From an uncultured bacterium (GTDB lineage: Bacteria > Babelota > Babeliae > Babelales > Vermiphilaceae), in the NCBI GenBank assembly GCA_963701645.1, contig OY969616.1, positions 502,463 through 566,462 on the forward strand: a stretch of DNA of 64,000 nucleotides, given 5' to 3'. Shown one piece after another: positions 1-64,000 of the stretch. The notes beneath the pieces were generated by a model. It did not search any database and was not told where the DNA came from. It worked only from the letters and a program-made list of their open reading frames with translations. Made by a program: the position numbers and the translations under genes. How positions within the stretch are numbered: position 1 is the first letter of the stretch; each line of letters opens with the position of its first letter.

Positions 1-92
1 TGTGCTACTTTGCCAAAGAAACTCATGGCATGTACTGGAACTGCCGGTATAATGAGGGCAAAGATCATTGTTATTTTTATTACGTTTTTCAT
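1..92 (-). CDS. 5' end of a signal-peptide protein gene that runs off the window (partial)
   Basis: Minus-strand ATG at 90-92. AGGAG (CTCCT at 98-102 on +) lies 5 nt upstream. The translation MKNVIKITMIFALIIPAVPVHAMSFFGKVA looks like a signal peptide. The frame is open to the window edge. Confidence 0.5.
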   Translation of the reverse strand, partial: MKNVIKITMIFALIIPAVPVHAMSFFGKVA

Positions 93-199
93 AAACACTC
101 CTTTTTAAGATATTTCAACTATAATTATCGATTATATCAGTAATAAAAATAATGTCAAGTAGAAATATTTATAAAAGATAGGGGAGGTTTTTTGCTAAA

Positions 200-581
200 A
201 AGGAGCTACTAGAGCATTATTCTTCGACTCCGCCTAAGAGGCTACACGAAGGATGTATAGCATAAAACAGTTGTAATTTCCCGCAAAATCATCCTTATTT
301 TGCGATTATCCCCTTCCCCCGTTCGTCCTGAGCTTGAGTATCCTTTGCTCCGCCTGGAAGGCTTAATATCCTTCCACTCCGTCCCCGAAGGACTCCGTTG
401 AAGGATGTAGAAGAAGGGAAAGATAATTATACCTTTTTCTTTTCCCCTGAAACTCCATGAGGAACGAATGGAGTTAAAAAAACATGATCTTTTCTTTTCC
501 TCTGAGGCTCCACGAAGGATGAGTGGAGTTAAAAGAAAATACGATCTTTTCCTGTTCCCTGAGCTTCTACAAAGTATTTTT
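200..581. repeat. Array of degenerate ~55-nt hairpin-containing (REP/RPE-like) repeat units
   Basis: Repeated cores GAGGCTCCAyGArGrAnGArTGGAG have 5-8 bp inverted arms, e.g. AACTCCAT..ATGGAGTT at 451-475 and CTCCAC..GTGGAG at 508-528. They are flanked by TGATCTTTTCTTTTCC-type tracts. Related units lie at 225-260 and 340-420. The 132-aa ORF at 242..640 is made of these repeats. Confidence 0.75.
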
Positions 582-3500
582 TTACCCCAATGCGACAATT
601 CCGCTATCCGTTCCTGCGCATACAAGTCCTGATGCGCCAACTGCCTGAGCCCAGAAGAAACGGTTGACTGAGTTAAAGGTTGGATTAGTCAGGGGTGCTA
701 TTGTTGTAACGCCAGCAGCGATTGTATTGTAGGGAAATACGGCGAGTTGTGTTTCAAAGTAGGGGGTGCTGAACTGATCGAGAGTGAAAAAGCGGCGGGC
801 GCCATCGGTCCAAAAATTAATGATGGGATCAAGCGTTGTAATGGCAGGATTGTTGCTGTTAAACGGTTCGGGCAAAAAAGGACTGAAAGCAGAGTCGGTT
901 CCGGTGTCATTTCCACTGCCACTTATTTGGTGAATTGAGCTACGATCAAATGTTTTGAAATTGTTGGCATCATCAATGCTTGCAGGCCACACCGTGTGTT
1001 GAACCGGTGTTTCAATACCAGAAACAGCAGAATAGGCAACGGGAGTTGGTGTAACAACAAGTTGCCAGTCCGCAGCATCTTGATCACCCGCCGTTGTAAT
1101 GCCCAAAATAGCATCGGGATTTTCATCAGGGTCTTGATTTGCCTGCGATACAAAAAGTCCCTGATTTGTGGCGAGTATTATTTGCTCCCGCTGAAATTGC
1201 GTTTGATCTGTTGTAATAGTTGCTTCTTGTCCTGTGGCGACAATGCGCATACCAAAAAAAGTAGAGACATCTTCAAAAACGCCAACGCCGCTTTGTGCGA
1301 TGATATCGAGATTATCAGGAGCAAAAAGTTCTGCAACAGTGTCGTTGCCGATTATGCCAAGATTATAAAGTGAGTAGGTGATAGTTTGATCTTTTTGTGG
1401 TTGTGCCATTAAAATATAAAGATTGTTTCCATTGCATTGGATATCGATTGGTGTTCCGGGCAGTGCCGTGCTTGAAATTTTTTGCCACGATCCTGATGTG
1501 AATGGAGGAGCATTGAGTAATCTAAGTTGATCAGCGCTAAATCCACCACCTGCTGCATTAGCAAAGGCAAAAAGTCCATTTTGTGCAGCGGCAAAAAAGT
1601 AGTTTATGTTGCCAAGAGGGACGCCGGCAAGGTTTTGAAGCGGTTGTCGACTATATTCAAGAGCAAGTATGGGGCCAGCAGTTGGCAAAGAGGTGGTAAG
1701 AAAATTTTCAGCATTATTAAAATTAACCGTAACAGTGTCAGGTCCCGTCTCATTTGCTGTGCTGATGAGCGTGAATACAATGATATTGCTGCCGCCAAAC
1801 AGGGCATAGCGGCTGGCAGTTTCCTGCAGGCCACGCGTTGCGCCATCTAAATCAAGCATGCAGTAGCACCCATTAACAAGAACTTTTGACACTTGTGTGA
1901 CCAAATCAGGTGAATACACTTGTTCAATGGTACCAGTATTAGGATTGAGTGCTTGTATTACTTGAGGGCCAATCCAGCTACTGACACCGACAAACATGCT
2001 TGTTTCACCATCTACCATAAAAAGATTTCCTGTTGCTGTATCAACGGCAAAAAATCCGACTGTCGCAAGAGTTGCTGTTGTCTGCTCAAAGGCATCTTGT
2101 GGCGTTGCACGAAGTGCCCAGGGTGTCCAGCGAGCAATTTTTCCATCACTACCAAAAAGAGCTTGTGAGAAAAAGACACCTGCATCTGTTGTTCCACCGG
2201 GAGCGACATACACGGTGTCTCCAACGACCGACATTTGATTGATAATATCATCGCTATTTTGTAAGGGAAAAGTTCCTGCACCAACCTGCGCTTCTATGCT
2301 GTTGGTATTGAACAGATCATTGGCTGTTGCTGGTGGTGTTTGAAAAACGCCATCAATAAGCGGTGCATTAACGTTTGCAAGTGAGCCATTGCCGGGTTCG
2401 CCGGGATTGTCAATAAGGGGAAATGCAAAAAAATCATCGTTAACCATATTTGTTGGAAATGCATTGCCGTTGACAATTAAATAACTTAAACCAGTGCTTG
2501 TGTGCATGACAGCGACACTCTTTATGGTTATTGATTGCATTGATCCCTGTGCAAAAAGGACATAATCGGTACCTGCGCTCATTGTTTCAAGAACGGCATC
2601 ATCTACAATCGGGACAAGTTCAAGTCTACCTTCTTGATCGGGTTCGCTGAATGTTACGATGGCCGCTCCCTTGCCAATGTCTGTCGAAGCGGTGCCGGTT
2701 AAAATACGGACGCCGATATATGCCTGAGCAAGATTGCTGTCCCAAAAAAGCGCAAGTTGATTGACATCTTCTGCAACAGTAGAAAAACTTACATTGCTGC
2801 TTCCTGCCGTTCTTAATACTTCGCTTTGACTATTAAAAAGAAGAGCAGCGCCACCCTCTGCTTCTATAGGTAGACCCGTTTCTGCATTAAGGGGCGTTAT
2901 GGTAATCTCATTCGTTGCTTGTGAAACCTGAGCCAATGCTATGCCGCTTGTGCTGTCGCCAATACCAAAAGCTTCTGGCATCCCTGCACTTGATCCGCGC
3001 ACTGCAGCTAATGCATATGTATTTGTTGCCGTAAGGGCGACAATACCCGGGGTTGGTTCTGCGCCAGTACTGTCATTGAGGGGTGCTGCGGCGCTGACCA
3101 AAAAACCCGTTTCATTTGTTCCCACTAAAGAGGTGCCAGAAAATGCTTCCGCTCCTGCGGGAACAAGAACGATTGTTGCAAAGTTTTGTGTTGTTGGTGC
3201 TGAAAGTGCTAAAAAATCAATACCAATATTAGTAATAATAGAATCCTCGCCTGCAATGGGAATAAAGCTTTGAGGTGAGGTATAAAATGGCCGATCTGCC
3301 CGTGAAAGAGCGTACTCTGCAGCCCCGGTGGTTAGGCCAACAAAAAATGAACCACTGGCTTGATCATAGAGCGTTGCGGTGATGGGTACCGTAAAACCAA
3401 AAGGGGCAGTTGTACTATCGCCCCGAATAATAACAACGCCATGGACTATAATGGTAAAACAAAAAAAAGAGAGCACGCCAGAATAAAAAATTTTTTTCAT
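582..3500 (-). CDS. Large secreted/surface protein (972 aa), Thr/Ala/Gly/Ser-rich, unknown function
   Basis: Long ORF with AAGGAG 4 nt upstream of the ATG at 3498-3500. Signal peptide MKKIFYSGVLSFFCFTIIVHG. It lies 30 nt downstream of the barrel gene 3531-4802 on the same strand. I recognise no catalytic motif. Confidence 0.85.
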   Translation of the reverse strand: MKKIFYSGVLSFFCFTIIVHGVVIIRGDSTTAPFGFTVPITATLYDQASGSFFVGLTTGAAEYALSRADRPFYTSPQSFIPIAGEDSIITNIGIDFLALSAPTTQNFATIVLVPAGAEAFSGTSLVGTNETGFLVSAAAPLNDSTGAEPTPGIVALTATNTYALAAVRGSSAGMPEAFGIGDSTSGIALAQVSQATNEITITPLNAETGLPIEAEGGAALLFNSQSEVLRTAGSSNVSFSTVAEDVNQLALFWDSNLAQAYIGVRILTGTASTDIGKGAAIVTFSEPDQEGRLELVPIVDDAVLETMSAGTDYVLFAQGSMQSITIKSVAVMHTSTGLSYLIVNGNAFPTNMVNDDFFAFPLIDNPGEPGNGSLANVNAPLIDGVFQTPPATANDLFNTNSIEAQVGAGTFPLQNSDDIINQMSVVGDTVYVAPGGTTDAGVFFSQALFGSDGKIARWTPWALRATPQDAFEQTTATLATVGFFAVDTATGNLFMVDGETSMFVGVSSWIGPQVIQALNPNTGTIEQVYSPDLVTQVSKVLVNGCYCMLDLDGATRGLQETASRYALFGGSNIIVFTLISTANETGPDTVTVNFNNAENFLTTSLPTAGPILALEYSRQPLQNLAGVPLGNINYFFAAAQNGLFAFANAAGGGFSADQLRLLNAPPFTSGSWQKISSTALPGTPIDIQCNGNNLYILMAQPQKDQTITYSLYNLGIIGNDTVAELFAPDNLDIIAQSGVGVFEDVSTFFGMRIVATGQEATITTDQTQFQREQIILATNQGLFVSQANQDPDENPDAILGITTAGDQDAADWQLVVTPTPVAYSAVSGIETPVQHTVWPASIDDANNFKTFDRSSIHQISGSGNDTGTDSAFSPFLPEPFNSNNPAITTLDPIINFWTDGARRFFTLDQFSTPYFETQLAVFPYNTIAAGVTTIAPLTNPTFNSVNRFFWAQAVGASGLVCAGTDSGIVALG

Positions 3501-3530
3501 ACTACTCCTTGTATTTTTTTACTGCATATT

Positions 3531-4802
3531 TCAGCAGCGCCAGACAATATCAAAACCGAAACTGAGGCCCCCGACGCTCGTCTTATACGTTCTTTTTCCT
3601 GAAACTTGCGCATTGACAAATAAACCGGCGCGTGGTCCGTAGAGCCGTTCCTCAGTGGCAAAATCGTAATCAGCAAACAGATGTACCACTTGCATTTGAA
3701 AACCGCGGAGCTCTTCATCATTATTAATAATTGCATAGGGGAAAACAATGGGCTGTTGTGCATCAAGGTTTGTTCTATTTTGTGATGCAAATGAGTATCC
3801 AAAACCGCACGAAAGTCCGCAAACAACATGATCAGCTTTAAAGTAGCCACCGGCATGCCAGACAATACCTTCATGGACCTTTGCCTCTCCTGTTGCAAGT
3901 TTGATAATACCTTGTTGCCGAGAACTTGTTTTCATGCGAATTGTTTGTGTGCGTGGCAGGAAGAATATCACTTCTCCATAACCACCAATGGTGATCCAGT
4001 CACACGTTCCCAGTGAACATGCGGCACTCAGGGGAAAGCCCCAATGTTTATTATACCCAAATGGGAGAGATAATAGTTCAGTTTTATTTTTTGCTTTTCC
4101 TGTTGGTGCCAGAATGCCCATTTTAAAAGTGATGTCGATAAAATCAAGAACTTCTGATTCTTGGTAATTTGAGGTCCAGCCTAGGTACAAAGTTAAATCG
4201 CCCACACCAGTTTGTGTAACATTATTGCTCGTCAGGCCATATCGTTGCAATATCGCATTAAAAGAGCCGACAAACTGTTGCCAGATAAACGTGTTTTTGT
4301 TTGGATAGATGTCATCATTCGGTGACAGATCAGTAAAAACAGCATCGGTTGTTGAAAATCTTCGCACCGGTAAATGGGCATTGAAAAAAAATCCACGACA
4401 AAAATTTTGGTACAGCTGCATATTGAGCTCAAGAATAGAAAATTTTCCTGCGACGGAAAATGTACCAAACGTGCTTCGTCCTGGTACTCGTGACAGTTCA
4501 ATCAAAATAAGATCAAGGGGATTGGCAACAGTTTTATTTGGTACACCAATGCCGATATCCTGCGCTCGCGTGGTGCCAAATGTGTCTAGGAGTGGAACAG
4601 TATGCCGATGATCATTGCTCCCATGTTTTGTCCGTCCACCGCCAAACGTGGCGTCAAAAGAAAAGAGCCAGTCTTTTTCAAGGCGCGGTTCAGGGAAAAA
4701 ATTGGTTGCACGGTAAAAGTGAGGGTTATCATAGCAGTGCTGAATCGTCGGAAAAATGAACAAAACCAGAGCGAGTAAACGGCTGACATATATGCGGTTC
4801 AT
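3531..4802 (-). CDS. Outer-membrane beta-barrel (porin-like) protein, a divergent member of the 45969-53447 family
   Basis: ORF 3531..4817 trimmed to the ATG at 4800-4802, which has GAGGA 5 nt upstream. Hydrophobic signal peptide. Shares the motif LAPTGKxxNK...NKHWGF with the porin-like paralogs (ALAPTGKRPN...GKHWELG). The C-terminal end FGFDIVWRC is rich in aromatic residues. Confidence 0.8.
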   Translation of the reverse strand: MNRIYVSRLLALVLFIFPTIQHCYDNPHFYRATNFFPEPRLEKDWLFSFDATFGGGRTKHGSNDHRHTVPLLDTFGTTRAQDIGIGVPNKTVANPLDLILIELSRVPGRSTFGTFSVAGKFSILELNMQLYQNFCRGFFFNAHLPVRRFSTTDAVFTDLSPNDDIYPNKNTFIWQQFVGSFNAILQRYGLTSNNVTQTGVGDLTLYLGWTSNYQESEVLDFIDITFKMGILAPTGKAKNKTELLSLPFGYNKHWGFPLSAACSLGTCDWITIGGYGEVIFFLPRTQTIRMKTSSRQQGIIKLATGEAKVHEGIVWHAGGYFKADHVVCGLSCGFGYSFASQNRTNLDAQQPIVFPYAIINNDEELRGFQMQVVHLFADYDFATEERLYGPRAGLFVNAQVSGKRTYKTSVGGLSFGFDIVWRC

Positions 4803-4904
4803 AACAATCCTCAACATCCTCGTATTCTAAAACAGTGTCTGTGTATAGATATAGAAAAAATATGCGTAAAAGAAAAGGAAAATGTGTGAAAAAAGATACT
4901 CTTC

Positions 4905-4932
4905 TTGCTCATTTCATGCTTTTTGGTATACT
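4905..4932 (+). promoter_or_regulatory. Putative sigma70-type promoter for grpE (TTGCTC-16-TATACT)
   Basis: -35 TTGCTC at 4905-4910 and -10 TATACT at 4927-4932, 52 nt before the grpE ATG. No CIRCE inverted repeat is present. Confidence 0.35.
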
Positions 4933-4983
4933 TAATTTTTTATAAGTTAAAGTAAAATTGATGATTTTAAAGAGGTTTTTCCA

Positions 4984-5499
4984 ATGAATAATGATAGAGA
5001 AAATGAAAACAGGGAAGATATCCTATCAGACATGACTGAACAAGAACAAGATGATTGTTGTCAGATGCTTGATGAGTGGAAAGAAAAATGTATTCGCATG
5101 AGCGCTGATTTTGAAAATTTCAAGCGGCGAGCAATGAAGGACGAAGAGTTTTCTCGCTATGCGTATCAGGCCCTTATTTTTAAAGAGTGCATAAAAATTG
5201 CTGACAATTTTGATCGTGCATTTAAACAGATGGAAACAACACCAGTAACGGGAACAAGCAGTTCATGGCTGGAAGGTTTTTTACTGATTCGCAAATCATT
5301 TGACACGATGTTGTCTCAATTTGGTGTAGAACCCATGAATAATTATGATCTTTTTGACCCGTTGTACCATGAAGCGATTATGCAGGTATCGACTGATGTT
5401 CATGAAGCAGGTTCGATTGTCGAAGTTTTAGAAAAAGGGTATTTTTTACAGGGTAAAGTGTTGCGACCAGCAAAAGTGAGTATTGCCGTGAAGGCGTGA
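4984..5499 (+). CDS. grpE: Nucleotide exchange factor GrpE
   Basis: 171 aa with the GrpE hallmark SADFENFKRR and a C-terminal beta-domain-like GYxLxGKVLRPAKV. Confidence 0.9.
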   Translation: MNNDRENENREDILSDMTEQEQDDCCQMLDEWKEKCIRMSADFENFKRRAMKDEEFSRYAYQALIFKECIKIADNFDRAFKQMETTPVTGTSSSWLEGFLLIRKSFDTMLSQFGVEPMNNYDLFDPLYHEAIMQVSTDVHEAGSIVEVLEKGYFLQGKVLRPAKVSIAVKA

Positions 5500-5539
5500 A
5501 AATAAGAAAACAAAATTTCAATGTACAGAAAGGCGTTAC

Positions 5540-6433
5540 ATGAATCTATCACGAGTTTTTTGTGTTTCTGTTGTAATATTGATGATTCCTCAAGAAATGT
5601 ATGGGATGCTTCCATTAGTGCAATTTTTTGCTTCAGGTGCAGGAAGAAAAATTGAAGAAGCAAGCTTTAAGTGTATAACAAAACAAGAGATTAAAGTGTC
5701 TGATAGGCTTGCCAAGAAGTTTATTAATTTTTCAGATCATGCAGAGATTTTACGCTCGTTTCCTGCAGACCATGATAGATTATGCTGGCTATGCCGAGAA
5801 GATGCGACACAGTTTTCCACTCGAAAAGAGATGCGAGAAGGTTTTTTGCAGCACGCTGAAAAATATGGATTAAGAGATACTATTTCTGTGCAATCATTTG
5901 ATGCTGCATATGGGGCCATGCAGGGGGATTTTCTAGAAAGGACGTATGGGACGTACGGAATAATATTGGAGAAGAATGGGGGCCCTTTATATGATGGTTC
6001 CACAGGAGCTGTTATGTTGGCAATGTTGCGCGGTGTTCGAAAAAATTATTTTTATGGGAGAGAAGAAAAAAAGAAATTTATTGGACCCGTGTTGAGCAAT
6101 AAAGAATTACAGAAAAAGTCAGGTAGGGAGATTCGTGAATTTTGCAAAACCGTTCTTACGCTTGGCATAGAAGGAAATGAAAAGGATTGCGAGTCCATGA
6201 TTATAGAAATCATTAATGGGAATGGAAATTTTGATGTAACGACGGCAATAGTAGAATATTTACAGGAACAGAAAAACATGTACGCAAACCGGGTTCTGGG
6301 CAGGTGTTTGAATGTGGCCGAGCAGAAAAAAAATAAGCGCATCTTTGACCTTCTTACAAAACCAATAGTAAAAAAAGAAGAGATATTGTTTCCAGAAGCT
6401 GTTGCCAACAAAAGTGGTAAAGCTATACAATAA
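5540..6433 (+). CDS. Secreted hypothetical protein, tandem paralog A
   Basis: Signal peptide MNLSRVFCVSVVILMIPQEMYGM. Clearly paralogous to 6469-7431, sharing YMLAM..GV, KKFIGP(V/I)L and CKTVLxLGIE-type blocks. Confidence 0.8.
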   Translation: MNLSRVFCVSVVILMIPQEMYGMLPLVQFFASGAGRKIEEASFKCITKQEIKVSDRLAKKFINFSDHAEILRSFPADHDRLCWLCREDATQFSTRKEMREGFLQHAEKYGLRDTISVQSFDAAYGAMQGDFLERTYGTYGIILEKNGGPLYDGSTGAVMLAMLRGVRKNYFYGREEKKKFIGPVLSNKELQKKSGREIREFCKTVLTLGIEGNEKDCESMIIEIINGNGNFDVTTAIVEYLQEQKNMYANRVLGRCLNVAEQKKNKRIFDLLTKPIVKKEEILFPEAVANKSGKAIQ

Positions 6434-6468
6434 GAACAAATTTTTTTTAACGGTATAAAGGTATTTGA

Positions 6469-7431
6469 ATGAAAAGTTTACGAGTTTTTTGTGCTGCTGT
6501 TTTATCATTCATGATGTTTCAAGAAATGTATGGTATGCGCATAGTAAAAGATGTACTAAAGGTGTTATCAAAAGTTAGAGATATAGTTGGAGATATAAAA
6601 CTCAACGTAAAAGAAGTTAGAGATCTAGTTGGAGATATAAAACTCAACAGGCAACTTAAAACCTATCATTGGAATATGGTGATTGAGCATAAAAAAATTC
6701 TACAAAGATTTCCGTGGTATCATGATGTTTTGTGTAAATCGTGCAATGAAGATGCGGCGATTTTTTTTGAGCGTCAAAATATGCTGAGAAATGCTCAAGA
6801 AAATAAAAAATGGTTGCAGGGTCTTTATGCACCCGATTCGAAATTGCTTTTCAGGTATACTTCTGCATTAGATACAATACAAGGCCGAAATAGAAATGCT
6901 TTGTTTGACGGTTCTCTGGACCCTTACATGCTTGCCATGATCGAAGGTGTTATGGGGAATGATAAGTATACTAAAAAAGAAAAAGAAGCATTTATTGGCC
7001 CCATATTGACTGATGAATCATTTCAAGAAAATAAAGAAAATAATGACGGTAAAGATATATATGCATTCAGTAAAAAAGTTCTTGAGCTTGGCATAGAGGT
7101 AGATAGGTTAAGCTTTGAGAAGGCATTTAGTTTGGCAATTAAACACAATAATATTTTTACCGCTGAAGCAATAATAAAACATTTATTATCAGTCATGAAA
7201 GAAAGGCAGGAATTTTGGCAAAAACATTTGTTGGCACGCTATGTAGTAGAAACGGCTATGAAAAAAAATGAAAAAATGGCAGCCGTATTTTTTGATTGTA
7301 GAGTAGAAAATCCCACTGGCCAGGGTGATGGAAATTATCCATGGTTAAAAGAACAAGAGGAAAAAGCAATTATAAGGGCAGCGAAATGTATTGAGGAAAA
7401 ACAACTGGGCGGTCTGATAGACAATTTTTAA
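6469..7431 (+). CDS. Secreted hypothetical protein, tandem paralog B
   Basis: Signal peptide MKSLRVFCAAVLSFMMFQEMYGM. Paralog of 5540-6433. The conserved 5' coding DNA ACGAGTTTTTTGTG occurs in both. Confidence 0.8.
   Translation: MKSLRVFCAAVLSFMMFQEMYGMRIVKDVLKVLSKVRDIVGDIKLNVKEVRDLVGDIKLNRQLKTYHWNMVIEHKKILQRFPWYHDVLCKSCNEDAAIFFERQNMLRNAQENKKWLQGLYAPDSKLLFRYTSALDTIQGRNRNALFDGSLDPYMLAMIEGVMGNDKYTKKEKEAFIGPILTDESFQENKENNDGKDIYAFSKKVLELGIEVDRLSFEKAFSLAIKHNNIFTAEAIIKHLLSVMKERQEFWQKHLLARYVVETAMKKNEKMAAVFFDCRVENPTGQGDGNYPWLKEQEEKAIIRAAKCIEEKQLGGLIDNF
6574..6648 (+). repeat. Two copies of a 42-nt in-frame tandem repeat (VRDxVGDIKLN)
   Basis: GTTAGAGATATAGTTGGAGATATAAAACTCAAC at 6574-6606 and GTTAGAGATCTAGTTGGAGATATAAAACTCAAC at 6616-6648. 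Confidence 0.85.
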
Positions 7432-7440
7432 TCCTTCAAT

Positions 7441-7505
7441 TGCTCCGTCTCTTCGAGGCTCCATGAGGAACGAATGGAGATAAAGAATGAGTGGAGTGAA
7501 AAGGA
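7441..7505. repeat. REP/RPE-like hairpin repeat copy
   Basis: GCTCCGTCTCTTCGAGGCTCCATGAGGAACGAATGGAG with the hairpin CTCCAT..ATGGAG at 7459-7479, followed by GAATGAGTGGAG. Same family as 200-581. Confidence 0.7.
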
Positions 7506-7624
7506 TGCAAGCAAAAATTTTGAATAAGATTTAAGTTGCATTAATTATGATAAAATTTTTACAGAAAAAAGATTTGGTAAAGAAATTATGGTGAATCCCA
7601 TGCAACTTATCTTTATTTTGAATA

Positions 7625-7700
7625 TCATGCCCGTATCCTTCGACCCTTCGACAAGCTCAGGACAGGCTCTTGCTCAGGACGAACGGGGGGAGGGGAAACA
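7625..7700. repeat. Second repeat type (CCTTCGAC / GCTCAGGAC units), inverted relative to 311-333
   Basis: GCTCAGGACGAACGGGGG at 7672-7689 is the exact reverse complement of 316-333. CCTTCGAC and GCTCAGGAC are each duplicated internally. Confidence 0.7.
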
Positions 7701-7774
7701 TGGTAAGTAGAGGGGAGAAGTTCTTGAGGAGAAAGTCAACATAATGCAAACCGGTAATTCCCAATTGTTTTATG

Positions 7775-8683
7775 CTATATTTTCCATGCAAAGTCGAAAG
7801 CGACAACAAAGTTTGTTTTCCGTTGTATGCCGTTGACATGTTGAGTAATGGGAACACCAAAGCCGGCCTGTGCGATAAAATGTTCTGAAGAAAACCAGAC
7901 TGAAGGTGCAGCAAAAAAAATGTTGCCGCCGGTATTGACGTCAATGACGCCTTTGAGAGTTTCTCGTTGTGTAAATATTCCGTGCAACTCAAGCATAAAT
8001 GCGGTAATCCAGCCCGGTATAAAATTAACGCAATATTCAACGCCAAATTGATACAGAAATTGATTGCCAAGCTTTGATTGTTTGTGAGATGTGGTGAGCA
8101 GTGTGCCTTGAGAGGTGAAAATGTACCAATCTATGGTACCATAGCTCAGCGTCGCACCAACAAAAACAGTCATACCTCCAAAGCCCGTAGGAGGGTTTTT
8201 TGATAATGATCCACTGGGAAATCCAACGTTGATGACTATGGTTCCTTCTGCTGCAGTGGTGAGAGTATTTTTTCCGTAAAATGCCCATTCAGCTTGGACG
8301 GAAATATCTGCAATGCCAGCCGATTTGTCAGAGTCAAGCTTATAGTGGACGGCAATAGGAAAATTGACGAGCAGAGAAAATTCGTCACTGACGGCATATA
8401 AAATGCTTGGTATAAAGTCAGAATAATTTTTTTGTGGGCCGATGGTGCTCACCAGATATGCAAAAAATTGTAAGTCATTTTTATCAAGAATATTTTGGCC
8501 AAAAGCAAAAAGCGGCCCTGGCTGTTGAGAGGCCGGCAGTGCAAAGTTGCCCAGAGGTAATTGCGTAACAGATTCTTTTTCTTCAACATATTCTTTTGCT
8601 GCACTACAACCAAAAAAAAGGATACTGAAGAGACAAAAATAGAGTGGTAATTTTTTTTGCCCGCTGATGTATTGTATTTGCAT
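7775..8683 (-). CDS. Putative outer-membrane beta-barrel / lipoprotein-signal protein (302 aa)
   Basis: N-terminal signal with Cys (FSILFFGCSAAKE). Alternating hydrophobic pattern. C-terminal VVAFDFAWKI. Starts 2 nt after the stop of 8686-9774. Confidence 0.75.
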   Translation of the reverse strand: MQIQYISGQKKLPLYFCLFSILFFGCSAAKEYVEEKESVTQLPLGNFALPASQQPGPLFAFGQNILDKNDLQFFAYLVSTIGPQKNYSDFIPSILYAVSDEFSLLVNFPIAVHYKLDSDKSAGIADISVQAEWAFYGKNTLTTAAEGTIVINVGFPSGSLSKNPPTGFGGMTVFVGATLSYGTIDWYIFTSQGTLLTTSHKQSKLGNQFLYQFGVEYCVNFIPGWITAFMLELHGIFTQRETLKGVIDVNTGGNIFFAAPSVWFSSEHFIAQAGFGVPITQHVNGIQRKTNFVVAFDFAWKI

Positions 8684-8685
8684 GG

Positions 8686-18374: not shown

Positions 18375-18950
18375 TTAATTTATTGTTTGTGCATTAATTC
18401 TTTTTTCTGTAATCTCTGTTCCAAAAATTTTTAATGACGAAAAAATTTCAATAGGCGAAATATAATAACTGGGTTCAATAGGTGCAATATCACTGGGAAG
18501 GACTGTATGTTTTTGTTGAATATTGTGCAGTTTGTCGCTGGCCTGCATGGTGATTTTCTTTATTGGTGTACATATTGCTTCATAATTTTCATCATCACAG
18601 TTAAGACCGAAGTCTTTGACTACACAGCCAGGAAAGAATCGTAAACGTAAGTGAACGAGTGGAAACAAAGCAGCTTGAGGGTCTTTGAGCCAAGAAATAA
18701 ATACAGATTCATGATCTGCAATGAATTTTGAAAACTTGCGTGCAATAGAGACATTTATTGGCTGTATTTCTGCTTCTATTTTTTTTGCTATGTCCAGAGG
18801 ACAGCCTCCTACCTTAAGCACTATTTTTTTTTCGAGCCTCATTCGTGAAGGTTCAATTTTTGATGATGCTTCTTTGTTTGCTAATTCGCTGGAATGTAAA
18901 ACATGAGGAGTAATAGAGAGCGTGCTTATAAGAAAAAACAACTTTTTCAT
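18375..18950 (-). CDS. Small secreted hypothetical protein (191 aa)
   Basis: Signal peptide MKKLFFLISTLSITPHVLHSSE. In tandem with 17707-18363. Confidence 0.7.
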   Translation of the reverse strand: MKKLFFLISTLSITPHVLHSSELANKEASSKIEPSRMRLEKKIVLKVGGCPLDIAKKIEAEIQPINVSIARKFSKFIADHESVFISWLKDPQAALFPLVHLRLRFFPGCVVKDFGLNCDDENYEAICTPIKKITMQASDKLHNIQQKHTVLPSDIAPIEPSYYISPIEIFSSLKIFGTEITEKRINAQTIN

Positions 18951-19146
18951 GAAATGATCCTTAAAATAATGTTTGTAAAATCATGGTCAGTATATTGTTT
19001 TCTTTATATTTGTCACGAAATTTGTGTTTTTTTATGATAACTTTTTTATTGCATAAGACAATTCTTGTTTTATGTTATTATTTACGGTATTCTATGAGCA
19101 TATTTGTCGTGCAATATCCTATGTTTCAATTGAGAAGGGCCGTCGC

Positions 19147-21723
19147 ATGGAAATGGCTGATGCCGCGAAAAAAATTACACAGTTTCTTGTCAAACCTATC
19201 TTGATAGAGGAAGAGTTAAAAGATTCTTTTCTTGATTATGCGATGTCGGTTGTTGTTAGCCGTGCACTTCCTGATGTGCGTGATGGGTTAAAGCCAGTAC
19301 ACCGCCGAGTGCTCTATACTATGCATCAGCTTGGTTTTCATTTTAATAAGCCATATCGTAAATCAGTACGTATTGTGGGGGACGTTCTTGGTAAATTTCA
19401 CCCCCATGGTGATCAGGCATTGTATCAGGCGATGGTGGGCATGGTGCAGGAGTTTTCCAAACGGTATCCACTGCTTGATGGGCAGGGTAACTGGGGATCG
19501 GTTGATGGTGATTCAGCGGCGGCAATGCGATATACTGAAGTCCGCATGGCAAAAATTGCCCAAGAGCTGCTTGCCGATATTGAAAAAGATACCGTTACTT
19601 TTGTGCCAAATTTTGATGAGTCAACGGTTGAGCCAACAGTGTTGCCAAGTCGGTTGCCACATTTATTATTGAACGGGGTCTCTGGTATTGCGGTTGGTAT
19701 GGCTACTTCGATTCCACCCCATAATTTAACTGAAATTGTTAATGCATGCCTGACCATGCTGCAAAAACCTGAAATGTCTGATGATGAGTTATTCGCACTT
19801 GTGCCAGCGCCGGACTTTCCAACCGGGGGCATTATTTGTGGCCGTGCGGGGATTGTCAAGGCGTATAGAACGGGTCGCGGCAACCTTATTTTACGCGGTG
19901 TCATTGATATACAAGAGACAAAAAAAGGCACGATGATGATTGTCACCGAGCTTCCGTATCAGGTCAATAAAGCTGATTTAGCGATAGCTATTGCTGGTTT
20001 GGTGCGCGAAAAAGTGATTGATGGCATTACAAATATCCGTGATGAGTCAAATAAAAAAGGGATGCGGTTGGTGATCGAAATTCGGCGGGGGGAAAATCCG
20101 CAGGCAATTTTGAATCAGCTATACAAACATACTAATTTGCAAGTATCGGTCTCTATTTTAATGCTCGGTCTTCTTGATAATCGGCCGCTGGTGCTCAGTT
20201 TACGGGAGCTTTTGCAAGAGTTTTTACATCATCGTAAACAAATTATTTATAAACGTACCACCTACGATTTAAATCGCGCCCTTGAGCGTGAACATCTTTT
20301 GAACGGCTTTATTGTGGCACTGAAAAATATTGATGAAGTGGTAGCTGCAATTAAGCAGTCAAAATCGGCCGAAGAAGCAATTATAAAATTAAATAAAAAG
20401 TTTTTACTGACAGAAGCCCAGGGCAAGGCGATTCTGGACATGAAGTTACAGCGTCTTACGGGACTTGAACAGGAAAAAATACACACTGAAATGGAAGAGC
20501 TCAAGAAAAAAATTGCCCATTTGCAAGCCATTATTGAACATGAAGATATGCTCAAGCAAGAGATTCTAGATGAGCTGAATGAGATAAAATCTACCTACGG
20601 GGATGAACGGAGATCGCGCATTGAAGGACCTATTGATATTTTGACAGAGGCCGATTTAATTCCCGATGAAGAAGTGGTCGTGACATTGACCATGAAAGGG
20701 TACATCAAACGAGTACCGCTTGTTGTCTACGGCGTACAACATCGTGGTGGAAAAGGTAAAATGGGAATGTCGACTCTTGAGGGGACCGAAGATGTCATGC
20801 AAGATGTGTTTGTCGCAAAAAACCATGACATGTTGTTGTTCTTTACTAATCTTGGTCGAGTCTATAGCATGACGGTTTTTGAAGTGCCAGAAGCATCACG
20901 CATGGCGCGGGGAAGAGCGATTGTTAATTTGCTTGAACTTCAAGAAGGTGAAACAGTTGTAAAATTACTCTGTGCGCGTGATTTGGAAGGTAAATTTATT
21001 GTTATGTTATCGAAAAATGGCATTATCAAACGAACAAATGCAACTGACTTTTCAAATATTCGTACAACGGGTATCAGAGCAATAACATTGCGTGAAGGAG
21101 ATGAGCTGATTTTCTGTTCATTGAGCACCGGCAACGATTCTATTGTCATAGCAACAGCGCATGGACAAGGCATTCGTTTCCAAGAACAGGAAGTACGCTC
21201 CATGGGCCGTCAGGCATCGGGTGTTATTGGTATTAGATTGCGCAAAAATGATTATGTTGTTGGTATGGAAGTTATTTTTGATGGCAAAGATCTTTTATTT
21301 GCAACGGAACATGGCTATGGCAAAAAAGTGCATCTGGAAGATTTTCGGCTTGCGCATCGTGGTGGCGTTGGCGTACGCACTATTCCGACCGATAAACGGA
21401 ACGGTTTGGTTATAGGGCTTGTTGTTGTTGAAGCAAATTCCAATATTTTACTTATTGACCAGTCGGGCAAAATTATTCGTTTGCCGGCAACAGAAGTTCG
21501 TGCAATGGGGCGTCAAGCAAAAGGGGTGCGATTAATCAAGCTTGATGAAGGGCAATCACTTGCCGCTATTGTTTCTTTTGCAGAAGAAGATCATGAAGCT
21601 GAAGCCGATGGAACGTCTGTTGCGCAGATGCCAAAACAAAAATTAACACCATTTGATGATGAAGATGGGGACGTGGTTCTTTTTGATCAGGAACAGACTA
21701 ACGATCATGACTATATCGCGTAA
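19147..21723 (+). CDS. gyrA: DNA gyrase subunit A
   Basis: EEELKDSFLDYAMSVVVSRALPDVRDGLKPVHRRVLY and the active-site region AAMRYTEVRM. Acidic C-terminal tail. Start trimmed from 19072 to MEMAD. Confidence 0.98.
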   Translation: MEMADAAKKITQFLVKPILIEEELKDSFLDYAMSVVVSRALPDVRDGLKPVHRRVLYTMHQLGFHFNKPYRKSVRIVGDVLGKFHPHGDQALYQAMVGMVQEFSKRYPLLDGQGNWGSVDGDSAAAMRYTEVRMAKIAQELLADIEKDTVTFVPNFDESTVEPTVLPSRLPHLLLNGVSGIAVGMATSIPPHNLTEIVNACLTMLQKPEMSDDELFALVPAPDFPTGGIICGRAGIVKAYRTGRGNLILRGVIDIQETKKGTMMIVTELPYQVNKADLAIAIAGLVREKVIDGITNIRDESNKKGMRLVIEIRRGENPQAILNQLYKHTNLQVSVSILMLGLLDNRPLVLSLRELLQEFLHHRKQIIYKRTTYDLNRALEREHLLNGFIVALKNIDEVVAAIKQSKSAEEAIIKLNKKFLLTEAQGKAILDMKLQRLTGLEQEKIHTEMEELKKKIAHLQAIIEHEDMLKQEILDELNEIKSTYGDERRSRIEGPIDILTEADLIPDEEVVVTLTMKGYIKRVPLVVYGVQHRGGKGKMGMSTLEGTEDVMQDVFVAKNHDMLLFFTNLGRVYSMTVFEVPEASRMARGRAIVNLLELQEGETVVKLLCARDLEGKFIVMLSKNGIIKRTNATDFSNIRTTGIRAITLREGDELIFCSLSTGNDSIVIATAHGQGIRFQEQEVRSMGRQASGVIGIRLRKNDYVVGMEVIFDGKDLLFATEHGYGKKVHLEDFRLAHRGGVGVRTIPTDKRNGLVIGLVVVEANSNILLIDQSGKIIRLPATEVRAMGRQAKGVRLIKLDEGQSLAAIVSFAEEDHEAEADGTSVAQMPKQKLTPFDDEDGDVVLFDQEQTNDHDYIA

Positions 21724-22834
21724 CGGTATTTTGCATCTTTCATTATTGGATGGTATAGGACCTGTTACTATTCAAAAAATTGTCGACCAGCTTGACAAGC
21801 ACCATGCATGGGATCGCATATATACATTTTCCGCCCGTGATTTTGAGCATATTTGTTACGTGCCTCCGGCAACGGCACAGGCCATAGCTGATGGTTTGCG
21901 TAATAGTGCATTGCTTGAGCGTGAACTTGCCTTACTCTCTATGCATAAAATTTCTTGGGCAACCGTGTATGATACAACATATCCCCCCCTTTTGCGCCAT
22001 ATTCATGCCCCTCCAGCGGTGTTATATTGGCAAGGGGACGATGGATTATTGCAAGCAGCAGCCATTGCGGTAATAGGATCCCGTTCTGCAAATTATTATG
22101 CGCAGCGCGTGATAAACATGATTATTCCTGATCTTGTGCGTGCTGGCTGGGTGATTATTAGTGGCGGCGCACGGGGCGCTGATAGTTATGTACATCAAGC
22201 GACGCTCGATGCGCAGGGCAAAACAGTGGTTGTTCTTGGTTCTGGTTTATTAAAACCGTATCCGTCAGAAAACATTCGTATTTTTGAGACAGTATGTGCC
22301 CATGGCGGTACTGTTATGAGCTCTTTTGGTTTAGAAACAACGCCGGTGCCAGGCAACTTTCCTGCGCGTAATCGTATTATTGCAGGCTTGGCACGCGGAT
22401 GTATTGTTGTGCAAGCAGCGGCAAAAAGTGGTACGCACAGCACGGCGCAGCATGCACTTGAACAAGGCAAAGATGTGTTTGCCGTTCCCGGTCCCATAGA
22501 TGATCCGTTAAGTGCCGGATGTCATGCACTGTTGCAGCAAGGTGCAATCTTGGTACAATCTGCAGATGATATTCTTGCAGAACTGTCCGGTACCGCGGTA
22601 CAAAAAATGGTGGATTTTGGTGGAGAAAAAACTGACCAGTCTTTTGTTGGGCAACCGGTTGTTGAGCGTACGCTTGCAGATGTTGTTGTGAGTAGTTGTG
22701 TTCGTCCCTGTTCATGGGATGATCTTTTGAGCACAACACAAACTGACCTGGTTTCACTTCAGGCAACGTTGCTGCAGTTACAAATAGCGGGAAAAGTACA
22801 GCAAGATATGAGTGGCAAATGGGTGAGTTTGTAG
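21707..22834 (+). CDS. dprA: DNA processing protein DprA/Smf
   Basis: GSRSANYYA...ISGGARGADSYVHQATL...FPARNRIIAGL...VVQAAAKSGTHSTA Rossmann-like DprA core. ATG 21707 overlaps the gyrA end by 17 nt. Confidence 0.9.
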   Translation: MTISRNGILHLSLLDGIGPVTIQKIVDQLDKHHAWDRIYTFSARDFEHICYVPPATAQAIADGLRNSALLERELALLSMHKISWATVYDTTYPPLLRHIHAPPAVLYWQGDDGLLQAAAIAVIGSRSANYYAQRVINMIIPDLVRAGWVIISGGARGADSYVHQATLDAQGKTVVVLGSGLLKPYPSENIRIFETVCAHGGTVMSSFGLETTPVPGNFPARNRIIAGLARGCIVVQAAAKSGTHSTAQHALEQGKDVFAVPGPIDDPLSAGCHALLQQGAILVQSADDILAELSGTAVQKMVDFGGEKTDQSFVGQPVVERTLADVVVSSCVRPCSWDDLLSTTQTDLVSLQATLLQLQIAGKVQQDMSGKWVSL

Positions 22835-22841
22835 TGCATGT

Positions 22842-23786
22842 ATGAAAAAACTGTATTTATTAGGCATTTTTGCTGTTCTTCTTTTTATCTGCACGTACGT
22901 GTATTTTTTTTATGTACCTGATCGCCTACAAAATAGAGGTGGGCAGAAAAAAAATGTTATAGTTTGTACGACTAGTATTATTGCTGATCTCATGCGTATT
23001 TTGGCACAAAAGCATATGGATGTTATATCACTTATGGGCCCCGGCGTTGACCCGCATGTGTATCGGCCAACAGCGGGAGACATGCAGCGATTGGCACGCG
23101 CAAATATTATTGTATATAATGGGCTGCATCTTGAGGGCAAAATTGAAGATGTTTTTGCCAATATAGGGCGATCTAAAAAAGTAATTATGCTTGCTGATGC
23201 AGTATCATCAGATGAGTTAATTGAAACATCGTTTGCTCATGTCTACGACCCTCATATATGGCATGATGTGCAGTTATGGAAAAAAATAGCATATTATTGT
23301 GCGGAACAACTTTCAAGTTACGATACACAGCATGCAACATCATATGTGTCTGCTGCAGAGATGTATTGCAGAGAGCTTGAAAAGCTTGATGATGACATTC
23401 GCGTACAGTGGAACGCTGTCGCAGTAAATCGACGTGTCATGATTACCGCGCATGATGCATTTGCTTATTATGGGCGGGCATATGGCATTATTGTTGTTGG
23501 TCTTCAGGGAATAAGTACTGATGCACATGTAAGCATGCATGATGTCCAGCGCGTGGTCGATATTATTATCACACACAATGTTGCTGCTATTTTTACTGAA
23601 AACTGTATTCCTGAACGGACTATGAAGGCGGTTTGTGATGCGGTACATGCACAAGGGCGCGAACTCCTGCTTGCCCCTGCACTATTTGCAGATTCTTTGG
23701 GTAACACACAAGAGGGCGGAGCGACCTATGAAGCAATGATGCGCTACAATACACAGATGCTGGTGCAATATCTTGGAGGAAAATAA
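22842..23786 (+). CDS. Metal (Mn/Zn/Fe) ABC transporter substrate-binding protein, TroA/ZnuA family
   Basis: VCTTSIIADL, GVDPHVYRPT, NGLHLEG and TAHDAFAYYGRAYG are typical of cluster A-I binding proteins. N-terminal anchor or signal present. Confidence 0.9.
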   Translation: MKKLYLLGIFAVLLFICTYVYFFYVPDRLQNRGGQKKNVIVCTTSIIADLMRILAQKHMDVISLMGPGVDPHVYRPTAGDMQRLARANIIVYNGLHLEGKIEDVFANIGRSKKVIMLADAVSSDELIETSFAHVYDPHIWHDVQLWKKIAYYCAEQLSSYDTQHATSYVSAAEMYCRELEKLDDDIRVQWNAVAVNRRVMITAHDAFAYYGRAYGIIVVGLQGISTDAHVSMHDVQRVVDIIITHNVAAIFTENCIPERTMKAVCDAVHAQGRELLLAPALFADSLGNTQEGGATYEAMMRYNTQMLVQYLGGK

Positions 23787-23789
23787 TTT

Positions 23790-23817
23790 TTGCATTTTTA
23801 CTCTTTGCTGGTACACT
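23790..23817 (+). promoter_or_regulatory. Putative internal promoter TTGCAT-16-TACACT
   Basis: -35 at 23790-23795 and -10 at 23812-23817, 40 nt before the ATG at 23857, followed by GAAACTAATTTT. It resembles the MKY-family promoters. Confidence 0.4.
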
Positions 23818-23856
23818 GAAACTAATTTTAAATATTCCAAAAAAAAGGATGATCGT

Positions 23857-25452
23857 ATGGTACTGTATCTTTCTCTGGCTCTTCTATTTTTACAAACTGG
23901 CTGTGCGTTTAGTGCGGAAAGAGGACGTGCTTTTTTGATGGGTAGCGGAGAATATGCTGATTGGAATAATCTCTTGCCAAGTGACCCAAAAACTGCTGAT
24001 ATTCCAAAAGATGCTGTTGTTACAATATCTTTGGATGACGGAAAATTTCTAGTAACTGCTGACCATGTCCTTGCTCACGAGTCAAAAATGGTTGAGGATT
24101 GTTTTAAAAAGAAATCGCGGGGCCTGCATTATTCAGAAATAACAGAACAAACAATGCAGAATTTATGTAAACTTTTAAAGCAAGAAGCATATTTATATAG
24201 TTTTGATAAGCAACAAGAGAAGGATATTATATTTGCTGCACACGCATTGCAGTTGAAAACTCTTGATCATGTAAAAAATGTGTGGGATATTCTTGTTGCC
24301 AACCAAGCGCGGAGTGTTTTATGGGGTGCCAATGATTATCTTATGGGCAATGAAGGAGAAGCTTCTGGGCGGAGACGGCTATCTTCTTTTGAAGCAGAGT
24401 TACTTGTAAAAAAGGCAAAAAAATATTTGTATGCTGCGACATTTGATACCATATATTCCAAATCAAAAAACGAAAATCATTATAGTGGCAAACCAATAAT
24501 GGCATATTCTCCACGGGGAGATGCTATAGCGTTAGGGAAAATGATTGTTGCTGGAGAATCTGTTCATATATTTTATCCTGATGTTTCAGAGAAAGCATCT
24601 TTCTGTCCTGAAAAACTAAAGGACCCTTATTATATCAATACTATGCATGGTGTTGAGTCGTTGACATATAATCACAATGGGACATCTTTGGCAGTCGGAT
24701 CTAATGTAGTACAAGTGTGGGATATTGAGACAAATCAACATGATGTACTTCATAATTATGGCGACGTTGTCAGTTATGAAGATCTGCATAAAGGACAACT
24801 AAAGTATTGTTGCCTTGCATATACTGCCGATGGAAAATATCTTGCACATGCGCGAGGTAATACGCTGCTTGTTCGTGATACAAGAACGAGCGAGCCATGC
24901 TTTAAAAACCGTGTAGATTGTCATGACAATCTAACAGCGCTTTGTTGGGGAAGTGATAATACACTGATTACAGCATCGGGTGAAGGCATGATTTCAATAT
25001 TTGATCCAAGGACCTTCTACACCAAGGTGAAATGTTGGCAAGCAAGTAAAAATACTATAAAACATATGCAGTGTCATTCTGGCAAAAAATATATTTTAAC
25101 AGAGGATTTTTTGTACGATTATGGAAATAACACAACAAAATTGTCTTCAAAGAGAAAAGCTGCGTTTTTAGGCTTTACATCAGATGATTACCTCGTCAAA
25201 ATAGGATGGTTTAAAGATTCTTCTGACCCTAGAGTTCAGATAGTTAATGAACAAGATGAAAAAGTTGTTTCATGGCCATCTGAACGGGTAGATGCATTGG
25301 CAATAAATCCTACAAAAAAAATTGATGAATTAGAAATGGTGATAGTAAAGGATATAAATGATGGATATACTATTGATCTGTGGCGAGTGCACAAAATTTC
25401 GCAAGAACGCATGGTGGATACTATAAAACAAATTGCCATAAAAAATGAGTGA
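23857..25452 (+). CDS. Signal-peptide protein with a BTB/Skp1-like domain and WD40-like repeats
   Basis: ATG 23857 with an AAGGA RBS. MVLYLSLALLFLQTGCAFSA signal. VVTISLDDGKFLVTADHVLAHESKMVEDCF...IIFAAHALQLKTLDHV (BTB/Skp1 pattern). WD-like units SLAVGSNVVQVWDIETNQ, YLAHARGNTLLVRDTRT and LITASGEGMISIFDPRT. Confidence 0.8.
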   Translation: MVLYLSLALLFLQTGCAFSAERGRAFLMGSGEYADWNNLLPSDPKTADIPKDAVVTISLDDGKFLVTADHVLAHESKMVEDCFKKKSRGLHYSEITEQTMQNLCKLLKQEAYLYSFDKQQEKDIIFAAHALQLKTLDHVKNVWDILVANQARSVLWGANDYLMGNEGEASGRRRLSSFEAELLVKKAKKYLYAATFDTIYSKSKNENHYSGKPIMAYSPRGDAIALGKMIVAGESVHIFYPDVSEKASFCPEKLKDPYYINTMHGVESLTYNHNGTSLAVGSNVVQVWDIETNQHDVLHNYGDVVSYEDLHKGQLKYCCLAYTADGKYLAHARGNTLLVRDTRTSEPCFKNRVDCHDNLTALCWGSDNTLITASGEGMISIFDPRTFYTKVKCWQASKNTIKHMQCHSGKKYILTEDFLYDYGNNTTKLSSKRKAAFLGFTSDDYLVKIGWFKDSSDPRVQIVNEQDEKVVSWPSERVDALAINPTKKIDELEMVIVKDINDGYTIDLWRVHKISQERMVDTIKQIAIKNE

Positions 25453-25541
25453 TAAAACTCGATAGTAAAATTTTATATCCATGGTACACTGATGTCCTGT
25501 TGAATAAAGAGATATCATTATTTGTACCATGGATTTTTTAT

Positions 25542-26252
25542 ATGGCAGCACTTGCAGTACACCATTTGACCGTTATGTATCATCACGAACCTGTTGTATG
25601 GGATGTGTCACTCACCGTTCCCGCAGGAGTTCTTGGGGCAATTGTTGGGCCAAATGGTGCAGGAAAAACAACATTCTTAAAAGCAATTTTACAGTTAGTA
25701 GACCCATTTGCGGGAACAGTGTTTTGGTTTGGTAAGCAGTATGCAGAGAAGCGTCATGCCATTGCCTATGTTCCTCAGCGCATGAGTGTTGACTGGAATT
25801 TTCCCGCATCAGTCCTTGATGTGGTACTTATGGGACGATATTGCCCTGAGCAATGGTTTTGGAGACCGAATAAACAGGATACAATTTGCGCATATGAGGC
25901 AATTGCGCAAGTGGGGCTCGAGCGATATGCTCATGTTGCCATAGGTCAGCTGTCAGGAGGACAGCAGCAGCGTGTTTTTCTGGCGCGCGCGCTCGTGCAA
26001 GATGCCCTTATTTATTGTATGGATGAACCGTTTACGGGGGTTGATGCGCTGACAGAGCAGATGATGGTAACCTTATTTAAAAAATTATGCGCGCAAGGAA
26101 AAACAATTATCATGGTGCATCACGATTTGCAGACTGTACCTTTGTATTTTGATTGGCTTGCGTTGCTCAATAAATCGTGTATTGCATCGGGGCCGGTCGA
26201 TGCTGTTTTTACTAAAGAATATATTATGGCCACCTACGGCAATTATTGCTAA
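25542..26252 (+). CDS. Metal ABC transporter ATP-binding protein (TroB/ZnuC-like)
   Basis: Walker A GPNGAGKTT, signature LSGGQQQR and Walker B LIYCMDEPF. Start trimmed to ATG 25542. Confidence 0.92.
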   Translation: MAALAVHHLTVMYHHEPVVWDVSLTVPAGVLGAIVGPNGAGKTTFLKAILQLVDPFAGTVFWFGKQYAEKRHAIAYVPQRMSVDWNFPASVLDVVLMGRYCPEQWFWRPNKQDTICAYEAIAQVGLERYAHVAIGQLSGGQQQRVFLARALVQDALIYCMDEPFTGVDALTEQMMVTLFKKLCAQGKTIIMVHHDLQTVPLYFDWLALLNKSCIASGPVDAVFTKEYIMATYGNYC

Positions 26253-26253
26253 C

Positions 26254-27096
26254 ATGCTAAGTCTCTATTACAATTTTCTGATTACCATCTGCGGCACCGT
26301 ACTTTTGAGTATGCTGAGCAGCGCGCTTGGTGTTTTTATTGTGCTGCGGCGGTGGAGTTTGCTCGTTGATGCTCTTGTTCATGCATCGTTGCCTGGTGTT
26401 GCTTGTATGTTTTTGTACTGCGCAACAAAACGTGTTGATTATTTGTTGTATGCAGGATCAGTCTCAAGTTTCTGTGGGGCGATGATTGTGCTGCTGTTAT
26501 GGCACAGGACAACGTTGAAAAAAGACACCGCGCTTGGCATTGTACTTTCCGTTTTTTTTGGTACCGGTTTAGTTCTTATGTCCTGTATCCAGAAAAAGCC
26601 TATAGCTCATCAAGCATTATTACAATCATTTTTATTGGGCAAAGCATCACTTATGCTGTGGGAAGATCTCGTTGCATTGGCTGGTATTGGTGTGCTGGTA
26701 ATTATTGCTCTGTGTGTTCTCTGGCATATTTTTCGCATGATTAGTTTTGATATTAATTATGCGCGATCACGCGGATGTTCTGTTATGCTGTTTGATATTA
26801 TACTTCTTTCTTTGCTTATTCTTGTCACTGTTGCGGGCGTGCAAATTATGGGAGTTGTGCTTATGAGCATGATTGTTATTGCTCCTGCAGCGGCAGCGCG
26901 CCAGTGGACAGCATCATTGTTATTCATGATGCTTCTTGCGCTTTGTTTTGGTACCGGTGCCGGAATTGGTGGTGTTATTTTGAGCACATTTTTCCTTTCA
27001 ATACCCACGGGGCCTACAATTGTTATGCTTGCTGGTTTGATAATTTTTATTTCCTTGCTGTGTGGCCGTGGACAAAGGATTCATCATGTTTCATGA
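26254..27096 (+). CDS. Metal ABC transporter permease (TroC/ZnuB-like)
   Basis: Polytopic hydrophobic protein. ATG lies 1 nt after the ATPase stop. ABC-3 type organisation. Confidence 0.9.
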   Translation: MLSLYYNFLITICGTVLLSMLSSALGVFIVLRRWSLLVDALVHASLPGVACMFLYCATKRVDYLLYAGSVSSFCGAMIVLLLWHRTTLKKDTALGIVLSVFFGTGLVLMSCIQKKPIAHQALLQSFLLGKASLMLWEDLVALAGIGVLVIIALCVLWHIFRMISFDINYARSRGCSVMLFDIILLSLLILVTVAGVQIMGVVLMSMIVIAPAAAARQWTASLLFMMLLALCFGTGAGIGGVILSTFFLSIPTGPTIVMLAGLIIFISLLCGRGQRIHHVS

Positions 27097-28012
27097 GCCG
27101 TTTATTATTAGTATGATACTTGCTTGTTTGGCATCGGTTGTGTGCAGTATTCCCGGAACATTTTTGGTGCTTCGTGGTGTTGCGCTCATGAGTGATGCAA
27201 TTAGTCATACATTATTGTTTGGTATTGTCATGACATTTTTGTGCGTGCAAACACTTCATACACCGCTATTATTTGTTGGTGCAGTATGCTCTGGCCTGAT
27301 GATGGTTTTTGTTGTCGAATGCATTGTCCATACGCGACGCATGACGGAAGATGTGGCAATTGGCACCATATTTCCTATCTTTTTTTCGCTTGGCGTTATT
27401 TTGATGTGTTTATTTGTGCATGATGTCCATCTTGATGTTGATATGGTTCTTTTGGGCGATCTTGCATTTGCTCCCTTTGATCGATTTATCTGCCTGGGAA
27501 TCGATTGTGGTCCCTGGGGGTTGTGGATTTTGAGTAGTGTACTTTGTATCCACGGTGCAGCTATTTTTTGTATGTATTATGCACTTCAGTATGCTTTTTT
27601 TGATATGGAAGGGGCATCAATTATGGGTGTACGCGTGCGTCTTGTGCAGTATGGCCTGATGGCAATTACCGCATTGTCAGCAGTTGCCGCATGCCATGTT
27701 GTTGGAAGCATTGTTGTTGTGGCACTCATGATTACGCCGCCAGCAGGAGCATATTTGTTGACGGAACGAGTTTTTCCCATGCTCATGGTGAGTATTTTTA
27801 TTGGGATCTGTGCATCACTGTGTGGCTATGGAGCAGCGCAGTATGCAGATGTTTCTATTGCAGGGTCAATAGCGGCAGTCAATGGGCTTATTTTTTTGTG
27901 TATCCTCTTTTTTGCTCCGCGCAAAGGAATTATAGGTACCTGGTGGTACGGCCGAGCCTGTCGGCGTGTGTATGCGGAGAAATTGGCGGAAGCCTACTTT
28001 TTAAAAAAGTAG
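27086..28012 (+). CDS. Metal ABC transporter permease (TroD-like)
   Basis: Second polytopic permease, paralogous to the first. ATG 27086 overlaps the upstream stop. Confidence 0.9.
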   Translation: MFHEPFIISMILACLASVVCSIPGTFLVLRGVALMSDAISHTLLFGIVMTFLCVQTLHTPLLFVGAVCSGLMMVFVVECIVHTRRMTEDVAIGTIFPIFFSLGVILMCLFVHDVHLDVDMVLLGDLAFAPFDRFICLGIDCGPWGLWILSSVLCIHGAAIFCMYYALQYAFFDMEGASIMGVRVRLVQYGLMAITALSAVAACHVVGSIVVVALMITPPAGAYLLTERVFPMLMVSIFIGICASLCGYGAAQYADVSIAGSIAAVNGLIFLCILFFAPRKGIIGTWWYGRACRRVYAEKLAEAYFLKK

Positions 28013-30517
28013 TTGCAGCAATTCTGGGAGCGCGCTGGGATCTATTTGTTTTGTTACTGTCGTAATAATGTCTTGTTTTGTCTTTTCAGGTTGCGCATTG
28101 AAAAGTTTGGCAACGTGTTCTACCAGGGATATAAAATTCTTGTCATTCCTCAGATCATTCCAGAAATGTTTTCCCATGCACATTAAAATATATTCGCAGC
28201 ATGCTTTTTGATAGACATCGGTCGTGATAGTTGGGAGTACGCGATTGATATGGGCAACAGAGCCGACTGTTAAAGAATCATCGGTGGCGGTACAGGTATG
28301 CAAGAACTCAACAAAAGCAGATGCATCTTTTTTTGCGATTAAGGCTTCATTGATTTTTTTTTCAAACAAATAAAGTATGCTATTTTCTTGCGGGGTTCGA
28401 ACGAATAATATGCAGAGAATCTCTGCCTGATTAAAGATGTTATTCATATTTGTCGACAGTGCTAAAAATAAAAATAATGGGTCGTTCAGCTGGGTCTGAA
28501 AAATTTTGTTACGCTGATAAAGCTGTTGAGCGGCATGAGGGTAGCATGCAGAAAGATTGCGAATAAGGGAATTTTTTGGCAGCAATGGAAGAATAAGATT
28601 GAGTATGTGTGCTTCTTTTTCAATGGTATTTGCCGTGATAACTTCCAGTTTTGGATGAGTGGGAGAAAAAGTGATCTCCATTTTAACCGGTATTTTATTG
28701 ACAGAACTACTCAATGCTATCAAAGGAGATTGAGTTGTGTGCAGCATTGCATCATTAACTGTTTTTATATTTTCAGATACATCAAAATCAAACACGGTGC
28801 ATAACTCTTCAAAACTGTTTATCTGGGTACCAAAAAAATAATTTATAAGGGAGACAATATTACTGGGATATCCGGCAAGCTCACCAAGGGCATAGCTACT
28901 ATCAACAAATTGGTGGGGACCAAAATTTTCCGAATATTCTTTTCCTTGAATTGGATGCAAAAAAGGCTGATCTGTATTTTTTTGTGCGGGTTGAGAATTA
29001 TCAGTTTTTATTTTGAATAAATATTTGATGCCGGGAATGTCGGACATGAGTTCTGTGAGTTCTGTATGTAAGGGGATTTTTTCTACGATTGTTGCATCGG
29101 GATAGTGTGTAAAAAATTCTTGCAGAGCAGCACCATGCAGCTTTAATATTGTTTTATCAAAAGGAATACCTTTATCATCTAAATACGTTGTTATTCTTGG
29201 TATAATCAGTGATGGAATAAAGATTGCTTGTTCAAAATTATAGGCACCAATTTTGGCTATAATAATCCGAAGAAAATTCATAAACACCGCTTCAGCGCAG
29301 TTCTGAAAACCCATATTTTTTACAGAAACTCCCTGAAATCGTATTTTAGGAGGCAAGCTGGTGCTGAGATTCCAGAGGGCTTCATAGGCAAGTTGTTCAT
29401 AATGTGTGTTGACAAAAGATTTAATTTCTTTTTTGAACTTGGGCTTCCATATTTTCCAGTGCTCACTTTTCTTTGTTATATTTTTTGTGTGATCAAGCTT
29501 TGCATTAAATAACTGCGCCGCATCTTTTTTAATAATAGAGGGATTAAACTGATTGAAATAGATAAAAAAATCGTCTTTGGTTGTTGCTTGTTCATAAAGG
29601 AGCGACAATAAAATGGTATGAGGCGTATATTTCGGATAGATTGCAGTGTCGGTATTGTGCCCAATATGTCCTGCTTCTCTGAGGGCACCTACAAGAGTTT
29701 TTGCCATTTTTGCTGCAGCTATTTTCATAAAATGCCATGATTTTTTATTTTCTTTTTCTTGAACGTTCAGTTTTTTTAATTCCTCGACCAAATTTTTCAG
29801 GTTTGTTATGTATTGTGATTTTCTGTCGGATTGTACCGATTCAAAAAGTTTTTCTATAAAACCTTCTTTTGCATCAGCCAAGCGTTGCAAGCTTCTCTTC
29901 CATTGCTGCTCAGTAAACTGGAAGTATCTTTTTTGCTGTAAAATTTTGGCTAGTGCGAGATCAGTGTCTTTTTCCATGAGGGTAAAATTATTTTTTGCTC
30001 GAATGCCCAGATCCTTAACTGCCTTTGCGATATTTTTCGTTGTTTTAGCTGCTGGTGTTGCAGAAAATATAATTTCTGCCAAAGACTTTTGCAATGTCTT
30101 TACGTGCTTTTCATCGCCCCCATCAAACTCATCTATTTTTGATAATAATTGTCCGATAATATCAGCCGTAAGATGTGTGGCGGGCTTGGTGGGGACATTT
30201 GTTCTGCCAAACTGTCCCGGAACACGATGGAAAAGGCTTAAAATGAGATGCATGGTACTGTCTGCTTTTATGATTTTTTCGACCACGTCATTGGCATCAA
30301 GTTCCACCGTTGCATTACCCCAGACATAATATTTTTCAAGAAGCCCTGATTCGATCCAAATAAAGCCATGAAAAGGAGATAAATATTTCTTTTCTTCAAT
30401 GACCGTATCATACAAACCCCGCAGATCCCGCTTGTCTGCAATGCGAGGGTTGATGACAAAAAAAAGAGAGCTCGTGATAAAAACGAGAAAAAAAATTATT
30501 TGGTGTTTTTTGATCAT
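28001..30517 (-). CDS. Giant-paralog family member 1 (838 aa, shortest), N-terminal membrane anchor
   Basis: MIKKHQIIFFLVFITSSLFFVIN anchor, then the conserved module RIADKRDLRGLYD..YVWGNATVELDAN. Conserved FQNCAEAVFMNFLR and GPHQFVD motifs. Last gene of the operon. Confidence 0.9.
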   Translation of the reverse strand: MIKKHQIIFFLVFITSSLFFVINPRIADKRDLRGLYDTVIEEKKYLSPFHGFIWIESGLLEKYYVWGNATVELDANDVVEKIIKADSTMHLILSLFHRVPGQFGRTNVPTKPATHLTADIIGQLLSKIDEFDGGDEKHVKTLQKSLAEIIFSATPAAKTTKNIAKAVKDLGIRAKNNFTLMEKDTDLALAKILQQKRYFQFTEQQWKRSLQRLADAKEGFIEKLFESVQSDRKSQYITNLKNLVEELKKLNVQEKENKKSWHFMKIAAAKMAKTLVGALREAGHIGHNTDTAIYPKYTPHTILLSLLYEQATTKDDFFIYFNQFNPSIIKKDAAQLFNAKLDHTKNITKKSEHWKIWKPKFKKEIKSFVNTHYEQLAYEALWNLSTSLPPKIRFQGVSVKNMGFQNCAEAVFMNFLRIIIAKIGAYNFEQAIFIPSLIIPRITTYLDDKGIPFDKTILKLHGAALQEFFTHYPDATIVEKIPLHTELTELMSDIPGIKYLFKIKTDNSQPAQKNTDQPFLHPIQGKEYSENFGPHQFVDSSYALGELAGYPSNIVSLINYFFGTQINSFEELCTVFDFDVSENIKTVNDAMLHTTQSPLIALSSSVNKIPVKMEITFSPTHPKLEVITANTIEKEAHILNLILPLLPKNSLIRNLSACYPHAAQQLYQRNKIFQTQLNDPLFLFLALSTNMNNIFNQAEILCILFVRTPQENSILYLFEKKINEALIAKKDASAFVEFLHTCTATDDSLTVGSVAHINRVLPTITTDVYQKACCEYILMCMGKHFWNDLRNDKNFISLVEHVAKLFNAQPEKTKQDIITTVTKQIDPSALPELLQLLF

Positions 30518-30524
30518 AATTATC

Positions 30525-33500
30525 CTACGATTCCAACGCTTTTTTTACGGCTCTTAAAATTGGTTCTTTCTTTTTTTCCAAAAGCTTCTTTTCTGTGCGC
30601 AATGTTTTAAGATCATAATTTGTAGGATCTTCTGCCTCAAGCTTTTCAATTTTTTCTTTGCGAATCTGTATTTGTGTATAGAACAAATTTGATAGCGGGT
30701 TAAGAGATTCATATAATTGGGAATTGGTCATTTTTGTAGCAATAATTCTGTGCATTTTTACTAATATGTTTTCATATGGTTTTGTAATACAAAATGTAAA
30801 AAATGAGGTGAGGCAAGTTTTGATAAGCGGTGTAGTTTGTGCATCAAGACTTTCTGCTTTATTATAAAATGAAAGCATATTATCTATTATGTTGGCGTAA
30901 CAATTTTGAAAGGCTCTGATATCCTCCGATTCCCTTATTAAATCTGTCAATGTCTTGCTTGTATCAGTTGCAAGAAATTTTTCTATACCGCTTGCAAAAA
31001 ATGTTTTTATAAAAGGGAAAAATAGAGTTTTTTGATATTCTATAATTTCTTTTGTCGCTGAAATAATAGTATGGGCAAGAAATTCTGACATGTCCGGTTC
31101 ACTGAGATATGTGGTGATGTATTGTACATTAAATAATTTATTTGCAATCTCTTCTGTGATGGAATATAACGATGTTCCTGGTGTAATATTTTTGTTAATG
31201 AGTTTTAATAATAATATGCCTGCATCGTGAAAAGATCCGAAATCTTCCATGAATTTTGATTGATGAAGGAGTGTAAAGAGTAATGGAAATAAGAAGGAAG
31301 CATCAGCCTCTATAATTTCAGTTTCAGTACTCCATGCATTATGTTTAAACATATTACTGAGAATAGATTGTATTTTTTTTTCTTTTTCTTCTGGAGTGAA
31401 AAAATCAGTTTTTGTGTGGTGTAGTACTTGCAAATAGTTTACTTTATTAGTGCGAGGAAAAAGTTCTCCTTCCAGTGCTAATTTTAAACAAGGAATAAGT
31501 GAATCAGGTATTGTTTGCAATTCAGAACTTGTCAAACTTTCAATGATAATAGCTTGTTGTACGTCTATAGGTTGGCTATTAAGCCATGTAGTAACGGTAT
31601 CAAGAATAGAAACAAAGTGAGAGTCGGTAGCAAACTGTTCCCAATGGTGGTTAACAATAAATTTTAATACATCTGGATAAACGAGCCCTTTTAAAGTTTG
31701 CTTTTTCTTTGAATCTGGTGGGAAACAAGAAAGTAATTTTTCCATGAGCGTGAGTGAATGCTCGCTCAAAATGTGTTCTTTTTTTGCAAAAGCACTTATT
31801 ATTTCTCCGATAAGATAGAGATTTGGTGAGACTATAAATGAAGCAAGCATTTTTTCTGATGTGACGTTTAAAAATTTATTCGGTTCAAATTCATTATGCA
31901 TGATTGATGTGTAAAGAAATTCTCCCTGTACTTTAGATTTCTTGATGTTACTTGATAAAGCAACAAATAAAAGATAAGCACTATCCAAAACTGTTTTGCT
32001 TACATTAAGGCGAATTTCAATTTGTTCCTTGGCATACGGGTAACAAGCGGTAAGATTTTGTATGGAAATATCTGAGGTAATCAAGGGAAGAAGATGATCT
32101 AACATTGGTTCATGTCGATCGAATGATTTATTGGTATCGACAAATTCTAAATTGGTATGACCTGTTGACAAAGAAATGGTAAGTGTTATAGGGGTATTAT
32201 TTATGATGCTGTGCATTGTTACCTTGGGAACTTTTTCTATATTCTGTTCAAAATAAGTGACCCATATATTTTTATCATCTGCTATTTGTACATCTCCGGT
32301 AAGGGCAAAATCAAAAGCGGTACACAGTTCTGAAAAGGAGGTAAAATTAGTACCAAAAAAATGATTTACTATAGTGATAAAACTGCTCGGATATCCTGCA
32401 AGTTCAAACAATGTATACTGATCATCAACAAGCTCATGATTGCCAAATTCTTCACCGTATGTTTTACCAGGAAGGGGATGCAACATGGGCTCCCTACTAT
32501 CCTTATATGCTGGTGCAGAACCATCATTTTTTATTTTTTGTAAATATTTAATACCCGGCAAGTCTGAAGAAATATCTGTCAATGTTTGGTTAATGGAAAA
32601 ACCATCAACGATTGTGGCATTACTGTATTTTTGTAAAAAATTTTGGAAAGGGAGAATATTTTCTTGCATTTTTGCTGCATTAAAGGGAATATTATTGGTA
32701 GTGAAAAATTGACTAATTTTTGAGGGAAGATCATCGGCGATAAAGAGAGATTTGCTAAAATCATATGCTCCCATTTTTGCCACAAGAACTCGAAGCAAGG
32801 TCATGATCGTTGCTTCTCCACAGTCAATAAATTCGCAACCCTTAATAGATACCCTGCTGTCTCGTATTTTAGGAGGCAAAAGTGATCCAAGGTTATAAAT
32901 AGCTTCATAGGCAAGTTGTTCAAATTGATACATAATATATGATTCTATATTGTTCCGCATACCTCTTGCCTGGCTTGTAATATCCAATGTATGATCAAGC
33001 TGTCCTTCAAAATAACCTTCTTCAGGGTGTATAATGGCGGGAGAAAATTGTTTGAAATATATAAGAAAATCATCTTTTCTAGCTGCTGCATCATATAAAA
33101 AGGAAAGTAAAATCATCTGTGTTGTGTAGGGAGGATAGCTTGGATCTTTTTGACTCGTGCGGATAATGCTGCCACATTCTTTGAGAGATTCGACCATATA
33201 TTTTGCAATGTTAGTTACCGACGATTTTAAAACGTTGAACTCTTTTGTTATAGAATCTAGTGAAGCTGTACTGTTTTTAAAATTTTCAACATATTCGGCA
33301 ACAAGGTTGGCAAGCTGTTCCTTGTCTTCTGCGGTGATAGAATCAAATAATTTTCTTATCTGTTCATTGCTGAGTTTGCTCAGATTTTGCAAACTTTTTT
33401 TCCACTGAGATTTGGTGAAATTGAAATATTGTTTAGTTTTTTTATTATTTTGTAGCTGTTGGATTGAGGGGTTTTGGAGAAGTTGCATTGTTTTATTGGC

Positions 33501-34013
33501 TATATCGACCAATATTTTTTCGCTATTCTGCATGCTATGTGCTGTGGGCAAAATATTCATAAAAATTGTGACCAGCTCTTTTTGCAATGCCGCCGCTTCT
33601 TTTTCTGTTTTCCCCTCATAGCGGTCAATGGCGGCAACCATTTTGCCAATGCTTTCAGGCGTGAGATAGCTTGCAGGGTTATTTTTTAATGTTGTTCTGC
33701 CAAACTGCCCCGGAACACGATGGAAAAGGCTTAAAATGAGACGCATGGTATTATCGGCGCTGATTACTTTTTTGACTACGCCATTAGCATCAAGTTCCAC
33801 CGTTGCATTACCCCAGACATAATATTTTTCAAGAAGCCCTGATTCTACCCAGATAAAACCATGAAAAGGGGACAGATACTTTTTTTCTTCAATGACTGCA
33901 TCATACAAACCCCGCAAATCCCGCTTATCTGCAATGCGGGACGAGAGGGGTGAGATAATGGTGATGAGAGAAAGGAATAAAAAAAATGTATATATATGTT
34001 TTGTGAATATCAT
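30525..34013 (-). CDS. Giant-paralog family member 2 (1162 aa)
   Basis: Same N-terminal module. FIDCGEATIMTLLR and GNHELVD motifs. Its stop lies 7 nt before the member 1 start. Confidence 0.9.
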   Translation of the reverse strand: MIFTKHIYTFFLFLSLITIISPLSSRIADKRDLRGLYDAVIEEKKYLSPFHGFIWVESGLLEKYYVWGNATVELDANGVVKKVISADNTMRLILSLFHRVPGQFGRTTLKNNPASYLTPESIGKMVAAIDRYEGKTEKEAAALQKELVTIFMNILPTAHSMQNSEKILVDIANKTMQLLQNPSIQQLQNNKKTKQYFNFTKSQWKKSLQNLSKLSNEQIRKLFDSITAEDKEQLANLVAEYVENFKNSTASLDSITKEFNVLKSSVTNIAKYMVESLKECGSIIRTSQKDPSYPPYTTQMILLSFLYDAAARKDDFLIYFKQFSPAIIHPEEGYFEGQLDHTLDITSQARGMRNNIESYIMYQFEQLAYEAIYNLGSLLPPKIRDSRVSIKGCEFIDCGEATIMTLLRVLVAKMGAYDFSKSLFIADDLPSKISQFFTTNNIPFNAAKMQENILPFQNFLQKYSNATIVDGFSINQTLTDISSDLPGIKYLQKIKNDGSAPAYKDSREPMLHPLPGKTYGEEFGNHELVDDQYTLFELAGYPSSFITIVNHFFGTNFTSFSELCTAFDFALTGDVQIADDKNIWVTYFEQNIEKVPKVTMHSIINNTPITLTISLSTGHTNLEFVDTNKSFDRHEPMLDHLLPLITSDISIQNLTACYPYAKEQIEIRLNVSKTVLDSAYLLFVALSSNIKKSKVQGEFLYTSIMHNEFEPNKFLNVTSEKMLASFIVSPNLYLIGEIISAFAKKEHILSEHSLTLMEKLLSCFPPDSKKKQTLKGLVYPDVLKFIVNHHWEQFATDSHFVSILDTVTTWLNSQPIDVQQAIIIESLTSSELQTIPDSLIPCLKLALEGELFPRTNKVNYLQVLHHTKTDFFTPEEKEKKIQSILSNMFKHNAWSTETEIIEADASFLFPLLFTLLHQSKFMEDFGSFHDAGILLLKLINKNITPGTSLYSITEEIANKLFNVQYITTYLSEPDMSEFLAHTIISATKEIIEYQKTLFFPFIKTFFASGIEKFLATDTSKTLTDLIRESEDIRAFQNCYANIIDNMLSFYNKAESLDAQTTPLIKTCLTSFFTFCITKPYENILVKMHRIIATKMTNSQLYESLNPLSNLFYTQIQIRKEKIEKLEAEDPTNYDLKTLRTEKKLLEKKKEPILRAVKKALES
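31405..31864. repeat. 460-nt block identical (1 mismatch at 31800) to 38323-38782
   Basis: Line-by-line comparison of member 2 and member 4 DNA, offset 6918. Confidence 0.9.
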
Positions 34014-34015
34014 AA

Positions 34016-37000
34016 TTATTCTCCTGTTATTTTTTTGACAGCACTGAGTATGGACTGTTTATCATTTTCTAAATCATTTTTTCTATCGAAAAAACGACGG
34101 AGGTCGGGATTATCGGGATCTTCTTTTTCAAGAGTATTAATTTTTTCTGTATAGAGTTGTAATTGTGTCTCAATTAAGTTGGGCAAGACTTTAAAACATT
34201 CATACAGTTGGGGATCTGCTATTTCGATATTGAGAATATCTTGCAATTTTGGCGCAACAGATGAGTTGTATTGTGTAATACAAGATGTCAAAAAGGATGT
34301 CAGGCATGTTTTGATAAATGGCAGAGTAAGTTCATCGATGTTTTCTGCCTCATTATAGAAAAGTAACATTTGCTCCACTACAGTAGCATAAAATAATAGA
34401 AAATCGACAGATTCTTGGTCATCAAAGATGGAGCTTTCTAAGAAAAATTTTTCTATAAAAGAATAACATATCGTTTTTTGATTGACTGCGATATCACCTA
34501 TAAGAAATGTTAAATAATCGAGAAGAGATGGAATGTCTTTGCTATTTAAATGGGTACGAATGTATCGTATATTAAATATCTTGCTCGCTACATTTTCGGT
34601 TATGGCATAGAGAGGTGTTCCTGGAATTATGTCTTCATTAAGAAGTTCGTTTAATAGTTCTATTCCATCATTTGCAAAAGCGATAGGACCTTTTGGTTCT
34701 GCTGTATTCATTTTTTTGATTAAAAAAGGGAAAAGAAAAGAAAGACCTTGTTCTACAATATTCTTTGCAGTTTCCCATATACTTTTTTCGGGGAAAATTT
34801 TAGACTCAAAAGGCTGTATAATTTTTTCTTTTTCTTCTTCTGTGAAAATAGTACCAGTATTATCTACTACCCTTATATAAGATATGATTCCAGCGTACTC
34901 TTGGGTCAAGGGACCATGATTGATTGATGCTTTTATGATGGGAATTAAGGTATCAGGTATTGCTTGTGGGGAAAATGTTTTTAGTACATTAAAGATAATG
35001 TTCTGTTGCATATCAATTCTTTGCTTTGACAGCCATGTGTTAATGGTATCAAGGATAGTGATAAATTCAGAATTAGTAGCAAATTTTTCCCAATTATTCT
35101 TAAAGATAATTTTTAATATTTTTTCATACGCGTTTTCCTTTTGTATATCTGATGTAATACAAGAAAGGAATTTATGCATTAAAGCAAAAGTATGAGTGCT
35201 TAACTGTTTCAGGTCAAAAAAATTGGTTAAAAAATAAACTGACAGATTTTCATCATTTTTTGATACGACCATATTTACAATTTTTTCTGTTACGCTATAC
35301 AAAGGTTTGGTTGGTTCAAATTGGTTTTTACTGATTAATTTGTCAAGAAGATAAAACAGAGATTTACTAATGTTGCCTGATAAAGCAAAAAATGGAAGAT
35401 ATGCATCGTCTGATAAATTACTTAAGTAAATGCGCTCTTCCGTGCCTTGTTTTGCACGGGGATAGCATGCGCTTAAATTTCTCATGGAAAGTTCTGATGC
35501 ATGGGGGAGTATTACAATCAATATAGATTCATCTTTTTTGGGAGATTCACCAGCTTCATTTAAAAGCTCTATCGCATTATGTCTCGTAGAAAAAGAAAGT
35601 GTGAATGTTATGGGTATTTTATTGATAATTGTTTTTATCGTTATAAACCAAGTTTTATGGATGTTGTTTCTATAAAACTCTTCCCATATTTTTTTGTCAT
35701 TCCCTGTGTCAAGATTTCCTGAACCAGTACAGTCAAAAACAGTACATAATTCTTCAAAAGATGTTATGTGAGTACCAAAAAAATGATTCACCATAGCAAT
35801 ATAACTGCTTGGATATGGAGCAAGTTCAAAAAGTGTATAACTATCATCAACAAGTTCATGAGGGCCAAAATCTTCTCCATATGCTGTATTGGCAACAGGG
35901 TGAATTACTGGTATTTTGTTATCCCTGACTGCCGCACTAGAAAGATCATTTTTTATTTTTTGTAAATATTTGATTCCCGGTATATTGGTAAAAATATCAG
36001 TCAATGCTTGGGACATTTTTGTATCAGATACAATAGTAGCATCACTGTATTTTTTAAAAAATTCTTGCAGAGAAGCAATGTTTTTTTGCATCAAATCTTG
36101 ATTAAATGGAACATGTTGCTCGTGAAAAAACTTTGTAATTTTTGATGGTATTGCATTTGCATCAAACAGGGTAGTTTCAAAATTGTATGCTCCTATTTTT
36201 GCCATAATAATGCGAAAAAATGACATAAGGGCTATTTCTGTGCAGTTACTAAATTTAATATTTTTGATAAAAATAGGATCATCTGTAAAAGATATTTTGG
36301 GTGGCAAGGATGATGCAAGATTATAAATGGCTTCATAAGCAATTTGTTCAAAATGAGTATTAATAAAATAAAGTTGGTGTTCGGGATCGGGATTTTTTTC
36401 TACATTGAGTCTATAATCTAATTTTCCTTCAAAAAGTTGTTCGCTATTTTCTTGTAAAATTGAAGGATCAAATTGCTTGAAATATATCATAAAATCATCT
36501 TTTGTTTTTGCTTTTTCATACAGCAAAGAAAGTAAGATCATGTGTGTTGTATAAGAGGGATAAATTGGCTCATAGTTTGTTGGAATGAATCCACATTCTT
36601 TGAGTGATTCGACAATCATTTTGCTTACTTTTGGAACAGCAAGCCGCAATGCTTTAGATTGCTTTTTACTCTTTTCTTCCTCTATAGCTGTTTTGAAGTC
36701 GCCAACAAGGCTGATAATTTTGTCTCTATAGAGTTCCTTTTCTGTATCCTGTCTTTCTTCAAATAATTGGCGTATGTTTTTGTCAGGTAATGCGCTTAAT
36801 TTTTGCATACTATTTTTCCAATTTTTTGGTGTAAAATTAAAAAATTGTTTTGTTTTTTTATTTTGCTGCAGTTTTTTTATGTAAGGAATTTGGTCAAGCA
36901 ATATGAGTTCTTTACGAATGGCCTCCATTTTTGGCTCAAAGACGCCCATAAGAATATCTTGGATTTCCTGTTCCAGCATGGGGCCTCTTGCTTTTTCTGG

Positions 37001-37414
37001 ATTTTCTTCTATGAGCGTTTCTGTCCGATCTATAGCGGCAACTATTTTTCCGATAACTTCAGGTGTAAAGTAAGTGGCAGGATTGGTTTTTGTTGTTGTT
37101 GGACCGAATTGGCCAGGAAGACGATAGAAAAAATTTAAAATGCAGAGCATAGTATTGTCTGCTTTTATGATTTTTTCGACTACCCCATTCGCATCAAGTT
37201 CCACCGTTGCATTGCCCCAGACATAATATTTTTCAAGAAGCCCTGATTCTACCCAGATAAAACCATGAAAAGGGGATAAATATTTCTTTTTTTCAATGAC
37301 TGCATCATACAAACCCCGCAAATCCCGCTTATCTGCAATGCGAGAGTTGATGACAAAAAAAAGAGAGCTCGTGATGAAAACGAGAAAAAAGATTATTTGG
37401 TGCTTTTTGGTCAT
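34016..37414 (-). CDS. Giant-paralog family member 3 (1132 aa)
   Basis: Its anchor is almost identical to member 1. FSNCTEIALMSFFR and GPHELVD motifs. Its stop lies 2 nt before the member 2 start. Confidence 0.9.
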   Translation of the reverse strand: MTKKHQIIFFLVFITSSLFFVINSRIADKRDLRGLYDAVIEKKKYLSPFHGFIWVESGLLEKYYVWGNATVELDANGVVEKIIKADNTMLCILNFFYRLPGQFGPTTTKTNPATYFTPEVIGKIVAAIDRTETLIEENPEKARGPMLEQEIQDILMGVFEPKMEAIRKELILLDQIPYIKKLQQNKKTKQFFNFTPKNWKNSMQKLSALPDKNIRQLFEERQDTEKELYRDKIISLVGDFKTAIEEEKSKKQSKALRLAVPKVSKMIVESLKECGFIPTNYEPIYPSYTTHMILLSLLYEKAKTKDDFMIYFKQFDPSILQENSEQLFEGKLDYRLNVEKNPDPEHQLYFINTHFEQIAYEAIYNLASSLPPKISFTDDPIFIKNIKFSNCTEIALMSFFRIIMAKIGAYNFETTLFDANAIPSKITKFFHEQHVPFNQDLMQKNIASLQEFFKKYSDATIVSDTKMSQALTDIFTNIPGIKYLQKIKNDLSSAAVRDNKIPVIHPVANTAYGEDFGPHELVDDSYTLFELAPYPSSYIAMVNHFFGTHITSFEELCTVFDCTGSGNLDTGNDKKIWEEFYRNNIHKTWFITIKTIINKIPITFTLSFSTRHNAIELLNEAGESPKKDESILIVILPHASELSMRNLSACYPRAKQGTEERIYLSNLSDDAYLPFFALSGNISKSLFYLLDKLISKNQFEPTKPLYSVTEKIVNMVVSKNDENLSVYFLTNFFDLKQLSTHTFALMHKFLSCITSDIQKENAYEKILKIIFKNNWEKFATNSEFITILDTINTWLSKQRIDMQQNIIFNVLKTFSPQAIPDTLIPIIKASINHGPLTQEYAGIISYIRVVDNTGTIFTEEEKEKIIQPFESKIFPEKSIWETAKNIVEQGLSFLFPFLIKKMNTAEPKGPIAFANDGIELLNELLNEDIIPGTPLYAITENVASKIFNIRYIRTHLNSKDIPSLLDYLTFLIGDIAVNQKTICYSFIEKFFLESSIFDDQESVDFLLFYATVVEQMLLFYNEAENIDELTLPFIKTCLTSFLTSCITQYNSSVAPKLQDILNIEIADPQLYECFKVLPNLIETQLQLYTEKINTLEKEDPDNPDLRRFFDRKNDLENDKQSILSAVKKITGE
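35575..35830. repeat. 256-nt block identical to 39071-39326
   Basis: Member 3 compared with member 4, offset 3496. Confidence 0.9.
36532..37276. repeat. 745-nt block identical to 40046-40790
   Basis: Member 3 compared with member 4, offset 3514. The identical spurious antisense ORFs at 36803..37138 and 40317..40652 are a by-product. Confidence 0.92.
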
Positions 37415-37421
37415 AATTATC

Positions 37422-40400
37422 CTACGATTCCAACGCTTTTTTTACAGCTTTTAAAATTGGTTCTTTCTTTTTTTCCAAAAGTTCCTTTTTTGTGCGCAGC
37501 GATTCAAGATCAAAATAAAGATCGGGATCTTTACTTATTGTTGGATTTTTTGCCTCAAGTTCTTCAACTCTTTTTGTATGTATCTTTATTTGCGCATCAA
37601 ATAAGCTTGATATGGGATTAAGAGATTCATATAGCTGCGAATTGGTTATTTGTGTTGCAATGATTCTTTGCATTTTTAACAACATTTTTTTATTTGGTTC
37701 CATGATACAAAATTTAAAAAATGAAGTGAGGCAACTGTTAATAAGAGGTGTAATTTGTGCATCAAGACTTTCTGCTTTGTTATAAAAGGAAAGCATAATA
37801 TCTATTATATCAGCGTAACAATTTTGGAAAGTTAAGGGATTTTCCTTTTTAGCTAATGCATTTGTACGTGTATTAGCTATATCACTTGAAAAATATTTTT
37901 CTACGCTAGTTAAAAATAATGTTTCTATGTAGGGAAAAAATAGAGCTTTTTGTTCTGTTATAATTGTTTTTATACTTGGAATAAGAATTTCGTGAAGGAA
38001 TTCTGATATGGAACTATCGATGAAATTTGTAGTGATGTAGTGTACATTAAATAATCGTTTTGCAACGTATTCTGCCATGAAATATAAAGGGGTTTCTGGG
38101 ATGATATTTTTGTCTATTAATTTTGATAAAAAGGTGCCTGCCCCTTCAAAATTCATGCGACCTTTTATGGATTTTGCTTGAATTTGTTTATACAGTAATG
38201 GAAATAAGAAAGAGGTATTATTACTACGCATGATGTCAGTTGCAGTTCTCCATAGGTTACGTTGAACCTCATTGCTAAAAACGGATTGTATTCTTTGTTC
38301 TTTGTCTTCTTCCGTAAAAAAGTCAGTTTTTGTGTGGTGTAGTACTTGCAAATAGTTTACTTTATTAGTGCGAGGAAAAAGTTCTCCTTCCAGTGCTAAT
38401 TTTAAACAAGGAATAAGTGAATCAGGTATTGTTTGCAATTCAGAACTTGTCAAACTTTCAATGATAATAGCTTGTTGTACGTCTATAGGTTGGCTATTAA
38501 GCCATGTAGTAACGGTATCAAGAATAGAAACAAAGTGAGAGTCGGTAGCAAACTGTTCCCAATGGTGGTTAACAATAAATTTTAATACATCTGGATAAAC
38601 GAGCCCTTTTAAAGTTTGCTTTTTCTTTGAATCTGGTGGGAAACAAGAAAGTAATTTTTCCATGAGCGTGAGTGAATGCTCGCTCAAAATGTGTTCTTTT
38701 TTTGCAAAAGCACTTATCATTTCTCCGATAAGATAGAGATTTGGTGAGACTATAAATGAAGCAAGCATTTTTTCTGATGTGATGTTTAAAAATTTGTTAG
38801 GTTCAAATTCATTGCGCTTGATTGATATAGAAAGAAATTGACTTTGTATTTCAGATTTACTGATATTACTTGATAAGGCGACAAATAAAAGATAAGCACT
38901 ATCCAAAACTGTTTTACTTAAGTTCAGACGGCTTCCAAATTTCTCTTTAGCATAAGGGTAGCATGTTGTAAGATTTCGTATCGAAATATCTGAGATAATA
39001 AAGGGAAGAAGATGATCTAACATTGGTTCATGTCGATCGAATGATGTATTGGTATTTAAAAATTCTATGCCATTATGTCTCGTAGAAAAAGAAAGTGTGA
39101 ATGTTATGGGTATTTTATTGATAATTGTTTTTATCGTTATAAACCAAGTTTTATGGATGTTGTTTCTATAAAACTCTTCCCATATTTTTTTGTCATTCCC
39201 TGTGTCAAGATTTCCTGAACCAGTACAGTCAAAAACAGTACATAATTCTTCAAAAGATGTTATGTGAGTACCAAAAAAATGATTCACCATAGCAATATAA
39301 CTGCTTGGATATGGAGCAAGTTCAAAGAGTGTATAATTATCATCAACAAGTTCATGGGTGCCAAAGTCTTCTGTATAGATTTTATCAGGAAGAGGATGAA
39401 GAACTGGATTAGCACCATTTTTTTTGGCTTCTTCAGAACCATTGTTGTTAATTTTTTGTAAATATTTTATTCCTGGTATGTTGGTAAAAATATCTGTTAA
39501 TGCTTGGGCCATATTTGGATTAGATGCAATGAAAGCACTGGTATATTTTTTAAAAAATGCTTGTAGAGGAGCAATATTTTTTTGCATCAAATCTTGATCA
39601 AATGGAACATGTTGTACGTGAAAAAATTCTCTGATTTTTTGTGGTATAGCATCTGCATCAAACAGTGCATTTTCAAAATTATATGCTCCTATTTTTGCCA
39701 TAATAATGCGGAAGAATGACATAAGAGTTGCTTCTGCGCAGCTACTAAAAGTAGTATTTTTAATAATGACATTGAGCCAAGGTAATTTGGGGGGCAATAA
39801 TGATTGTAGATTGTGAATAGCTTCATAGGCAATTTGTTCGAAATTGGTAATGATAAAAAGAAGGAGGTTTTCTTTATCTTCTCCTTCTGCTACTTTTTCT
39901 TCTACTTTTTTTGATACATTGAGTGTATGATCTAATTTTCCTTCAAAAAATTTTTCGCTTTTTTCTTGTAAAATTGAAGGATCAAATTGCTTGAAATACA
40001 GTATAAAATCATCTTTTGTTTTTACTTTTTCATACAGCAGAGCGAGTAAGATCATGTGTGTTGTATAAGAGGGATAAATTGGCTCATAGTTTGTTGGAAT
40101 GAATCCACATTCTTTGAGTGATTCGACAATCATTTTGCTTACTTTTGGAACAGCAAGCCGCAATGCTTTAGATTGCTTTTTACTCTTTTCTTCCTCTATA
40201 GCTGTTTTGAAGTCGCCAACAAGGCTGATAATTTTGTCTCTATAGAGTTCCTTTTCTGTATCCTGTCTTTCTTCAAATAATTGGCGTATGTTTTTGTCAG
40301 GTAATGCGCTTAATTTTTGCATACTATTTTTCCAATTTTTTGGTGTAAAATTAAAAAATTGTTTTGTTTTTTTATTTTGCTGCAGTTTTTTTATGTAAGG

Positions 40401-40991
40401 AATTTGGTCAAGCAATATGAGTTCTTTACGAATGGCCTCCATTTTTGGCTCAAAGACGCCCATAAGAATATCTTGGATTTCCTGTTCCAGCATGGGGCCT
40501 CTTGCTTTTTCTGGATTTTCTTCTATGAGCGTTTCTGTCCGATCTATAGCGGCAACTATTTTTCCGATAACTTCAGGTGTAAAGTAAGTGGCAGGATTGG
40601 TTTTTGTTGTTGTTGGACCGAATTGGCCAGGAAGACGATAGAAAAAATTTAAAATGCAGAGCATAGTATTGTCTGCTTTTATGATTTTTTCGACTACCCC
40701 ATTCGCATCAAGTTCCACCGTTGCATTGCCCCAGACATAATATTTTTCAAGAAGCCCTGATTCTACCCAGATAAAACCATGAAAAGGGGACAGATACTTT
40801 TTTTCTTCAATGACTGCATCATACAAACCCCGTAGATCCCGTTTATCTGCAATGCGGGACAAGAGTGGTGAGATAACGGTGATGATAACCAAAAGAAAAA
40901 AATATGATTTTCTCTTTCTTATGAGGCTCCACGAGGAAAGAATGGAGAAAAAAAAGTATGATATATTACTATATTTTTGTGTCATAGCCAT
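37422..40991 (-). CDS. Giant-paralog family member 4 (1189 aa), a mosaic of member 3-like and member 2-like tracts
   Basis: First gene of the operon. FSSCAEATLMSFFR (Cys codon 39738-39740) and GTHELVD (His codon 39354-39356). The N-terminal 29 aa are encoded partly by a REP-like repeat. Confidence 0.9.
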   Translation of the reverse strand: MAMTQKYSNISYFFFSILSSWSLIRKRKSYFFLLVIITVISPLLSRIADKRDLRGLYDAVIEEKKYLSPFHGFIWVESGLLEKYYVWGNATVELDANGVVEKIIKADNTMLCILNFFYRLPGQFGPTTTKTNPATYFTPEVIGKIVAAIDRTETLIEENPEKARGPMLEQEIQDILMGVFEPKMEAIRKELILLDQIPYIKKLQQNKKTKQFFNFTPKNWKNSMQKLSALPDKNIRQLFEERQDTEKELYRDKIISLVGDFKTAIEEEKSKKQSKALRLAVPKVSKMIVESLKECGFIPTNYEPIYPSYTTHMILLALLYEKVKTKDDFILYFKQFDPSILQEKSEKFFEGKLDHTLNVSKKVEEKVAEGEDKENLLLFIITNFEQIAYEAIHNLQSLLPPKLPWLNVIIKNTTFSSCAEATLMSFFRIIMAKIGAYNFENALFDADAIPQKIREFFHVQHVPFDQDLMQKNIAPLQAFFKKYTSAFIASNPNMAQALTDIFTNIPGIKYLQKINNNGSEEAKKNGANPVLHPLPDKIYTEDFGTHELVDDNYTLFELAPYPSSYIAMVNHFFGTHITSFEELCTVFDCTGSGNLDTGNDKKIWEEFYRNNIHKTWFITIKTIINKIPITFTLSFSTRHNGIEFLNTNTSFDRHEPMLDHLLPFIISDISIRNLTTCYPYAKEKFGSRLNLSKTVLDSAYLLFVALSSNISKSEIQSQFLSISIKRNEFEPNKFLNITSEKMLASFIVSPNLYLIGEMISAFAKKEHILSEHSLTLMEKLLSCFPPDSKKKQTLKGLVYPDVLKFIVNHHWEQFATDSHFVSILDTVTTWLNSQPIDVQQAIIIESLTSSELQTIPDSLIPCLKLALEGELFPRTNKVNYLQVLHHTKTDFFTEEDKEQRIQSVFSNEVQRNLWRTATDIMRSNNTSFLFPLLYKQIQAKSIKGRMNFEGAGTFLSKLIDKNIIPETPLYFMAEYVAKRLFNVHYITTNFIDSSISEFLHEILIPSIKTIITEQKALFFPYIETLFLTSVEKYFSSDIANTRTNALAKKENPLTFQNCYADIIDIMLSFYNKAESLDAQITPLINSCLTSFFKFCIMEPNKKMLLKMQRIIATQITNSQLYESLNPISSLFDAQIKIHTKRVEELEAKNPTISKDPDLYFDLESLRTKKELLEKKKEPILKAVKKALES
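38323..38782. repeat. Partner of 31405-31864
   Basis: Same comparison as above. Looser similarity continues to about 39048. Confidence 0.9.
39071..39326. repeat. Partner of 35575-35830
   Basis: Same comparison as above. Confidence 0.9.
40046..40790. repeat. Partner of 36532-37276
   Basis: Same comparison as above. Confidence 0.92.
40905..40960. repeat. REP/RPE-like hairpin repeat copy lying inside the annotated 5' coding end of member 4
   Basis: ATGATTTTCTCTTTCTTATGAGGCTCCACGAGGAAAGAATGGAG matches the unit at 481-530. Hairpin CTCCA..TGGAG at 40927-40947. Confidence 0.7.
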
Positions 40992-41198
40992 TCCCAGTTT
41001 TCAAATTGAATTTATAAGAAAAGTAACATACGGGGTTTGCAAAAGTAAAGGGTTTTATACTGGGTAAAAAACAGTGGGAGGCACGAAAGAGATTGTTTTT
41101 TTTTACATATAGAGTATCCTTAGTTTTCGGAAGTAATTATGCAGATTAAGAGATAAAAATAAGTAATTTTGTATTTTAATATTCAGGATGAGGATTCC

Positions 41199-41435
41199 AT
41201 GCCAGTACCAAAACGTAAACGCTCGCGCACGCGCCGTGATAAGCGGTTTGCCAATAAAGGGTTAATACCACAAACATTTTCCAACTGTACCCAGTGTAGC
41301 AAGCCATGTGTGCCCCACGTTGTGTGTCAGTCTTGTGGATATTACAAGGGTGTCCTTGTGATAAAAGAGCACGTAAAAAAAGCTAAAAAAGTTGCACAGA
41401 AAAAATCAGCAAAATCTGCATCAGCAGAAGAATAA
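41199..41435 (+). CDS. rpmF: 50S ribosomal protein L32
   Basis: MPVPKRKRSRTRRDKR N-terminus and a CxxC...CxxC zinc ribbon (CTQCSKP..CQSCGYYKG). Lys-rich tail. Start trimmed from TTG 41169. Confidence 0.9.
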   Translation: MPVPKRKRSRTRRDKRFANKGLIPQTFSNCTQCSKPCVPHVVCQSCGYYKGVLVIKEHVKKAKKVAQKKSAKSASAEE

Positions 41436-41443
41436 CATCTGCC

Positions 41444-42529
41444 ATGGCGTTACGAGCAAAAAATTGCATTATTGCTGTCGATGCTATGGGGGGGGACTAT
41501 GCTCCGCAAGCTGTTATTGAGGGAGCACTTGCTGCCGCAGCTGAAGGTATCCCTGTTGTTTTGTTTGGTGATGAAAAAGTTATAGAGCAGCTGCTTTTTG
41601 GTTGTGATCAGGAATGGAAAAAACTGCCGCTGGAAATAGTGCATTGTACCGATGTTATTGCGATGGATGAGGAGCCAAGTAAGGCGGTCCTCAGAAAAAA
41701 AGATGCATCTTTAATTAAAGCAATGCACAGTGTTGTCAATGGCAGGACTCATGCAGTTGTGTCGGCAGGAAATTCGGGAGCGGTTTTAGTTGCCAGTACC
41801 GTTATTCTTGGCAGAACAGCAGGCGTGCTTAGGCCGGCAATCGGAGGTTTTTTACCAACGCAAAAAGGATCGGTCTTTTGCATAGATTTGGGGGCAAATA
41901 CTGATTGCAAAACAGAATACTTAGAGCAGTTTGCCTTTATGGGGCATGCGTATGTTTCTGTTGTGCATGGCATGACATCCCCCCGCATTGGTTTATTGTC
42001 TAATGGACATGAGCCCTATAAGGGGTCTGGAATTGTCAAAGAAGCATATGGTCGTCTGACGCAATCGAGTTTGAATTTTGTTGGCAATATCGAGGCACGT
42101 GATATTTTCAATGACAAAACTGACGTGCTCGTGTGTGATGGATTTTCAGGAAATATTATGCTTAAAACTGCGCAAGCAACAGCACGGGTGATGATGGACT
42201 GGCTCAAACAGGAAGCAGCTACATCGTGGTGGTCAAAAGCGGCACTTGGTTTGAGTGCGCCGCTGTTGAAAAAATTAAAATCAAAAACTGATTATAGTCG
42301 TATTGGTGGAGCGTTATTGTTAGGGGTACAACATCCAGTTATCACCGCGCATGGCAGTTCTAATGCACAAGCGATTGCCCACGCAATTTCTTTTGCCCAT
42401 GCAGTGGTACAAAAACAGATTATTAGGCGTTTTAATGAGAAACTGGTAGAGTTGTTGCATAAACAGAAAACATCTTTTTCGACGATGTTGGAACGTAAAG
42501 AACGATCATTATTGTCATGGGCACAGTAA
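41444..42529 (+). CDS. plsX: Phosphate acyltransferase PlsX
   Basis: IAVDAMGGDYAP, VSAGNSGA and GFSGNIMLKT motifs. Sits in the canonical position after rpmF. Confidence 0.95.
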   Translation: MALRAKNCIIAVDAMGGDYAPQAVIEGALAAAAEGIPVVLFGDEKVIEQLLFGCDQEWKKLPLEIVHCTDVIAMDEEPSKAVLRKKDASLIKAMHSVVNGRTHAVVSAGNSGAVLVASTVILGRTAGVLRPAIGGFLPTQKGSVFCIDLGANTDCKTEYLEQFAFMGHAYVSVVHGMTSPRIGLLSNGHEPYKGSGIVKEAYGRLTQSSLNFVGNIEARDIFNDKTDVLVCDGFSGNIMLKTAQATARVMMDWLKQEAATSWWSKAALGLSAPLLKKLKSKTDYSRIGGALLLGVQHPVITAHGSSNAQAIAHAISFAHAVVQKQIIRRFNEKLVELLHKQKTSFSTMLERKERSLLSWAQ

Positions 42530-42543
42530 CTGAAAGGTTTGTA

Positions 42544-43242
42544 ATGAAAAAAAATCATGTGTTGTCAGGAATACAAGAGACAGTAGAAGTAACCCGCACT
42601 GAAATAAAAAAGTATGTTTCTTTTGCATATGCACGCGAAATTTTTGCGGGCATTGCAGTTGTGTGTGTGGGAATCATGTGTTGGTATGGATTTTCGTGGT
42701 ATAAAGTGCGACAAAATCAGCGGGCACATATTGGGTTAAGCTTTTGCATAGAGGCGTATCATAAGGCTCAGTTGGAAGAAGGTGCTGATTTTAGTTCGGC
42801 GATACAGCTGTTTCGTGATGGATATGCAATTCATGGATCAAGTTCATTGGCGCCATTTTTTCTCGTTTATGAGGCGGATATTCTTTTGCAGCAGGGCAAT
42901 CGCCATGATGCAATTCCTGTTTTGAAAAAAGCGGTTGAAACTTTAGGGAATTCTCCTCTTGCGTATTTGTATAAAACGAAACACGCGCTTGTTATGATGG
43001 ACAGCAATGAAACTGATATCAAGCAGCAAGGTCTTGATGCTCTTCTTGCCTTAGCGCGAGAGCCAAAAAATCAGTACAGCGATAATGCACTCTATTTCCT
43101 TGGGCGATATTATGCAGTGAATAATCAAAGAGATGAAGCGCGGATGATTTGGCAGGAGCTTGCGGAAATTTATGAAGTGAATGGTGCTGATGCATCACCA
43201 TGGGCTGAACGCGCGTGGGAAGCACTTCGCCTGATGGTATAA
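42544..43242 (+). CDS. Membrane-anchored TPR-like protein (YfgM-like architecture)
   Basis: One TM helix (IFAGIAVVCVGIMCWYGF) followed by helical repeat-like sequence (ALYFLGRYYAVNNQRDEARMIWQEL). Start set to ATG 42544. Confidence 0.6.
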   Translation: MKKNHVLSGIQETVEVTRTEIKKYVSFAYAREIFAGIAVVCVGIMCWYGFSWYKVRQNQRAHIGLSFCIEAYHKAQLEEGADFSSAIQLFRDGYAIHGSSSLAPFFLVYEADILLQQGNRHDAIPVLKKAVETLGNSPLAYLYKTKHALVMMDSNETDIKQQGLDALLALAREPKNQYSDNALYFLGRYYAVNNQRDEARMIWQELAEIYEVNGADASPWAERAWEALRLMV

Positions 43243-43272
43243 AAAACAGTTTTTGCATAAAGGACGTTTGCC

Positions 43273-44709
43273 ATGCACGACAATATTCAGGTCCGTGTTC
43301 GTTTTGCGCCATCGCCAACAGGATATTTACATATTGGTGGATTGCGCACTGCATTTTTCAACTGGCTTTTTGCACGGCATACTAAGGGAGTAATCTTACT
43401 CCGCATAGAAGATACTGACCTTGAACGTTCGACAGCTGAATACCAAAAATCAATTCTTTTATCGTTGCACTGGGCACATTTGGAACCTGATGAGCCGATG
43501 GTTATCCAATCAGAACGATTTGATGAGCATGCAGCAGTAATTAAAAAATTACTTGATGAACAAAAAGTATATCGCTGCTATTGTACCGCAAAAGAAGAAG
43601 TTGTTCGGTATGAACAAGAAACTGGCGGAGATTTTTTTGTCCGCTATGATGGGCGATGTCGGAATTATAGACCAACGGCTGCCGATGAAGGAAAGCCGTA
43701 TGTTGTACGCTTTAAAATTCCCACGACCATATCCCATATTTCTTTCAATGATCTTATTCGTGGTCCGGTAATCTTTGAATTGGATCAGCTTGATGATTTT
43801 ATTATTGCGCGCTCTGATGGCCGACCAATGTACAATTTTGTTGTTGTTGTTGATGATGCGTGGATGCGTATTACGCACGTTATTCGCGGAGAAGATCATA
43901 TTTCAAATACACCAAAACAGATTCTCCTATACCACGCATGCGGATACACAGTTCCCCATTTTGCGCATGTTCCCCTTATTTTGGGACCAAGTGGTGACAG
44001 GTTGAGCAAGCGTGATGGAGCAACATCGGTTGAAGAGTACCGGAAAATGGGTTTTTTGCCGGAGGCGCTGCTGACGTATTTAGTCCGTCTTGGCTGGTCC
44101 CATGGTGATCAAGAAATTTTTAGTACTGGTGAACTTATTGCCTATTTTTCGCTTGAAGGCATTGGCAAAAAAGGATCTATTTTTGATCTTGAAAAATTAC
44201 AATGGGTCAACAGTATTTATATAAAGGCAGCGACGCCCGCGGATTTATATACACGTATGCAAGAAGATGTTATGCCATCACTGGCACAAAAGCTTACTTT
44301 ATGGAGCACAGAAAAAATATATCATGCCATTACATTATACCAAGATCGGGTGCATACCCTTGCGGAATTAGCGCATGCAGTTGTTGAGTTGCATGATGGT
44401 CCACAGGCATATATTCCCCTTGAACAAATGTTGTGGTCTGCTGATCCAGCAATTGGCCAATTAGTCAATAATGTTCGTCTTTATTTGGCAACGGAACAGG
44501 AGCTGCACCATGAACAGTTACAGGAAGCGGTAACGGAGTTGGTCAAAAAAGCAGGGAAGAAAATTGGAGCAGTTTCACAACCGCTGCGCATGGCTTTGAT
44601 AGGAAAAACATCAGGACCGGGCGTTTTTATGCTTATGAGTTTGTTAGGCTCACAAGAATGTATACGGCGCATTGACGCGCTCGATGCATATATGCAAACA
44701 AGGGGCTGA
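43273..44709 (+). CDS. gltX: Glutamyl-tRNA synthetase
   Basis: RFAPSPTGYLHIGGLRTA (HIGH) and DRLSKRDG (KMSKS-like). 478 aa. Confidence 0.97.
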   Translation: MHDNIQVRVRFAPSPTGYLHIGGLRTAFFNWLFARHTKGVILLRIEDTDLERSTAEYQKSILLSLHWAHLEPDEPMVIQSERFDEHAAVIKKLLDEQKVYRCYCTAKEEVVRYEQETGGDFFVRYDGRCRNYRPTAADEGKPYVVRFKIPTTISHISFNDLIRGPVIFELDQLDDFIIARSDGRPMYNFVVVVDDAWMRITHVIRGEDHISNTPKQILLYHACGYTVPHFAHVPLILGPSGDRLSKRDGATSVEEYRKMGFLPEALLTYLVRLGWSHGDQEIFSTGELIAYFSLEGIGKKGSIFDLEKLQWVNSIYIKAATPADLYTRMQEDVMPSLAQKLTLWSTEKIYHAITLYQDRVHTLAELAHAVVELHDGPQAYIPLEQMLWSADPAIGQLVNNVRLYLATEQELHHEQLQEAVTELVKKAGKKIGAVSQPLRMALIGKTSGPGVFMLMSLLGSQECIRRIDALDAYMQTRG

Positions 44710-44736
44710 AAAAAATAAAAAAAGAAGAGGTAGTTC

Positions 44737-45663
44737 ATGAAAGTAGTCTTTATTTTTCCTGGCTGCGGGAGTCAATTTGTTGGCATGACAAAAGAGTTGT
44801 ATGATACACACCGTATCATGCAGGAGTATTTTGAAGAAGCGTCAAACTGTTTAGATATTAATTTTGTCAAATTATGTTTTGCCTCATCTGATGCTGAACT
44901 TGCGAAAGTTTCTCATGCAACCACATCACTTTTTTTGGTATCTTCTGCTGTTGCAGCACTTTTGATGCAAGAAGAAATTACTCCTGCATTGCTTATTGGT
45001 TTTGATGATGGTCAGTATAGTGCATTGCACACCGCGTCAGCTATCAGTTTTCCCGATGGATTATATTTACTTGCAAAATATAGTGCCTTTTACGAAGATT
45101 TTTTGATCAATTTTAACGGTGGAGCTGCCATTGTGAAGGGATTGCCAACCCAAGTGTTAGAAGAGCTATGCCTGAAAGCAAGCATGGGTGAACGACAACT
45201 ATTTATTACCACGTATTTGACTGTTATTGAGCATATTGTCGCGGGCAGTCGGGTTGCTCTTGATCATTTATATGATCTGGCCAATTTGTACAGCACCGTA
45301 TCTCTTGATTATTATCCCGTGCAGGCAGGATTACATTCTCCGCTGATGCAATCGGTTGCAGACCAGCTTCGCGTGTATCTGGAAAAAATTGATTTTAAAG
45401 ATGTCAAAATTCCTTTTTTAAGTGGTCTGGATGGACACATGGTGAGCCACGGGGGAGAGGTAAAAAAACGAGTTATGGAACAAATTATTAGCCCACTTCA
45501 TTATACGAGCTTGCTTGATATGCTTGAGCAGTATGACATTATTGTTGAAATTGCCAGCAATACACCGCTCAAACACCTTATTCAAAGTCGTTATCCCAAT
45601 AAATCATTTATTACCGTGAAAAAACAGAGTGATCTAGAGGCATTGCAGGAATTGGTAAGGTAG
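44737..45663 (+). CDS. fabD: Malonyl-CoA:ACP transacylase homolog with a degenerate active site
   Basis: FIFPGCGSQFVGM (compare FPGQGSQ) and LHSPLM are conserved. GHSLGE is replaced by GFDDGQ (44998-45015). Confidence 0.8.
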   Translation: MKVVFIFPGCGSQFVGMTKELYDTHRIMQEYFEEASNCLDINFVKLCFASSDAELAKVSHATTSLFLVSSAVAALLMQEEITPALLIGFDDGQYSALHTASAISFPDGLYLLAKYSAFYEDFLINFNGGAAIVKGLPTQVLEELCLKASMGERQLFITTYLTVIEHIVAGSRVALDHLYDLANLYSTVSLDYYPVQAGLHSPLMQSVADQLRVYLEKIDFKDVKIPFLSGLDGHMVSHGGEVKKRVMEQIISPLHYTSLLDMLEQYDIIVEIASNTPLKHLIQSRYPNKSFITVKKQSDLEALQELVR

Positions 45664-45711
45664 TGTAGAGTAAAATACGCATATTAACGCTACATAACTG
45701 GAGATACCGCA

Positions 45712-45966
45712 GTGGCAGATTTTGATAAACATGACACGTATAATAAAGTAATTACTATTATTGCAGAAAAATTGGCAATTGATCCTGCATCAATTACGCC
45801 GCGCTCAACATTGCAAGAGCTTGGTGCTGACTCACTTGATATGGTAGAAATTATTATGAAAATCGAAGAGCTTTTTTCTATAGAAATTAATGATGAAGAA
45901 ATAGAAAAATGTCAGAACTTACAAGATGTTGTTGATTATGTCAATACCTTGCGCATGCAGAAATAA
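45712..45966 (+). CDS. acpP: Acyl carrier protein
   Basis: GTG start with a GGAG RBS. LGADSLDMVEIIM phosphopantetheine-attachment motif. 84 aa. Confidence 0.92.
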   Translation: MADFDKHDTYNKVITIIAEKLAIDPASITPRSTLQELGADSLDMVEIIMKIEELFSIEINDEEIEKCQNLQDVVDYVNTLRMQK

Positions 45967-45968
45967 TC

Positions 45969-47540
45969 TCAAAAATTAGCACCAAGCCGAACCCAGACCG
46001 CCCATTGTGATTCAGCAGTGCGGAAAAAAACGGTGGTGTCCCGTTCATTAATACCTTCAAATTCTATTTCTGCACCGACGCCAATGAGGGGGAGGAATAG
46101 CTCCGTTTCATGCTCACAGGTGTACGCATAGCCGATATAGCCGAAAAATTTGTTGGTCAGAAGAAGTTGTGTTTTGGCAGAATGACGATCAATATTATTT
46201 GGGGTGATAAAGACGGGAGAAGGGCTATCGACAACGAGCATCTGATCAGCAAATTCGTTGCCCAAAATAGTTGCAGTGCTTTGAGTTGTGGGTGCCAGAA
46301 AACCGGTGACCGGATCACTTATTTGTTGGATGCCTTTGAGACCAAGAGTGTTGTTGGTAATATTATTTTCCAATGTTACTTTTTCTTTACTTCTGATCCA
46401 TCCTTCATAGCCGAAATCAAACACAAAATTGTTGTACGTGTACGCGAGCATGAGCAAGCCATCAGCCTGAATATTATTGTGTACTTTACATTCTAGGGTG
46501 GTGCTATTAATAACTGGTGCTGCAGTTCCGGTGAATGAGCCGTTACTGAAAAGTTTTGCGGGAATATATCTGCTGGCAAAGCCATTTGGCTGGAGATCGA
46601 ATGAGCGGTACTGTTTTGAGGCAAGAAGAGTTGATAACGTGAGGTCAAGGTACACATTAAGTTGTTGCTGCCCATCTTTTTCCCAGACAATAGTGTGACC
46701 GGAAAAACCAATGCCGATTTCCGCATTGCGTCGATTACCCAGGAGTGGCTCGAACAGGAAAATACCATGAGGTCGTGTTCCTGTCGGCAATGCTGCGCGA
46801 AGACTGACCCCTGCATGACACAAATCATGGAGAAAAAAGTTCCATCCAAATTCAAGCCGCATGTCTGCAGCGCCAGCCGTTGACCGTTTTTGTATTTTGC
46901 CCCGTTGCAGTCCACCTATGGCACCATAAGAAACGTTGCCTTTCATTGCATCAATGAATGATGCAAACGGCGCGGCGAGTGGTGTTGCATTTGTGGTGAC
47001 ATAGCCGGGAGGAAACGGTGTTGCAGTGCCTGGAGCAAAAATATCTTCCGTCAAACGGAGATCCCATTGTGTCCACCCCGCAGGTAATGTTACCCGTCCA
47101 TAAATACCGCGGTAAATACACGGCATATCTATGTAAAAATCAAATTCAACAAGTGCAGTTCTGATGATCGGGTCAAGGAGTACAAAACTTGCAAATTCTG
47201 GCGAAAGACCAAAATAGTCAGCAAGGAGATCTTGTGGTCCCCGTTGCGGTACTTGGCTGCCAGAAATAGACAGATGAGCGGAGCCAAAAAGGGCTGATGC
47301 GATACGCTGTGGACGAACTGATTGTCCGTACACCGGTGTGACAAAAAAGATGCCCTGTGTTTTTTGTGTTGGCTGATAAATAAAGGGGTGAATGCCGGCA
47401 TAGCGGCGCGCTTCATTAAGACCTTGCGGGCGCGGAATAAAAACGGAAATGCCGCGCAGGGTATCATCAAAATTGCCCCCGTGCAAAAAGGCTGTTGCCA
47501 ATGTACATGCAATAAGAATACTATAGAATGCATAGATCAT
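45969..47540 (-). CDS. Porin-like outer-membrane beta-barrel paralog (523 aa)
   Basis: Signal peptide. Family motifs LLADYFGLSPEF and LPTGTRPHGIFLFEP. C-terminal beta-signal WAVWVRLGANF. Confidence 0.85.
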   Translation of the reverse strand: MIYAFYSILIACTLATAFLHGGNFDDTLRGISVFIPRPQGLNEARRYAGIHPFIYQPTQKTQGIFFVTPVYGQSVRPQRIASALFGSAHLSISGSQVPQRGPQDLLADYFGLSPEFASFVLLDPIIRTALVEFDFYIDMPCIYRGIYGRVTLPAGWTQWDLRLTEDIFAPGTATPFPPGYVTTNATPLAAPFASFIDAMKGNVSYGAIGGLQRGKIQKRSTAGAADMRLEFGWNFFLHDLCHAGVSLRAALPTGTRPHGIFLFEPLLGNRRNAEIGIGFSGHTIVWEKDGQQQLNVYLDLTLSTLLASKQYRSFDLQPNGFASRYIPAKLFSNGSFTGTAAPVINSTTLECKVHNNIQADGLLMLAYTYNNFVFDFGYEGWIRSKEKVTLENNITNNTLGLKGIQQISDPVTGFLAPTTQSTATILGNEFADQMLVVDSPSPVFITPNNIDRHSAKTQLLLTNKFFGYIGYAYTCEHETELFLPLIGVGAEIEFEGINERDTTVFFRTAESQWAVWVRLGANF

Positions 47541-47625
47541 AGCAGTACCCCGGCATAAAGTTCATCTTTTTTATCGCTTTTACTATAGGAAATTTGTGAC
47601 CGTGGAGGCAAGCATTTCTCCTTTT

Positions 47626-49446
47626 TTATCGTAAAATTCCACCCTTTAAAGAAATTGACCAAAAAGAGAAAGCAGTGTTTACGCTTGTCGTTCGTTCTTC
47701 TTTTTCTGTCGGCCCTGGAGCTCGTCCAAAATCAACTTGGGCTCCGAATCCAAAAAACCAGGTAATCGTATCTCGTTCCCAGGTGCGATGGAGATGGGTG
47801 CCTATTTTTTGAACAAGCCCGCGCGTTTCTCCGCTCATGATGTCAAGGTCAGCCAACGAAAGAGGAATTGGTGGCAGTGACGTTTGAATAATGTTGTCAG
47901 GAGACGTGTCATCAATTGATGCTACTAAATATTGGCCTGCCGTGGTGGCGGCGGGGAGCGGGTTATCTATTTTTGGATTGCGGCGAGCTTGTGCAATAAT
48001 GGCATCGGGAGTTTTTGTGCCAATGCCGGTGCGAGGAAAATTAGTACCGGTGTAAATGGTTGCTTGGCTTTCAGTTGCTGATAAGGGGACGGGTGTGTCG
48101 ATGGGCAGAGACCCTGGCGGTCTATTTTGTCCGACAAAACCAAAAAGTTGCGCATCTCCTTTGAATGCCCAGCCTTGGGGAAATACTGACGGATTGAGAA
48201 TGTCGATATGTTCTCCGGTACGCATCCAGACATTGTAAAAAAAAGTGAAAAATGTGCGTGGGCTTTTGTACATGCCCATGAGGGTAAAATCTACCATAAC
48301 GGGAGCCCAGACATGAATATTAAATGTGGTAAAGTTTGCAAGGGGAGAAACTTCTCCATTATATATGGTGCTGATGGGAATGAGCGTTGTGCCTTGCTGT
48401 GCAGCAAGAGGAGACTGATCCATTGTTGTCAGCCGTTCGACAAGCTGATATCGACTGAGCGGTTTTTTCATATCAAACGTTCGCGTTTGCGTGGTGCCAA
48501 AGACATGGCTTATGGTCAGGTTGCTCCAGAAGGTGACTGATTGAATATTGTCATTATCATGCCACGCAAGAGCGCGACCTGAACAGCCTATGCCAAGTGT
48601 TGCCTGATGACCATTATTGGTAATCGGTTCAAATAAAAAAACTGCTTCAGGTCTGTTGTCAGTTGGCACTGTTCCCTGAATATATGGTGCGACATGATAC
48701 CATTTTGATTTCCATGGCACAACGCCGAGCGTTCCCTGGAGTGCCGCGAGCGCTGTTTTATAGAGTGGCTTGGGACTCATTTTGGCATAGGCGAGCGGAT
48801 GAAAATTGAGGTTGTCAATTGTTGGAGTAGCACCTGCGGCAAACGAAATAAAATTGGGGAGTAGTTGAGAGCGGGGAACTGCTTGTGGTGTAAAATATCC
48901 CGCGTCGTAACCATTTTTTCCCGGCACCGTGATAATTTCTTCAAGCTCCATGCTCCATTTTGTGTGTACGACCGGTGCGCTGACAAGAATATACAAATGT
49001 TTGAAACGTCTGTCATTACTATAATAAAAATAGGGACGAAAAATAAAGGTCGATGCATGGGGAGTCAAACGAACGTAACTTGTATAATCAGTCGGCAGGC
49101 AAAAATAGTCAGCAAGCCAGTCATGCTGCGGAACTCGTGTTGGTGCGCGGCTGCCACTGATCGTAATTGTTTTGCGACAATTTGTTGCATCATCGCCAAA
49201 CATGCTTTGATTGATGCGCTCAGGACGAAAGGTCAGGGTAAATTCGATGGCACCATCAAGAATATATCGTTGTTGTTTGTCGTTAATAGTGCGCACAAGT
49301 ATGTCGTGACGACCGATAATGTCATCAACGTTATAAGCAGTGACGGGACGAGGGTTGACAAATGTTGCAACGCGATCCTGAAGAGGGGCGTGCATTAAAA
49401 ATGGGACGCACAGGACAAAAAGGTGAATCAAATAGTAGAGTATCAT
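47626..49446 (-). CDS. Porin-like outer-membrane beta-barrel paralog (~606 aa)
   Basis: The ORF track starts at GTG 49464. ATG 49444-49446 lies 1 nt after the upstream stop (TAAcATG coupling). Motifs WLADYFCLPTDY and PTDNRPEAVFLFEP. Confidence 0.85.
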   Translation of the reverse strand: MILYYLIHLFVLCVPFLMHAPLQDRVATFVNPRPVTAYNVDDIIGRHDILVRTINDKQQRYILDGAIEFTLTFRPERINQSMFGDDATNCRKTITISGSRAPTRVPQHDWLADYFCLPTDYTSYVRLTPHASTFIFRPYFYYSNDRRFKHLYILVSAPVVHTKWSMELEEIITVPGKNGYDAGYFTPQAVPRSQLLPNFISFAAGATPTIDNLNFHPLAYAKMSPKPLYKTALAALQGTLGVVPWKSKWYHVAPYIQGTVPTDNRPEAVFLFEPITNNGHQATLGIGCSGRALAWHDNDNIQSVTFWSNLTISHVFGTTQTRTFDMKKPLSRYQLVERLTTMDQSPLAAQQGTTLIPISTIYNGEVSPLANFTTFNIHVWAPVMVDFTLMGMYKSPRTFFTFFYNVWMRTGEHIDILNPSVFPQGWAFKGDAQLFGFVGQNRPPGSLPIDTPVPLSATESQATIYTGTNFPRTGIGTKTPDAIIAQARRNPKIDNPLPAATTAGQYLVASIDDTSPDNIIQTSLPPIPLSLADLDIMSGETRGLVQKIGTHLHRTWERDTITWFFGFGAQVDFGRAPGPTEKEERTTSVNTAFSFWSISLKGGILR

Positions 49447-49447
49447 G

Positions 49448-51253
49448 TTAAAACGCAAGTCCACCTTTTATCCATACTGTCCACTGAGATACTGACATTC
49501 GGTAAGGTGACTGGCTCTGCTCGTGATTCCACTCACTTTGTGCACCAATGCCGATGTATGGCGTCCATTCTTTGCAGGGAGAACAACTATATCCAGCATA
49601 GACAAAGAGTGTTGATGACATGCCGCGGAGCTGTGCACCGGTTACATCAAGATCACTGACGGTCAAAAATATTGGATTGATCGATGTGTTAATACGATTG
49701 TCAGCAGTATCTGGTAGTCCAGGAGCATACTCAAGGGGAAGTAATTGCGGAGGAGAAGGAGGTGTTGGAGCGGGACTGAATGCTTCTTGTGGATTATCTA
49801 CATTGGGGTTTGTTTGTGCAGTGGCAATAACATCAGGGTCAGTAGTTCCTGTTGCAGGAAAGTTGGTACCGGCATGAATCGTAGCCTGATTTTCAGTAGC
49901 GGATAATGCTACGCTCGTTGCCAGATCGGGATAGTAGCCAAAGACTTGTGCGTCACCTTTAATTGCCCAGGTGGTATTATTGATTAAAACATTTTCACGA
50001 TCGCGGGCAAGAGAAATTGCTTCTTCAGTTTGTCCCCAGAAATTGTATCCAATATCAAATGAAAAGTTGCCCGTAGTGTATGACAATAAGAGCAGTAAAT
50101 CAACTTGTGCTGTTGCATGAACATTGCAATGAACTGCGGTTAAATTAGCAAGAGGGGCAAAGACAAAAGAAAATTGTCCTGTTGAAGGAATACCCTCAGC
50201 ATTGGTAACCGTTGAAGGAAGTTCCAGCTTTTCTGCCAACATAAATCTGGTCAATGGGCCTGTTTTGAGATCAAAGACGCGTATTTGGCGGGTGGTAAAA
50301 AGATGCGTGAGGCTGAGATCGCCATAGAAGTATAAGGCACTATTATTTTCATCATTATGCCAAATGCGATAGTTGCCGGTAAATCCGCCACCAAATTCCC
50401 AGTGATGGCTGTTGCCAATGACGGGAGTGAAAAGATGTACGCCATCGGGTCGTGTGCCAACCGGTGATATGGCAAGAACGCGAACGCCAAATAAATAATC
50501 TTCATAATAAGGAGTGTCCCAGCCAAAACCAAACTGAATGTCGGCAATTTTTGTGTGATGCATGCTGCCTTCTTTCATGCGAGAAAATTTTAGTGATTGC
50601 AGCGTAATGTCGGGAACAGATGTAATGGTAGTATTGCCGCTGGCATAGGAAGAAAATGAGTATAATAATTTTTTCCGCGCAACGCTGCCGACGGCCAATG
50701 CGCCCGGTGCATAATTATTCACCCCAGGACTGGTGACATTTTCTTGAATATGAAGATTTGATGTGCAGCGAACAAGCGGGGCGAATGCCCAGAGATATAA
50801 TCCGCGGAGCCAGGGATTTAAATCAAGATACCAGAGAATATCGAAAATAACTGATTCAGTTCTTGGTTTGAGCGAGACGGTGCTTGAAAAGTCAGTCGGA
50901 AGATAAAAATAGTCTGCAAGAAGATCTTGCGGTTGTCGATTTGTTGTTTGGCTGCCGGTAACGCGGAAAGTATTGTCAGTGGTCAGCGCCATGCCAAATA
51001 ATTTTTTTGCCAAAAGTTTATCTCTAAAGCAGTGGCTATAGCCAAGATTAAATGCCAATGTCCCCTGGAGAATATCAGGGTTGGGATGTGTGTGGACAAT
51101 CCATGGATGGATATACCGCGTCATACCTGCTTGTTGTCGCGCAGCATTATGTCCCTGTGATCTTGTTGCAAAATACGGCAATACCGATGGCTCTGCAGAG
51201 TACATGGTGAACTGAAAAAGACTGAGAGCACATATGATGTATACTGTTTTCAT
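49448..51253 (-). CDS. Porin-like outer-membrane beta-barrel paralog (~601 aa)
   Basis: ATG 51251-51253 with an AGGAG RBS (MKTVYIICALSL). Motifs LLADYFYLPTDF and PVGTRPDGVHLFTP. C-terminal WTVWIKGGLAF. Confidence 0.85.
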   Translation of the reverse strand: MKTVYIICALSLFQFTMYSAEPSVLPYFATRSQGHNAARQQAGMTRYIHPWIVHTHPNPDILQGTLAFNLGYSHCFRDKLLAKKLFGMALTTDNTFRVTGSQTTNRQPQDLLADYFYLPTDFSSTVSLKPRTESVIFDILWYLDLNPWLRGLYLWAFAPLVRCTSNLHIQENVTSPGVNNYAPGALAVGSVARKKLLYSFSSYASGNTTITSVPDITLQSLKFSRMKEGSMHHTKIADIQFGFGWDTPYYEDYLFGVRVLAISPVGTRPDGVHLFTPVIGNSHHWEFGGGFTGNYRIWHNDENNSALYFYGDLSLTHLFTTRQIRVFDLKTGPLTRFMLAEKLELPSTVTNAEGIPSTGQFSFVFAPLANLTAVHCNVHATAQVDLLLLLSYTTGNFSFDIGYNFWGQTEEAISLARDRENVLINNTTWAIKGDAQVFGYYPDLATSVALSATENQATIHAGTNFPATGTTDPDVIATAQTNPNVDNPQEAFSPAPTPPSPPQLLPLEYAPGLPDTADNRINTSINPIFLTVSDLDVTGAQLRGMSSTLFVYAGYSCSPCKEWTPYIGIGAQSEWNHEQSQSPYRMSVSQWTVWIKGGLAF

Positions 51254-51332
51254 AGACACTCCTTTTGCGCAGCATAGCATTCTTGTTCTTGTTATACCAC
51301 AGAAAAGAGATTTTGTGCCAACAATTTTCTAC

Positions 51333-51363
51333 AAAAAAAAGCCCGAGACATCTCGGGCTTTTT
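51333..51363 (-). terminator. Rho-independent terminator (bidirectional-looking) after 51429-53447
   Basis: GCCCGAGA/TCTCGGGC stem at 51341-51358, flanked by an A8 run (51333-51340) and a T5 run (51359-51363). Confidence 0.8.
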
Positions 51364-51428
51364 AAGTACCTATTTTGTTGCTTTATAAAGGTATGTATAT
51401 GTTCTTACATTACCCTAACAAGCACCAA

Positions 51429-53447
51429 TTAGTTGAATGACAGACCAACTCTGAACCATACGCTCCACTGGGTCAGTGCACTGTCAATGGTGTTATTGCT
51501 TGTTGTTACTGTGCTTGTGGTAACAACAGGAGGATTGGCATTGTTGTTATTTTTGTTCACATGTCCGCCAAATTCAGCAGTAGCACCAACGTCGATGTAT
51601 GGAATCCAGTTTTCACAGCTGATAAAGGTGTAGTTAAAGTTTGTGAAAACAGTGTTTGAAATACCCCGTGTTTGCGCGCCTTCCAAGTTCAAATCAGTTG
51701 CCGTGATAAAGACTGGAGGATTGGATGTTTTGATGGTATTGGCAGGGTTGTCAGCTTCATTGCTAGGGTAGAAAATTAACCGTACGCTGGTAGCACCTGA
51801 TGTGGCATATGCAAACTGTGCAGCATCAACGCCATAGTTTCTCAAAAGAGGCTGATTACTAGTAGCATCAGTAATATCCGTCGTTGCATTTGTTCCTGCA
51901 AAAATAGTAGCATTACTTTCTGTCGCAGATAAAGCTATAACGTCTCCTTGCTCGAGTGGAGGCAAGCCGTTACTTGCTACAAACCCATATACCATAGCAT
52001 CACCTTTGAGCGCCCAGGTGTTTTCAGGGAATGCATTAGAGCTTTCATTGCGTAAGTCTACATCTTCTGTGCTGCGGCCCCAGAAATTATAACCAATATT
52101 CCATGAGAACCCTTTGCAGGTGAAATTAAACATTGCTGAAAGATCGCCTTGTGCTCCAACACTGACTTTTACATCACGGGTTGAAAAGTTAGCAACCGGT
52201 GCGATTACTTCTTGGAACTGTGTTTTTAATGGTGTTGCTGCGGGATCGAGAGGAACAGTTCCAGCATTGGAATCCGGATTTTGAGTGCTGCTTGAAAGGT
52301 ACGTTACTGGTGCGCCAAGCTTTGTTGCAAGCATATAACGGCTTAATGGGTCGCCAATGAGATCCAATGTGCGCCGTTGTTTTGCCTTGAACATATGAGT
52401 TATGTCAGCTTCAAGAACGAAGTCAAAATGTTTGTCTTCGTCTTCGCTACGCCAGAAGGTGTAATGGCCAGTGACAACACCGCCAAGTTCCCAATGTTTA
52501 CCGTTACCAGCATTTGGTGGGAATAGGAACTCTGCATTAGGCCGTTTACCGGTTGGTGCAAGAGCCTGAATACCAATACCTAAATGATAATCTTCATCAA
52601 GCAAGAAATCATAGGTTAATTCTAAGCGAAGACCAGCAAAGCTGTTTTGCGTAATACTTGCACTGGTGACGCCAGTTGTGTTGTTGCTATTGTTGGTGCC
52701 GGTGTTGACGCGAGCAAAAACTAATGAGGCAGCTTCTGTTGTCGTCAAATCAGATGGTACTTGTCCTGATAAATATGCCATAAAGCCGGGTAGCAAATTA
52801 GCAGTAAGGACTGGCTCTGTATCAAAGAAACCCCCTTCATATCCAACACTACCCTTGTTTGTTACAGTTTCAGACATATGGAGGTTGTACCGTTCGTGAA
52901 CAAATGGTCCAAAGATACGGAAGTACAGACCTTGTACCCACTCGTCAAGTGCCATGTAGAAATGGAAATCGAGTCTGAATGTTCGTGCTTGTGGCTTGAC
53001 CGTTACAGTACTTGCAAAATCACGGGGAAGATAGAAGTTTTCCGCCATGAGTGCCTGTGGATTACGGCTGGTGTTGACATTCTGATAGCCATCAGCATCC
53101 ACTGTTGCAAGTTCAGTGCCTGAAATGAGGAACATGCGTCCATCATTGTTGTCACTGTTCGTGGTTCCACTTGGTGTTTGTATCAAGGCAGGTCCGAAGA
53201 GCATTTCTGCAAGACGGCCTGGACGGAAAGATTGTGCATAGTCTGCACGGATGAACATGGTACCATAATACGTTTCCATATCATATAAATGAGTATGGTG
53301 ATCCATACCAATTATTTTGATAATAGTGTCACGGTCTGGTGAACGAAACTGTAAATATGGTGCTACGTTCAACGTTAGATTCATTGTCAGCACTGAACAT
53401 GGTACCAATGCAGACATGAGAAGCATTTGTTTCAAAAAATATTTCAT
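51429..53447 (-). CDS. Porin-like outer-membrane beta-barrel paralog (672 aa), probably the major expressed copy
   Basis: GAGGAG RBS 6 nt upstream. Signal peptide. Motifs LMAENFYLPRDF and LAPTGKRPNAEFLFPP..GKHWELG. C-terminal WSVWFRVGLSFN. Has its own terminator and a long upstream leader. Asn/Thr-rich low-complexity loops. Confidence 0.88.
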   Translation of the reverse strand: MKYFLKQMLLMSALVPCSVLTMNLTLNVAPYLQFRSPDRDTIIKIIGMDHHTHLYDMETYYGTMFIRADYAQSFRPGRLAEMLFGPALIQTPSGTTNSDNNDGRMFLISGTELATVDADGYQNVNTSRNPQALMAENFYLPRDFASTVTVKPQARTFRLDFHFYMALDEWVQGLYFRIFGPFVHERYNLHMSETVTNKGSVGYEGGFFDTEPVLTANLLPGFMAYLSGQVPSDLTTTEAASLVFARVNTGTNNSNNTTGVTSASITQNSFAGLRLELTYDFLLDEDYHLGIGIQALAPTGKRPNAEFLFPPNAGNGKHWELGGVVTGHYTFWRSEDEDKHFDFVLEADITHMFKAKQRRTLDLIGDPLSRYMLATKLGAPVTYLSSSTQNPDSNAGTVPLDPAATPLKTQFQEVIAPVANFSTRDVKVSVGAQGDLSAMFNFTCKGFSWNIGYNFWGRSTEDVDLRNESSNAFPENTWALKGDAMVYGFVASNGLPPLEQGDVIALSATESNATIFAGTNATTDITDATSNQPLLRNYGVDAAQFAYATSGATSVRLIFYPSNEADNPANTIKTSNPPVFITATDLNLEGAQTRGISNTVFTNFNYTFISCENWIPYIDVGATAEFGGHVNKNNNNANPPVVTTSTVTTSNNTIDSALTQWSVWFRVGLSFN

Positions 53448-53938
53448 AATAAACTCCTCTGTTTACTCCTTACAATCGATGTAAATATATGGCGAATGTA
53501 TTGTAGATATTATGTACACAAGATACGCGTACATAATGAGATGTACTGTATTTTCTTACATTCTCCTCCTTTCGCTTAAAAACAACCCACATATTATTTT
53601 TTGTACATGCAATGAGTATGTATGGTGCATATAAATCTAGTTAAAATATTTATATATTGCAATACACCTGATCAAAGTATGCACTATATGGTCGGTTGCA
53701 TCCTTATATTTCTCCTTACTATATACCGGAGTTTTGGAAGATGTAAAGAAAAAAATAACTGAAGTCAGCGGTAGGTGATTGCTTTATTGAAAAAAACATA
53801 GCAAAATGCGCGCCAATTGCCATTCTGAAGTTGTATAATTCATGGCAAAACTGTACCAGTCACTCAAAACATTCTTGTGGTAGAAAATTGTTTTGCGCTA
53901 TAGTGATGAAAATAATAAGGGCGAGAGGTGGGGTGAAT

Positions 53939-55933
53939 ATGCGTGTATCTTTGAAAAAAAAATATTACGTCTATGGCATGAAGGGCACAGCATGTGCATG
54001 TGTTTTTTTTGCCGTTGCGCAGATATATTGGTTGTATTACTATTCTGTTCATGCACCATCATGGTTGTACACATTATTTTATGGCACAACAGTTGCTTCT
54101 TCGGGTGGTGGAGCGCAGTATGCTGCAACGATGCGCTATTTGCTTGGCAGTTCTGCTTGGTGTACTGCAGGAATATTATTATATATAAGTTATGTGCTTT
54201 TTATGCGCATTGCACTGCCTGTGTGGCGTTGTGTGCTGTTATTTTTATTGCCATTTATCAGTGCTTGTTGGTGCCATGTTTTTCAGGTCGGAGCAGTTCA
54301 GCGAGGGATTGCAGGAGGACTGTTTGGGCGATTGTTGGGGAACTTTGTGACGATGTGTGTTGGCGTAGAGTACGGTTCATATTTTATTTCTCTCTGTTTT
54401 TTTAGCATGATTATGGTAGCAACAGAGCTGTACATTGTACGATGGGCCTGCCAAGGTGTGCAGCGCATACTCCTTTTTATGCGCAGGCGTACAAAAAAAC
54501 GGTCGGTGCTTCATGGTGCCGTGCGTGAGCGGAAAAGTAAAAATAATCAACAAAAAGATATACCATTTGATAATGTCTCGCTGCCGCGACTTGCCAGCAA
54601 AACTGTTGATACGAGTTTATATGATGATGAGTATGACGGAGGCATCCGCGCAAAAACATTAGAAGAAAAACTTGCTCGATTTGGCATAGCGGGTATTGTG
54701 GTTGATATAAAAAAAGGTCCGGTGGTGACACTATTTGAGTATCAACCGAGTGCAGATACTAAGTTAAGCAAAATTATTGCCCTTGAAGATGATCTTGCCA
54801 TGGCGCTTCAGGCGATGAGTATTCGTATTATTGCACCGATTCCGGGAAAATCAGTGGTGGGATTTGAAATAACTAATACGCATCGTGTACCGGTATTTTT
54901 TGCATCATTGCTCCATGCAGAATCGTATGAAAAAGGAGTACAGCGGCTGCCACTTATTTTTGGCGTGAATACAACGGGCGCGCCGGTGATTGTTGATTTA
55001 GCCCGGTTACCCCATCTGCTCATTGCCGGTTCGACGGGATCGGGAAAATCTGTGGCGCTCAATGCAATGATAACCAGTTTGTTATGCAAGCGAACGCATG
55101 AAGAGCTTCGTCTCATTTTAATTGATCCAAAGCGTCTTGAATTTACCGTGTACGCAGACATTCCTCACTTGCTGTTTCCTTTGGTGACTGATCCGCGCAA
55201 AGCGATCCCGGTAATGCGATGGGTTGTCAAACATATGGAAGAACGATATGTGCTCATGGCGGCCAGTGGTGTGCGCAACATAGAAGAGTATAATGCAAAA
55301 ATTCCAAACGGTTTGCCGTATATGGTTATTATTATTGATGAGCTTGCTGACCTCATGATGAGTGTTGGCCGTGATATTGAAGATCTTATTACGCGTGTCG
55401 CGCAAATGGCACGAGCGGCGGGGATACACATGATTGTTGCGACACAACGTCCTTCCGTTGATGTTATTACCGGTCTGATAAAAGTAAATTTTCCGAGCAG
55501 AATATCATTTCGTGTTACCTCACGCATTGATTCACGGACAATTCTTGATTGTGCAGGAGCAGAAAAGTTGATTGGTAATGGTGACATGTTATTTCTTGAT
55601 GCACATGCACCACATCTTGAGCGACTACATGGTGCATATATTACGCAGCAGGAAATGAGTTCTGTGGTAGACCATATTAAAATGTATCATGGTCCATCAT
55701 ATATAGAGGGGGCTGCAGAACTTGCTGAAAATACTGAATCGTCATATGCACAAGATCCATTATACCACGATATTATTACATTTTTGGAGTCAGTTGATGA
55801 TGTGTCAATTTCACTCTTGCAGCGTAAATTCCATATTGGGTACAATAGATCAGCACGTATCATAGATCATCTTGAAACGCAGGGTCGTATTATGCCATCA
55901 GATGGTGGGAAAACAAGAAAAGTAATACGATAA
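53939..55933 (+). CDS. ftsK: DNA translocase FtsK
   Basis: N-terminal TM segments. Motor domain with Walker A GSTGSGKS and IIIDELADLM. C-terminal winged-helix gamma domain (LLQRKFHIGYNRSARIID). Start set to ATG 53939 (GAGGTG RBS). Confidence 0.93.
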   Translation: MRVSLKKKYYVYGMKGTACACVFFAVAQIYWLYYYSVHAPSWLYTLFYGTTVASSGGGAQYAATMRYLLGSSAWCTAGILLYISYVLFMRIALPVWRCVLLFLLPFISACWCHVFQVGAVQRGIAGGLFGRLLGNFVTMCVGVEYGSYFISLCFFSMIMVATELYIVRWACQGVQRILLFMRRRTKKRSVLHGAVRERKSKNNQQKDIPFDNVSLPRLASKTVDTSLYDDEYDGGIRAKTLEEKLARFGIAGIVVDIKKGPVVTLFEYQPSADTKLSKIIALEDDLAMALQAMSIRIIAPIPGKSVVGFEITNTHRVPVFFASLLHAESYEKGVQRLPLIFGVNTTGAPVIVDLARLPHLLIAGSTGSGKSVALNAMITSLLCKRTHEELRLILIDPKRLEFTVYADIPHLLFPLVTDPRKAIPVMRWVVKHMEERYVLMAASGVRNIEEYNAKIPNGLPYMVIIIDELADLMMSVGRDIEDLITRVAQMARAAGIHMIVATQRPSVDVITGLIKVNFPSRISFRVTSRIDSRTILDCAGAEKLIGNGDMLFLDAHAPHLERLHGAYITQQEMSSVVDHIKMYHGPSYIEGAAELAENTESSYAQDPLYHDIITFLESVDDVSISLLQRKFHIGYNRSARIIDHLETQGRIMPSDGGKTRKVIR

Positions 55934-56085
55934 ATGGCGAAATGAAAATGATTGCTTGACAAAACCCGGAAAAAAAGCCATGTTGTTGTCACGATAAAAG
56001 TGAAAATTAATTTCCTTATGTAATTGTAATTGTGTGTGTAAGAGGATAGGCGCAACATGTGTTATGAAAAATATGGAGATTCTTG

Positions 56086-57471
56086 ATGCAATTTGATAAA
56101 GAGTTTGTAAAAAAGACATTGCCCGAAGCGATTGTTGAAGGGGTAATTCCAGAAGACGTCGTTTTTGCAATTGATACGCGAACATTGCAACCAGGATCGA
56201 TTTTTATCGCACTATCTGGTGCGGTGTGTGATGGGCATGATTTCGTTGCAGAGGCATTTGAAAAAGGTGCCGCTGGTTGTATTATTGCTCGGCACAAGAG
56301 ATCTATACTTGACGGTATCTCAAAGCAGGTGCTATCGCAAAAACTTATTATACTCGTACCTGATACAAGAAAAGCGCTTGTCGAGCTTGCGCGAGCATGG
56401 AGACGGTTGTTTACCTATCCAGTATTTGGTATCACCGGTTCCGTGGGAAAAACATCAACAAAAGAGTTGCTTGGTATTATTGCGCAGCATCATGGTATGA
56501 ATGTGCTGGTGTCGCATGGAAACCAGAACACGTTGATAGGGTTACCGCTTAATATTTTGCGTATGCGTGCACATCACGATGCGGCAATTTTTGAGCTTGG
56601 AATATCGCGGCGCGGTGAGATGATAGAGCTTGCTGATATTGTGCGGCCAACAGCTGCTATTATTACTAATATTGGTCACCAGCATATGGACGGCCTTGGT
56701 TCTTTACAAGATATAGCGCTTGAAAAACGTGCGATTTTTAAATACTTTACTGAAAATGATATTGGCATTATTAACGGTGACCAGGGATTATTGTCCGATG
56801 TTGCGTACGCACATCCGGTTGTCCGGTTTGGATCAAAGACTATTAATCAGATTCAGGCGCGAAAAATACGAGTACAAGAAGGAACTATTCATTTTATTTT
56901 GAAAATTTATGGTAAAAAATATTCTGTTGCCTTGCCTCAAGTGCATGGCGGGTTTGTCTATAATATACTTTCAGCAGTAGCAGGTGCGCGATTATTGGGA
57001 ATTCCTGATAGCACTATTCTAGAAGCGATACAGATACCTATGGTGGTATTTGGCCGCTTTGAAGAGCGTTCTATTAGCAAAGGTGCGTTGAAGGGATGTA
57101 TTATTAATGACTGTTATAATGCAAGTCCGGAAAGTATGAAAGCGGCGTTATTGGCTTTTGAAAAAATACAAACATCAGCAGTAAAAGTTGCAGTGATTGG
57201 AGATATGTTGGGGCTTGGTGTTAATAGTCCTTTTTGGCATCGACAAATTGGCCGCTTTTTGCGAAAAGTTCCATCGCTCAAACGCGTTATCTTAGTTGGC
57301 AATCATGTGGTATGGACAAAAAAGACAGCGCCAGTGTATTTGCCCGTTACTGTTGTACAAAATTGGCAAGAGGCTATAGATCAACTTACACATGAACAGA
57401 ACCAGGTGGTGGTTTTAGTCAAAGGATCTCAGGCAATGGGTCTGAGCAATCTTGTTGGCAGTTTTACATAA
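56086..57471 (+). CDS. murF: UDP-N-acetylmuramoyl-tripeptide--D-alanyl-D-alanine ligase MurF
   Basis: ALSGAVCDGHDFVAEAFEKGAAG, the P-loop GITGSVGKTSTKE and DCYNASPESM. Confidence 0.9.
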   Translation: MQFDKEFVKKTLPEAIVEGVIPEDVVFAIDTRTLQPGSIFIALSGAVCDGHDFVAEAFEKGAAGCIIARHKRSILDGISKQVLSQKLIILVPDTRKALVELARAWRRLFTYPVFGITGSVGKTSTKELLGIIAQHHGMNVLVSHGNQNTLIGLPLNILRMRAHHDAAIFELGISRRGEMIELADIVRPTAAIITNIGHQHMDGLGSLQDIALEKRAIFKYFTENDIGIINGDQGLLSDVAYAHPVVRFGSKTINQIQARKIRVQEGTIHFILKIYGKKYSVALPQVHGGFVYNILSAVAGARLLGIPDSTILEAIQIPMVVFGRFEERSISKGALKGCIINDCYNASPESMKAALLAFEKIQTSAVKVAVIGDMLGLGVNSPFWHRQIGRFLRKVPSLKRVILVGNHVVWTKKTAPVYLPVTVVQNWQEAIDQLTHEQNQVVVLVKGSQAMGLSNLVGSFT

Positions 57472-57483
57472 TAATGAGAGGTA

Positions 57484-58374
57484 ATGGAAACAGGTGCTCC
57501 GCACATACCAGTGCTCGTACAAGAAGTCATTACCTATCTAGATCCGCGACCGGGTAAAGTGTATGTTGATGCAACATTTGGTGCTGGTGGCCACACGAAG
57601 GCTATCCTTGATTATGAACCGCAGTGCCGTGTTATAGCGGTTGACTGGGACCGCGTGTCCCTAGAACAGCATGGAGATCCTCTCAAAGAGATATATGATG
57701 ACCGGTTGCATCTTGTTTGGGGAAATTTTTCTATTATAGACCGTCTTATGGCCAAGGAAAAAGTAAAAAAAATTGATGGCGTGCTTGCAGATTTTGGCAC
57801 ATCTCAGATGCAAATTCAGGACCGTGCAGGTTTCTCTTTGTATAGAGATTCTCCTCTTGATATGCGAATGGCACCATCATATTATCAAGTGACAGCGCAG
57901 GATGTGTTAGCACAGAAATCAGAGAAAGAATTAGCCGATATTTTTTGGGCCTATGGGCAAGAAAAATATGGGCGAGCGATTGCACGTGCTATTGTCTATG
58001 CACGCCAAAAAAAGACAATTGCGACTACTGGGGATCTTGTGCAGGTAATTGAGCAGCTTTTGGGTAAAAAACAGGGGCGCATTCATCCTGCAACGCGAGT
58101 TTTTCAGGCATTACGTCTCTATGTTAATCATGAGCTTGATAATATCACTTCCTTTTTGCCTGCCGCGGTTCGTATGCTATCGGTGGGTGGCAGGTTTGTG
58201 TGTATAAGCTTCCATTCATTGGAAGATGTACGGGTAAAACAGTTTTTCAAAGAACAAGAAAAGGAGCAGGTGTTACATATTCTTACCAAACGCATTGTTA
58301 TTCCGACTGATTATGAAATTCATGAAAATCCATCATCGCGATCTGCACGATTGCGTGCTGCTGAGCGGGTTTGA
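57484..58374 (+). CDS. rsmH: 16S rRNA (cytosine1402-N4)-methyltransferase RsmH/MraW
   Basis: HIPVLVQEV..VDATFGAGGHT, DFGTSQMQI and HSLEDVRVKQFF. Confidence 0.95.
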   Translation: METGAPHIPVLVQEVITYLDPRPGKVYVDATFGAGGHTKAILDYEPQCRVIAVDWDRVSLEQHGDPLKEIYDDRLHLVWGNFSIIDRLMAKEKVKKIDGVLADFGTSQMQIQDRAGFSLYRDSPLDMRMAPSYYQVTAQDVLAQKSEKELADIFWAYGQEKYGRAIARAIVYARQKKTIATTGDLVQVIEQLLGKKQGRIHPATRVFQALRLYVNHELDNITSFLPAAVRMLSVGGRFVCISFHSLEDVRVKQFFKEQEKEQVLHILTKRIVIPTDYEIHENPSSRSARLRAAERV

Positions 58375-58427
58375 CGGTGTGTCGATGCGGTCAAAGAAAA
58401 ATATGTATAAAAAAGATGAAAGAATAT

Positions 58428-58455
58428 TTGACAAAAAAGATGCATATTATACAAT
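58428..58455 (+). promoter_or_regulatory. Putative promoter TTGACA-16-TACAAT for spoVG
   Basis: -35 at 58428-58433 and -10 at 58450-58455, 68 nt before the spoVG ATG. Confidence 0.5.
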
Positions 58456-58522
58456 TTAAGGGCGAGTTAAAGGAAGTACAGAAGCCAAACAAGAGATGTG
58501 ATAGTCTCTAAGGATTACAGCT

Positions 58523-58819
58523 ATGGAAATAACAGAAGTGAAAGTGTTTCCCGCAAAAGACGATGGCCGGCTTAAGGCATATGCGACAATAGTGTTTGAC
58601 AATAGTTTTATTGTCAGGGACTTGAAGGTCATCGAGGGAAATCGCGGATTGTTTGTTTCGATGCCATCGCGCAAGCGAAAAGATGGTACATTTCGGGATG
58701 TTGTGCATCCTCTCAATGCAGACACTCGTCGCATGATAGAGGAAAAGGTAATCGGCGAGTATACTCGCGTTGTGCAACTTGGTCCTGATTATGGAGCATC
58801 GGCAGAGGATGAAGAGTAG
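58523..58819 (+). CDS. spoVG: SpoVG family protein
   Basis: MEITEVKVFPAKDDGRLKAYATIVFDNSFIVRDLKVIEGNRGLFVSMPSRK is the canonical SpoVG N-terminus. Confidence 0.93.
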   Translation: MEITEVKVFPAKDDGRLKAYATIVFDNSFIVRDLKVIEGNRGLFVSMPSRKRKDGTFRDVVHPLNADTRRMIEEKVIGEYTRVVQLGPDYGASAEDEE

Positions 58820-58842
58820 TGTATTGAAATAAATTTGTCACT

Positions 58843-58916
58843 TGGGGCGTGGCCAAGCGGTAAGGCAACGGGTTTTGGTCCCGTGACCGGAGGTTCGAAT
58901 CCTTCCGCCCCAGCCA
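58843..58916 (+). tRNA. tRNA-Gln (anticodon UUG)
   Basis: Manual cloverleaf. Acceptor TGGGGCG/CGCCCCA. D-arm GCCAAGCGGTAAGGC. Anticodon stem ACGGG/CCCGT with loop TTTTGGT. T-arm GGAGGTTCGAATCCTTC. Discriminator G plus an encoded CCA. Confidence 0.92.
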
Positions 58917-59014
58917 TTTTTTTAAAAAACTGGCAAATAGACATATGTGCGCTATCGCATATCCTTTATTTATTTTTTCTATTTTCTCATAAAATTTCCA
59001 TTTGGATGTAATGC

Positions 59015-59644
59015 GTGAAGAAATATAATGGTGCCAGTGCAATTCTCCTTCTCGGTTCAAAGTCTGCATCACGGCAAATGTTGTTGCGTCAAGCGCAGAT
59101 TCCTTTTTTGTGCGTAGAACAGAGTGCTGATGAAACTGCCTGTGATTGGAATTTACCGCTTATACAGCTGGTCAATGCTATAGCGCTCTGCAAAATGGAG
59201 CATGTGATACTGCAGCCAGGCAAACAAGAAGGGGATATATGTTTTGTTCTTACCGCAGATACCATGTCTCAGGATCAAGATGGTACAATTCGAGGAAAGC
59301 CATCTGATCAAAGAGATGCAAAAACAAAAATTATTGCTGCACGTAATGGTGTCTTTTTATGTACCGCTTTTTGTCTTGATAAAAAAGTCTGGCAGAATGG
59401 ACAGTGGCAACATATGTACCGCATTAATCAACAAGTAACGTCGGAATTTTATTACGATGTTCCTGATGCATGGACGGATCTCTATCTCGAGCGCTCATGG
59501 AGTATGAACGCTTCAGGTGCCATTGCCGTTGAAGACTATGGTGCACAATTTCTAAAAACCGTTTCTGGTTCACATTCTACTATTATTGGATTGCCTATGT
59601 TTCAAGTGCGGCAGGCACTAGAAGATCTTAATTTTTTTCGATAA
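59015..59644 (+). CDS. maf: Maf-like nucleoside triphosphate pyrophosphatase
   Basis: GTG start. ILLLGSKSASRQMLL (compare LASxSPRR), TADTM and GAIAVEDYGAQF..GSHSTIIGLP are typical of Maf. Confidence 0.75.
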   Translation: MKKYNGASAILLLGSKSASRQMLLRQAQIPFLCVEQSADETACDWNLPLIQLVNAIALCKMEHVILQPGKQEGDICFVLTADTMSQDQDGTIRGKPSDQRDAKTKIIAARNGVFLCTAFCLDKKVWQNGQWQHMYRINQQVTSEFYYDVPDAWTDLYLERSWSMNASGAIAVEDYGAQFLKTVSGSHSTIIGLPMFQVRQALEDLNFFR

Positions 59645-59663
59645 GTCTTCTTGCTTATTTTTC

Positions 59664-59691
59664 TTTACAAAACATATATATGCATTACAAT
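59664..59691 (+). promoter_or_regulatory. Putative promoter TTTACA-16-TACAAT
   Basis: -35 at 59664-59669 and -10 at 59686-59691, upstream of the ATG at 59759. Confidence 0.4.
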
Positions 59692-59758
59692 GCGTAACGA
59701 GAACTAATTTTATAAGTCTTTTATTTTACATATTAAATAACTAAGAGGCATTATTACT

Positions 59759-61246
59759 ATGAAAAAAAGTTTGCGAAATGCGATTATTGTGCTATTAGGT
59801 TTGTACGTAGCCAATGGCTATGCATCGGAAAGAAAGTTCACAATCCCAGCTCCCGAATTTCCGTTTCCTAAGCTTTCGCTGGAGTCCTATGGTCGTGCGA
59901 CAGAATGGGCAGTTCGCAAAAATCAATCTGAAAACCCACGACCCAAGCTTCCTCCCAAAAGTCAAAGTGTAAAAAATATGATTTACCGTGGTCAAGTTAA
60001 TCCGAAAAAAATGGCACCTGCTCCAAATGAACGGAATGCGGAAAAAGTAGTGACCAGCTGGACGAGTGGTACTCCACAGAAGGAAAAGAGTCCTCGAGAT
60101 GCGACAAGTCCGCTTGCTAGTCCACGGATAAGTCCACTTACAAGTCCGATCGGAAGTCCACGAAGTTTGCGCATAAAAAGTAATAAAAGTCCGCGCGATG
60201 CACAGAGTCCTCGAGAAAATAAAAAGATTGGAAATTCTCAAGAAAAAACTCAAAACCAAGAAATAACTATGAAAGTGTATGATCTTACTCTTCCGGTAGG
60301 ACAAAAAGAGCAGAGAGTAGGACAAGAGAAGAGAGTATCTTTTATGGAGCCTATAACAAGACAAAGATCTTCTTCTTTGCCTGAAAAGAGTTCATCTGAT
60401 GAAAAGCTCCATTCAAATGAAGAGAATTTAACCATAGCTCTTTCTCCACGATCGGAGGATCTCGTTAAATACAAAGAGAAACTTGTGGATTTGATTGATA
60501 ATTTTAGGAGGGCACTACTCCAAGATTTAGAAAAGAGAAAGAATCTTTTAGAAAGAAAAAAGAAGAAATCAATCATGAAGCGTAAAAGAAAAAAAATCGA
60601 AACCGGGTTAGAAGTAATCAATGTAGATAGGGAAAATGTATATAAAATTATCAGCGATGTAACGGGTCTTTCTATTCGGGCATTGCAGCTTCCACAATTT
60701 CGTCTAGCTGGCATTATAGGCTACAAATTAGAAAATACAACATTTTTTAAAAATACTCAGCGATTGTTTTCAATGATAAAATATAATAGAAAGCAGCTAG
60801 CCAAGAAGGGAAATAAACAGGAAACAGAGGTGAGCCCTTTGCCAGCCCAACAAACGTTTAAAATGCGAAAACAAAAGTTGGAAAATGTTGAAAATCTTCA
60901 AACAGTGAAAGATAAGAAAATAAGTCCACCAACTTTTTCTCCGAGGGATGATGCATATGTTAAATACACGCAGAAAATGATGAACTTGATTGGTTGTTTC
61001 GATGATATACTCAAGCAAAATGTTGATAAAGAAAAAGTATACAGCATTATGAGCGACATCACTGGTTTCAGTATTCATGCACTGCAATCGAAAGAATCTT
61101 TAGAAAATACTGTCCTTAGCGAATTAGAAAAGAATAAACAACTTTTTAAGAATACCAAAAAGGTATCTTTAATTATAGGGCATAACAGACGCGAGCGCCT
61201 TGCAGGTGATAGTGAAAATGAAAAAAAAATTGTTGCTAAACAGTAA
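59759..61246 (+). CDS. Secreted basic protein with an SPRx repeat tract and a duplicated C-terminal module
   Basis: Signal peptide MKKSLRNAIIVLLGLYVANGYA. KSPRDATSPLASPRISPLTSPIGSPRS..KSPRDAQSPRE. Two copies of an SPRxD..YxKx..VYxIxSDxTGxSIxALQ module. Confidence 0.8.
   Translation: MKKSLRNAIIVLLGLYVANGYASERKFTIPAPEFPFPKLSLESYGRATEWAVRKNQSENPRPKLPPKSQSVKNMIYRGQVNPKKMAPAPNERNAEKVVTSWTSGTPQKEKSPRDATSPLASPRISPLTSPIGSPRSLRIKSNKSPRDAQSPRENKKIGNSQEKTQNQEITMKVYDLTLPVGQKEQRVGQEKRVSFMEPITRQRSSSLPEKSSSDEKLHSNEENLTIALSPRSEDLVKYKEKLVDLIDNFRRALLQDLEKRKNLLERKKKKSIMKRKRKKIETGLEVINVDRENVYKIISDVTGLSIRALQLPQFRLAGIIGYKLENTTFFKNTQRLFSMIKYNRKQLAKKGNKQETEVSPLPAQQTFKMRKQKLENVENLQTVKDKKISPPTFSPRDDAYVKYTQKMMNLIGCFDDILKQNVDKEKVYSIMSDITGFSIHALQSKESLENTVLSELEKNKQLFKNTKKVSLIIGHNRRERLAGDSENEKKIVAKQ
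60089..60217 (+). repeat. Coding Ser-Pro-Arg low-complexity repeat tract
   Basis: AGTCC(N)CG(N)GA-type units recur, encoding an SPRD/SPRI/SPRS series. Confidence 0.8.
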
Positions 61247-61297
61247 AAAGAAGCATGGTTACAAAATCAAAATCGGTTCTCAGTTAAAGGTATTATT

Positions 61298-62803
61298 ATG
61301 ACACAGAAAATTTTACAAAATTCAGTAGCCGTTCTATTAATTATTTGCATGGCCAATATTTATGCGGCAGAGCAGCAGTGGAAAGTTGCAGAAAAGCAGA
61401 TCGCAGGGAAACAGCGCCGCGGTTCTGATGCTTCAGTTCATGAGCGCAGGGTTGTTCCTCCCATTCCGACGAGCACCAGTGTAAGGGATATTAATTCTCC
61501 TCGTACCCCAAGCCCGAAAAAGTCTTTTGCAATAAATGCAGTAAAACCCATAAAAGTTCCTACAAGTCCACGAACTGCAAGGCGGGGTGAGATTGTTGAG
61601 AGTTTACAAAATACAAAAAAGATTGAATATGAAGAGAGTCCACGAGATGCAAAAAGCCCTGGAAAAAAACGTAATAGTTCTCGACGTAATAGTTCAAAAC
61701 ATAGTAGTCCGCGAGATGCAAAAAGTCCTGCGAGAGACCCAGGAAGTCCTGTAGAAAAACGTAATAATTCACGACATAATAGTCCAAAAAAGAGTAGTCC
61801 ACGAGAAGATGCAAAAAGTCCTGCAAGAGAGCAAGGAAGTCCTGGAAAAAACCGTATTAGTCCTCGTACAGATCCTCAACCTGAAAAAGAAGCGTTGCCT
61901 GAAAAAACAACGGTATATAATCTTATTTCTCTTTCTCAAGAAGCAAAAAGGAAGGTATATGATTTTGTTTCTTTTCCAGTAACAAATAATAATATGCAAA
62001 AGAACCCGGTAAATACGCAAGAGAGGCGAAAGCATATGAGAAAATATTCATCGGTGAGTAGTTTTAGTGGGACAAGTTCAACATTTATGGAAAGTAATGA
62101 TTCAGGGGAGAGTAATTTAAAGAAGAGCGATTCAAGTACAGCAACACTTGACCTTGCTGTTGAGGGAATGGTGAGTGATCTAAGTGAACTTTTTATCCGT
62201 TCAAAACAATATCCAACCGTAAGAGCAAACTCAGCCTATGGTCCTGTAATGAGAGATTGGGGAAAAGAAAAAAAATCGATTCAAAAAGAAAAGCTACATT
62301 CTCCAGAAAAATCGCCAGTTCAGCAAAAAAAACAAGAGATACTGCCGGTAAACGTGGCATCAGTTCAGCCGGAGGAGCCGAAGAAATTAATTCGTTCGCC
62401 ACGAGATTTTGCTACGGAAGAAAAATATGCTAACAGTCTTATTTGTGTGCTGAATAAATATAAGATGCCGTTGAAGTTTTTAGCAAAACAAAGAAAATCT
62501 TTGGAAGAAAAAATAAAAAATAAACAGGGTCTAGTGTGGGCTAAAAAAAAGAAGAAAACATTGAAGAATGATCTAGTAATAGTGAGAAAAAGCGAAAAAT
62601 GTTTGCAAGAAATTGTACAAGATTCTTTAGATGTTGATCCTTACCTGCTTCAATTTGATGAAGAAAAATTGAAAGGAGTAATAGTGACTAGATTCAAAAA
62701 TGATCTATTATTTTATACTCATACTATAAACTATCTTGATCTTCAGGCGGGACAATGCAAAAAAAATTCAGGATCTAAGGATGCTGATAAAAGCTCAGAG
62801 TAA
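61298..62803 (+). CDS. Secreted basic protein with SPRDAKSP / SPKK-type repeats
   Basis: Signal peptide MTQKILQNSVAVLLIICMANIYA. Three about 24-30-aa units: SPRDAKSPGKKRNSSRRNSSKHS / SPRDAKSPARDPGSPVEKRNNSRHNSPKKS / SPREDAKSPAREQGSPGKNRISPR. Confidence 0.8.
   Translation: MTQKILQNSVAVLLIICMANIYAAEQQWKVAEKQIAGKQRRGSDASVHERRVVPPIPTSTSVRDINSPRTPSPKKSFAINAVKPIKVPTSPRTARRGEIVESLQNTKKIEYEESPRDAKSPGKKRNSSRRNSSKHSSPRDAKSPARDPGSPVEKRNNSRHNSPKKSSPREDAKSPAREQGSPGKNRISPRTDPQPEKEALPEKTTVYNLISLSQEAKRKVYDFVSFPVTNNNMQKNPVNTQERRKHMRKYSSVSSFSGTSSTFMESNDSGESNLKKSDSSTATLDLAVEGMVSDLSELFIRSKQYPTVRANSAYGPVMRDWGKEKKSIQKEKLHSPEKSPVQQKKQEILPVNVASVQPEEPKKLIRSPRDFATEEKYANSLICVLNKYKMPLKFLAKQRKSLEEKIKNKQGLVWAKKKKKTLKNDLVIVRKSEKCLQEIVQDSLDVDPYLLQFDEEKLKGVIVTRFKNDLLFYTHTINYLDLQAGQCKKNSGSKDADKSSE
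61637..61870 (+). repeat. Imperfect in-frame tandem repeats encoding SPRDAKSP... units
   Basis: AGTCCACGAGATGCAAAAAGCCCTGG, AGTCCGCGAGATGCAAAAAGTCCTGC and AGTCCACGAGAAGATGCAAAAAGTCCTGC. Confidence 0.85.
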
Positions 62804-62836
62804 TTGTCGTGTCCCTTCCCATTAATATTTTTTAAC

Positions 62837-62865
62837 TTTACAATTAATTTGAATATTTGTAAAAT
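62837..62865 (+). promoter_or_regulatory. Putative promoter TTTACA-17-TAAAAT
   Basis: -35 at 62837-62842 and -10 at 62860-62865, 49 nt before the ATG at 62914. Confidence 0.35.
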
Positions 62866-62913
62866 TAAAATAAGGGTTTTTAGTGTTTGTATAAAAAAAA
62901 AGGAGATCTTGCC

Positions 62914-63543
62914 ATGAGATACGGCAGAGTAGTTTTTGTGTGTATACCATTTTTGTTATCAGGTATATATGCAGCGGAAAAGCGTAAAGATAAAAAAAAT
63001 GATGGTGGTACAATGTATACCAATGCCCGTCCATCGGCAGTGTATATAAAAAAAGAAGAAAAATTTTCTCAGGAAAAAAAAGATTTGCATAAATCTGCGG
63101 AAAAAGCTTTTATTCATCATGGGTTTAAACCGGTAAAATCAAAACATGAAGGTGTGCGAACATTATTGCGGGGAGAAAAGCAACAAAATCAAAATAAAAA
63201 ATCATCTCATGCTAAAAAGCCAGCAAATTATGATATAGAACAGATAAAGGCAATATTGGATGAGCTGGTGATAAAGAGTGAGGAGGCAGGAAGGAATGTA
63301 CCTCCGGAAAAGAAAAAAATTTGGAAAATTGTGCATGAGGGGCTTAGGAAGGTATGTCAAGATATCGTAGATTTTAATGAGCAGTCGTTTCGGGGAAAAA
63401 ATAAAGTTTTTATTCCTTTTATATCTGAGAATGATGGTCCAGATCCCATGCCGCATATTGTAACTAAAGCATTGGTTTTATCTACTATGAAAAATAATAA
63501 AAAGAAGGGTCCTGAAAATCAGAATGAGAAAGACCCTTCTTGA
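62914..63543 (+). CDS. Small secreted basic protein (209 aa), third member of the local cluster
   Basis: ATG 62914 with an AAGGAG RBS. Signal peptide MRYGRVVFVCIPFLLSGIYAAEK, like its neighbours. Lys-rich. Confidence 0.7.
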   Translation: MRYGRVVFVCIPFLLSGIYAAEKRKDKKNDGGTMYTNARPSAVYIKKEEKFSQEKKDLHKSAEKAFIHHGFKPVKSKHEGVRTLLRGEKQQNQNKKSSHAKKPANYDIEQIKAILDELVIKSEEAGRNVPPEKKKIWKIVHEGLRKVCQDIVDFNEQSFRGKNKVFIPFISENDGPDPMPHIVTKALVLSTMKNNKKKGPENQNEKDPS

Positions 63544-63546
63544 TTA

Positions 63547-63999
63547 TTAGTTGATATATTTATTATGGGGCTTCCATCGTTTTAGAAGCTCATTAAACAG
63601 CACTTCTTTGGGATTTTGGTCAGGATTATGTTCCATAGTAATTGTTGCTTTTTCAAGACTTGTTTGTACAACTGCATCAGTGCAGATAGTTGTGTCGATA
63701 TGATCTATCGCAGGAAGTAACTTTTTTTCCTTAGCTTGTTGTACAATTTGTTCTTGCATAGCAAGTCCTAAAAGAGATTCAAGAATATTGAAAAAATCTA
63801 TGATGCTATAATGGAGCTCTTCTTGATTCTGATGGTCAATTTCTTGAATCTTTTTCTGAAGGCCCGTATTTAAAGCCTTAGTAATAAGTTTTTTGAGTTT
63901 TTCAGAATCATTTTCGGCAAGCCAGGAAAGAAGACAAAGAAGTTCGTAAGAAATAGATAATTGGGCATTGTTGGTGGTGGTGAAATTATTGTCATGCAT
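63547..63999 (-). CDS. Hypothetical protein (at least 150 aa; may extend beyond the window)
   Basis: Open frame convergent with 62914-63543. Helical-looking, with no recognisable motif. The first ATG is 1 nt from the window edge. Confidence 0.5.
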   Translation of the reverse strand: MHDNNFTTTNNAQLSISYELLCLLSWLAENDSEKLKKLITKALNTGLQKKIQEIDHQNQEELHYSIIDFFNILESLLGLAMQEQIVQQAKEKKLLPAIDHIDTTICTDAVVQTSLEKATITMEHNPDQNPKEVLFNELLKRWKPHNKYIN

Positions 64000-64000
64000 G

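What the first reader, a model, noticed from the sequence alone, without database searches (positions are those of the whole stretch)
23790..25452. Eukaryote-like BTB/Skp1 + WD40 protein with a signal peptide, inserted between the binding-protein and ATPase genes of a metal ABC importer
Seen: troA-like (22842-23786), ATPase (25542-26252) and two permeases (26254-28012) form a canonical operon. A 531-aa gene with its own promoter-like element and RBS lies between the first two. Residues about 52-150 (nt about 24010-24307) follow the BTB/POZ-Skp1 pattern: VVTISLDDGKFLVTADHVLAHESKMVEDCF ... IIFAAHALQLKTLDHV. From memory, Skp1 has [30 protein letters not shown] ... LILAANYLDIKGLLD. The C-terminal half (nt about 24481-25300) has WD40-like units ending in VWD, VRD and IFD. 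Established knowledge: BTB and WD40 modules are building blocks of eukaryotic cullin-RING ubiquitin ligases. Bacterial copies are typically effectors of intracellular bacteria. Unusual: a Sec-type signal (possible lipobox LQTGC), and the location inside a transporter operon.
Basis: partly seen in the sequence, partly recalled or inferred. Interest (0 to 1): 0.65.

Follow-up and report, generated by a model that had tools for sequence, protein, structure and literature searches.

The report
Orphan secreted WD40 protein splitting a metal-transporter operon
A gene found only in this lineage, encoding an exported WD40-repeat protein, sits inside a metal-uptake operon of a Dependentiae (TM6) bacterium; this fits the many secreted eukaryote-like proteins already known in these parasites, and the proposed BTB/Skp1 domain could not be confirmed.

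Summary
The 531-aa ORF (23857-25452, +) is real. It lies between a ZnuA/TroA-type binding protein gene and the ATPase and permease genes of a metal ABC importer. It has an AAGGA ribosome-binding site and a strongly hydrophobic N-terminus.

- **WD40 part: supported.** Residues about 215-420 match WD40/beta-propeller profiles.
- **BTB/Skp1 part: not established.** Pfam gives no BTB, Skp1 or T1 hit even at E<=10. hhalign against a 7-seed BTB superfamily alignment gives P=1.8e-4 (probability 49%), but subfamily profiles are weak and Skp1 gives P=0.21. An AlphaFold run fed a BTB alignment gave pLDDT 52 and no BTB match in Foldseek.
- **Orphan status.** The only relative found in about 1.8 billion representative sequences is an 85%-identical metagenomic fragment with frame-breaking deletions (dN/dS 0.42).
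- **Insertion.** Five Dependentiae relatives have the binding-protein and ATPase genes directly adjacent. A sixth has a different, unrelated insert at the same junction. So this is a lineage-specific insertion, not a transporter subunit.
- **Signal peptide.** Published Dependentiae genomes show that signal peptides on eukaryote-like repeat proteins are normal in this phylum, so that feature is not unusual. The lipobox is non-canonical, and no promoter-like site was found.

Best reading: a Sec-exported, fast-evolving protein that probably interacts with the host. Verdict: new member of a known kind, modest interest.

The parts
22842..23786 (+). Cluster A-I metal-binding protein gene (TroA/ZnuA/AztC-like), first gene of the ABC importer
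   Evidence: PF01297 E=1.3e-67. The best NCBIfam match is AztC at E=4e-54, below the curated cut-off. It is 39-44% identical to Dependentiae homologues.
23787..23856 (+). 70-nt spacer with the ribosome-binding site AAGGA (23845-23849), 7 nt before the ATG
   Evidence: Sequence read. No promoter-like or terminator-like site lies in this spacer. It has no stable RNA fold.
23857..25452 (+). Inserted orphan gene, 531 aa (called X in this report)
   Evidence: ORF. The only relative is the fragment L027/P0004, 85% identical at the nucleotide level. dN/dS is 0.42.
23857..23916 (+). N-terminal hydrophobic export signal (aa 1-20, MVLYLSLALLFLQTGCAFSA), with a non-canonical lipobox
   Evidence: It has the highest Kyte-Doolittle hydropathy in the protein. 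It is conserved in L027 (LLFLQTGC.FS). The start of the protein has no K/R, and Q sits at position -3 of the Cys.
24007..24306 (+). N-terminal alpha/beta region (aa 51-150) with a weak, unconfirmed resemblance to the BTB core
   Evidence: hhalign against the 7-seed BTB alignment gives P=1.8e-4, probability 49%, over 79 columns in register. 0 of 200 shuffles reach the real score. It is the top hit among 1247 control ORFs at E=1e-3. Against this: Pfam is negative, subfamily profiles are weak, and the AlphaFold run fed a BTB alignment gave pLDDT 52 with no BTB match in Foldseek.
24307..24492 (+). Predicted helical linker (aa 151-212), the most conserved segment of the protein
   Evidence: 92% amino-acid identity to the L027 orthologue, against 75-79% for the flanking domains. 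Nucleotide identity reaches 96% around aa 166-195. Both low-confidence models predict helices here.
24493..25392 (+). WD40-type beta-propeller region (aa 213-512). Repeats are recognisable at about aa 216-225 (weak), 266-289, 320-331 and 360-374. The C-terminal blades are inferred only.
   Evidence: Pfam beta-propeller families match at E=1e-5 to 1e-9 over aa 262-419. A WD repeat HMM built here finds four repeats, the first only weakly (E=0.28). Residues 385-531 give no propeller hit.
25477..25540 (+). Perfect 12-bp inverted repeat forming a hairpin, followed by a run of six T. It ends 1 nt before the ATPase start codon.
   Evidence: Inverted repeat I8. The RNA fold is -26.7 kcal/mol, z=-2.9, and 0 of 200 shuffles fold as well. 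The 12-mer occurs nowhere else in the window.
25542..26252 (+). ABC transporter ATPase gene
   Evidence: PF00005 E=9.5e-27. Best NCBIfam matches are MntA/AztA-like.
26254..27096 (+). ABC-3 permease gene 1
   Evidence: PF00950 E=3e-51.
27062..28012 (+). ABC-3 permease gene 2
   Evidence: PF00950 E=1e-36.

Best explanation
The gene encodes a lineage-specific, fast-evolving protein that is exported through the Sec pathway. A cleavable or anchoring N-terminal signal is followed by a roughly 100-residue alpha/beta domain of uncertain fold (possibly a very divergent BTB-like module), then a strongly conserved helical linker, then a WD40-type beta-propeller.

It belongs to the large pool of secreted, eukaryote-like repeat proteins that Dependentiae (TM6) parasites are thought to release into or towards their protist host. 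There, the propeller would act as a protein-binding platform.

It is not a component of the metal transporter. It landed at the binding-protein/ATPase junction, a site that has accepted a foreign insert in at least one other Dependentiae lineage. It is probably transcribed with, or just after, the binding-protein gene. A hairpin plus T-run then separates it from the ATPase gene.

Shown: the ORF, the WD40 repeats, the hydrophobic N-terminus, orphan status, absence from relatives' operons, and purifying selection. Inferred: actual export, the host target, and any ubiquitin-ligase link.
For: - **WD40.** WD40/propeller profiles match.
- **Export signal.** The N-terminal hydrophobic segment is conserved in the orthologue.
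- **Orphan.** Only itself and two weak WD40 hits appear among 5.8 billion clusters. One 82%-identical fragment appears among 1.84 billion representatives. A search with the C-terminal half finds three WD40 hits at E=0.3-4.6.
- **Host organism.** It is a Dependentiae bacterium. TroA is 39-44% and GyrA 71-74% identical to Dependentiae/Babeliales genomes assembled from metagenomes (MAGs), and the gyrA-dprA-troA-ATPase-permease order is conserved.
- **Insertion.** The binding-protein and ATPase genes are adjacent (gaps of about 20-40 nt) in L001, L003, L004, L005 and L007. L006 carries two unrelated reverse-strand orphan genes at the same junction.
- **Composition.** G+C and GC3 are lower than in the operon neighbours.
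- **Selection.** dN/dS is 0.42: 62 synonymous differences over 290 sites against 104 non-synonymous over 1069 sites.
- **Genomic setting.** The window is packed with tandem families of signal-bearing orphan paralogues.
- **Literature.** In Babela massiliensis, 79 of 126 ankyrin proteins have signal peptides, WD40 and other propeller proteins are present, and type II secretion is the only secretion system detected (PMC4378268). In Chromulinavorax, 44% of coding sequences and 78% of ankyrin proteins carry signal peptides (PMC6561590).
Against: - There is no experimental or transcript evidence.
- The signal lacks a basic n-region, so export is a prediction.
- The sister copy (L027) carries 7-nt and 13-nt frame-breaking deletions, so the gene may be dispensable or decaying.
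- Only about four WD40 repeats are recognisable. The C-terminal 145 residues give no profile hit.
- No confident 3D model could be obtained.
- Its position next to a zinc-type binding protein leaves room for a transporter-related role.
Confidence: 0.5

Rival explanations
1. The protein mimics a BTB (or Skp1-like) plus WD40 substrate adaptor. Once delivered to the host cytosol, it recruits a host cullin (Cul3) through the BTB module and a host target through the propeller, redirecting ubiquitination.
For: - hhalign of residues 49-163 (with the orthologue) against a 7-seed BTB superfamily alignment gives P=1.8e-4, probability 49%, over 79 columns covering the BTB core from its first strand to the start of its last helix, in register.
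- The real score is 29.0, against a shuffle mean of 11.7, sd 2.5 and maximum 22.3.
- An HMM built from the same seeds ranks X first and its orthologue second among 1247 control ORFs, at E=1e-3 and 7e-3, with the next hit at 0.1.
- MAFFT independently places BTB domains on residues 53-140 in the same register.
- BTB-plus-repeat effectors are known in amoeba-associated Chlamydiae, and BTB domains in giant viruses (PMC4209131).
Against: - Pfam BTB, BTB_2 and Skp1_POZ give no hit at E<=10, whether on the N-terminal 250 residues or on the 111-residue core alone.
- A PDB sequence search finds 0 hits at E<=10.
- Subfamily profiles are weak: ZBTB/Keap1/SPOP P=0.006 (probability 6%), Skp1 0.21, Elongin C 0.076, KCTD5 0.14.
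- The mixed 120-sequence HMM gives no hit.
- AlphaFold given a BTB alignment produced pLDDT 52 (below 50 over the proposed strand-strand-helix part). Foldseek found no BTB among its top 50 matches and nothing at E<=0.001.
- The resemblance to the Keap1 3-box (the cullin-3-binding helices just after the BTB domain) is not significant (P=0.12).
- The BTB-like part is the less constrained domain (dN/dS 0.48).
- The hypothesis was chosen after the resemblance had been seen, so the single-test P-values are optimistic.
Confidence: 0.2
2. A periplasmic accessory of the metal importer. The exported beta-propeller would capture zinc (or another metal) and hand it to the neighbouring binding protein, as AztD does for AztC.
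For: - The gene lies directly after the binding-protein gene, on the same strand, with no terminator between them.
- The binding protein's best NCBIfam match is AztC.
- AztD is an exported beta-propeller encoded in the azt operon, and it transfers zinc to AztC (PMC6689063).
- X has an export-type N-terminus and a propeller.
Against: - X gives no sequence match to AztD or to any other bacterial periplasmic propeller in the PDB at E<=1. Its best PDB matches are eukaryotic WD40 proteins.
- X has no NCBIfam hit at E<=10.
- There is no His-rich tract and no H-x-x-H-x-D motif. His makes up 3.2% of residues.
- Five Dependentiae operons work without any such gene, and a sixth has an unrelated insert at the same place.
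- AztD has 8 blades and about 400 aa with no extra N-terminal domain.
- The AztC match of the binding protein is far below the curated cut-off (184 against 350 bits).
Confidence: 0.12
3. A decaying or selectively near-neutral orphan gene. It would be a recent acquisition or de-novo-like ORF that is tolerated in the operon but has no maintained function.
For: - The only known relative is broken into three ORFs by 7-nt and 13-nt deletions.
- dN/dS of 0.42-0.48 is high for a functional domain.
- There are no homologues elsewhere.
- G+C is low.
Against: - The 531-codon frame is intact and has a good ribosome-binding site.
- dN/dS is clearly below 1 (pS 0.21 against pN 0.10, z of about 4.5, computed from the numbers).
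- The linker is 92% conserved at the protein level while third codon positions diverge.
- Recognisable WD40 repeats are retained.
Confidence: 0.12
4. A housekeeping cell-envelope propeller, similar to BamB (a lipoprotein propeller) or TolB (an N-terminal alpha/beta domain plus a propeller).
For: The architecture (signal, N-terminal alpha/beta domain, then a propeller) recalls TolB. A Cys follows the hydrophobic segment, as in lipoproteins.
Against: - A housekeeping protein would have homologues across the phylum, and none exist.
- X gives no PDB sequence match to TolB or BamB.
- The Pfam hits are to WD40 families, not to the PD40 (TolB-type) or PQQ (BamB-type) repeat families.
- The lipobox is non-canonical.
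Confidence: 0.04

Closest known systems
Secreted eukaryote-like repeat proteins of Dependentiae (ankyrin, WD40, other propellers, F-box) described in Babela massiliensis and Chromulinavorax destructans
   Same: Same phylum (by synteny and best matches). Sec-type signal on a eukaryote-type protein-interaction repeat domain. Lineage-specific and fast-evolving. Sits in a genome region rich in signal-bearing orphan families.
   Different: No sequence homologue exists in any published Dependentiae genome or metagenome apart from one fragment. It has an additional N-terminal domain of unknown fold. It is located inside a housekeeping transporter operon rather than in an effector island.
BTB-plus-repeat substrate adaptors of cullin-3 ligases: eukaryotic BTB-Kelch proteins; from memory, the BTB-WD40 proteins KCTD3/SHKBP1 and the 'BTB/POZ and WD-repeat' proteins of mimivirus; and the BTB-LRR family PEX1 of Protochlamydia (PMC4209131)
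   Same: Domain order (small N-terminal alpha/beta module, helical linker, C-terminal propeller) and overall size. There is weak in-register similarity to the BTB core.
   Different: The BTB fold is not confirmed by Pfam, PDB sequence search or structure prediction. No 3-box or BACK similarity (the region after the BTB domain that helps bind cullin-3) was found. The protein carries a Sec signal, which eukaryotic and viral members lack. No relative was found in viral contigs.
AztD, the periplasmic beta-propeller zinc metallochaperone of the AztABCD transporter (PDB 6CK1, 6CMK)
   Same: An exported beta-propeller encoded beside a cluster A-I metal-binding protein gene.
   Different: No detectable sequence similarity. 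None of the conserved His ligand motifs or His-rich tracts are present. X has an extra N-terminal domain. The gene is absent from orthologous operons of relatives.

Membership tests
WD40 repeat / beta-propeller | Significant match to WD40 or WD40-type propeller profiles | tested here: met
   Eleven propeller-clan Pfam families match at E=1e-9 to 3e-2 over aa 262-419. PF00400 scores 27.3 bits against a cut-off of 27 on the C-terminal half, but 24.4 bits on the full protein.
WD40 repeat / beta-propeller | A closed propeller of 6-8 blades | tested here: inconclusive
   Four repeats are recognised at about aa 216, 266, 320 and 360. Residues 385-531 give no profile hit. Seven blades can be drawn by eye. 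Both AlphaFold models were low-confidence.
BTB/POZ (PF00651), T1/BTB_2 (PF02214), Skp1_POZ (PF03931) | Match to the family profile HMM | tested here: not met
   No BTB-clan hit at E<=10 on aa 1-250 or aa 48-158. Caveat: HMMER's filters drop most hits above about 0.1.
BTB/POZ superfamily | Profile-profile similarity covering the core (three strands, five helices) in register | tested here: inconclusive
   Against the 7-seed superfamily alignment: P=1.8e-4, probability 49%, 79 columns, and above all 200 shuffles. Against ZBTB/Keap1/SPOP: P=0.006. Skp1: 0.21. Elongin C: 0.076. KCTD5: 0.14.
BTB/POZ superfamily | BTB fold in a 3D model | tested here: not met
   The single-sequence AlphaFold run gave pLDDT 33.7. 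The run fed a BTB alignment gave pLDDT 52 and pTM 0.32. Foldseek against the PDB found no BTB in its top 50 and nothing at E<=0.001. The alignment was shallow (14 rows), so this is a weak negative.
Cullin-3 adaptor (BTB plus 3-box) | 3-box/BACK helices after the BTB domain, and cullin binding | tested here: inconclusive
   The resemblance of aa 175-200 to the Keap1 3-box region is not significant (P=0.12). Cullin binding cannot be tested with these tools.
Sec signal peptide | N-terminal hydrophobic core of about 10 residues followed by a small-residue cleavage site | tested here: met
   The core LYLSLALLFL has the highest hydropathy in the protein. AFS-A or TGC-A are possible cleavage sites. 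The segment is conserved in the orthologue. There is no basic n-region, and no dedicated signal-peptide predictor was available.
Bacterial lipoprotein (lipobox) | [LVI][ASTVI][GAS]C with a basic n-region (the PROSITE PS51257 rule, from memory) | tested here: not met
AztD zinc metallochaperone | Sequence homology to AztD, conserved His ligands at sites 1 and 2, and a His-rich tract | tested here: not met
   No AztD chain appears among the PDB hits at E<=1. There is no NCBIfam hit at E<=10. X has no HxxHxD motif or His-rich tract. The defining features are taken from PMC6689063.
Core component of the Tro/Znu/Azt-type ABC importer | Conserved presence in orthologous operons | tested here: not met
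   X is absent from L001, L003, L004, L005 and L007, where the binding-protein and ATPase genes are adjacent. L006 has an unrelated insert.

The most novel reading that the evidence does not exclude
The N-terminal module is a genuinely divergent BTB domain. That would make this the first BTB-WD40 cullin-3 adaptor mimic seen in Dependentiae, and one that reaches the host through a Sec signal and type II secretion or vesicles, rather than through a type III or type IV injection system.
Probability: 0.17. Interest if true: 0.6.

Novelty: new member of a known kind. Interest (0 to 1): 0.3.

Why it matters
If the protein is exported to the host, it adds one more orphan candidate effector to a phylum whose host-manipulation tools are almost entirely uncharacterised. 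It also shows that such genes can land inside housekeeping operons. The binding-protein/ATPase junction has taken different inserts in two lineages.

If the BTB reading were true, ubiquitin-ligase mimicry by BTB adaptors would extend beyond the Chlamydiae and giant viruses to a bacterium whose cultured relative (Babela massiliensis) has type II secretion as its only detected secretion system. As the evidence stands, this is an ordinary example of Dependentiae genome content.

Tried and rejected
1. Single-sequence AlphaFold of the whole protein gave pLDDT 33.7 and is unusable.
2. AlphaFold of residues 45-215 with a 14-row BTB alignment gave pLDDT 52. Foldseek on that model returned only noise. 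This test was circular by design and still did not produce a BTB fold.
3. An exhaustive phmmer search with residues 20-260 against 1.84 billion representatives found one orthologous fragment only.
4. Word-indexed searches with the whole protein and with the C-terminal half found only weak WD40 hits.
5. The viral-contig scan found no relatives. Two metagenome scans (a protein pattern and an exact 37-mer) also found nothing, and missed even L027, so that contig is evidently not in that collection.
6. PDB sequence searches gave nothing for the N-terminus and only marginal eukaryotic WD40 hits for the whole protein.
7. NCBIfam gave no hit for X at E<=10. Pfam on the linker alone gave no hit either.
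8. The apparent Keap1 3-box/BACK resemblance in the linker is not significant.
9. No direct repeats flank the insert that would indicate a mobile element.
10. Rfam found nothing credible on the region.
11. A search for aztD-like genes beside distant TroA homologues found only ZigA/CobW-type GTPases and unrelated genes.
12. A mixed 120-sequence BTB/Skp1/KCTD HMM gave no hit. Its MAFFT alignment of heterogeneous families is probably poor.
Full report
**What is in the sequence.** An ORF runs from 23773 to 25452 on the + strand. This report calls the product X. The longer TTG start at 23773 overlaps the end of the upstream gene and has no ribosome-binding site. Upstream is a ZnuA/TroA-family metal-binding protein gene (22842-23786, PF01297 E=1e-67). 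Downstream are an ABC ATPase gene (25542-26252) and two ABC-3 permease genes (26254-27096, 27062-28012). NCBIfam places all four nearest the Azt, Mnt and Slo metal importers, but below the curated cut-offs. The promoter-like element is not reproduced: no site in the 70-nt spacer reaches 9 of 12 matches to the sigma-70 consensus.

**Whose genome this is.** The binding protein's closest homologues in one-genome-per-species GTDB contigs are 39-44% identical. They come from Dependentiae/Babeliales MAGs, or from MAGs under other labels that share the same synteny. GyrA is 71-74% identical to their copies, and the order gyrA-dprA-troA-ATPase-permease-permease recurs in L004, L005 and L006 (L002 shares it as far as troA, where the contig ends). 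The window itself is dense with tandem families of orphan proteins that bear signal-like N-termini. These include four paralogues at 28001-40991, four at 45969-53447, and several smaller sets, none with a Pfam match. That is the genome style described for Babela massiliensis and Chromulinavorax destructans.

**The gene is an insert, and the site is reused.** In L001, L003, L004, L005 and L007 the binding-protein and ATPase genes are separated by only about 20-40 nt. Here they are 1.75 kb apart. L006 also has a gap of about 1.6 kb at the same junction. It is filled by two reverse-strand orphan genes (92 and 311 aa) with no Pfam hit and no detectable similarity to X. X has lower G+C (0.368, GC3 0.265) than its operon neighbours (0.42-0.46, GC3 0.33-0.40). 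No flanking direct repeats mark a mobile element.

**How unique it is.** A search of 5.8 billion protein clusters returned only the protein itself and two 314-aa WD40 proteins from short metagenomic contigs (E=1e-4, about 35% identity over 20% of the query). An exhaustive phmmer search with residues 20-260 against 1.84 billion representatives found one hit, P0004, at 82% identity. P0004 lies on a 1391-nt JGI contig (L027) that is 85% identical in DNA to 23866-25276. That copy is split into three ORFs by 7-nt and 13-nt deletions. Over 453 aligned codons, dN/dS is 0.42 (N-terminal part 0.48, WD part 0.35). So the gene has been under purifying selection as a coding sequence, but it may be decaying in the sister lineage. 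The most conserved segment is the linker at aa 151-212, at 92% identity. Its first and second codon positions are nearly invariant while third positions diverge. The viral-contig scan and both metagenome scans added nothing.

**The C-terminal half: WD40 confirmed.** Eleven Pfam families of the beta-propeller clan match residues about 262-419, at E down to 1e-9. PF00400 reaches its gathering score when the C-terminal half is scanned alone. The best PDB sequence matches are eukaryotic WD40 proteins (TAF5L, SWD3, BUB3), at marginal E-values. A WD repeat HMM built here finds repeats at about aa 216, 266, 320 and 360, the first only weakly. Residues 385-531 give no profile hit. A seven-blade propeller spanning about aa 213-512 is therefore an inference from strand patterns by eye and in low-confidence models. 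'Eukaryote-like' describes the repeat type only. The protein is too divergent for any phylogeny, so transfer from a eukaryote can be neither supported nor excluded.

**The N-terminal domain: BTB/Skp1 not established.**
- Against the claim: Pfam shows no BTB, BTB_2 or Skp1_POZ hit at E<=10 on residues 1-250 or on the 111-residue core, and the PDB sequence search finds nothing at E<=10.
- For the claim: I built a 7-seed BTB superfamily alignment (PLZF, BCL6, KEAP1, SPOP, SKP1, Elongin C, KCTD5). A database search returned 97-100% identical proteins for five of the seven seeds, which confirms that those sequences are genuine; BCL6 and SPOP drew no close match. hhalign of X plus its orthologue against this alignment gives P=1.8e-4, probability 49%, over 79 columns in register from the first strand to the start of the last helix.
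- Controls in favour: none of 200 column shuffles reached the real score (29.0, against mean 11.7 and maximum 22.3). An HMM from the same seeds ranks X first and its orthologue second among 1247 control ORFs (E=1e-3 and 7e-3, next 0.1). MAFFT gives the same register.
- The signal is fragile: ZBTB/Keap1/SPOP alone give P=0.006 (probability 6%), the Skp1 family 0.21, Elongin C 0.076 and KCTD5 0.14.
- Structure prediction failed twice. The single-sequence run gave pLDDT 33.7. A run deliberately given a BTB alignment reached only pLDDT 52, and below 50 over the proposed strand-strand-helix part. Its model matched no BTB structure in Foldseek.
- An apparent resemblance of the linker to the Keap1 3-box is not significant (P=0.12).
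- My estimate is about 30-35% that a divergent BTB-like fold is present. The specific Skp1 comparison is not supported.

**Export signal.** Residues 2-12 are the most hydrophobic stretch in the protein. The segment LLFLQTGC.FS is conserved in the orthologue. No K/R precedes the hydrophobic core, and the Cys has Q at position -3, so the canonical lipobox rule is not met. A Sec signal or N-terminal anchor is still the simplest reading. In this phylum that is the norm, not an oddity. Most Babela ankyrin proteins carry signal peptides (some Babela protein families have atypical ones), and type II secretion was the only system detected there. In Chromulinavorax, 44% of all coding sequences carry them.

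**Downstream hairpin.** Between the X stop codon and the ATPase start codon lies a perfect 12-bp inverted repeat (25477-25488 and 25523-25534). It encloses a smaller stem and is followed by TTTTTT. As RNA it folds to -26.7 kcal/mol (z=-2.9), and no shuffle folds as well. The 12-mer is unique in the window. The hairpin ends 1 nt before the ATPase ATG, and its 3' arm covers the GGA that may serve as that gene's ribosome-binding site. It could be a terminator or attenuator, or a transcript-stabilising hairpin that sets binding-protein against membrane-component stoichiometry. This is inference only.

**Most likely function, and the rivals.**
- The best-supported reading (about 0.5) is a Sec-exported, lineage-specific WD40 scaffold of the Dependentiae effector-like class. 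It would have inserted by chance into a permissive junction of the metal-importer operon.
- An AztD-like metallochaperone role (about 0.12) is worth naming, because AztD is an exported beta-propeller encoded with an AztC-type binding protein. However, X shares no sequence, His motifs or size with AztD, and the relatives' operons lack any such gene.
- A decaying orphan (about 0.12) is suggested by the broken sister copy, but is opposed by dN/dS below 1 and the conserved linker.
- A TolB- or BamB-like housekeeping role (about 0.04) is excluded in practice by the lack of any homologues.

**Verdict.** This is a new, orphan member of a known kind (secreted eukaryote-like repeat proteins of obligate intracellular Dependentiae). 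It has an unresolved N-terminal domain and an unusual but explicable genomic position. Interest is modest.

Noticed in passing
L006:8907-10484: A related Dependentiae MAG carries a different insert at the same binding-protein/ATPase junction. It consists of two reverse-strand orphan genes (92 and 311 aa) with no Pfam hit and no detectable similarity to X. This suggests the junction is a recurrent landing site.
   Followed up: partly
window:25477-25540: A perfect 12-bp inverted repeat (ATCCATGGTACA / TGTACCATGGAT) with an inner stem and a following T6 run. It folds to -26.7 kcal/mol (z=-2.9), ends 1 nt before the ATPase start codon, and covers that gene's likely ribosome-binding site. It could be a terminator, an attenuator or an mRNA-stabilising hairpin.
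   Followed up: partly
window:28001-40991 (- strand): Four tandem paralogues (838, 1162, 1132 and 1189 aa; 39-62% identical) lie immediately downstream of the ABC operon. All have signal-like hydrophobic N-termini and no Pfam domain.
   Followed up: partly
window:45969-53447 (- strand): A second tandem family of four orphan paralogues (523-672 aa, 25-32% identical), with hydrophobic N-termini and no Pfam domain.
   Followed up: partly
window:5540-7431; 11788-17659; 17707-18950: Further small paralogue sets. One pair (5540-7431) and one trio (11788-17659) show BLAST similarity; the pair at 17707-18950 is inferred only from near-identical N-termini. All have signal-like N-termini, in keeping with birth-and-death evolution of secreted proteins in this genome.
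   Followed up: no
L027:1-1391 (JGI metagenome 3300004092): The only relative of the gene is 85% identical in DNA but is split into three ORFs by 7-nt and 13-nt deletions. It is either a pseudogene in the sister lineage or an assembly artefact.
   Followed up: partly
window:24352-24480 (aa 166-207 of X): The helical linker between the two domains is the most conserved part of the protein: 92% amino-acid and up to 96% nucleotide identity to the orthologue, with changes concentrated at third codon positions. This hints that the linker, rather than the BTB-like part, is functionally critical.
   Followed up: partly
L009:9281-10540; L022:2687-3784: Distant TroA/AztC-like loci in Poribacteria and Chloroflexota have ZigA/CobW-type zinc-chaperone GTPase genes next to the binding-protein gene. 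This points to zinc-regulated contexts for this family of binding proteins.
   Followed up: no
L028:428-1372; L029:656-1600: The two closest WD40 matches (P0003, P0002; 314 aa) share short specific motifs with X (LKDPY, YNHNGT, F.NR..HDN). They lie on short marine or other metagenomic contigs of unknown organism, so their origin could not be determined.
   Followed up: partly

Follow-up and report, generated by a model that had tools for sequence, protein, structure and literature searches.

The four consecutive genes m1 to m4 (Table 1) are paralogs whose evolution involves the transfer of whole modules between copies by homologous recombination or gene conversion. With moderate confidence, we interpret this array as a lineage-specific tandem expansion of an undescribed family of exported, probably thiol-dependent, and host-directed proteins whose paralogs exchange modules.

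Table 1 Features of the array, with coordinates in the window (the whole stretch of 64,000 nucleotides that was analysed).
Feature	Position	Strand	Remarks
m1, 838 aa	28001-30517	minus	ORF list
m2, 1162 aa	30525-34013	minus	ORF list; reference for numbering and modelling
m3, 1132 aa	34016-37414	minus	ORF list
m4, 1189 aa	37422-40991	minus	ORF list; first gene of the array
746-nt block, m3	36531-37276	minus	identical to m4 40045-40790
746-nt block, m4 copy	40045-40790	minus	identical to m3 36531-37276
256-nt block, m3	35575-35830	minus	identical to m4 39071-39326
256-nt block, m4 copy	39071-39326	minus	identical to m3 35575-35830
460-nt block, m2	31405-31864	minus	same as m4 38323-38782 except one mismatch
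460-nt block, m4 copy	38323-38782	minus	same as m2 31405-31864 except one mismatch
m2-to-m1 junction (stop, AGGA ribosome-binding site, start)	30440-30640	minus	~90% identical to m4-to-m3 junction
m4-to-m3 junction	37337-37537	minus	homologous to m2-to-m1 junction
Divergent intergenic region between m4 and rpmF, 208 bp	40992-41199	none	presumed array promoter region

Organization of the array

Genes m1 to m4 share one orientation and are tightly packed, so that the array looks like an operon. The gaps between the m1, m2, m3, and m4 reading frames are 7, 2, and 7 nt, and ribosome-binding sites (AGGA or AGGAG) are embedded in the 3' ends of the preceding array genes. The ORF list and the alignment confirmed the initial annotation in these respects, as well as in placing the array divergent from rpmF, which encodes ribosomal protein L32 and lies at 41200-41427. 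The rpmF ortholog carries the Pfam domain Ribosomal_L32p. The intergenic region between m4 and rpmF lies within a stretch that is collinear with a related strain (L096) at 93% identity. The array is probably transcribed as one unit from the promoter divergent from rpmF, with translational coupling of its genes. Other orphan tandem arrays occur in the same window.

The deposited m4 product has 1187 aa, its start codon being the ATG at 40985. At the N-terminus, m4 carries an odd extension of ~20 aa that its counterpart in strain L096 lacks. At the other end of the array, m1 has a short C-terminus and contains all of the conserved region, and its stop overlaps the end of a convergent metal-ABC permease gene. 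The possibility that m1 is a pseudogene was rejected, since its 838-aa product is recorded at NCBI and ENA and all conserved residues are kept. Family members of 770-900 aa are common, and m1 falls within this range.

The junction between m2 and m1 is homologous to that between m4 and m3, at about 90% identity, from which the array had been thought to derive from duplication of a two-gene unit. The homology of the junctions holds. However, m1 and m3 are alike only at the junction and in roughly their first 300 nt, and the m3/m2 junction does not share the similarity of the other two. The homology of the junctions may thus stem from conversion and not from an old duplication of the unit.

Segmental exchange among the paralogs

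Similarity among the array genes is strongly non-uniform. Sliding-window identity within single gene pairs ranges from 33% to 100%, and the DNA outside the shared blocks is ~50-70% identical between paralogs. The longest block shared by m3 and m4, initially given as 745 nt, is in fact 746 nt long and spans most of the N-module and the helical hairpin. The other two blocks have the lengths first given: the 256-nt block of m3 and m4 contains the codons of the conserved Glu and His, and the 460-nt block of m2 and m4 consists of 395 and 64 nt flanking the single mismatch and lies in the C-terminal solenoid. When variable sites were permuted, none of 5000 permutations reached the longest identical runs of 746 nt (permutation maximum 56) and 395 nt (permutation maximum 47).

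Both m4 and m1 are chimeric. The 5' end and the 3' half of m4 are of m2 type, and ~nt 270-1900 are of m3 type. In m1, the N-terminus is m3-like (92% aa identity), and the part outside it is closest to P0005, a fifth paralog of the same genome that is unlinked to the array; the m1 hairpin in particular is closest to that of P0005 (57-75% aa identity). The C-terminal solenoid of m3 is unlike that of m2 and m4. The helical hairpin is the most divergent module, with 15-45% aa identity between types, and it is swapped as a whole. The tracts differ in age, with 100% identity in some and about 90% in others, over a background of 50-65%. The dS values were 0.3-0.7 in the N-module and 1-2 or more elsewhere, which points to concerted evolution that has homogenized the N-module.

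The related strain L096, whose flanks are 93.4% identical, provides a time frame for these events. Strain L096 represents one partial second strain whose contig (Ga0599142_0001918 of JGI metagenome 3300063086) stops within the gene beside rpmF, at the m4 position, and this gene is of m2 type through its body: it is 80-97% identical to m2 except for three 120-nt windows (low 64%), against only 44-75% identity to m4 across nt 270-1900. The m3-identical tract in m4 is therefore a recent conversion, and one or more exchanges, of about 1.6 kb, postdate the split from strain L096. Taken with the identical blocks, the permutations, and the chimeric m1 and m4, the L096 gene supports the repeated segmental recombination or gene conversion proposed earlier.

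Exact repeats of 256-746 nt exceed short reads and can mislead assemblers, and identical blocks could in principle arise if an assembler collapsed or joined paralogs that were fewer in number or different. We consider such an artefact extremely improbable. No block boundary interrupts any of the four reading frames, and the array lies in a single contig of 1,478,608 bp. The Logan unitig L095 (run ERR10755941) matches 33909-35604 at 99.9%, with one mismatch and one 1-nt indel. This unitig crosses and reproduces the m3-to-m2 junction, which argues against chimeric assembly at that junction, and it stops inside the 256-nt repeat, as it should at a true repeat. Furthermore, strain L096 independently has an m2-type paralog beside rpmF.

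The array genes are under purifying selection. Omega was 0.20 for the L096 gene against m2, and segments of the paralog pairs gave 0.24-0.55, so that dN/dS was 0.2-0.55 wherever measurable, including the hairpin. Positive selection was rejected on the basis of omega below 1 in all windows, which is weak evidence against it because dS is saturated between most paralogs.

The initial annotation had likened the array to contingency, antigenic-variation, or cassette systems, in which cassette gene conversion would continually yield surface variants that escape host recognition. Such a locus could account for the patchwork of identical tracts, the swapping of the most divergent module as a whole, the different mosaics of two strains with 93% identical flanks, and the predicted export of the proteins. 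However, the array is not divided into an expression site and silent cassettes: m1 to m4 are all full-length, have ribosome-binding sites and start codons, and keep the conserved residues, and a tblastn search of the window gave no partial family copies. Long simple-sequence tracts are lacking in the array, where the longest homopolymer is 9 nt, as are credible inverted repeats and notable tandem repeats apart from one weak 23-nt repeat of 2.3 copies. No recombinase match was found in the window ORFs scanned, a set that excluded small ORFs and 63547-63999. Moreover, omega stays at 0.2-0.55 in every module, few exchange events are visible, and relatives of the array genes are single-copy among housekeeping genes. 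We thus regard programmed variation as improbable, and the earlier assignment was not sustained. Invertible or phase-variable control was also rejected, since neither simple-sequence tracts above 9 nt nor credible inverted repeats were present.

Anaplasma msp2/p44, Borrelia vlsE, Neisseria pilE/pilS, and Treponema tprK share with the array the segmental transfer between paralogs that produces mosaics, and in them a variable module is likewise flanked by conserved sequence able to guide recombination. However, these families have one expression site, many promoterless partial cassettes, and high variation within populations, whereas in the array all four genes are complete and co-oriented, silent donors are absent, omega is below 1, and exchange events are few. 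Duplicated tuf genes and rRNA operons likewise show recombination between nearby repeats, identical tracts, and depressed dS. Unlike in the concerted evolution of tuf and rRNA genes, homogenization in the array is patchy, diverged module types persist, and new module combinations arise.

Protein architecture and conserved residues

The m2 protein comprises a signal-like segment (aa 1-25), the N-module (26-135), a long helical hairpin (about 137-280), a Cys/His core (about 290-700), and an alpha-solenoid (about 700-1162). A near-invariant RIADKRDLRGLYDAVIEEKKYLSPFHGFIW module follows the hydrophobic N-terminus in all four array genes, in agreement with the initial description. Directly after the signal segment, the N-module reads K-G-x-Y...L-S-P-x-H-G, and the F-x-[DN]-C-x-E, Tyr, and G/x-H elements are all present. 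The four array proteins and P0004-P0007 align across the whole family-defining region. Conservation is concentrated in the Cys/His core and the N-module, and the hairpin is the least conserved region. The alpha-solenoid is variable, and some relatives have LRR or ankyrin repeats in its place.

Conservation was counted over 129-135 aligned sequences with 15-25% overall identity. In m2 numbering, Cys398, which lies within the motif F-x-[DN]-C-x-E, is kept in 134 of 135 sequences, Tyr490 in 131 of 132, and His619 in 126 of 129. Glu400 is kept in 122 of 135 sequences, and position 537 is Glu in 111 of 131 and Asn in 10 (E/N in 121 of 131). Asp/Asn397, beside Cys398, is also conserved. The m2 codons of Cys398 and His619 are at 32820-32822 and 32157-32159. 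The other array proteins keep all four of the residues that m2 has as Cys398, Tyr490, Glu537, and His619 (Cys407, Tyr499, Glu546, and His621 in m1; Cys391, Tyr483, Glu530, and His612 in m3; Cys418, Tyr510, Glu557, and His639 in m4).

An AlphaFold model of m2 residues 25-720, based on a 77-sequence alignment, was confident (pLDDT 92.2, pTM 0.90), whereas a structure model based on seven sequences was poor in the core, where pLDDT near the Cys and His fell below 50. The conserved core is alpha+beta in the predicted model. According to DSSP of the model, helix 374-389 starts at the conserved Cys (Cys374 in model numbering), and the conserved His (His595) lies between strands 584-590 and 597-601, after the hairpin 573-590. 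In the model, a Cys at a helix N-terminus is thus followed by a His in a beta region, both near-invariant, as in clan CA peptidases. Foldseek searches with the 25-720 model gave no significant match, the best E values being 0.9 (PDB) and 0.8 (BFVD). In the full-length model, the C-terminus matched importin, CAND1, and catenin solenoids only generically.

The top Foldseek matches, PaxB, XaxA, and AhlC, would suit alpha-pore-forming toxins in which the hairpin is the membrane-inserting element, as in ClyA, XaxA, and the AhlC family. Predicted export and adjacent paralogs, as in tripartite toxins, also agree with such a role. However, these matches are non-significant and at noise level (E 0.9-8, TM below 0.17), the family is conserved in the Cys/His core and the N-module and least in the hairpin, and relatives are single-copy rather than tripartite sets. 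A pore-forming function is therefore very unlikely in our view.

Extent of the family and host lineage

The family of m1 to m4 is undescribed, yet widespread. An exhaustive HMM search with the family profile matched 308 clusters at E<=1e-3 and 143 at E<=1e-10, nearly all of the 308 being metagenome singletons. Word-index protein searches, even those with profiles, had given only 6, 6, and 2 proteins, and the view of an orphan family was rejected in the light of the exhaustive search. The undescribed system of the initial annotation is thus better regarded as an undescribed but widespread family. Its statement that the proteins belong to no established domain family was borne out: Pfam and NCBIfam searches with m1 to m4, 40 relatives, and 18 core-only segments gave no family match to the conserved core. 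Two relatives have LRR repeats and one has ankyrin repeats, and the NCBIfam matches in the LRR-bearing relatives cover the LRR part only. A match to Nt_Gln_amidase (E=0.03) at lax Pfam thresholds with core-only segments was not trusted, being one of several scattered noise matches to single members.

Sequence searches of the PDB (phmmer and hmmsearch) returned designed helical repeats or noise only. A profile scan of the genome contigs with the family alignment gave no match, and a scan of metagenomes found only the contig already known for P0004. The annotations of members contained nothing beyond 'hypothetical protein', and literature searches gave nothing on the family or the source genome. 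In relatives, one copy of the family is present, surrounded by housekeeping genes. One relative adjoins RBR-type and RING-ankyrin genes.

The hosts of the family are small-genome bacteria. By GyrA, a single marker, the source bacterium groups with Dependentiae (TM6): its GyrA is 72-74% identical to that of Babeliales/Dependentiae genomes and at most 52% identical to that of other phyla; rRNA genes were absent from the window. The bacterium that carries the array, which has a small genome, probably lives inside other cells. Dependentiae are a widespread and mostly uncultured phylum, of which almost no host-interaction proteins have been characterized. With about 300 clusters, a confident model, a candidate active site, and no Pfam, NCBIfam, or PDB relative, the family is definable and presents a target for enzyme discovery. 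The N-module and F-x-[DN]-C-x-E are markers by which related proteins can be located in metagenomes, and the exchange of modules within the divergence of two strains with 93% identical flanks is a natural experiment on protein diversification.

Export and possible function

Most family members begin with a Sec-type signal sequence, and conservation starts exactly where the signal ends. The array proteins had been described as membrane-anchored. A hydrophobic N-terminal segment is indeed present, but it resembles a Sec signal, and judging from the sequences export is as likely as membrane anchoring. The Pro at position -1 of the putative cleavage site in m1 may mean that this copy at least stays anchored.

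We propose that the array proteins would be exported through Sec, after which the type II secretion system conserved in the phylum may release them. This system is part of the TM6 core, and known and inferred members of Dependentiae depend on protist hosts (PMC4776705). Outside the cell, the proteins may act as thiol-dependent enzymes (protease, deconjugase, or transferase) by means of the Cys and His, on a host or envelope substrate that the variable modules would select. If the Cys/His core is indeed a new host-modifying enzyme, it would represent a new class of effectors for intracellular bacteria.

The conserved Cys/His/Glu set could instead be metal-binding or structural, and the array proteins would then be non-enzymatic envelope, adhesin-like, or scaffold proteins whose identical tracts reflect neutral concerted evolution. 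This would agree with the failure to match any enzyme family or fold, the high helical content and solenoid tail typical of binding proteins, the low N-module dS, which reflects homogenization rather than diversification, and the other orphan tandem arrays of the window in a genome where duplication is common. However, one near-invariant Cys at a helix N-terminus and one near-invariant His, with flanking acidic residues, are the usual signature of catalysis, and a typical structural zinc site would need more ligands than one Cys and one His. We consider a non-enzymatic role unlikely and retain the reading of the array proteins as probable thiol-dependent enzymes. A more specific form of the enzymatic reading, which we put forward tentatively and think unlikely, is that the core is an unseen thiol-enzyme fold, such as a new class of protease or ligase of ubiquitin or ubiquitin-like proteins or an enzyme that modifies host proteins in another way, that Dependentiae would deliver by Sec and type II secretion and retarget to new host proteins by swapping the hairpin and solenoid modules.

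Clan CA peptidases and deubiquitinases such as ChlaOTU and the Legionella Lot proteins offer a parallel to such enzymes. They resemble the array family in the near-invariant Cys at a helix N-terminus and the later His in a beta region, in conserved acidic or amide residues, and in joining a catalytic-type module to variable protein-binding repeats. ChlaOTU and the Lot proteins are also large exported proteins of amoeba-dwelling bacteria. However, the array family has no HMM, PDB-sequence, or Foldseek match to clan CA, including OTU, USP, and UCH, and it relies on signals of the Sec type, not of type III or IV. No third catalytic residue stands out in the family; the conserved candidates for it and for an oxyanion-hole residue are Glu537 and Asp/Asn397.

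The tandem paralogous effectors SidC and SdcA of Legionella have an N-terminal domain of a new fold with a Cys-His-Asp triad. Like the array proteins, they are adjacent large paralogs of an amoeba-associated bacterium, with a Cys and a distant His in a domain that initially had no recognizable relatives, and their variable C-terminal targeting region is comparable with the variable C-terminus of the array proteins. In contrast to the array family, SidC lacks a Sec signal and is a substrate of Dot/Icm. The array model gave no match to the SidC structures, which we take to be in the PDB, and we know of no mosaic identical tracts in SidC/SdcA.

The NEL ligases of the IpaH/SspH type and XopL pair LRR repeats with an enzymatic domain, and two relatives of the array proteins likewise pair LRR repeats with the conserved Cys core. 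The NEL domain is all-helical and has a CxD motif, whereas the array core is alpha+beta with F-x-[DN]-C-x-E.

Organization of the paralog array

The four paralogs (m1-m4; Table) belong to an expanded family that combines a conserved Cys/His/Tyr/Glu site and export signals with a variable hairpin and solenoid and with recent exchange of modules. Intergenic gaps along m1-m4 are 7, 2 and 7 nt, and ribosome-binding sites (AGGA/AGGAG) lie within the final codons of the preceding array gene, which confirms the minus-strand ORFs with 2-7 nt spacing and embedded sites described in the initial annotation. The four genes may constitute a single, translationally coupled operon whose expression starts from the region divergent to rpmF (start at 41200). 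Shuffled sequence yielded terminator-like and promoter-like matches at least as often as the array region.

Table. Features of the array and its surroundings (window positions).
Feature	Position	Strand	Description
m1	28001-30517	-	838 aa
m2	30525-34013	-	1162 aa
m3	34016-37414	-	1132 aa
m4	37422-40991	-	1189 aa
746-nt identical block	36531-37276 = 40045-40790		maximal exact repeats
256-nt identical block	35575-35830 = 39071-39326		maximal exact repeats
395 + 64 nt flanking one mismatch	31405-31864 = 38323-38782		maximal exact repeats
Hairpin + T-run	37368-37384; 30471-30487	-	just inside m3 and m1 5' ends
m4 N-terminal segment	40925-40991	-	extra ~20 aa
Identical ORFs	36803-37138; 40317-40652	+	111 aa each
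Second array	45969-53447	-	523/612/610/672 aa
Orphan trio	11788-17659	+	198/656/717 aa
Orphan pair	5540-7431	+	297/320 aa
WD40/beta-propeller-like ORF	23773-25452	+	559 aa

The same hairpin and T-run (CTCGTTTT[C/T]ATCACGAG CTCTCTTTTT) occurs twice, in the homologous junctions; it could be an attenuator of read-through between gene pairs, in a region whose terminator-like sites do not exceed chance. The extra N-terminal segment of m4 carries a second hydrophobic stretch; neither m1-m3 nor the corresponding gene of the related strain has it. In the deposited protein, m4 begins at ATG 40985; an in-frame ATA is preceded by GGAG at a distance of 5 nt, and no ATG, GTG or TTG is found where the other copies begin.

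Mosaic identity and module exchange

A maximal exact repeat search identified long blocks shared among the genes (Table). Identity within one gene pair ranged from 33% to 100% (150-nt windows, codon alignment), and the longest identical runs were reached in 0 of 5000 shuffles of variable sites for every pair. Gene m4 is m3-like over ~nt 270-1900 and m2-like from ~nt 1950 to its end. Repeats, sliding windows and shuffles thus bear out the patchwork of identical blocks noted earlier. The two identical 111-aa ORFs were rejected as independent genes, being antisense to the 746-nt block.

Misassembly could generate such a mosaic. However, a Logan unitig from an independent run (ERR10755941) reproduced 33909-35604, including the m3/m2 junction, except for one mismatch and one homopolymer indel, and it ended within the 256-nt repeat, which is the expected behaviour of a real repeat in de Bruijn assembly.

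The N-module, the small region following the hydrophobic N-terminus, is 88-98% identical in protein among m1-m4, with dS of 0.3-0.7 versus 1-2 or more elsewhere in the genes, so its uniformity stems from repeated homogenisation and not from selection alone. The helical hairpin that follows is of three types: m3 and m4 have one in common (100% identical), and m2 and m1 each have their own. These types differ by 55-85% in protein. The m1 hairpin is nearest to that of P0005, an unlinked paralog in the same genome (57-75%), whereas the first 120 alignment columns of m1 are 92% identical to m3; exchange therefore also extends to a copy beyond the array. As proposed, the m2/m1 and m4/m3 junctions are homologous (~90% identity). 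However, this does not prove the suggested duplication of a two-gene unit, since m3 and m1 are alike only over the junction and the first ~300 nt; a conversion tract is the better reading of the junction homology.

One exchange could be timed with L096, a contig of a related strain (JGI 3300063086) that is collinear with 40540-57531 at 93.4% identity. Its gene beside rpmF has an ordinary signal sequence, shorter than that of m4, and is nearest to m4 over the first ~200 aligned nt. Over nt 270-1900 it is 80-97% identical to m2 in all but three 120-nt windows (low of 64% at ~nt 1900) but to m4 its identity is no more than 44-75%. It follows that the ortholog at the m4 position was of the m2 type and that m4 gained its ~1.6-kb tract, m3-type along its whole length and for much of it identical to m3, after the strains split. 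This comparison offers direct evidence, rarely available, that a module was replaced recently. The array genes and the L096 gene are under purifying selection: dN/dS between the L096 gene and m2 was 0.20 (dS 0.51) and below 0.3 in every 240-nt window, and paralog values were 0.24-0.55 (gene-pair segments).

Programmed variation, the contingency or antigenic-variation reading of the initial annotation, would also produce shuffled paralogs. However, the array consists of complete genes only; we found no partial or promoterless family copies in the window, no homopolymers longer than 9 nt, no credible inverted repeats, a single weak tandem repeat, and no recombinase match among the window ORFs scanned (at least 150 aa, except 63547-63999). 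The array therefore does not match the classical schemes of antigenic or phase variation. What the data do fit is homologous recombination of the ordinary kind between functional paralogs that are expressed together, with some modules homogenised and others reshuffled. The blocks, shuffles, m1/P0005 chimera and strain comparison together substantiate the proposed segmental gene conversion, and we are nearly certain of the mosaic and of recombination as its source.

Family extent and relatives

The m1-m4 proteins had no match in Pfam or NCBIfam, and a word-indexed search of 5.8 billion proteins returned only the window genes, P0005, and two proteins from other assemblies (P0004 and P0006). When a 7-sequence profile was run exhaustively with HMMER against 1.84 billion cluster representatives, 308 proteins matched at E<=1e-3, of which 143 passed E<=1e-10 and 29 passed E<=1e-30; most matches were 700-1250 aa long. 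The family is thus undescribed, as supposed, but no orphan. Among 14 clusters examined, 13 were singletons, and no source gave any member a name beyond 'hypothetical protein'. Relatives with readable context were single-copy among housekeeping genes, on bacterial contigs of 30-37% G+C, implying that the four-gene array is a local expansion. P0004 and another relative, P0007, share a syntenic position (recF-dnaN-xerC / gene / proS). Two relatives contain LRR repeats and one ankyrin repeats.

In another bacterium (contig L092, region 2804-9748), the family gene adjoins a RING-ankyrin gene, with an RBR (RING-IBR) E3-ligase-like gene a few genes away, placing eukaryote-like ubiquitin-system genes close to the family. 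A distant family-like protein without signal sequence (P0154, 775 aa; L089, contig ctg3435l, 5317-7644) neighbours a piggyBac-type transposase and a PIF1 helicase on a gene-sparse 1.92-Mb contig, which may be a eukaryotic genome; this setting hints at host-bacterium gene transfer.

Conserved residues and predicted structure

In an alignment of 135 sequences (15-25% identity; m2 numbering), the most conserved positions were Cys398 (134/135), Tyr490 (131/132), Gly52 (127/129), His619 (126/129), Glu400 (122/135), Asp/Asn397 (117/133) and Glu537 (111/131, plus 10 Asn). Around the Cys, the family as a whole shows the motif F-x-[DN]-C-x-E-T-x-x-R-N-F-x-N, and all four window genes have the conserved Cys, Tyr, Glu and His.

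AlphaFold predicted the core poorly from 7 sequences; with 77 sequences, m2 25-720 reached a pLDDT of 92.2 and a pTM of 0.90. The model comprises a small alpha/beta N-module, a long helical hairpin containing a 49-residue helix, and an alpha+beta core. In the core, a beta-hairpin leads into a helix whose first residue is the Cys, and the His is placed between two strands directly after another hairpin, a modelled arrangement typical of Cys-His hydrolases and transferases. Thiol catalysis is a putative function that we slightly favour; alternatively, the conserved residues may be structural or metal-binding, or the hairpin toxin-like. Foldseek with this model found no match in PDB (best E 0.9) or BFVD (best E 0.8), and profile searches of PDB sequences gave no genuine match. 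The C-terminal 450 residues of m2 bear only a generic likeness to importin, CAND1 and catenin solenoids. What is new here is the protein family and its predicted core fold, absent from every library searched, an absence made meaningful by the model's confidence.

Export signals and putative role

The N-terminus of most family members consists of a basic n-region and a hydrophobic segment (a strongly hydrophobic 15-mer within the first 50 residues in 96/154 proteins, fragments included), many of these 15-mers end in a small-x-small site, and the N-module begins directly after the hydrophobic segment. Sec signal peptides have this layout. Signal cleavage looks plausible in m2, m3 and m4 but doubtful in m1 (Pro at -1), so that membrane anchoring, as first proposed, may still apply, although the hydrophobic N-terminus itself looks like an export signal. 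The proteins would be exported via Sec, possibly passing onward through a type II system, whose genes are part of the TM6 core (PMC4776705). Once exported, they may be thiol-dependent enzymes, with the variable modules selecting the target; a host-directed role is putative and evenly balanced in our judgement. Paralogous exported proteins of an intracellular bacterium, evolving through duplication and gene conversion, are a known kind of system.

Genomic surroundings

The source contig (1,478,608 bp) encodes a GyrA with 72-74% identity to Babeliales/Dependentiae (TM6) genomes and at most 52% to anything else. The array is flanked by housekeeping genes (gyrA, dprA, Mn/Zn ABC transporter, rpmF-plsX, gltX, fabD, ftsK, Mur ligase, rsmH, lepA, grpE) mixed with orphans; its G+C content is 32-36%, whereas most housekeeping stretches have 39-46%. 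Four further orphan paralogs lie in tandem (second array; 25-32% identity); this array is conserved in L096 and has no Pfam match. It contains no identical blocks, so it is an older duplication than that of m1-m4. Two further groups of orphan paralogs lack Pfam matches: a co-oriented trio (30-37% identity) in a low-GC stretch (34%), and an adjoining pair (30% identity) downstream of grpE. The WD40/beta-propeller-like ORF, which separates the genes for the substrate-binding protein and the ATPase in the Mn/Zn ABC transporter operon, is a eukaryote-like repeat protein in an unusual location.

What the first reader, a model, noticed from the sequence alone, without database searches (positions are those of the whole stretch)
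38323..39326. Member 4 is a chimera: a member-2-like tract and a member-3-like tract abut at about 39049-39070
Seen: 38323-38782 equals 31405-31864 of member 2 (1 mismatch), and good similarity continues to about 39048 (GGTTCATGTCGATCGAATGAT is shared with 32108-32128). From 39071 the sequence switches to 100 percent identity with member 3 (35575-35830). The switch happens within about 20 nt. At protein level it is ...STRHNGIEFLNTNTSFDRHEPMLDHLLP: member 3 up to STRHN, member 2 from FDRHEP. A second switch back to member-3 identity occurs at 40046-40790. The extreme 5' leader again resembles member 2. This is a directly visible recombination footprint.
Basis: seen in the sequence. Interest (0 to 1): 0.7.

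Follow-up and report, generated by a model that had tools for sequence, protein, structure and literature searches.

The report
Mosaic gene from paralog gene conversion
One of four tandem copies of a large, uncharacterised secreted-protein gene in a Dependentiae (TM6) bacterium is a real patchwork of two neighbouring copies, made by repeated gene conversion, which is a well-known process.

Summary
Four paralogous genes lie head-to-tail on the minus strand: m1 28001-30517, m2 30525-34013, m3 34016-37414, m4 37422-40991. m4 is identical to m3 over 40045-40790 (746 nt) and 39071-39326 (256 nt). It is identical to m2 over 38323-38782 (460 nt, 1 mismatch) and 40729-40832 (104 nt). Elsewhere the paralogs are saturated at synonymous sites (dS 1.0-1.7). 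Permutation, triplet and maximum chi-square tests are all decisive, and the best breakpoint falls between 39056 and 39053. Segment trees conflict with 87-100% bootstrap. There are two age layers. The older one (dS about 0.5-0.6) has an m3-like 5' half and an m2-like leader and 3' half. Recent tracts with dS about 0 lie on top of it. The best explanation is repeated homologous gene conversion between tandem paralogs. m4 is probably an m2-type copy that received m3 sequence, but direction is only inferred. The junction lies at the boundary between an alpha/beta core, which carries an invariant Cys and a near-invariant His, and a C-terminal alpha-solenoid in a confident AlphaFold model. Protein function is unknown: no Pfam match and no PDB fold match. 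This is a clean example of a known mechanism.

The parts
37422..40991 (-). Member 4 (m4). The mosaic gene, 1189 aa, intact ORF.
   Evidence: ORF list. The database copy P0001 is identical and starts 2 codons later.
34016..37414 (-). Member 3 (m3), 1132 aa. Partner for the 5' half of m4.
30525..34013 (-). Member 2 (m2), 1162 aa. Partner for the leader and the 3' half of m4.
28001..30517 (-). Member 1 (m1), 838 aa. Shorter and more divergent. Itself mosaic: leader m3-like, aa 100-310 like the unlinked paralog P0004.
40729..40832 (-). 104-nt tract where m4 is identical to m2 (33811-33914). Within it, 40729-40790 is identical in m2, m3 and m4, and the 5' switch from m2-like to m3-like lies there.
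40045..40790 (-). Recent conversion tract. 746 nt identical to m3 36531-37276. dS 0.01. Informative sites 268 m3-like to 0 m2-like.
39327..40044 (-). Older m3-like layer. Identity to m3 is 90% (dS 0.11) at 39913-40044 and 76% (dS 0.61) at 39327-39912. It is patchy. Informative sites 159 m3-like to 54 m2-like.
39071..39326 (-). Recent conversion tract. 256 nt identical to m3 35575-35830. Informative sites 88 to 0.
39046..39070 (-). Junction zone. 39054-39070 is still m3-like but diverged (13 of 17 identical). Then comes a 3-nt indel shared with m2, and from 39053 downward the sequence is m2-like. The maximum chi-square breakpoint is at 39056/39053. Corresponds to aa 641-649, at the end of the alpha/beta core.
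38783..39053 (-). Older m2-like layer. 83% identical to m2, dS 0.54. Informative sites 12 m3-like to 80 m2-like. Includes a 45-nt exact stretch at 39001-39045.
38323..38782 (-). Recent conversion tract. 460 nt identical to m2 31405-31864 except 1 mismatch. Informative sites 0 to 192.
37425..38322 (-). Older m2-like 3' part of m4. 75% identical to m2, dS 0.50. Informative sites 58 to 235.
37147..37497 (-). About 350-nt tract, about 92% identical and ungapped to 30250-30600. It runs across a gene boundary: the last 75 nt of m4 plus the spacer plus the 5' end of m3 match the last 75 nt of m2 plus the spacer plus the 5' end of m1.

Best explanation
m4 is a true mosaic gene produced by repeated, homology-dependent gene conversion (non-reciprocal recombination) among the tandem paralogs m2, m3 and m4.

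**Shown**
- Four tracts of complete or near-complete nucleotide identity (746, 256, 460 and 104 nt) are embedded in sequence whose synonymous sites are otherwise saturated.
- A second, older layer has dS about 0.5-0.6. In it the 5' half of m4 groups with m3, and the leader and 3' half group with m2.
- The main m3-like to m2-like switch is at 39053-39070.

**Inferred**
- m4 began as an m2-type duplicate. Both its ends, its leader and its stop-codon region are m2-like.
- It received an internal patch of about 1.7 kb from m3 (about 40790 to 39054).
- Later, shorter exchanges re-homogenised parts of the patch with m3, and one part of the 3' half with m2.
- The recent 256-nt tract stops 17 nt short of the old boundary. 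Beyond that boundary m3 and m4 are too different (about 55-60% identical) for a heteroduplex to extend.
- The 5' switch sits in a 62-nt stretch that is identical in all three genes. This fits resolution within perfect homology.

**Consequence for the protein**
- m4 combines m3's version of the N-terminal alpha/beta core with m2's version of the C-terminal alpha-solenoid.
- The joint lies at the structural domain boundary, and the reading frame is intact.
- The product is therefore probably a functional new module combination in a family of signal-peptide-bearing proteins of an intracellular, protist-associated bacterium.
For: - Exact repeats and their coordinates.
- Step-like sliding identity.
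- Permutation test on runs of concordant polymorphic sites, P < 1e-4.
- Triplet walk, and maximum chi-square breakpoint at 39056/39053.
- dS about 0.00-0.02 in the tracts, 0.5-0.66 in the older layer, and 1.0-1.7 background, so protein-level selection cannot explain the identity.
- Segment NJ trees: (m4,m3) has 100% bootstrap in the three 5' segments, and (m4,m2) has 87-100% in the leader and the three 3' segments.
- m2 and m3 share no significant tract outside the conserved 5' block, so m4 is the common partner.
- Junction anatomy site by site.
- Sharp tract ends, and the 62-nt stretch identical in all three genes.
- AlphaFold model: pLDDT 87, alpha/beta core up to strand 640-645, all-alpha from 656.
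- dN/dS about 0.24-0.54 in the older layer, so the genes are under purifying selection.
- GyrA is 73-74% identical to Dependentiae/Babeliales MAGs.
Against: - Only one genome carries this array: 5 homologues among 5.8 billion proteins, and no sister strain. Non-reciprocity, direction and timing therefore cannot be observed directly.
- The donor/recipient assignment rests on parsimony.
- The raw reads were not available, so the assembly could not be verified.
- The match between junction and domain boundary is a single coincidence and could be chance.
- The recent tracts could equally be m4-to-m3 and m4-to-m2 transfers.
Confidence: 0.85

Rival explanations
1. Assembly or polishing artefact. The assembler switched between paralogs at shared repeats, or short-read polishing copied one paralog onto another. 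On this view m4 is not a real chimera.
For: The three identical repeats (746, 460 and 256 nt) are longer than typical short reads and lie in tandem paralogs, which is a classic source of misassembly. Reads could not be examined.
Against: - The junction does not lie at a repeat edge shared by m2 and m3. The sequence next to the m3-identical tract (38783-39070) is unique to m4: 83% identical to m2 and 59% to m3.
- Enumerating the alternative paths through the three interleaved repeat pairs shows that every path keeps the adjacency 'm3-identical tract | unique m2-like segment | m2-identical tract'. A chimeric gene therefore exists in any resolution (inference from the coordinates).
- Polishing cannot turn 60-75% identical sequence into 100% identical sequence, because such reads do not cross-map.
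- The older layer (dS 0.1-0.6) shows the same m3/m2 partition and cannot be an artefact.
- The ORF is intact, and the contig is a single sequence of 1,478,608 bp.
Confidence: 0.04
2. A single unequal crossover or tandem duplication created m4 as a hybrid gene at birth (a Lepore-type fusion), with no gene conversion.
For: - The older m3-like and m2-like layers have similar ages, dS 0.61 and 0.50-0.54. One founding event could in principle explain this.
- A tract of about 350 nt crossing the m4/m3 and m2/m1 gene boundaries hints at duplication of a two-gene unit.
Against: - Unequal crossover between tandem genes places the hybrid between its parents, with the 5' part from the downstream gene and the 3' part from the upstream gene.
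- m4 lies upstream of both partners and has the opposite polarity: m3-like 5' body and m2-like 3' half. Its leader is m2-like as well, so the m3-like part is an internal patch.
- Four tracts with dS about 0 lie next to a layer with dS about 0.5, which requires several events of different age.
Confidence: 0.06
3. The array is a dedicated variation system of the pilE/pilS, vlsE or msp2 type. One expressed gene is continually rewritten from donor cassettes to vary a surface or secreted protein.
For: - Recurrent segmental conversion always involves m4, the promoter-proximal gene.
- The proteins have an N-terminal hydrophobic signal-like segment.
- The organism is a host-dependent bacterium.
Against: - All four genes are complete ORFs with their own start codons and signal-like leaders, separated by 2-7 nt as in an operon. 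None is a promoterless or 5'-truncated cassette.
- There are only 2-3 potential donors.
- The tracts are few and long, and they include the conserved core, not only a hypervariable region.
- No population data exist.
Confidence: 0.05

Closest known systems
Interparalog (ectopic) gene conversion and concerted evolution in bacterial multigene families. Examples are Mycobacterium tuberculosis PE_PGRS/PPE pairs (PMC1762029, PMC13061034, PMC12046097) and long-lasting concerted evolution of prokaryotic paralogs (PMC6053082). From general knowledge, also tufA/tufB and the Helicobacter pylori babA/babB genes.
   Same: - Identical tracts of a few hundred bases lie inside diverged paralogs.
- Segment trees conflict.
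- Tract ends lie in stretches of high identity.
- The reading frames are intact.
- The result is mosaic genes.
   Different: - The host is a Dependentiae (TM6) bacterium with a small genome.
- The gene family is uncharacterised.
- The partners are adjacent genes of one four-gene array.
- The main junction coincides with a predicted domain boundary, so the outcome looks like module reshuffling rather than plain homogenisation.
Cassette-based antigenic variation (Neisseria pilE/pilS, Borrelia vlsE, Anaplasma msp2, Treponema tprK). Compared from general knowledge.
   Same: Segmental, apparently non-reciprocal transfer into one gene from related neighbouring copies. The protein is probably exported.
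   Different: There are no silent cassettes and no single expression site. Donors are full-length genes that are probably co-transcribed. There are few events, and no evidence of high-frequency switching.
Expanded effector-like gene families of amoeba-associated intracellular bacteria, for example the ubiquitination-related families in Parachlamydiaceae (PMC4209131).
   Same: A lineage-specific tandem expansion of large orphan proteins in a protist-associated bacterium. In other genomes relatives are fused to LRR domains.
   Different: The family has no recognisable eukaryote-like or known enzymatic domain. Its role as an effector is only a guess.

Membership tests
Interparalog gene conversion mosaic | Identical or near-identical tracts significantly longer than expected from the overall divergence of the paralogs | tested here: met
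   Runs of 268, 156, 88, 37 and 22 concordant polymorphic sites, against a permutation maximum of 16-17. Exact repeats of 746, 395+64, 256 and 104 nt.
Interparalog gene conversion mosaic | Identity extends to synonymous sites, so it is not explained by selection on the protein | tested here: met
   dS 0.00-0.02 in the tracts, 0.5-0.66 in adjacent m4 segments, and 1.0-1.7 background.
Interparalog gene conversion mosaic | Phylogenetic incongruence between adjacent segments | tested here: met
   (m4,m3) has 100% bootstrap in S2, S3+S4 and S5. (m4,m2) has 87-100% in the leader, S6, S7 and S8.
Interparalog gene conversion mosaic | Non-reciprocal transfer: the donor is unchanged and there is no reciprocal product | not testable with these tools
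   Only one genome carries the array, and no pre-event state is available. The gene order argues against a simple crossover, but this is inference.
Unequal-crossover hybrid gene | The hybrid lies between its parents, with the 5' part from the downstream gene and the 3' part from the upstream gene | tested here: not met
   m4 lies upstream of m3 and m2. Its m3-like part is an internal patch flanked by an m2-like leader and an m2-like 3' half.
Cassette-type antigenic variation locus | One expression site plus promoterless or truncated silent donor cassettes | tested here: not met
   All four are full ORFs with ATG starts and signal-like leaders, separated by spacers of 2-7 nt.
Cassette-type antigenic variation locus | High-frequency variation of the expressed copy within a population | not testable with these tools
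   No reads and no sister strains are available.
Papain-like cysteine protease / deubiquitinase-type effector (considered for the protein) | Conserved Cys at the N-terminus of a helix and conserved His on a beta-strand | tested here: inconclusive
   Cys418 is invariant in 100 sequences and sits at the start of helix 418-433. His639 is at least 90% conserved and precedes strand 640-645.
Papain-like cysteine protease / deubiquitinase-type effector (considered for the protein) | Fold or profile similarity to a known cysteine peptidase family | tested here: not met
   No Pfam, NCBIfam or PADLOC match. No PDB sequence match. Foldseek of the core domain model (pLDDT 91.5) against the PDB gives a best E-value of 1.5.

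The most novel reading that the evidence does not exclude
The four-gene array may be a module-shuffling locus for a new class of exported Cys/His enzymes. The core fold has no counterpart in the PDB. Ongoing gene conversion would recombine variants of the catalytic core with variants of the C-terminal alpha-solenoid (the presumed target-binding part), generating new effector combinations in the arms race between a Dependentiae parasite and its protist host. The junction at the domain boundary, the LRR-fused relatives and a giant-virus homologue would then be signs of a widespread, unrecognised effector family of amoeba-associated microbes.
Probability: 0.2. Interest if true: 0.55.

Novelty: new member of a known kind. 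Interest (0 to 1): 0.3.

Why it matters
- It shows that homologous recombination between paralogs is active, and recently so, in a member of the Dependentiae. This phylum consists of host-dependent bacteria with reduced genomes, and almost no genome dynamics have been described for it.
- The target is a lineage-specific expanded family of large, probably exported proteins.
- It gives a clean, fully resolved example of multi-layer conversion, with a junction at a domain boundary. This could guide chimera design and functional tests of the family.
- It warns annotators and phylogeneticists that trees of this family must be built per segment.
- The mechanism itself is textbook.

Tried and rejected
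1. **Selection as the cause of identity.** Rejected, because synonymous sites are identical in the tracts.
2. **Single unequal crossover.** Rejected on gene order and polarity.
3. **Misassembly.** Judged very unlikely, because unique m4 sequence flanks every identical tract and the older layer shows the same partition.
4. **Search for sister strains or related arrays to compare junction positions.**
   - Genome collection with m4: no relative.
   - Metagenome contigs with the family profile: one single-copy 32%-identical homologue, L083.
   - Protein database: only 5 proteins, on two attempts.
   - Contig look-ups for P0001 and P0004: not on record.
   - The DNA of the unlinked paralog P0004 could therefore not be obtained.
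5. **Synteny.** None of the 80 gyrA loci fetched, which include related Dependentiae, carries a family member within 10 kb.
6. **Function.**
   - Pfam, NCBIfam and PADLOC gave nothing meaningful.
   - PDB sequence search gave nothing.
   - Foldseek with the full-length model gave only weak HEAT/ARM-solenoid hits (E >= 8e-4, TM < 0.2).
   - Foldseek with the core domain gave no PDB hit.
   - The cysteine-protease idea therefore remains an untested lead.
7. **Organism identity.** The two published Dependentiae isolate genomes that I read are 1.1 and 1.22 Mb, not 1.478 Mb. The exact source remains unidentified.
8. **Promoter and terminator scans** inside the array were at background level.

Full report
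**What is there**

Four paralogous ORFs lie head-to-tail on the minus strand, separated by only 7, 2 and 7 nt:

| Gene | Coordinates | Length |
|---|---|---|
| m1 | 28001-30517 | 838 aa |
| m2 | 30525-34013 | 1162 aa |
| m3 | 34016-37414 | 1132 aa |
| m4 | 37422-40991 | 1189 aa |

Upstream and on the other strand are gyrA, dprA and a Mn/Zn-type ABC transporter. On the far side are plsX and gltX. GyrA is 73-74% identical to Dependentiae/Babeliales (TM6) MAGs. The database copy of m4 comes from a single contig of 1,478,608 bp. The source is therefore a Dependentiae bacterium. It is neither of the two published isolates whose genome papers I read, which are 1.1 and 1.22 Mb.

**Check of the observation**

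A scan for exact repeats reproduces every coordinate in the finding:

| Tract in m4 | Partner | Length |
|---|---|---|
| 38323-38717 plus 38719-38782 | m2 31405-31864 | 460 nt, 1 mismatch |
| 39071-39326 | m3 35575-35830 | 256 nt exact |
| 40045-40790 | m3 36531-37276 | 746 nt exact |
| 40729-40832 | m2 33811-33914 | 104 nt exact |

- The quoted 21-mer occurs only at 32107-32127 and 39025-39045.
- Sliding-window identity changes in steps. It goes from 1.00 to 0.5-0.9 within one window at each tract end.
- The ends are sharp in the alignments.

**Statistics**

- On the 1475 sites polymorphic among m2, m3 and m4, the longest runs of agreement are 268 and 88 sites for m3/m4 and 156, 37 and 22 sites for m2/m4. 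No run longer than 17 appeared in 10,000 permutations. m2 and m3 share no significant run.
- Of 1185 informative sites, the m3-like: m2-like counts along m4 are as follows:

| Segment of m4 | m3-like : m2-like |
|---|---|
| Leader to 40791 | 9:24 |
| 40790-40045 | 268:0 |
| 40044-39913 | 36:5 |
| 39912-39327 | 123:49 |
| 39326-39071 | 88:0 |
| 39053-38783 | 12:80 |
| 38782-38323 | 0:192 |
| 38322-37425 | 58:235 |

- The maximum chi-square breakpoint lies between 39056 and 39053 (chi2 704).
- A 3SEQ-like maximum descent is 437, against a permutation maximum of 83.
- Neighbour-joining trees per segment conflict. (m4,m3) has 100% bootstrap in the three 5' segments. (m4,m2) has 87-100% in the leader and the three 3' segments.

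**Age layers**

- Synonymous divergence is about 0.00-0.02 in the identical tracts.
- It is 0.11 at 39913-40044 and 0.61 at 39327-39912 (m4 against m3).
- It is 0.66 in the leader, 0.54 at 38783-39070 and 0.50 at 37425-38322 (m4 against m2).
- All other comparisons are saturated at 1.0-1.7.
- There is therefore an old chimeric layer, with several recent exchanges written over it.
- dN/dS of about 0.24-0.54 in the old layer indicates that the genes are maintained by selection.

**Anatomy of the junction**

- Perfect identity to m3 ends at 39071.
- 39054-39070 is still m3-like, but with 4 differences in 17 nt. That is the divergence of the older m3-like layer.
- Then comes a 3-nt indel that m4 shares with m2. 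From 39053 downward the sequence is m2-like.
- The recent tract thus stops 17 nt before the older m3/m2 boundary.
- My inference is that heteroduplex or synthesis could not extend into the region where m3 and m4 are only about 55-60% identical.
- The other switch, from the m2-like leader to the m3-like body, lies inside a 62-nt stretch (40729-40790) that is identical in m2, m3 and m4. Homologous recombination is expected to resolve in such a place.

**Mechanism and direction**

The pattern is that of repeated gene conversion between tandem paralogs.

- A single unequal crossover does not fit. It would place the hybrid between its parents with the opposite polarity, whereas m4 is upstream of both. 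Its m3-like part is an internal patch between an m2-like leader and an m2-like 3' half.
- Direction cannot be read from one genome.
- The most parsimonious history is that m4 is an m2-type duplicate that received an internal patch of about 1.7 kb from m3. Making m4 the donor needs extra events to explain the unique 5' body of m2.
- I put about 0.55 on m4 as recipient of the old patch. The direction of the recent tracts stays open.

**Artefact check**

- Every identical tract in m4 is flanked by sequence unique to m4.
- I listed the alternative paths through the three interleaved repeat pairs. The adjacency 'm3-identical tract | unique m2-like 288 nt | m2-identical tract' is present in all of them. 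A chimeric gene exists however the repeats are resolved (inference).
- The older, diverged layer shows the same partition.
- Reads were not available, so this point is argued, not demonstrated.

**The rest of the array is also mosaic**

- The m1 leader and first 90 residues are 92-94% identical to m3.
- m1 residues 100-310 are 60-83% identical to P0004, a 1098-aa paralog elsewhere on the same chromosome. The same stretch is only 5-35% identical to m2-m4. The (m1,P0004) grouping has 100% bootstrap.
- A tract of about 350 nt at about 92% identity crosses a gene boundary: 37147-37497 matches 30250-30600.
- The first 200 nt or so encoding the mature N-terminus are nearly identical in all four genes.

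**What the proteins are**

- There is no Pfam, NCBIfam or PADLOC match and no sequence match in the PDB.
- Close relatives are almost absent, with 5 proteins in 5.8 billion. A profile search nevertheless finds 309 cluster representatives (134 below 1e-10), mostly over the N-terminal 440 or so positions.
- One Cys (C418 in m4) is invariant in 100 aligned sequences. E420, Y510, E557 and H639 are at least 90% conserved.
- AlphaFold with a 50-sequence alignment gives a confident model, with pLDDT 87 and pTM 0.75. Its parts are:
  - an N-terminal hydrophobic helix, probably a signal peptide or anchor;
  - a small alpha/beta unit;
  - long variable helices;
  - an alpha/beta core at 300-650, with C418 at the start of a helix and H639 just before the last strand;
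  - an all-alpha solenoid from 656 to the end.
- The m3/m2 junction (aa 641-649) therefore lies at the boundary between core and solenoid. m4 joins m3's core to m2's solenoid.
- Foldseek finds only weak HEAT/ARM-like matches for the whole protein.
- Foldseek finds nothing in the PDB for the core alone, which has pLDDT 91.5.
- It finds one match among viral models, to an uncharacterised Yasminevirus protein (E 3e-5).
- A relative in another genome (P0009) carries N-terminal LRR domains.
- A thiol-enzyme effector is a reasonable guess but was not confirmed. The fold-match criterion failed.

**Verdict**

- there are several events of different age;
- the direction is unresolved;
- the process is conversion, not a single crossover.

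The process is well known in bacteria, for example PE_PGRS/PPE genes (PMC1762029, PMC13061034) and concerted evolution of paralogs (PMC6053082). This is a new example in an unusual phylum and an uncharacterised family, with a neat junction at a domain boundary. Interest is modest.

Noticed in passing
window 28001-30517 (m1), especially codons 100-310 (about 29590-30220): m1 is itself mosaic. Residues 1-90 are 92-94% identical to m3. Residues 100-310 are 60-83% identical to P0004, a 1098-aa paralog elsewhere on the same 1.48-Mb chromosome, but only 5-35% identical to m2-m4. This suggests exchange between unlinked copies. m1 also lacks about 300 C-terminal residues and was absent from the protein database hits, so it may be annotated as a pseudogene.
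   Followed up: partly
window 37147-37497 and 30250-30600: An ungapped tract of about 350 nt at about 92% identity runs across gene boundaries. The end of m4, the spacer and the start of m3 match the end of m2, the spacer and the start of m1. It is either a conversion tract spanning two genes or a remnant of a two-gene-unit duplication.
   Followed up: partly
window 40700-40860, 37190-37345, 33785-33940, 30290-30480: The first 150-200 nt encoding the mature N-terminus (RIADKRDLRGLYDAVIEEKKYLSPFHGFIWVESGLLEKYYVWGNATVELDANG) are 85-100% identical at DNA level in all four paralogs, while the rest is saturated. This is a block homogenised across all four genes, and it may act as the recombination anchor.
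   Followed up: partly
m4 residues 300-650 (window 39042-40094). Relatives P0006-P0152.: The core domain of the family has an invariant Cys and a near-invariant His. The AlphaFold model is confident (pLDDT 91.5) but has no Foldseek match in the PDB. Its only structural match is an uncharacterised protein of Yasminevirus, a giant virus (E 3e-5). A relative (P0009, GCA_001468855.1) is fused to LRR domains. This may be an unrecognised enzyme or effector family of protist-associated microbes.
   Followed up: partly
window 45969-53447 (minus strand), 11788-17659 and 5540-7431 (plus strand): The window holds three more tandem arrays of orphan paralogs with no Pfam match where tested. One has four genes of 523-672 aa at 25-32% identity, one has three genes, and one has two. 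None has near-identical tracts. Tandem expansion of orphan families seems to be a general feature of this genome.
   Followed up: partly
window 23773-25452 (+): A 559-aa ORF with weak WD40/beta-propeller matches, a eukaryote-like domain. It sits inside the Mn/Zn ABC transporter operon, between the substrate-binding protein gene and the ATPase gene.
   Followed up: no
window 36803-37138 and 40317-40652 (+): Two identical 111-aa ORFs lie on the strand opposite to m3 and m4. They are copies of each other only because they lie inside the 746-nt identical tract, and are most likely not genes.
   Followed up: no
L083 544-4056; L001 2204-5179: In the two other genomes found with a clear homologue, the gene is the only family member on the short contig fetched. 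In L083 it lies next to a likely proS gene (by its sequence, not scanned), and in L001 next to aspS. The four-gene array may therefore be a lineage-specific expansion.
   Followed up: partly

What the first reader, a model, noticed from the sequence alone, without database searches (positions are those of the whole stretch)
44998..45015. FabD homolog lacks the catalytic serine and the malonyl-binding arginine
Seen: where E. coli FabD has A-G-H-S92-L-G-E-Y-S-A-L, this protein has I-G-F-D-D-G-Q-Y-S-A-L (GGT TTT GAT GAT GGT CAG at 44998-45015). The nucleophile Ser is Asp and the preceding His is Phe. With an ungapped alignment, Arg117 (VEMRGKFM) corresponds to Tyr (LAKYSAFY), and Gln11 of FPGQGSQ is Cys. 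His201 (xHSPLM) is retained. The E. coli sequence is recalled from memory. Inference: the protein is either an inactive scaffold or pseudoenzyme, or an acyltransferase with changed chemistry or substrate. It remains an intact 308-aa ORF next to acpP, which argues for selection.
Basis: partly seen in the sequence, partly recalled or inferred. Interest (0 to 1): 0.65.

Follow-up and report, generated by a model that had tools for sequence, protein, structure and literature searches.

The report
Catalytically dead FabD kept beside ACP
A parasitic bacterium of the phylum Dependentiae, which reportedly cannot make fatty acids, keeps under strong selection a copy of the fatty-acid enzyme FabD that has lost every residue needed for its reaction, so the gene databases call "ACP S-malonyltransferase" is almost certainly something else.

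Summary
ORF 44737-45663 (+, 308 aa) has the full FabD fold (AF2 pLDDT 91; TM 0.92 to E. coli FabD). It carries Cys/Thr/Phe/Asp/Asp/Tyr/Tyr at E. coli Gln11/Gln63/His91/Ser92/Leu93/Arg117/Met121. Only His201 is kept.

This is not a one-off. At least 215 relatives, named Babeliales or Dependentiae and including cultured Babela massiliensis, lack Ser92 (Asn/Gly/Asp), Arg117 (Tyr/Phe/Leu), Gln11 and Gln63 (Tyr). They also lack three further invariant residues (Asn160, Asn162, Gln166) and the basic ACP/CoA-docking residues. All of these are invariant or nearly so in 76 canonical FabDs.

The gene is the true FabD ortholog. A sister Dependentiae lineage has the canonical residues in the same rpmF-plsX-TPR-gltX-fabD-acpP slot.

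dN/dS is 0.06-0.08, the same range as gltX and plsX. gltX lies upstream in 28/28 loci. acpP lies downstream in 22/22 loci that extend far enough. No FASII gene is nearby.

Best reading: a pseudo-transacylase kept for a non-catalytic role, probably in ACP-linked handling of host lipid. A new chemistry in the remodelled Tyr-rich pocket is not excluded. I found no paper reporting the residue loss.

The parts
44737..45663 (+). FabD-derived pseudo-transacylase (fabD*), 308 aa
   Evidence: PF00698 at 59.9 bits. TIGR00128 fabD equivalog at 144.6 bits, below the 260.9 cutoff. AF2 pLDDT 91, and Foldseek TM 0.92 with rmsd 1.9 A to FabD structures. dN/dS 0.06-0.08.
44998..45015 (+). Former nucleophile elbow: G88-F89-D90-D91-G92-Q93 in place of G-H-S92-L-G-E
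   Evidence: Canonical FabDs have Ser 76/76 here. The family has Asn 130, Gly 45, Asp 26, Cys 5, Ala 4 and Thr 2 of 215.
44764..44766 (+). Cys10 at the Gln11 (oxyanion-hole loop) position
   Evidence: Gln is 76/76 in canonical FabDs. The family has Tyr 193/215; Cys occurs only in the window's subclade.
44920..44922 (+). Thr62 at the Gln63 pocket position
   Evidence: Gln is 76/76 in canonical FabDs and Tyr is 193/215 in the family.
45079..45093 (+). Y115-S-A-F-Y119: Tyr at Arg117 (malonyl carboxylate binder) and Tyr at Met121
   Evidence: Arg and Met are each 76/76 in canonical FabDs. The family has Tyr/Phe/Leu at 117 and Tyr 188/215 at 121.
45331..45336 (+). L199-H200: the His201 equivalent is retained and the preceding Phe/Ser200 is Leu
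   Evidence: His is 180/215 in the family (Tyr 22) and Leu is 184/215.
45712..45966 (+). acpP, acyl carrier protein, 84 aa, GTG start, with Ser41 in the GADSLD phosphopantetheine site (45832-45834)
   Evidence: PF00550 at 63.3 bits; TIGR00517 at 75.7, above the 70.45 cutoff. It lies directly downstream of fabD* in 22/22 family loci whose contig extends far enough.
43273..44709 (+). gltX (glutamate-tRNA ligase), directly upstream, 27-nt gap
   Evidence: TIGR00464 at 496 bits, above the 290 cutoff. It is upstream of fabD* in 28/28 family loci.
42517..43242 (+). TPR_21 (YfgM-like) protein; its start overlaps the plsX stop by 13 nt
   Evidence: Conserved in 22/28 loci.
41444..42529 (+). plsX, phosphate:acyl-ACP acyltransferase
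   Evidence: TIGR00182 at 347 bits, above the 243 cutoff. It is present in the cluster in 12/28 loci and absent from the cluster in L012 and L014-L016.
41169..41435 (+). rpmF (ribosomal protein L32), first gene of the conserved cluster
   Evidence: ORF. Pfam PF01783 is recorded on the orthologous genes in L002-L006.

Best explanation
The ORF is the Dependentiae ortholog of FabD (malonyl-CoA:ACP transacylase). It kept the two-subdomain FabD fold but lost the transacylase machinery. The losses are the Ser92 nucleophile, the Arg117 malonyl-carboxylate clamp, the Gln11 and Leu93 side chains, pocket residues Gln63 and Met121, three further invariant residues (Asn160, Asn162, Gln166), and the basic patch that docks ACP and CoA.

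In most members the former active-site gorge is relined with bulky Tyr, Phe and Leu. The elbow position holds Asn, Gly or Asp, residues that tolerate the strained elbow backbone without being nucleophiles.

The protein is therefore a pseudoenzyme, not a malonyltransferase. It is nevertheless needed: it evolves as slowly as gltX and plsX and always sits between gltX and acpP. I infer that it acts by binding, as a scaffold, adaptor or regulator, in the ACP-dependent use of host-derived acyl chains. The other components reported for the phylum are ACP, AcpS, PlsC, sometimes PlsX, and an AMP-ligase.

The binding surface would be a lineage-specific conserved patch (R26, Q29, N42, K45, K114, K217, P287) that arose before catalysis was lost.

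Shown: residue loss, fold, orthology, selection and synteny. Inferred: lack of activity, a plugged pocket, and the link to ACP and lipid salvage.
For: (1) Residues. Searches compare 76 canonical FabDs with 215 family members. Ten positions are 100% invariant in the canonical set (11, 63, 92, 93, 117, 121, 160, 162, 166, 201). Nine of them are replaced family-wide. Position 92 varies (Asn 130, Gly 45, Asp 26, Cys 5, Ala 4, Thr 2), and His201 is Tyr, Asn or Phe in about 15% of members. Basic residues fall from 96% to 2% at Lys189, from 87% to 10% at Lys279 and from 99% to 30% at Arg287.

(2) Fold. pLDDT is 91. TM is 0.92 and rmsd 1.9 A to 1MLA, 2G1H and 6U0J.

(3) Orthology. P0203 has GHSLG, Arg117 and His201 and sits in the same rpmF-plsX-TPR-gltX-fabD-acpP slot. 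In the NJ tree the Ser-less clade is monophyletic and is sister to P0203/P0227.

(4) Selection. dN/dS is 0.063-0.084 for fabD*, 0.078-0.110 for gltX and 0.049-0.063 for plsX.

(5) Context. gltX is upstream in 28/28 loci and acpP downstream in 22/22 usable loci. FabH, FabK, FabG, FabF, FabZ, AccC and AccD are found in 0/28 loci. No FASII domain occurs in the window ORFs that were scanned.

(6) Literature. TM6 genomes are reported to lack fatty-acid biosynthesis genes (PMC4776705). In Babela massiliensis FabD is the only fatty-acid-synthesis step present and its role is called unclear (PMC4378268). The Babela sequence itself is Ser-less, with GHGLG. Babela has AcpS, PlsC and a COG0318 ligase that could load ACP.

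(7) The protein fails the NCBIfam FabD equivalog cutoff (144.6 against 260.9), whereas plsX, gltX and acpP pass theirs.
Against: The replacement pocket residues are themselves highly conserved: Tyr11 90%, Tyr63 90%, Tyr121 87%, Leu200 86%, Gly199 93%, His201 84%. That fits a new ligand-binding or catalytic site as well as a plugged core.

Loss of the canonical ACP-docking basics, together with a more acidic protein (net charge about -13), argues against ACP binding in the known mode. The proposed ACP link therefore rests on gene adjacency only.

Absence of FASII from the window's own 1.48-Mb genome was not tested directly. Only 64 kb was examined, and the rest comes from literature on other members of the phylum.

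I could not obtain model coordinates, so pocket occlusion is an inference from side-chain sizes. There is no biochemical evidence.
Confidence: 0.6

Rival explanations
1. The protein is still an acyl-transfer enzyme with altered chemistry. The hydrophobic, Arg-less pocket would bind a non-carboxylated acyl thioester derived from the host. His201 would act as general base for direct attack by the ACP thiol without a covalent acyl-enzyme. This would give the parasite a route to load ACP.
For: His201 is retained in 84% of members and in the window. The new pocket residues are strongly conserved and hydrophobic or aromatic. From memory, unchecked here: Arg117 is replaced in PKS loading ATs that accept monocarboxylic acyl units. 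acpP is invariably adjacent. The organism needs some source of acyl-ACP, because ACP, AcpS and PlsC are retained in Babela.
Against: As far as I recall, every characterised member of the fold uses the elbow Ser, including loading ATs and acyl hydrolases. In this family that position drifts among Asn, Gly, Asp, Cys, Ala and Thr. His201 is Tyr, Asn or Phe in about 15% of members. Asn160, Asn162, Gln166, Arg190 and Arg287 and the ACP-docking Lys189 and Lys279 are lost. A COG0318 AMP-ligase that could serve as acyl-ACP synthetase exists in Babela and TM6SC1, so this protein is not required for loading.
Confidence: 0.22
2. The fold has been co-opted for a job unrelated to lipids. One example would be an assembly or chaperone factor for the translation apparatus, as human MCAT moonlights in mitoribosomal small-subunit assembly. 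The acpP adjacency would then be only a relic of the ancestral fab cluster.
For: [quoted passage not shown] The most invariant neighbour is gltX (28/28), and rpmF heads the cluster. plsX can be lost from the cluster while fabD* stays. The lineage-specific conserved surface residues predate catalytic loss, as expected if a second function came first.
Against: The protein is acidic, with pI about 5 and net charge about -13, which is unfavourable for rRNA binding. The rpmF-plsX-fab linkage is a widespread bacterial arrangement and not specific evidence. acpP is retained next to the gene in every usable locus. There is no direct evidence for any partner.
Confidence: 0.13
3. The ORF is a decaying relic (young pseudogene) of FabD, or a sequencing or assembly artefact, with no function.
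For: The catalytic residues are missing. The literature reports no FASII pathway in the phylum.
Against: dN/dS is 0.06-0.08, equal to the essential neighbours. Intact ORFs of about 310 aa occur in more than 200 diverged sequences at 36-69% identity. Identical motifs occur in independent contigs. The predicted fold is confident.
Confidence: 0.01

Closest known systems
FabD / MCAT, malonyl-CoA:ACP transacylase (E. coli FabD, PDB 1MLA, 2G2Z, 6U0J; TIGR00128)
   Same: It has the same two-subdomain fold (TM 0.92, rmsd 1.9 A). It descends from FabD as an ortholog, shown by the same syntenic slot as a canonical-residue Dependentiae FabD. It lies beside acpP in the rpmF-plsX-...-acpP cluster. The His201 equivalent and the G-x-x-x-G elbow glycines are kept.
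   Different: It has no Ser92, Arg117, Gln11, Gln63, Leu93, Met121, Asn160, Asn162 or Gln166, and no Lys189, Lys279 or Arg287. Its score is below the equivalog cutoff. No fabH, fabG or fabF is nearby. The literature reports that the host phylum lacks FASII.
The 'orphan FabD' of Babela massiliensis and JCVI TM6SC1 (Pagnier et al. 2015, PMC4378268)
   Same: It is the same gene family and the same gltX-fabD-acpP neighbourhood. The Babela protein shows FPGYGNQ / GHGLGEYSA / KKLSDFY / ALHNPL, so it is also Ser-less and Arg-less.
   Different: That paper annotated it as an active (acyl-carrier-protein) S-malonyltransferase and only remarked that its function is unclear. It did not report the loss of catalytic residues. 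The window protein belongs to a divergent subclade, with Cys10, Thr62, Phe89 and Asp90-Asp91 instead of Tyr, Tyr, Tyr and Asn/Gly.
Human mitochondrial MCAT acting as mitoribosome small-subunit assembly factor (PDB 8csp; PMC9892005)
   Same: It is a FabD-fold protein with a documented non-catalytic structural role. That sets a precedent for a second function which could outlive catalysis.
   Different: Human MCAT keeps its catalytic residues and its transacylase activity. No ribosome link is shown here, and the Dependentiae protein is acidic.
Pseudoenzymes of serine-hydrolase-type families (for example iRhom pseudoproteases, and C. difficile CspA/CspC pseudoproteases, PMC7200643)
   Same: It is a homolog of an active Ser-dependent enzyme. 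The nucleophile is lost but the fold is kept, and it is conserved under purifying selection.
   Different: The fold and biology are different. Those cases have experimentally defined regulatory roles and this one has none yet.

Membership tests
FabD (ACP S-malonyltransferase, EC 2.3.1.39) | Alpha/beta-hydrolase-like large subdomain plus ferredoxin-like small subdomain | tested here: met
   AF2 pLDDT 91 and pTM 0.89. Foldseek TM 0.90-0.93 to more than 20 FabD structures.
FabD (ACP S-malonyltransferase, EC 2.3.1.39) | Nucleophilic Ser in the G-H-S-x-G elbow (E. coli Ser92) | tested here: not met
   Asp90 in the window. The family has Asn, Gly, Asp, Cys, Ala or Thr. Canonical FabDs have Ser 76/76.
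FabD (ACP S-malonyltransferase, EC 2.3.1.39) | Arg117 binding the malonyl carboxylate | tested here: not met
   Tyr115 in the window. The family has Tyr, Phe or Leu. Canonical FabDs have Arg 76/76.
FabD (ACP S-malonyltransferase, EC 2.3.1.39) | His201 general base | tested here: met
   His200 in the window. His is 180/215 in the family.
FabD (ACP S-malonyltransferase, EC 2.3.1.39) | Gln11 and Leu93 oxyanion-hole loop, and pocket residues Gln63, Met121, Asn160, Asn162 and Gln166 | tested here: not met
   All are 76/76 in canonical FabDs. The window has Cys, Asp, Thr, Tyr, Thr, Leu and Glu. The oxyanion hole uses backbone amides, so its geometry alone is inconclusive.
FabD (ACP S-malonyltransferase, EC 2.3.1.39) | Basic ACP/CoA-docking residues (Lys189, Arg190, Lys279, Lys286, Arg287; defined in bioRxiv 10.1101/2020.05.15.098798) | tested here: not met
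   Basic fraction, canonical against family: position 189, 0.96 against 0.02; position 279, 0.87 against 0.10; position 287, 0.99 against 0.30. The window has Val, Ser, Thr, Gln and Ser. The alignment around 189-192 is gap-sensitive.
FabD (ACP S-malonyltransferase, EC 2.3.1.39) | Score at or above the curated equivalog cutoff (TIGR00128) | tested here: not met
   144.6 bits against a cutoff of 260.9. P0072 scores 192.6, and even the canonical-residue P0203 scores 224.6.
FabD (ACP S-malonyltransferase, EC 2.3.1.39) | Malonyl-CoA:ACP transacylase activity | not testable with these tools
   Needs a recombinant assay or fabD(Ts) complementation.
FabD (ACP S-malonyltransferase, EC 2.3.1.39) | Operates with a FASII pathway (FabH/F/G/Z/I, ACC) in the same genome | tested here: inconclusive
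   None of these genes lies within 10 kb in 28 family loci. None of the 38 window ORFs of at least 150 aa that were scanned carries a FASII domain; 33 of those 38 are outside the cluster. The literature says the phylum lacks them. The rest of this 1.48-Mb genome could not be read.
Pseudoenzyme (catalytically dead homolog under selection) | Clear homology and orthology to an active enzyme family | tested here: met
Pseudoenzyme (catalytically dead homolog under selection) | Loss of residues essential for catalysis | tested here: met
Pseudoenzyme (catalytically dead homolog under selection) | Purifying selection and long-term retention | tested here: met
   dN/dS 0.06-0.08. About 95 clusters at 50% identity across the phylum.
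Pseudoenzyme (catalytically dead homolog under selection) | Demonstrated absence of the ancestral activity | not testable with these tools
   Needs biochemistry.

The most novel reading that the evidence does not exclude
The conserved constellation Tyr11/Tyr63/Tyr91/Tyr-Phe117/Tyr121/Leu200/His201 is not a plug. It is a new functional site, either a ligand sensor or a catalytic centre with Ser-independent chemistry acting on ACP-bound or host-derived lipid. If so, Dependentiae would have evolved a previously unknown activity on the FabD scaffold that is central to how these obligate parasites build membranes from host lipids. The window's subclade (Cys10/Thr62/Phe89/Asp90/Asp91) would be a further functional variant.
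Probability: 0.2. Interest if true: 0.8.

Novelty: new variant of a known kind. Interest (0 to 1): 0.6.

Why it matters
First, it corrects a systematic misannotation. Databases name these proteins "ACP S-malonyltransferase" (names), and metabolic reconstructions of Dependentiae count them as a FASII step.

Second, it reframes a puzzle stated in the Babela massiliensis genome paper, namely why an organism without fatty-acid synthesis keeps FabD. The protein is no longer FabD in function.

Third, it offers a clean natural experiment in pseudoenzyme evolution. There is a single loss event inside a phylum, a sister lineage keeps the catalytic residues in the same genomic slot, and a lineage-specific conserved surface predates the loss. 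That pattern suggests a second function arose first and catalysis was then dispensed with.

Fourth, the always-linked ACP and this protein are candidate entry points for learning how a large, poorly known phylum of intracellular parasites turns host lipid into its own membrane. Babela is culturable in amoebae, so the question can be tested.

Tried and rejected
(a) I looked for an alternative Ser/Arg pair produced by a gapped alignment or a register shift. HMMER, MAFFT and the structural superposition all agree. Ser95 of G-Q-Y-S is the non-catalytic Ser97 of canonical FabDs and is Ala in most family members.

(b) Sequencing artefact or young pseudogene: rejected by independent contigs and by dN/dS.

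(c) Paralog rather than ortholog: rejected by shared synteny with the canonical-residue P0203 and by the tree. Babela has a single COG0331 gene.

(d) RNA-binding role by analogy with human MCAT. The protein is acidic, so I kept this only as a low-probability rival.

Only 5 and about 14 family loci were returned. That was enough for synteny statistics but not for a taxonomic census.

(f) I could not read the rest of the window's genome or of GCA_018656485.1. Absence of FASII in the former, and its presence or absence in the latter, remains untested.

(g) AF2 coordinates are not exposed, so pocket volume and surface clustering of the conserved patch could not be computed.

(h) Literature searches for a Ser-less FabD, or for FabD in Dependentiae, found nothing beyond the Babela remark.

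(i) The promoter and terminator scan of 40900-46300 was no better than shuffled sequence. The operon structure is therefore inferred only from short same-strand gaps and conserved gene order.
Full report
OBSERVATION. ORF 44737..45663 (+, ATG, 308 aa) is intact. The hexacodon GGT TTT GAT GAT GGT CAG lies exactly at 44998-45015 and encodes G88-F89-D90-D91-G92-Q93. Pfam assigns the whole protein to Acyl_transf_1 at 59.9 bits. phmmer against the PDB returns FabD/MCAT structures first, at E values of 4e-26 to 1e-20. Those alignments are ungapped through the motifs. 'liGFDDGQYSAL' lies on 'vaGLSLGEYSAL', and 'llaKYsafy' lies on 'lvaKRGaym'. The E. coli FabD sequence I used as ruler is identical to PDB 1MLA over 309 residues. 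The equivalences are therefore Gln11 to Cys10, His91 to Phe89, Ser92 to Asp90, Leu93 to Asp91, Arg117 to Tyr115 and His201 to His200.

FOLD. An AlphaFold2 model built on a 53-sequence family alignment has pLDDT 91 and pTM 0.89. It keeps the strand-turn-helix elbow at residues 85-99. Foldseek against the PDB gives FabDs only at the top. TM is 0.90-0.93 and rmsd 1.9-2.3 A at 22-25% identity, and the hits include the E. coli FabD-AcpP complex 6U0J. No structural register shift could supply another Ser/Arg pair.

NOT A ONE-OFF. A search of 5.8 billion proteins finds 952 relatives. The best 120 are 43-69% identical, and where they are named they are Candidatus Babeliales or Dependentiae. A profile search of 1.84 billion cluster representatives adds about 95 single-domain clusters at 50% identity.

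I compared 215 family sequences with 76 canonical FabDs taken from many phyla (loci; comparison). Ten positions are invariant (76/76) in the canonical set: Gln11, Gln63, Ser92, Leu93, Arg117, Met121, Asn160, Asn162, Gln166 and His201.

The family has the following at those and related positions:
- Position 11: Tyr 193.
- Position 63: Tyr 193.
- Position 91: Tyr or Phe.
- Position 92: Asn 130, Gly 45, Asp 26, Cys 5, Ala 4, Thr 2.
- Position 93: variable.
- Position 117: Tyr 126, Phe 48, Leu 28.
- Position 121: Tyr 188.
- Position 160: Ile, Val or Leu.
- Position 162: variable.
- Position 166: Asp or Glu.
- Position 200: Leu 184, where canonical FabDs have Phe.
- Position 201: His 180, Tyr 22.

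The basic residues that dock ACP and CoA in E. coli FabD are defined in bioRxiv 10.1101/2020.05.15.098798. Their basic fraction drops from 0.96 to 0.02 at Lys189, from 0.87 to 0.10 at Lys279 and from 0.99 to 0.30 at Arg287. Aromatic content rises from 6.1% to 9.4%, and net charge falls from about -8 to about -13.

The window protein fails the NCBIfam FabD equivalog cutoff, at 144.6 against 260.9. Its neighbours plsX (347 against 243), gltX (496 against 290) and acpP (75.7 against 70.45) pass theirs.

ORTHOLOGY AND TIMING OF THE LOSS. Distant family members share the order rpmF-plsX-TPR-gltX-fabD*-acpP. Across 28 family loci, gltX is immediately upstream in 28/28. acpP is immediately downstream in 22/22 loci that have more than 250 nt of downstream sequence. 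plsX is missing from the cluster in several loci, for example L012 and L014-L016. No FabH, FabK, FabG, FabF, FabZ, AccC or AccD homolog occurs within 10 kb (the queries were verified by Pfam).

P0203 carries FPGQGSQ, GHSLGEYSA, Arg117 and His201. It sits in the same slot (rpmF-plsX-TPR-gltX-fabD-x-acpP) in GCA_018656485.1. In a neighbour-joining tree the Ser-less sequences form one clade. Its sister is P0203/P0227, followed by P0263, and all of them nest within canonical FabDs (no support values were computed).

The Ser-less protein is therefore the vertical descendant of a real FabD, and the active site was lost once, inside the phylum.

Many family signature residues are already present in the canonical-residue Dependentiae FabDs: R26, Q29, C38, N42, K45, C47, Y110, K114, Y214, P287 and D299. 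In contrast, positions 11, 63, 91, 92, 117, 121, 199 and 200 changed only in the Ser-less clade. The remodelling is concentrated on the substrate pocket, and a lineage-specific conserved surface predates it.

SELECTION. I used two 95%-identical relatives from independent metagenomes (L005, L006) and the Nei-Gojobori method. dN/dS is 0.063-0.084 for fabD*, with dS of 0.20-0.29. For comparison it is 0.078-0.110 for gltX, 0.049-0.063 for plsX and 0.12-0.15 for the TPR gene. The motifs are identical in all three sequences. The gene is functional.

BIOLOGICAL CONTEXT. Thirty-eight window ORFs of at least 150 aa were scanned against Pfam. Thirty-three of those 38 lie outside the cluster. The three other giant paralogs at 30525-40991, the three other OMP-like paralogs at 47626-53447, and the truncated ORF at 63547-63999 were not scanned. 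None of the scanned ORFs carries a FASII or ACC domain.

[quoted passage not shown] They also report no evidence of lipid biosynthesis in Chromulinavorax (PMC6561590).

For cultured Babela massiliensis, FabD is listed as the only fatty-acid-biosynthesis step present, and the authors write that its function 'remains unclear' (PMC4378268). The Babela protein printed in their supplement reads FPGYGNQ / NAYPS / GHGLGEYSA / KKLSDFY / ALHNPL. It is a member of the Ser-less family, with Gly at the nucleophile position.

Their COG table shows that Babela and TM6SC1 each have one FabD, AcpP, AcpS, PlsC and one COG0318 AMP-ligase. They have no PlsX, PlsY, DegV/FakB or Fak kinase. A plausible acyl-ACP source, an Aas-like ligase, therefore exists without invoking FabD*.

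INTERPRETATION. The data favour a pseudoenzyme.

First, the former nucleophile position is not held to one residue. It drifts among Asn, Gly and Asp. From general structural knowledge, these are the residues that best tolerate the strained elbow backbone.

Second, His201 is itself dispensable in about 15% of members.

Third, three further invariant residues (Asn160, Asn162, Gln166) and the ACP-docking residues are gone.

Fourth, the small malonyl pocket has gained five or six bulkier aromatic or aliphatic side chains, which suggests that it is filled. This last point is an inference, because I could not inspect coordinates.

What the protein does instead is not shown. Invariant linkage to acpP, and the retention of ACP, AcpS, PlsC and sometimes PlsX, point to a binding or scaffolding role in ACP-dependent use of host acyl chains. 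It may act through the conserved lineage-specific surface. I give this 0.6.

The main rival, at 0.22, is Ser-independent acyl transfer or another new activity in the conserved Tyr-rich pocket. A lipid-unrelated moonlighting role, with human MCAT in mitoribosome assembly as precedent (PMC9892005), gets 0.13. Decay or artefact is excluded.

THE WINDOW'S OWN VARIANT. The window and its closest relatives (L005, L006, P0002) form a subclade. They carry Cys10, Thr62 and Phe89 where most of the family has Tyr, and Asp90 (Asn in P0002) followed by Asp91. Two pocket tyrosines are thus replaced by small residues, and two acidic residues sit on the elbow. This arrangement is conserved within the subclade. 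Its meaning is unknown.

NOVELTY. The gene is known only as an annotated 'FabD', and one paper flags it as puzzling. I found no report that it lacks the catalytic apparatus. It is a new, phylum-wide, dead variant of a very well-known enzyme, with a clear evolutionary polarity and a culturable model organism. I score interest at 0.6.

Noticed in passing
window 45969-53447 (-): Four tandem paralogous ORFs of 523, 612, 610 and 672 aa, 26-33% identical to one another. The two scanned (523 and 672 aa) have no Pfam match. They lie directly downstream of acpP on the opposite strand. The array is conserved in relatives (L003: 524, 602, 597 aa; L005: 523, 589, 601, 675 aa). They look like a family of outer-membrane or surface proteins.
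   Followed up: partly
window 28001-40991 (-): Four tandem giant paralogs of 838, 1162, 1132 and 1189 aa, 39-62% identical. The two scanned (838 and 1189 aa) have no Pfam match. They sit in the lowest-GC part of the window (0.32-0.35 against about 0.42). They may be an expanded effector or surface family.
   Followed up: partly
window 11788-17659 (+): Three paralogous ORFs without Pfam matches: 198 aa, 656 aa and 717 aa (34% identity between the two large ones). The pair at 5540-7431 (297 and 320 aa) is also paralogous at 30%.
   Followed up: no
L012, L014, L015, L016 (also L093, L097): In several Dependentiae lineages plsX is missing from between rpmF and the TPR gene, while gltX-fabD*-acpP stays intact. 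Babela's COG table also shows no PlsX or PlsY. The dead FabD is therefore retained independently of PlsX.
   Followed up: partly
L009/L010 (GCA_018656485.1), 8001-9077: A Dependentiae-type genome keeps a FabD with all canonical catalytic residues (P0203, 358 aa, with an N-terminal extension of about 30 aa) in the same syntenic slot. A 156-aa ORF on the opposite strand lies between it and acpP. Whether that genome still has FASII is unknown.
   Followed up: partly
window 22842-28012 (+): A ZnuA / ABC ATPase / two ABC-3 permease metal-uptake operon has a 559-aa WD40/beta-propeller-like protein (23773-25452) inserted between znuA and the ATPase gene.
   Followed up: no
window 1-64000: GC skew is positive in every 4-kb window, and the cumulative skew rises monotonically. 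The whole window therefore lies on one replichore, with no origin or terminus inside it. The only RNA gene found is tRNA-Gln(UUG) at 58843-58916.
   Followed up: no
P0002 (HXW85979.1), L012, L014, L015: Several public records that carry this Dependentiae-type cluster are labelled 'Candidatus Bathyarchaeia archaeon' or 'uncultured Pseudomonadota'. These are probably mis-binned or mislabelled MAG contigs.
   Followed up: no
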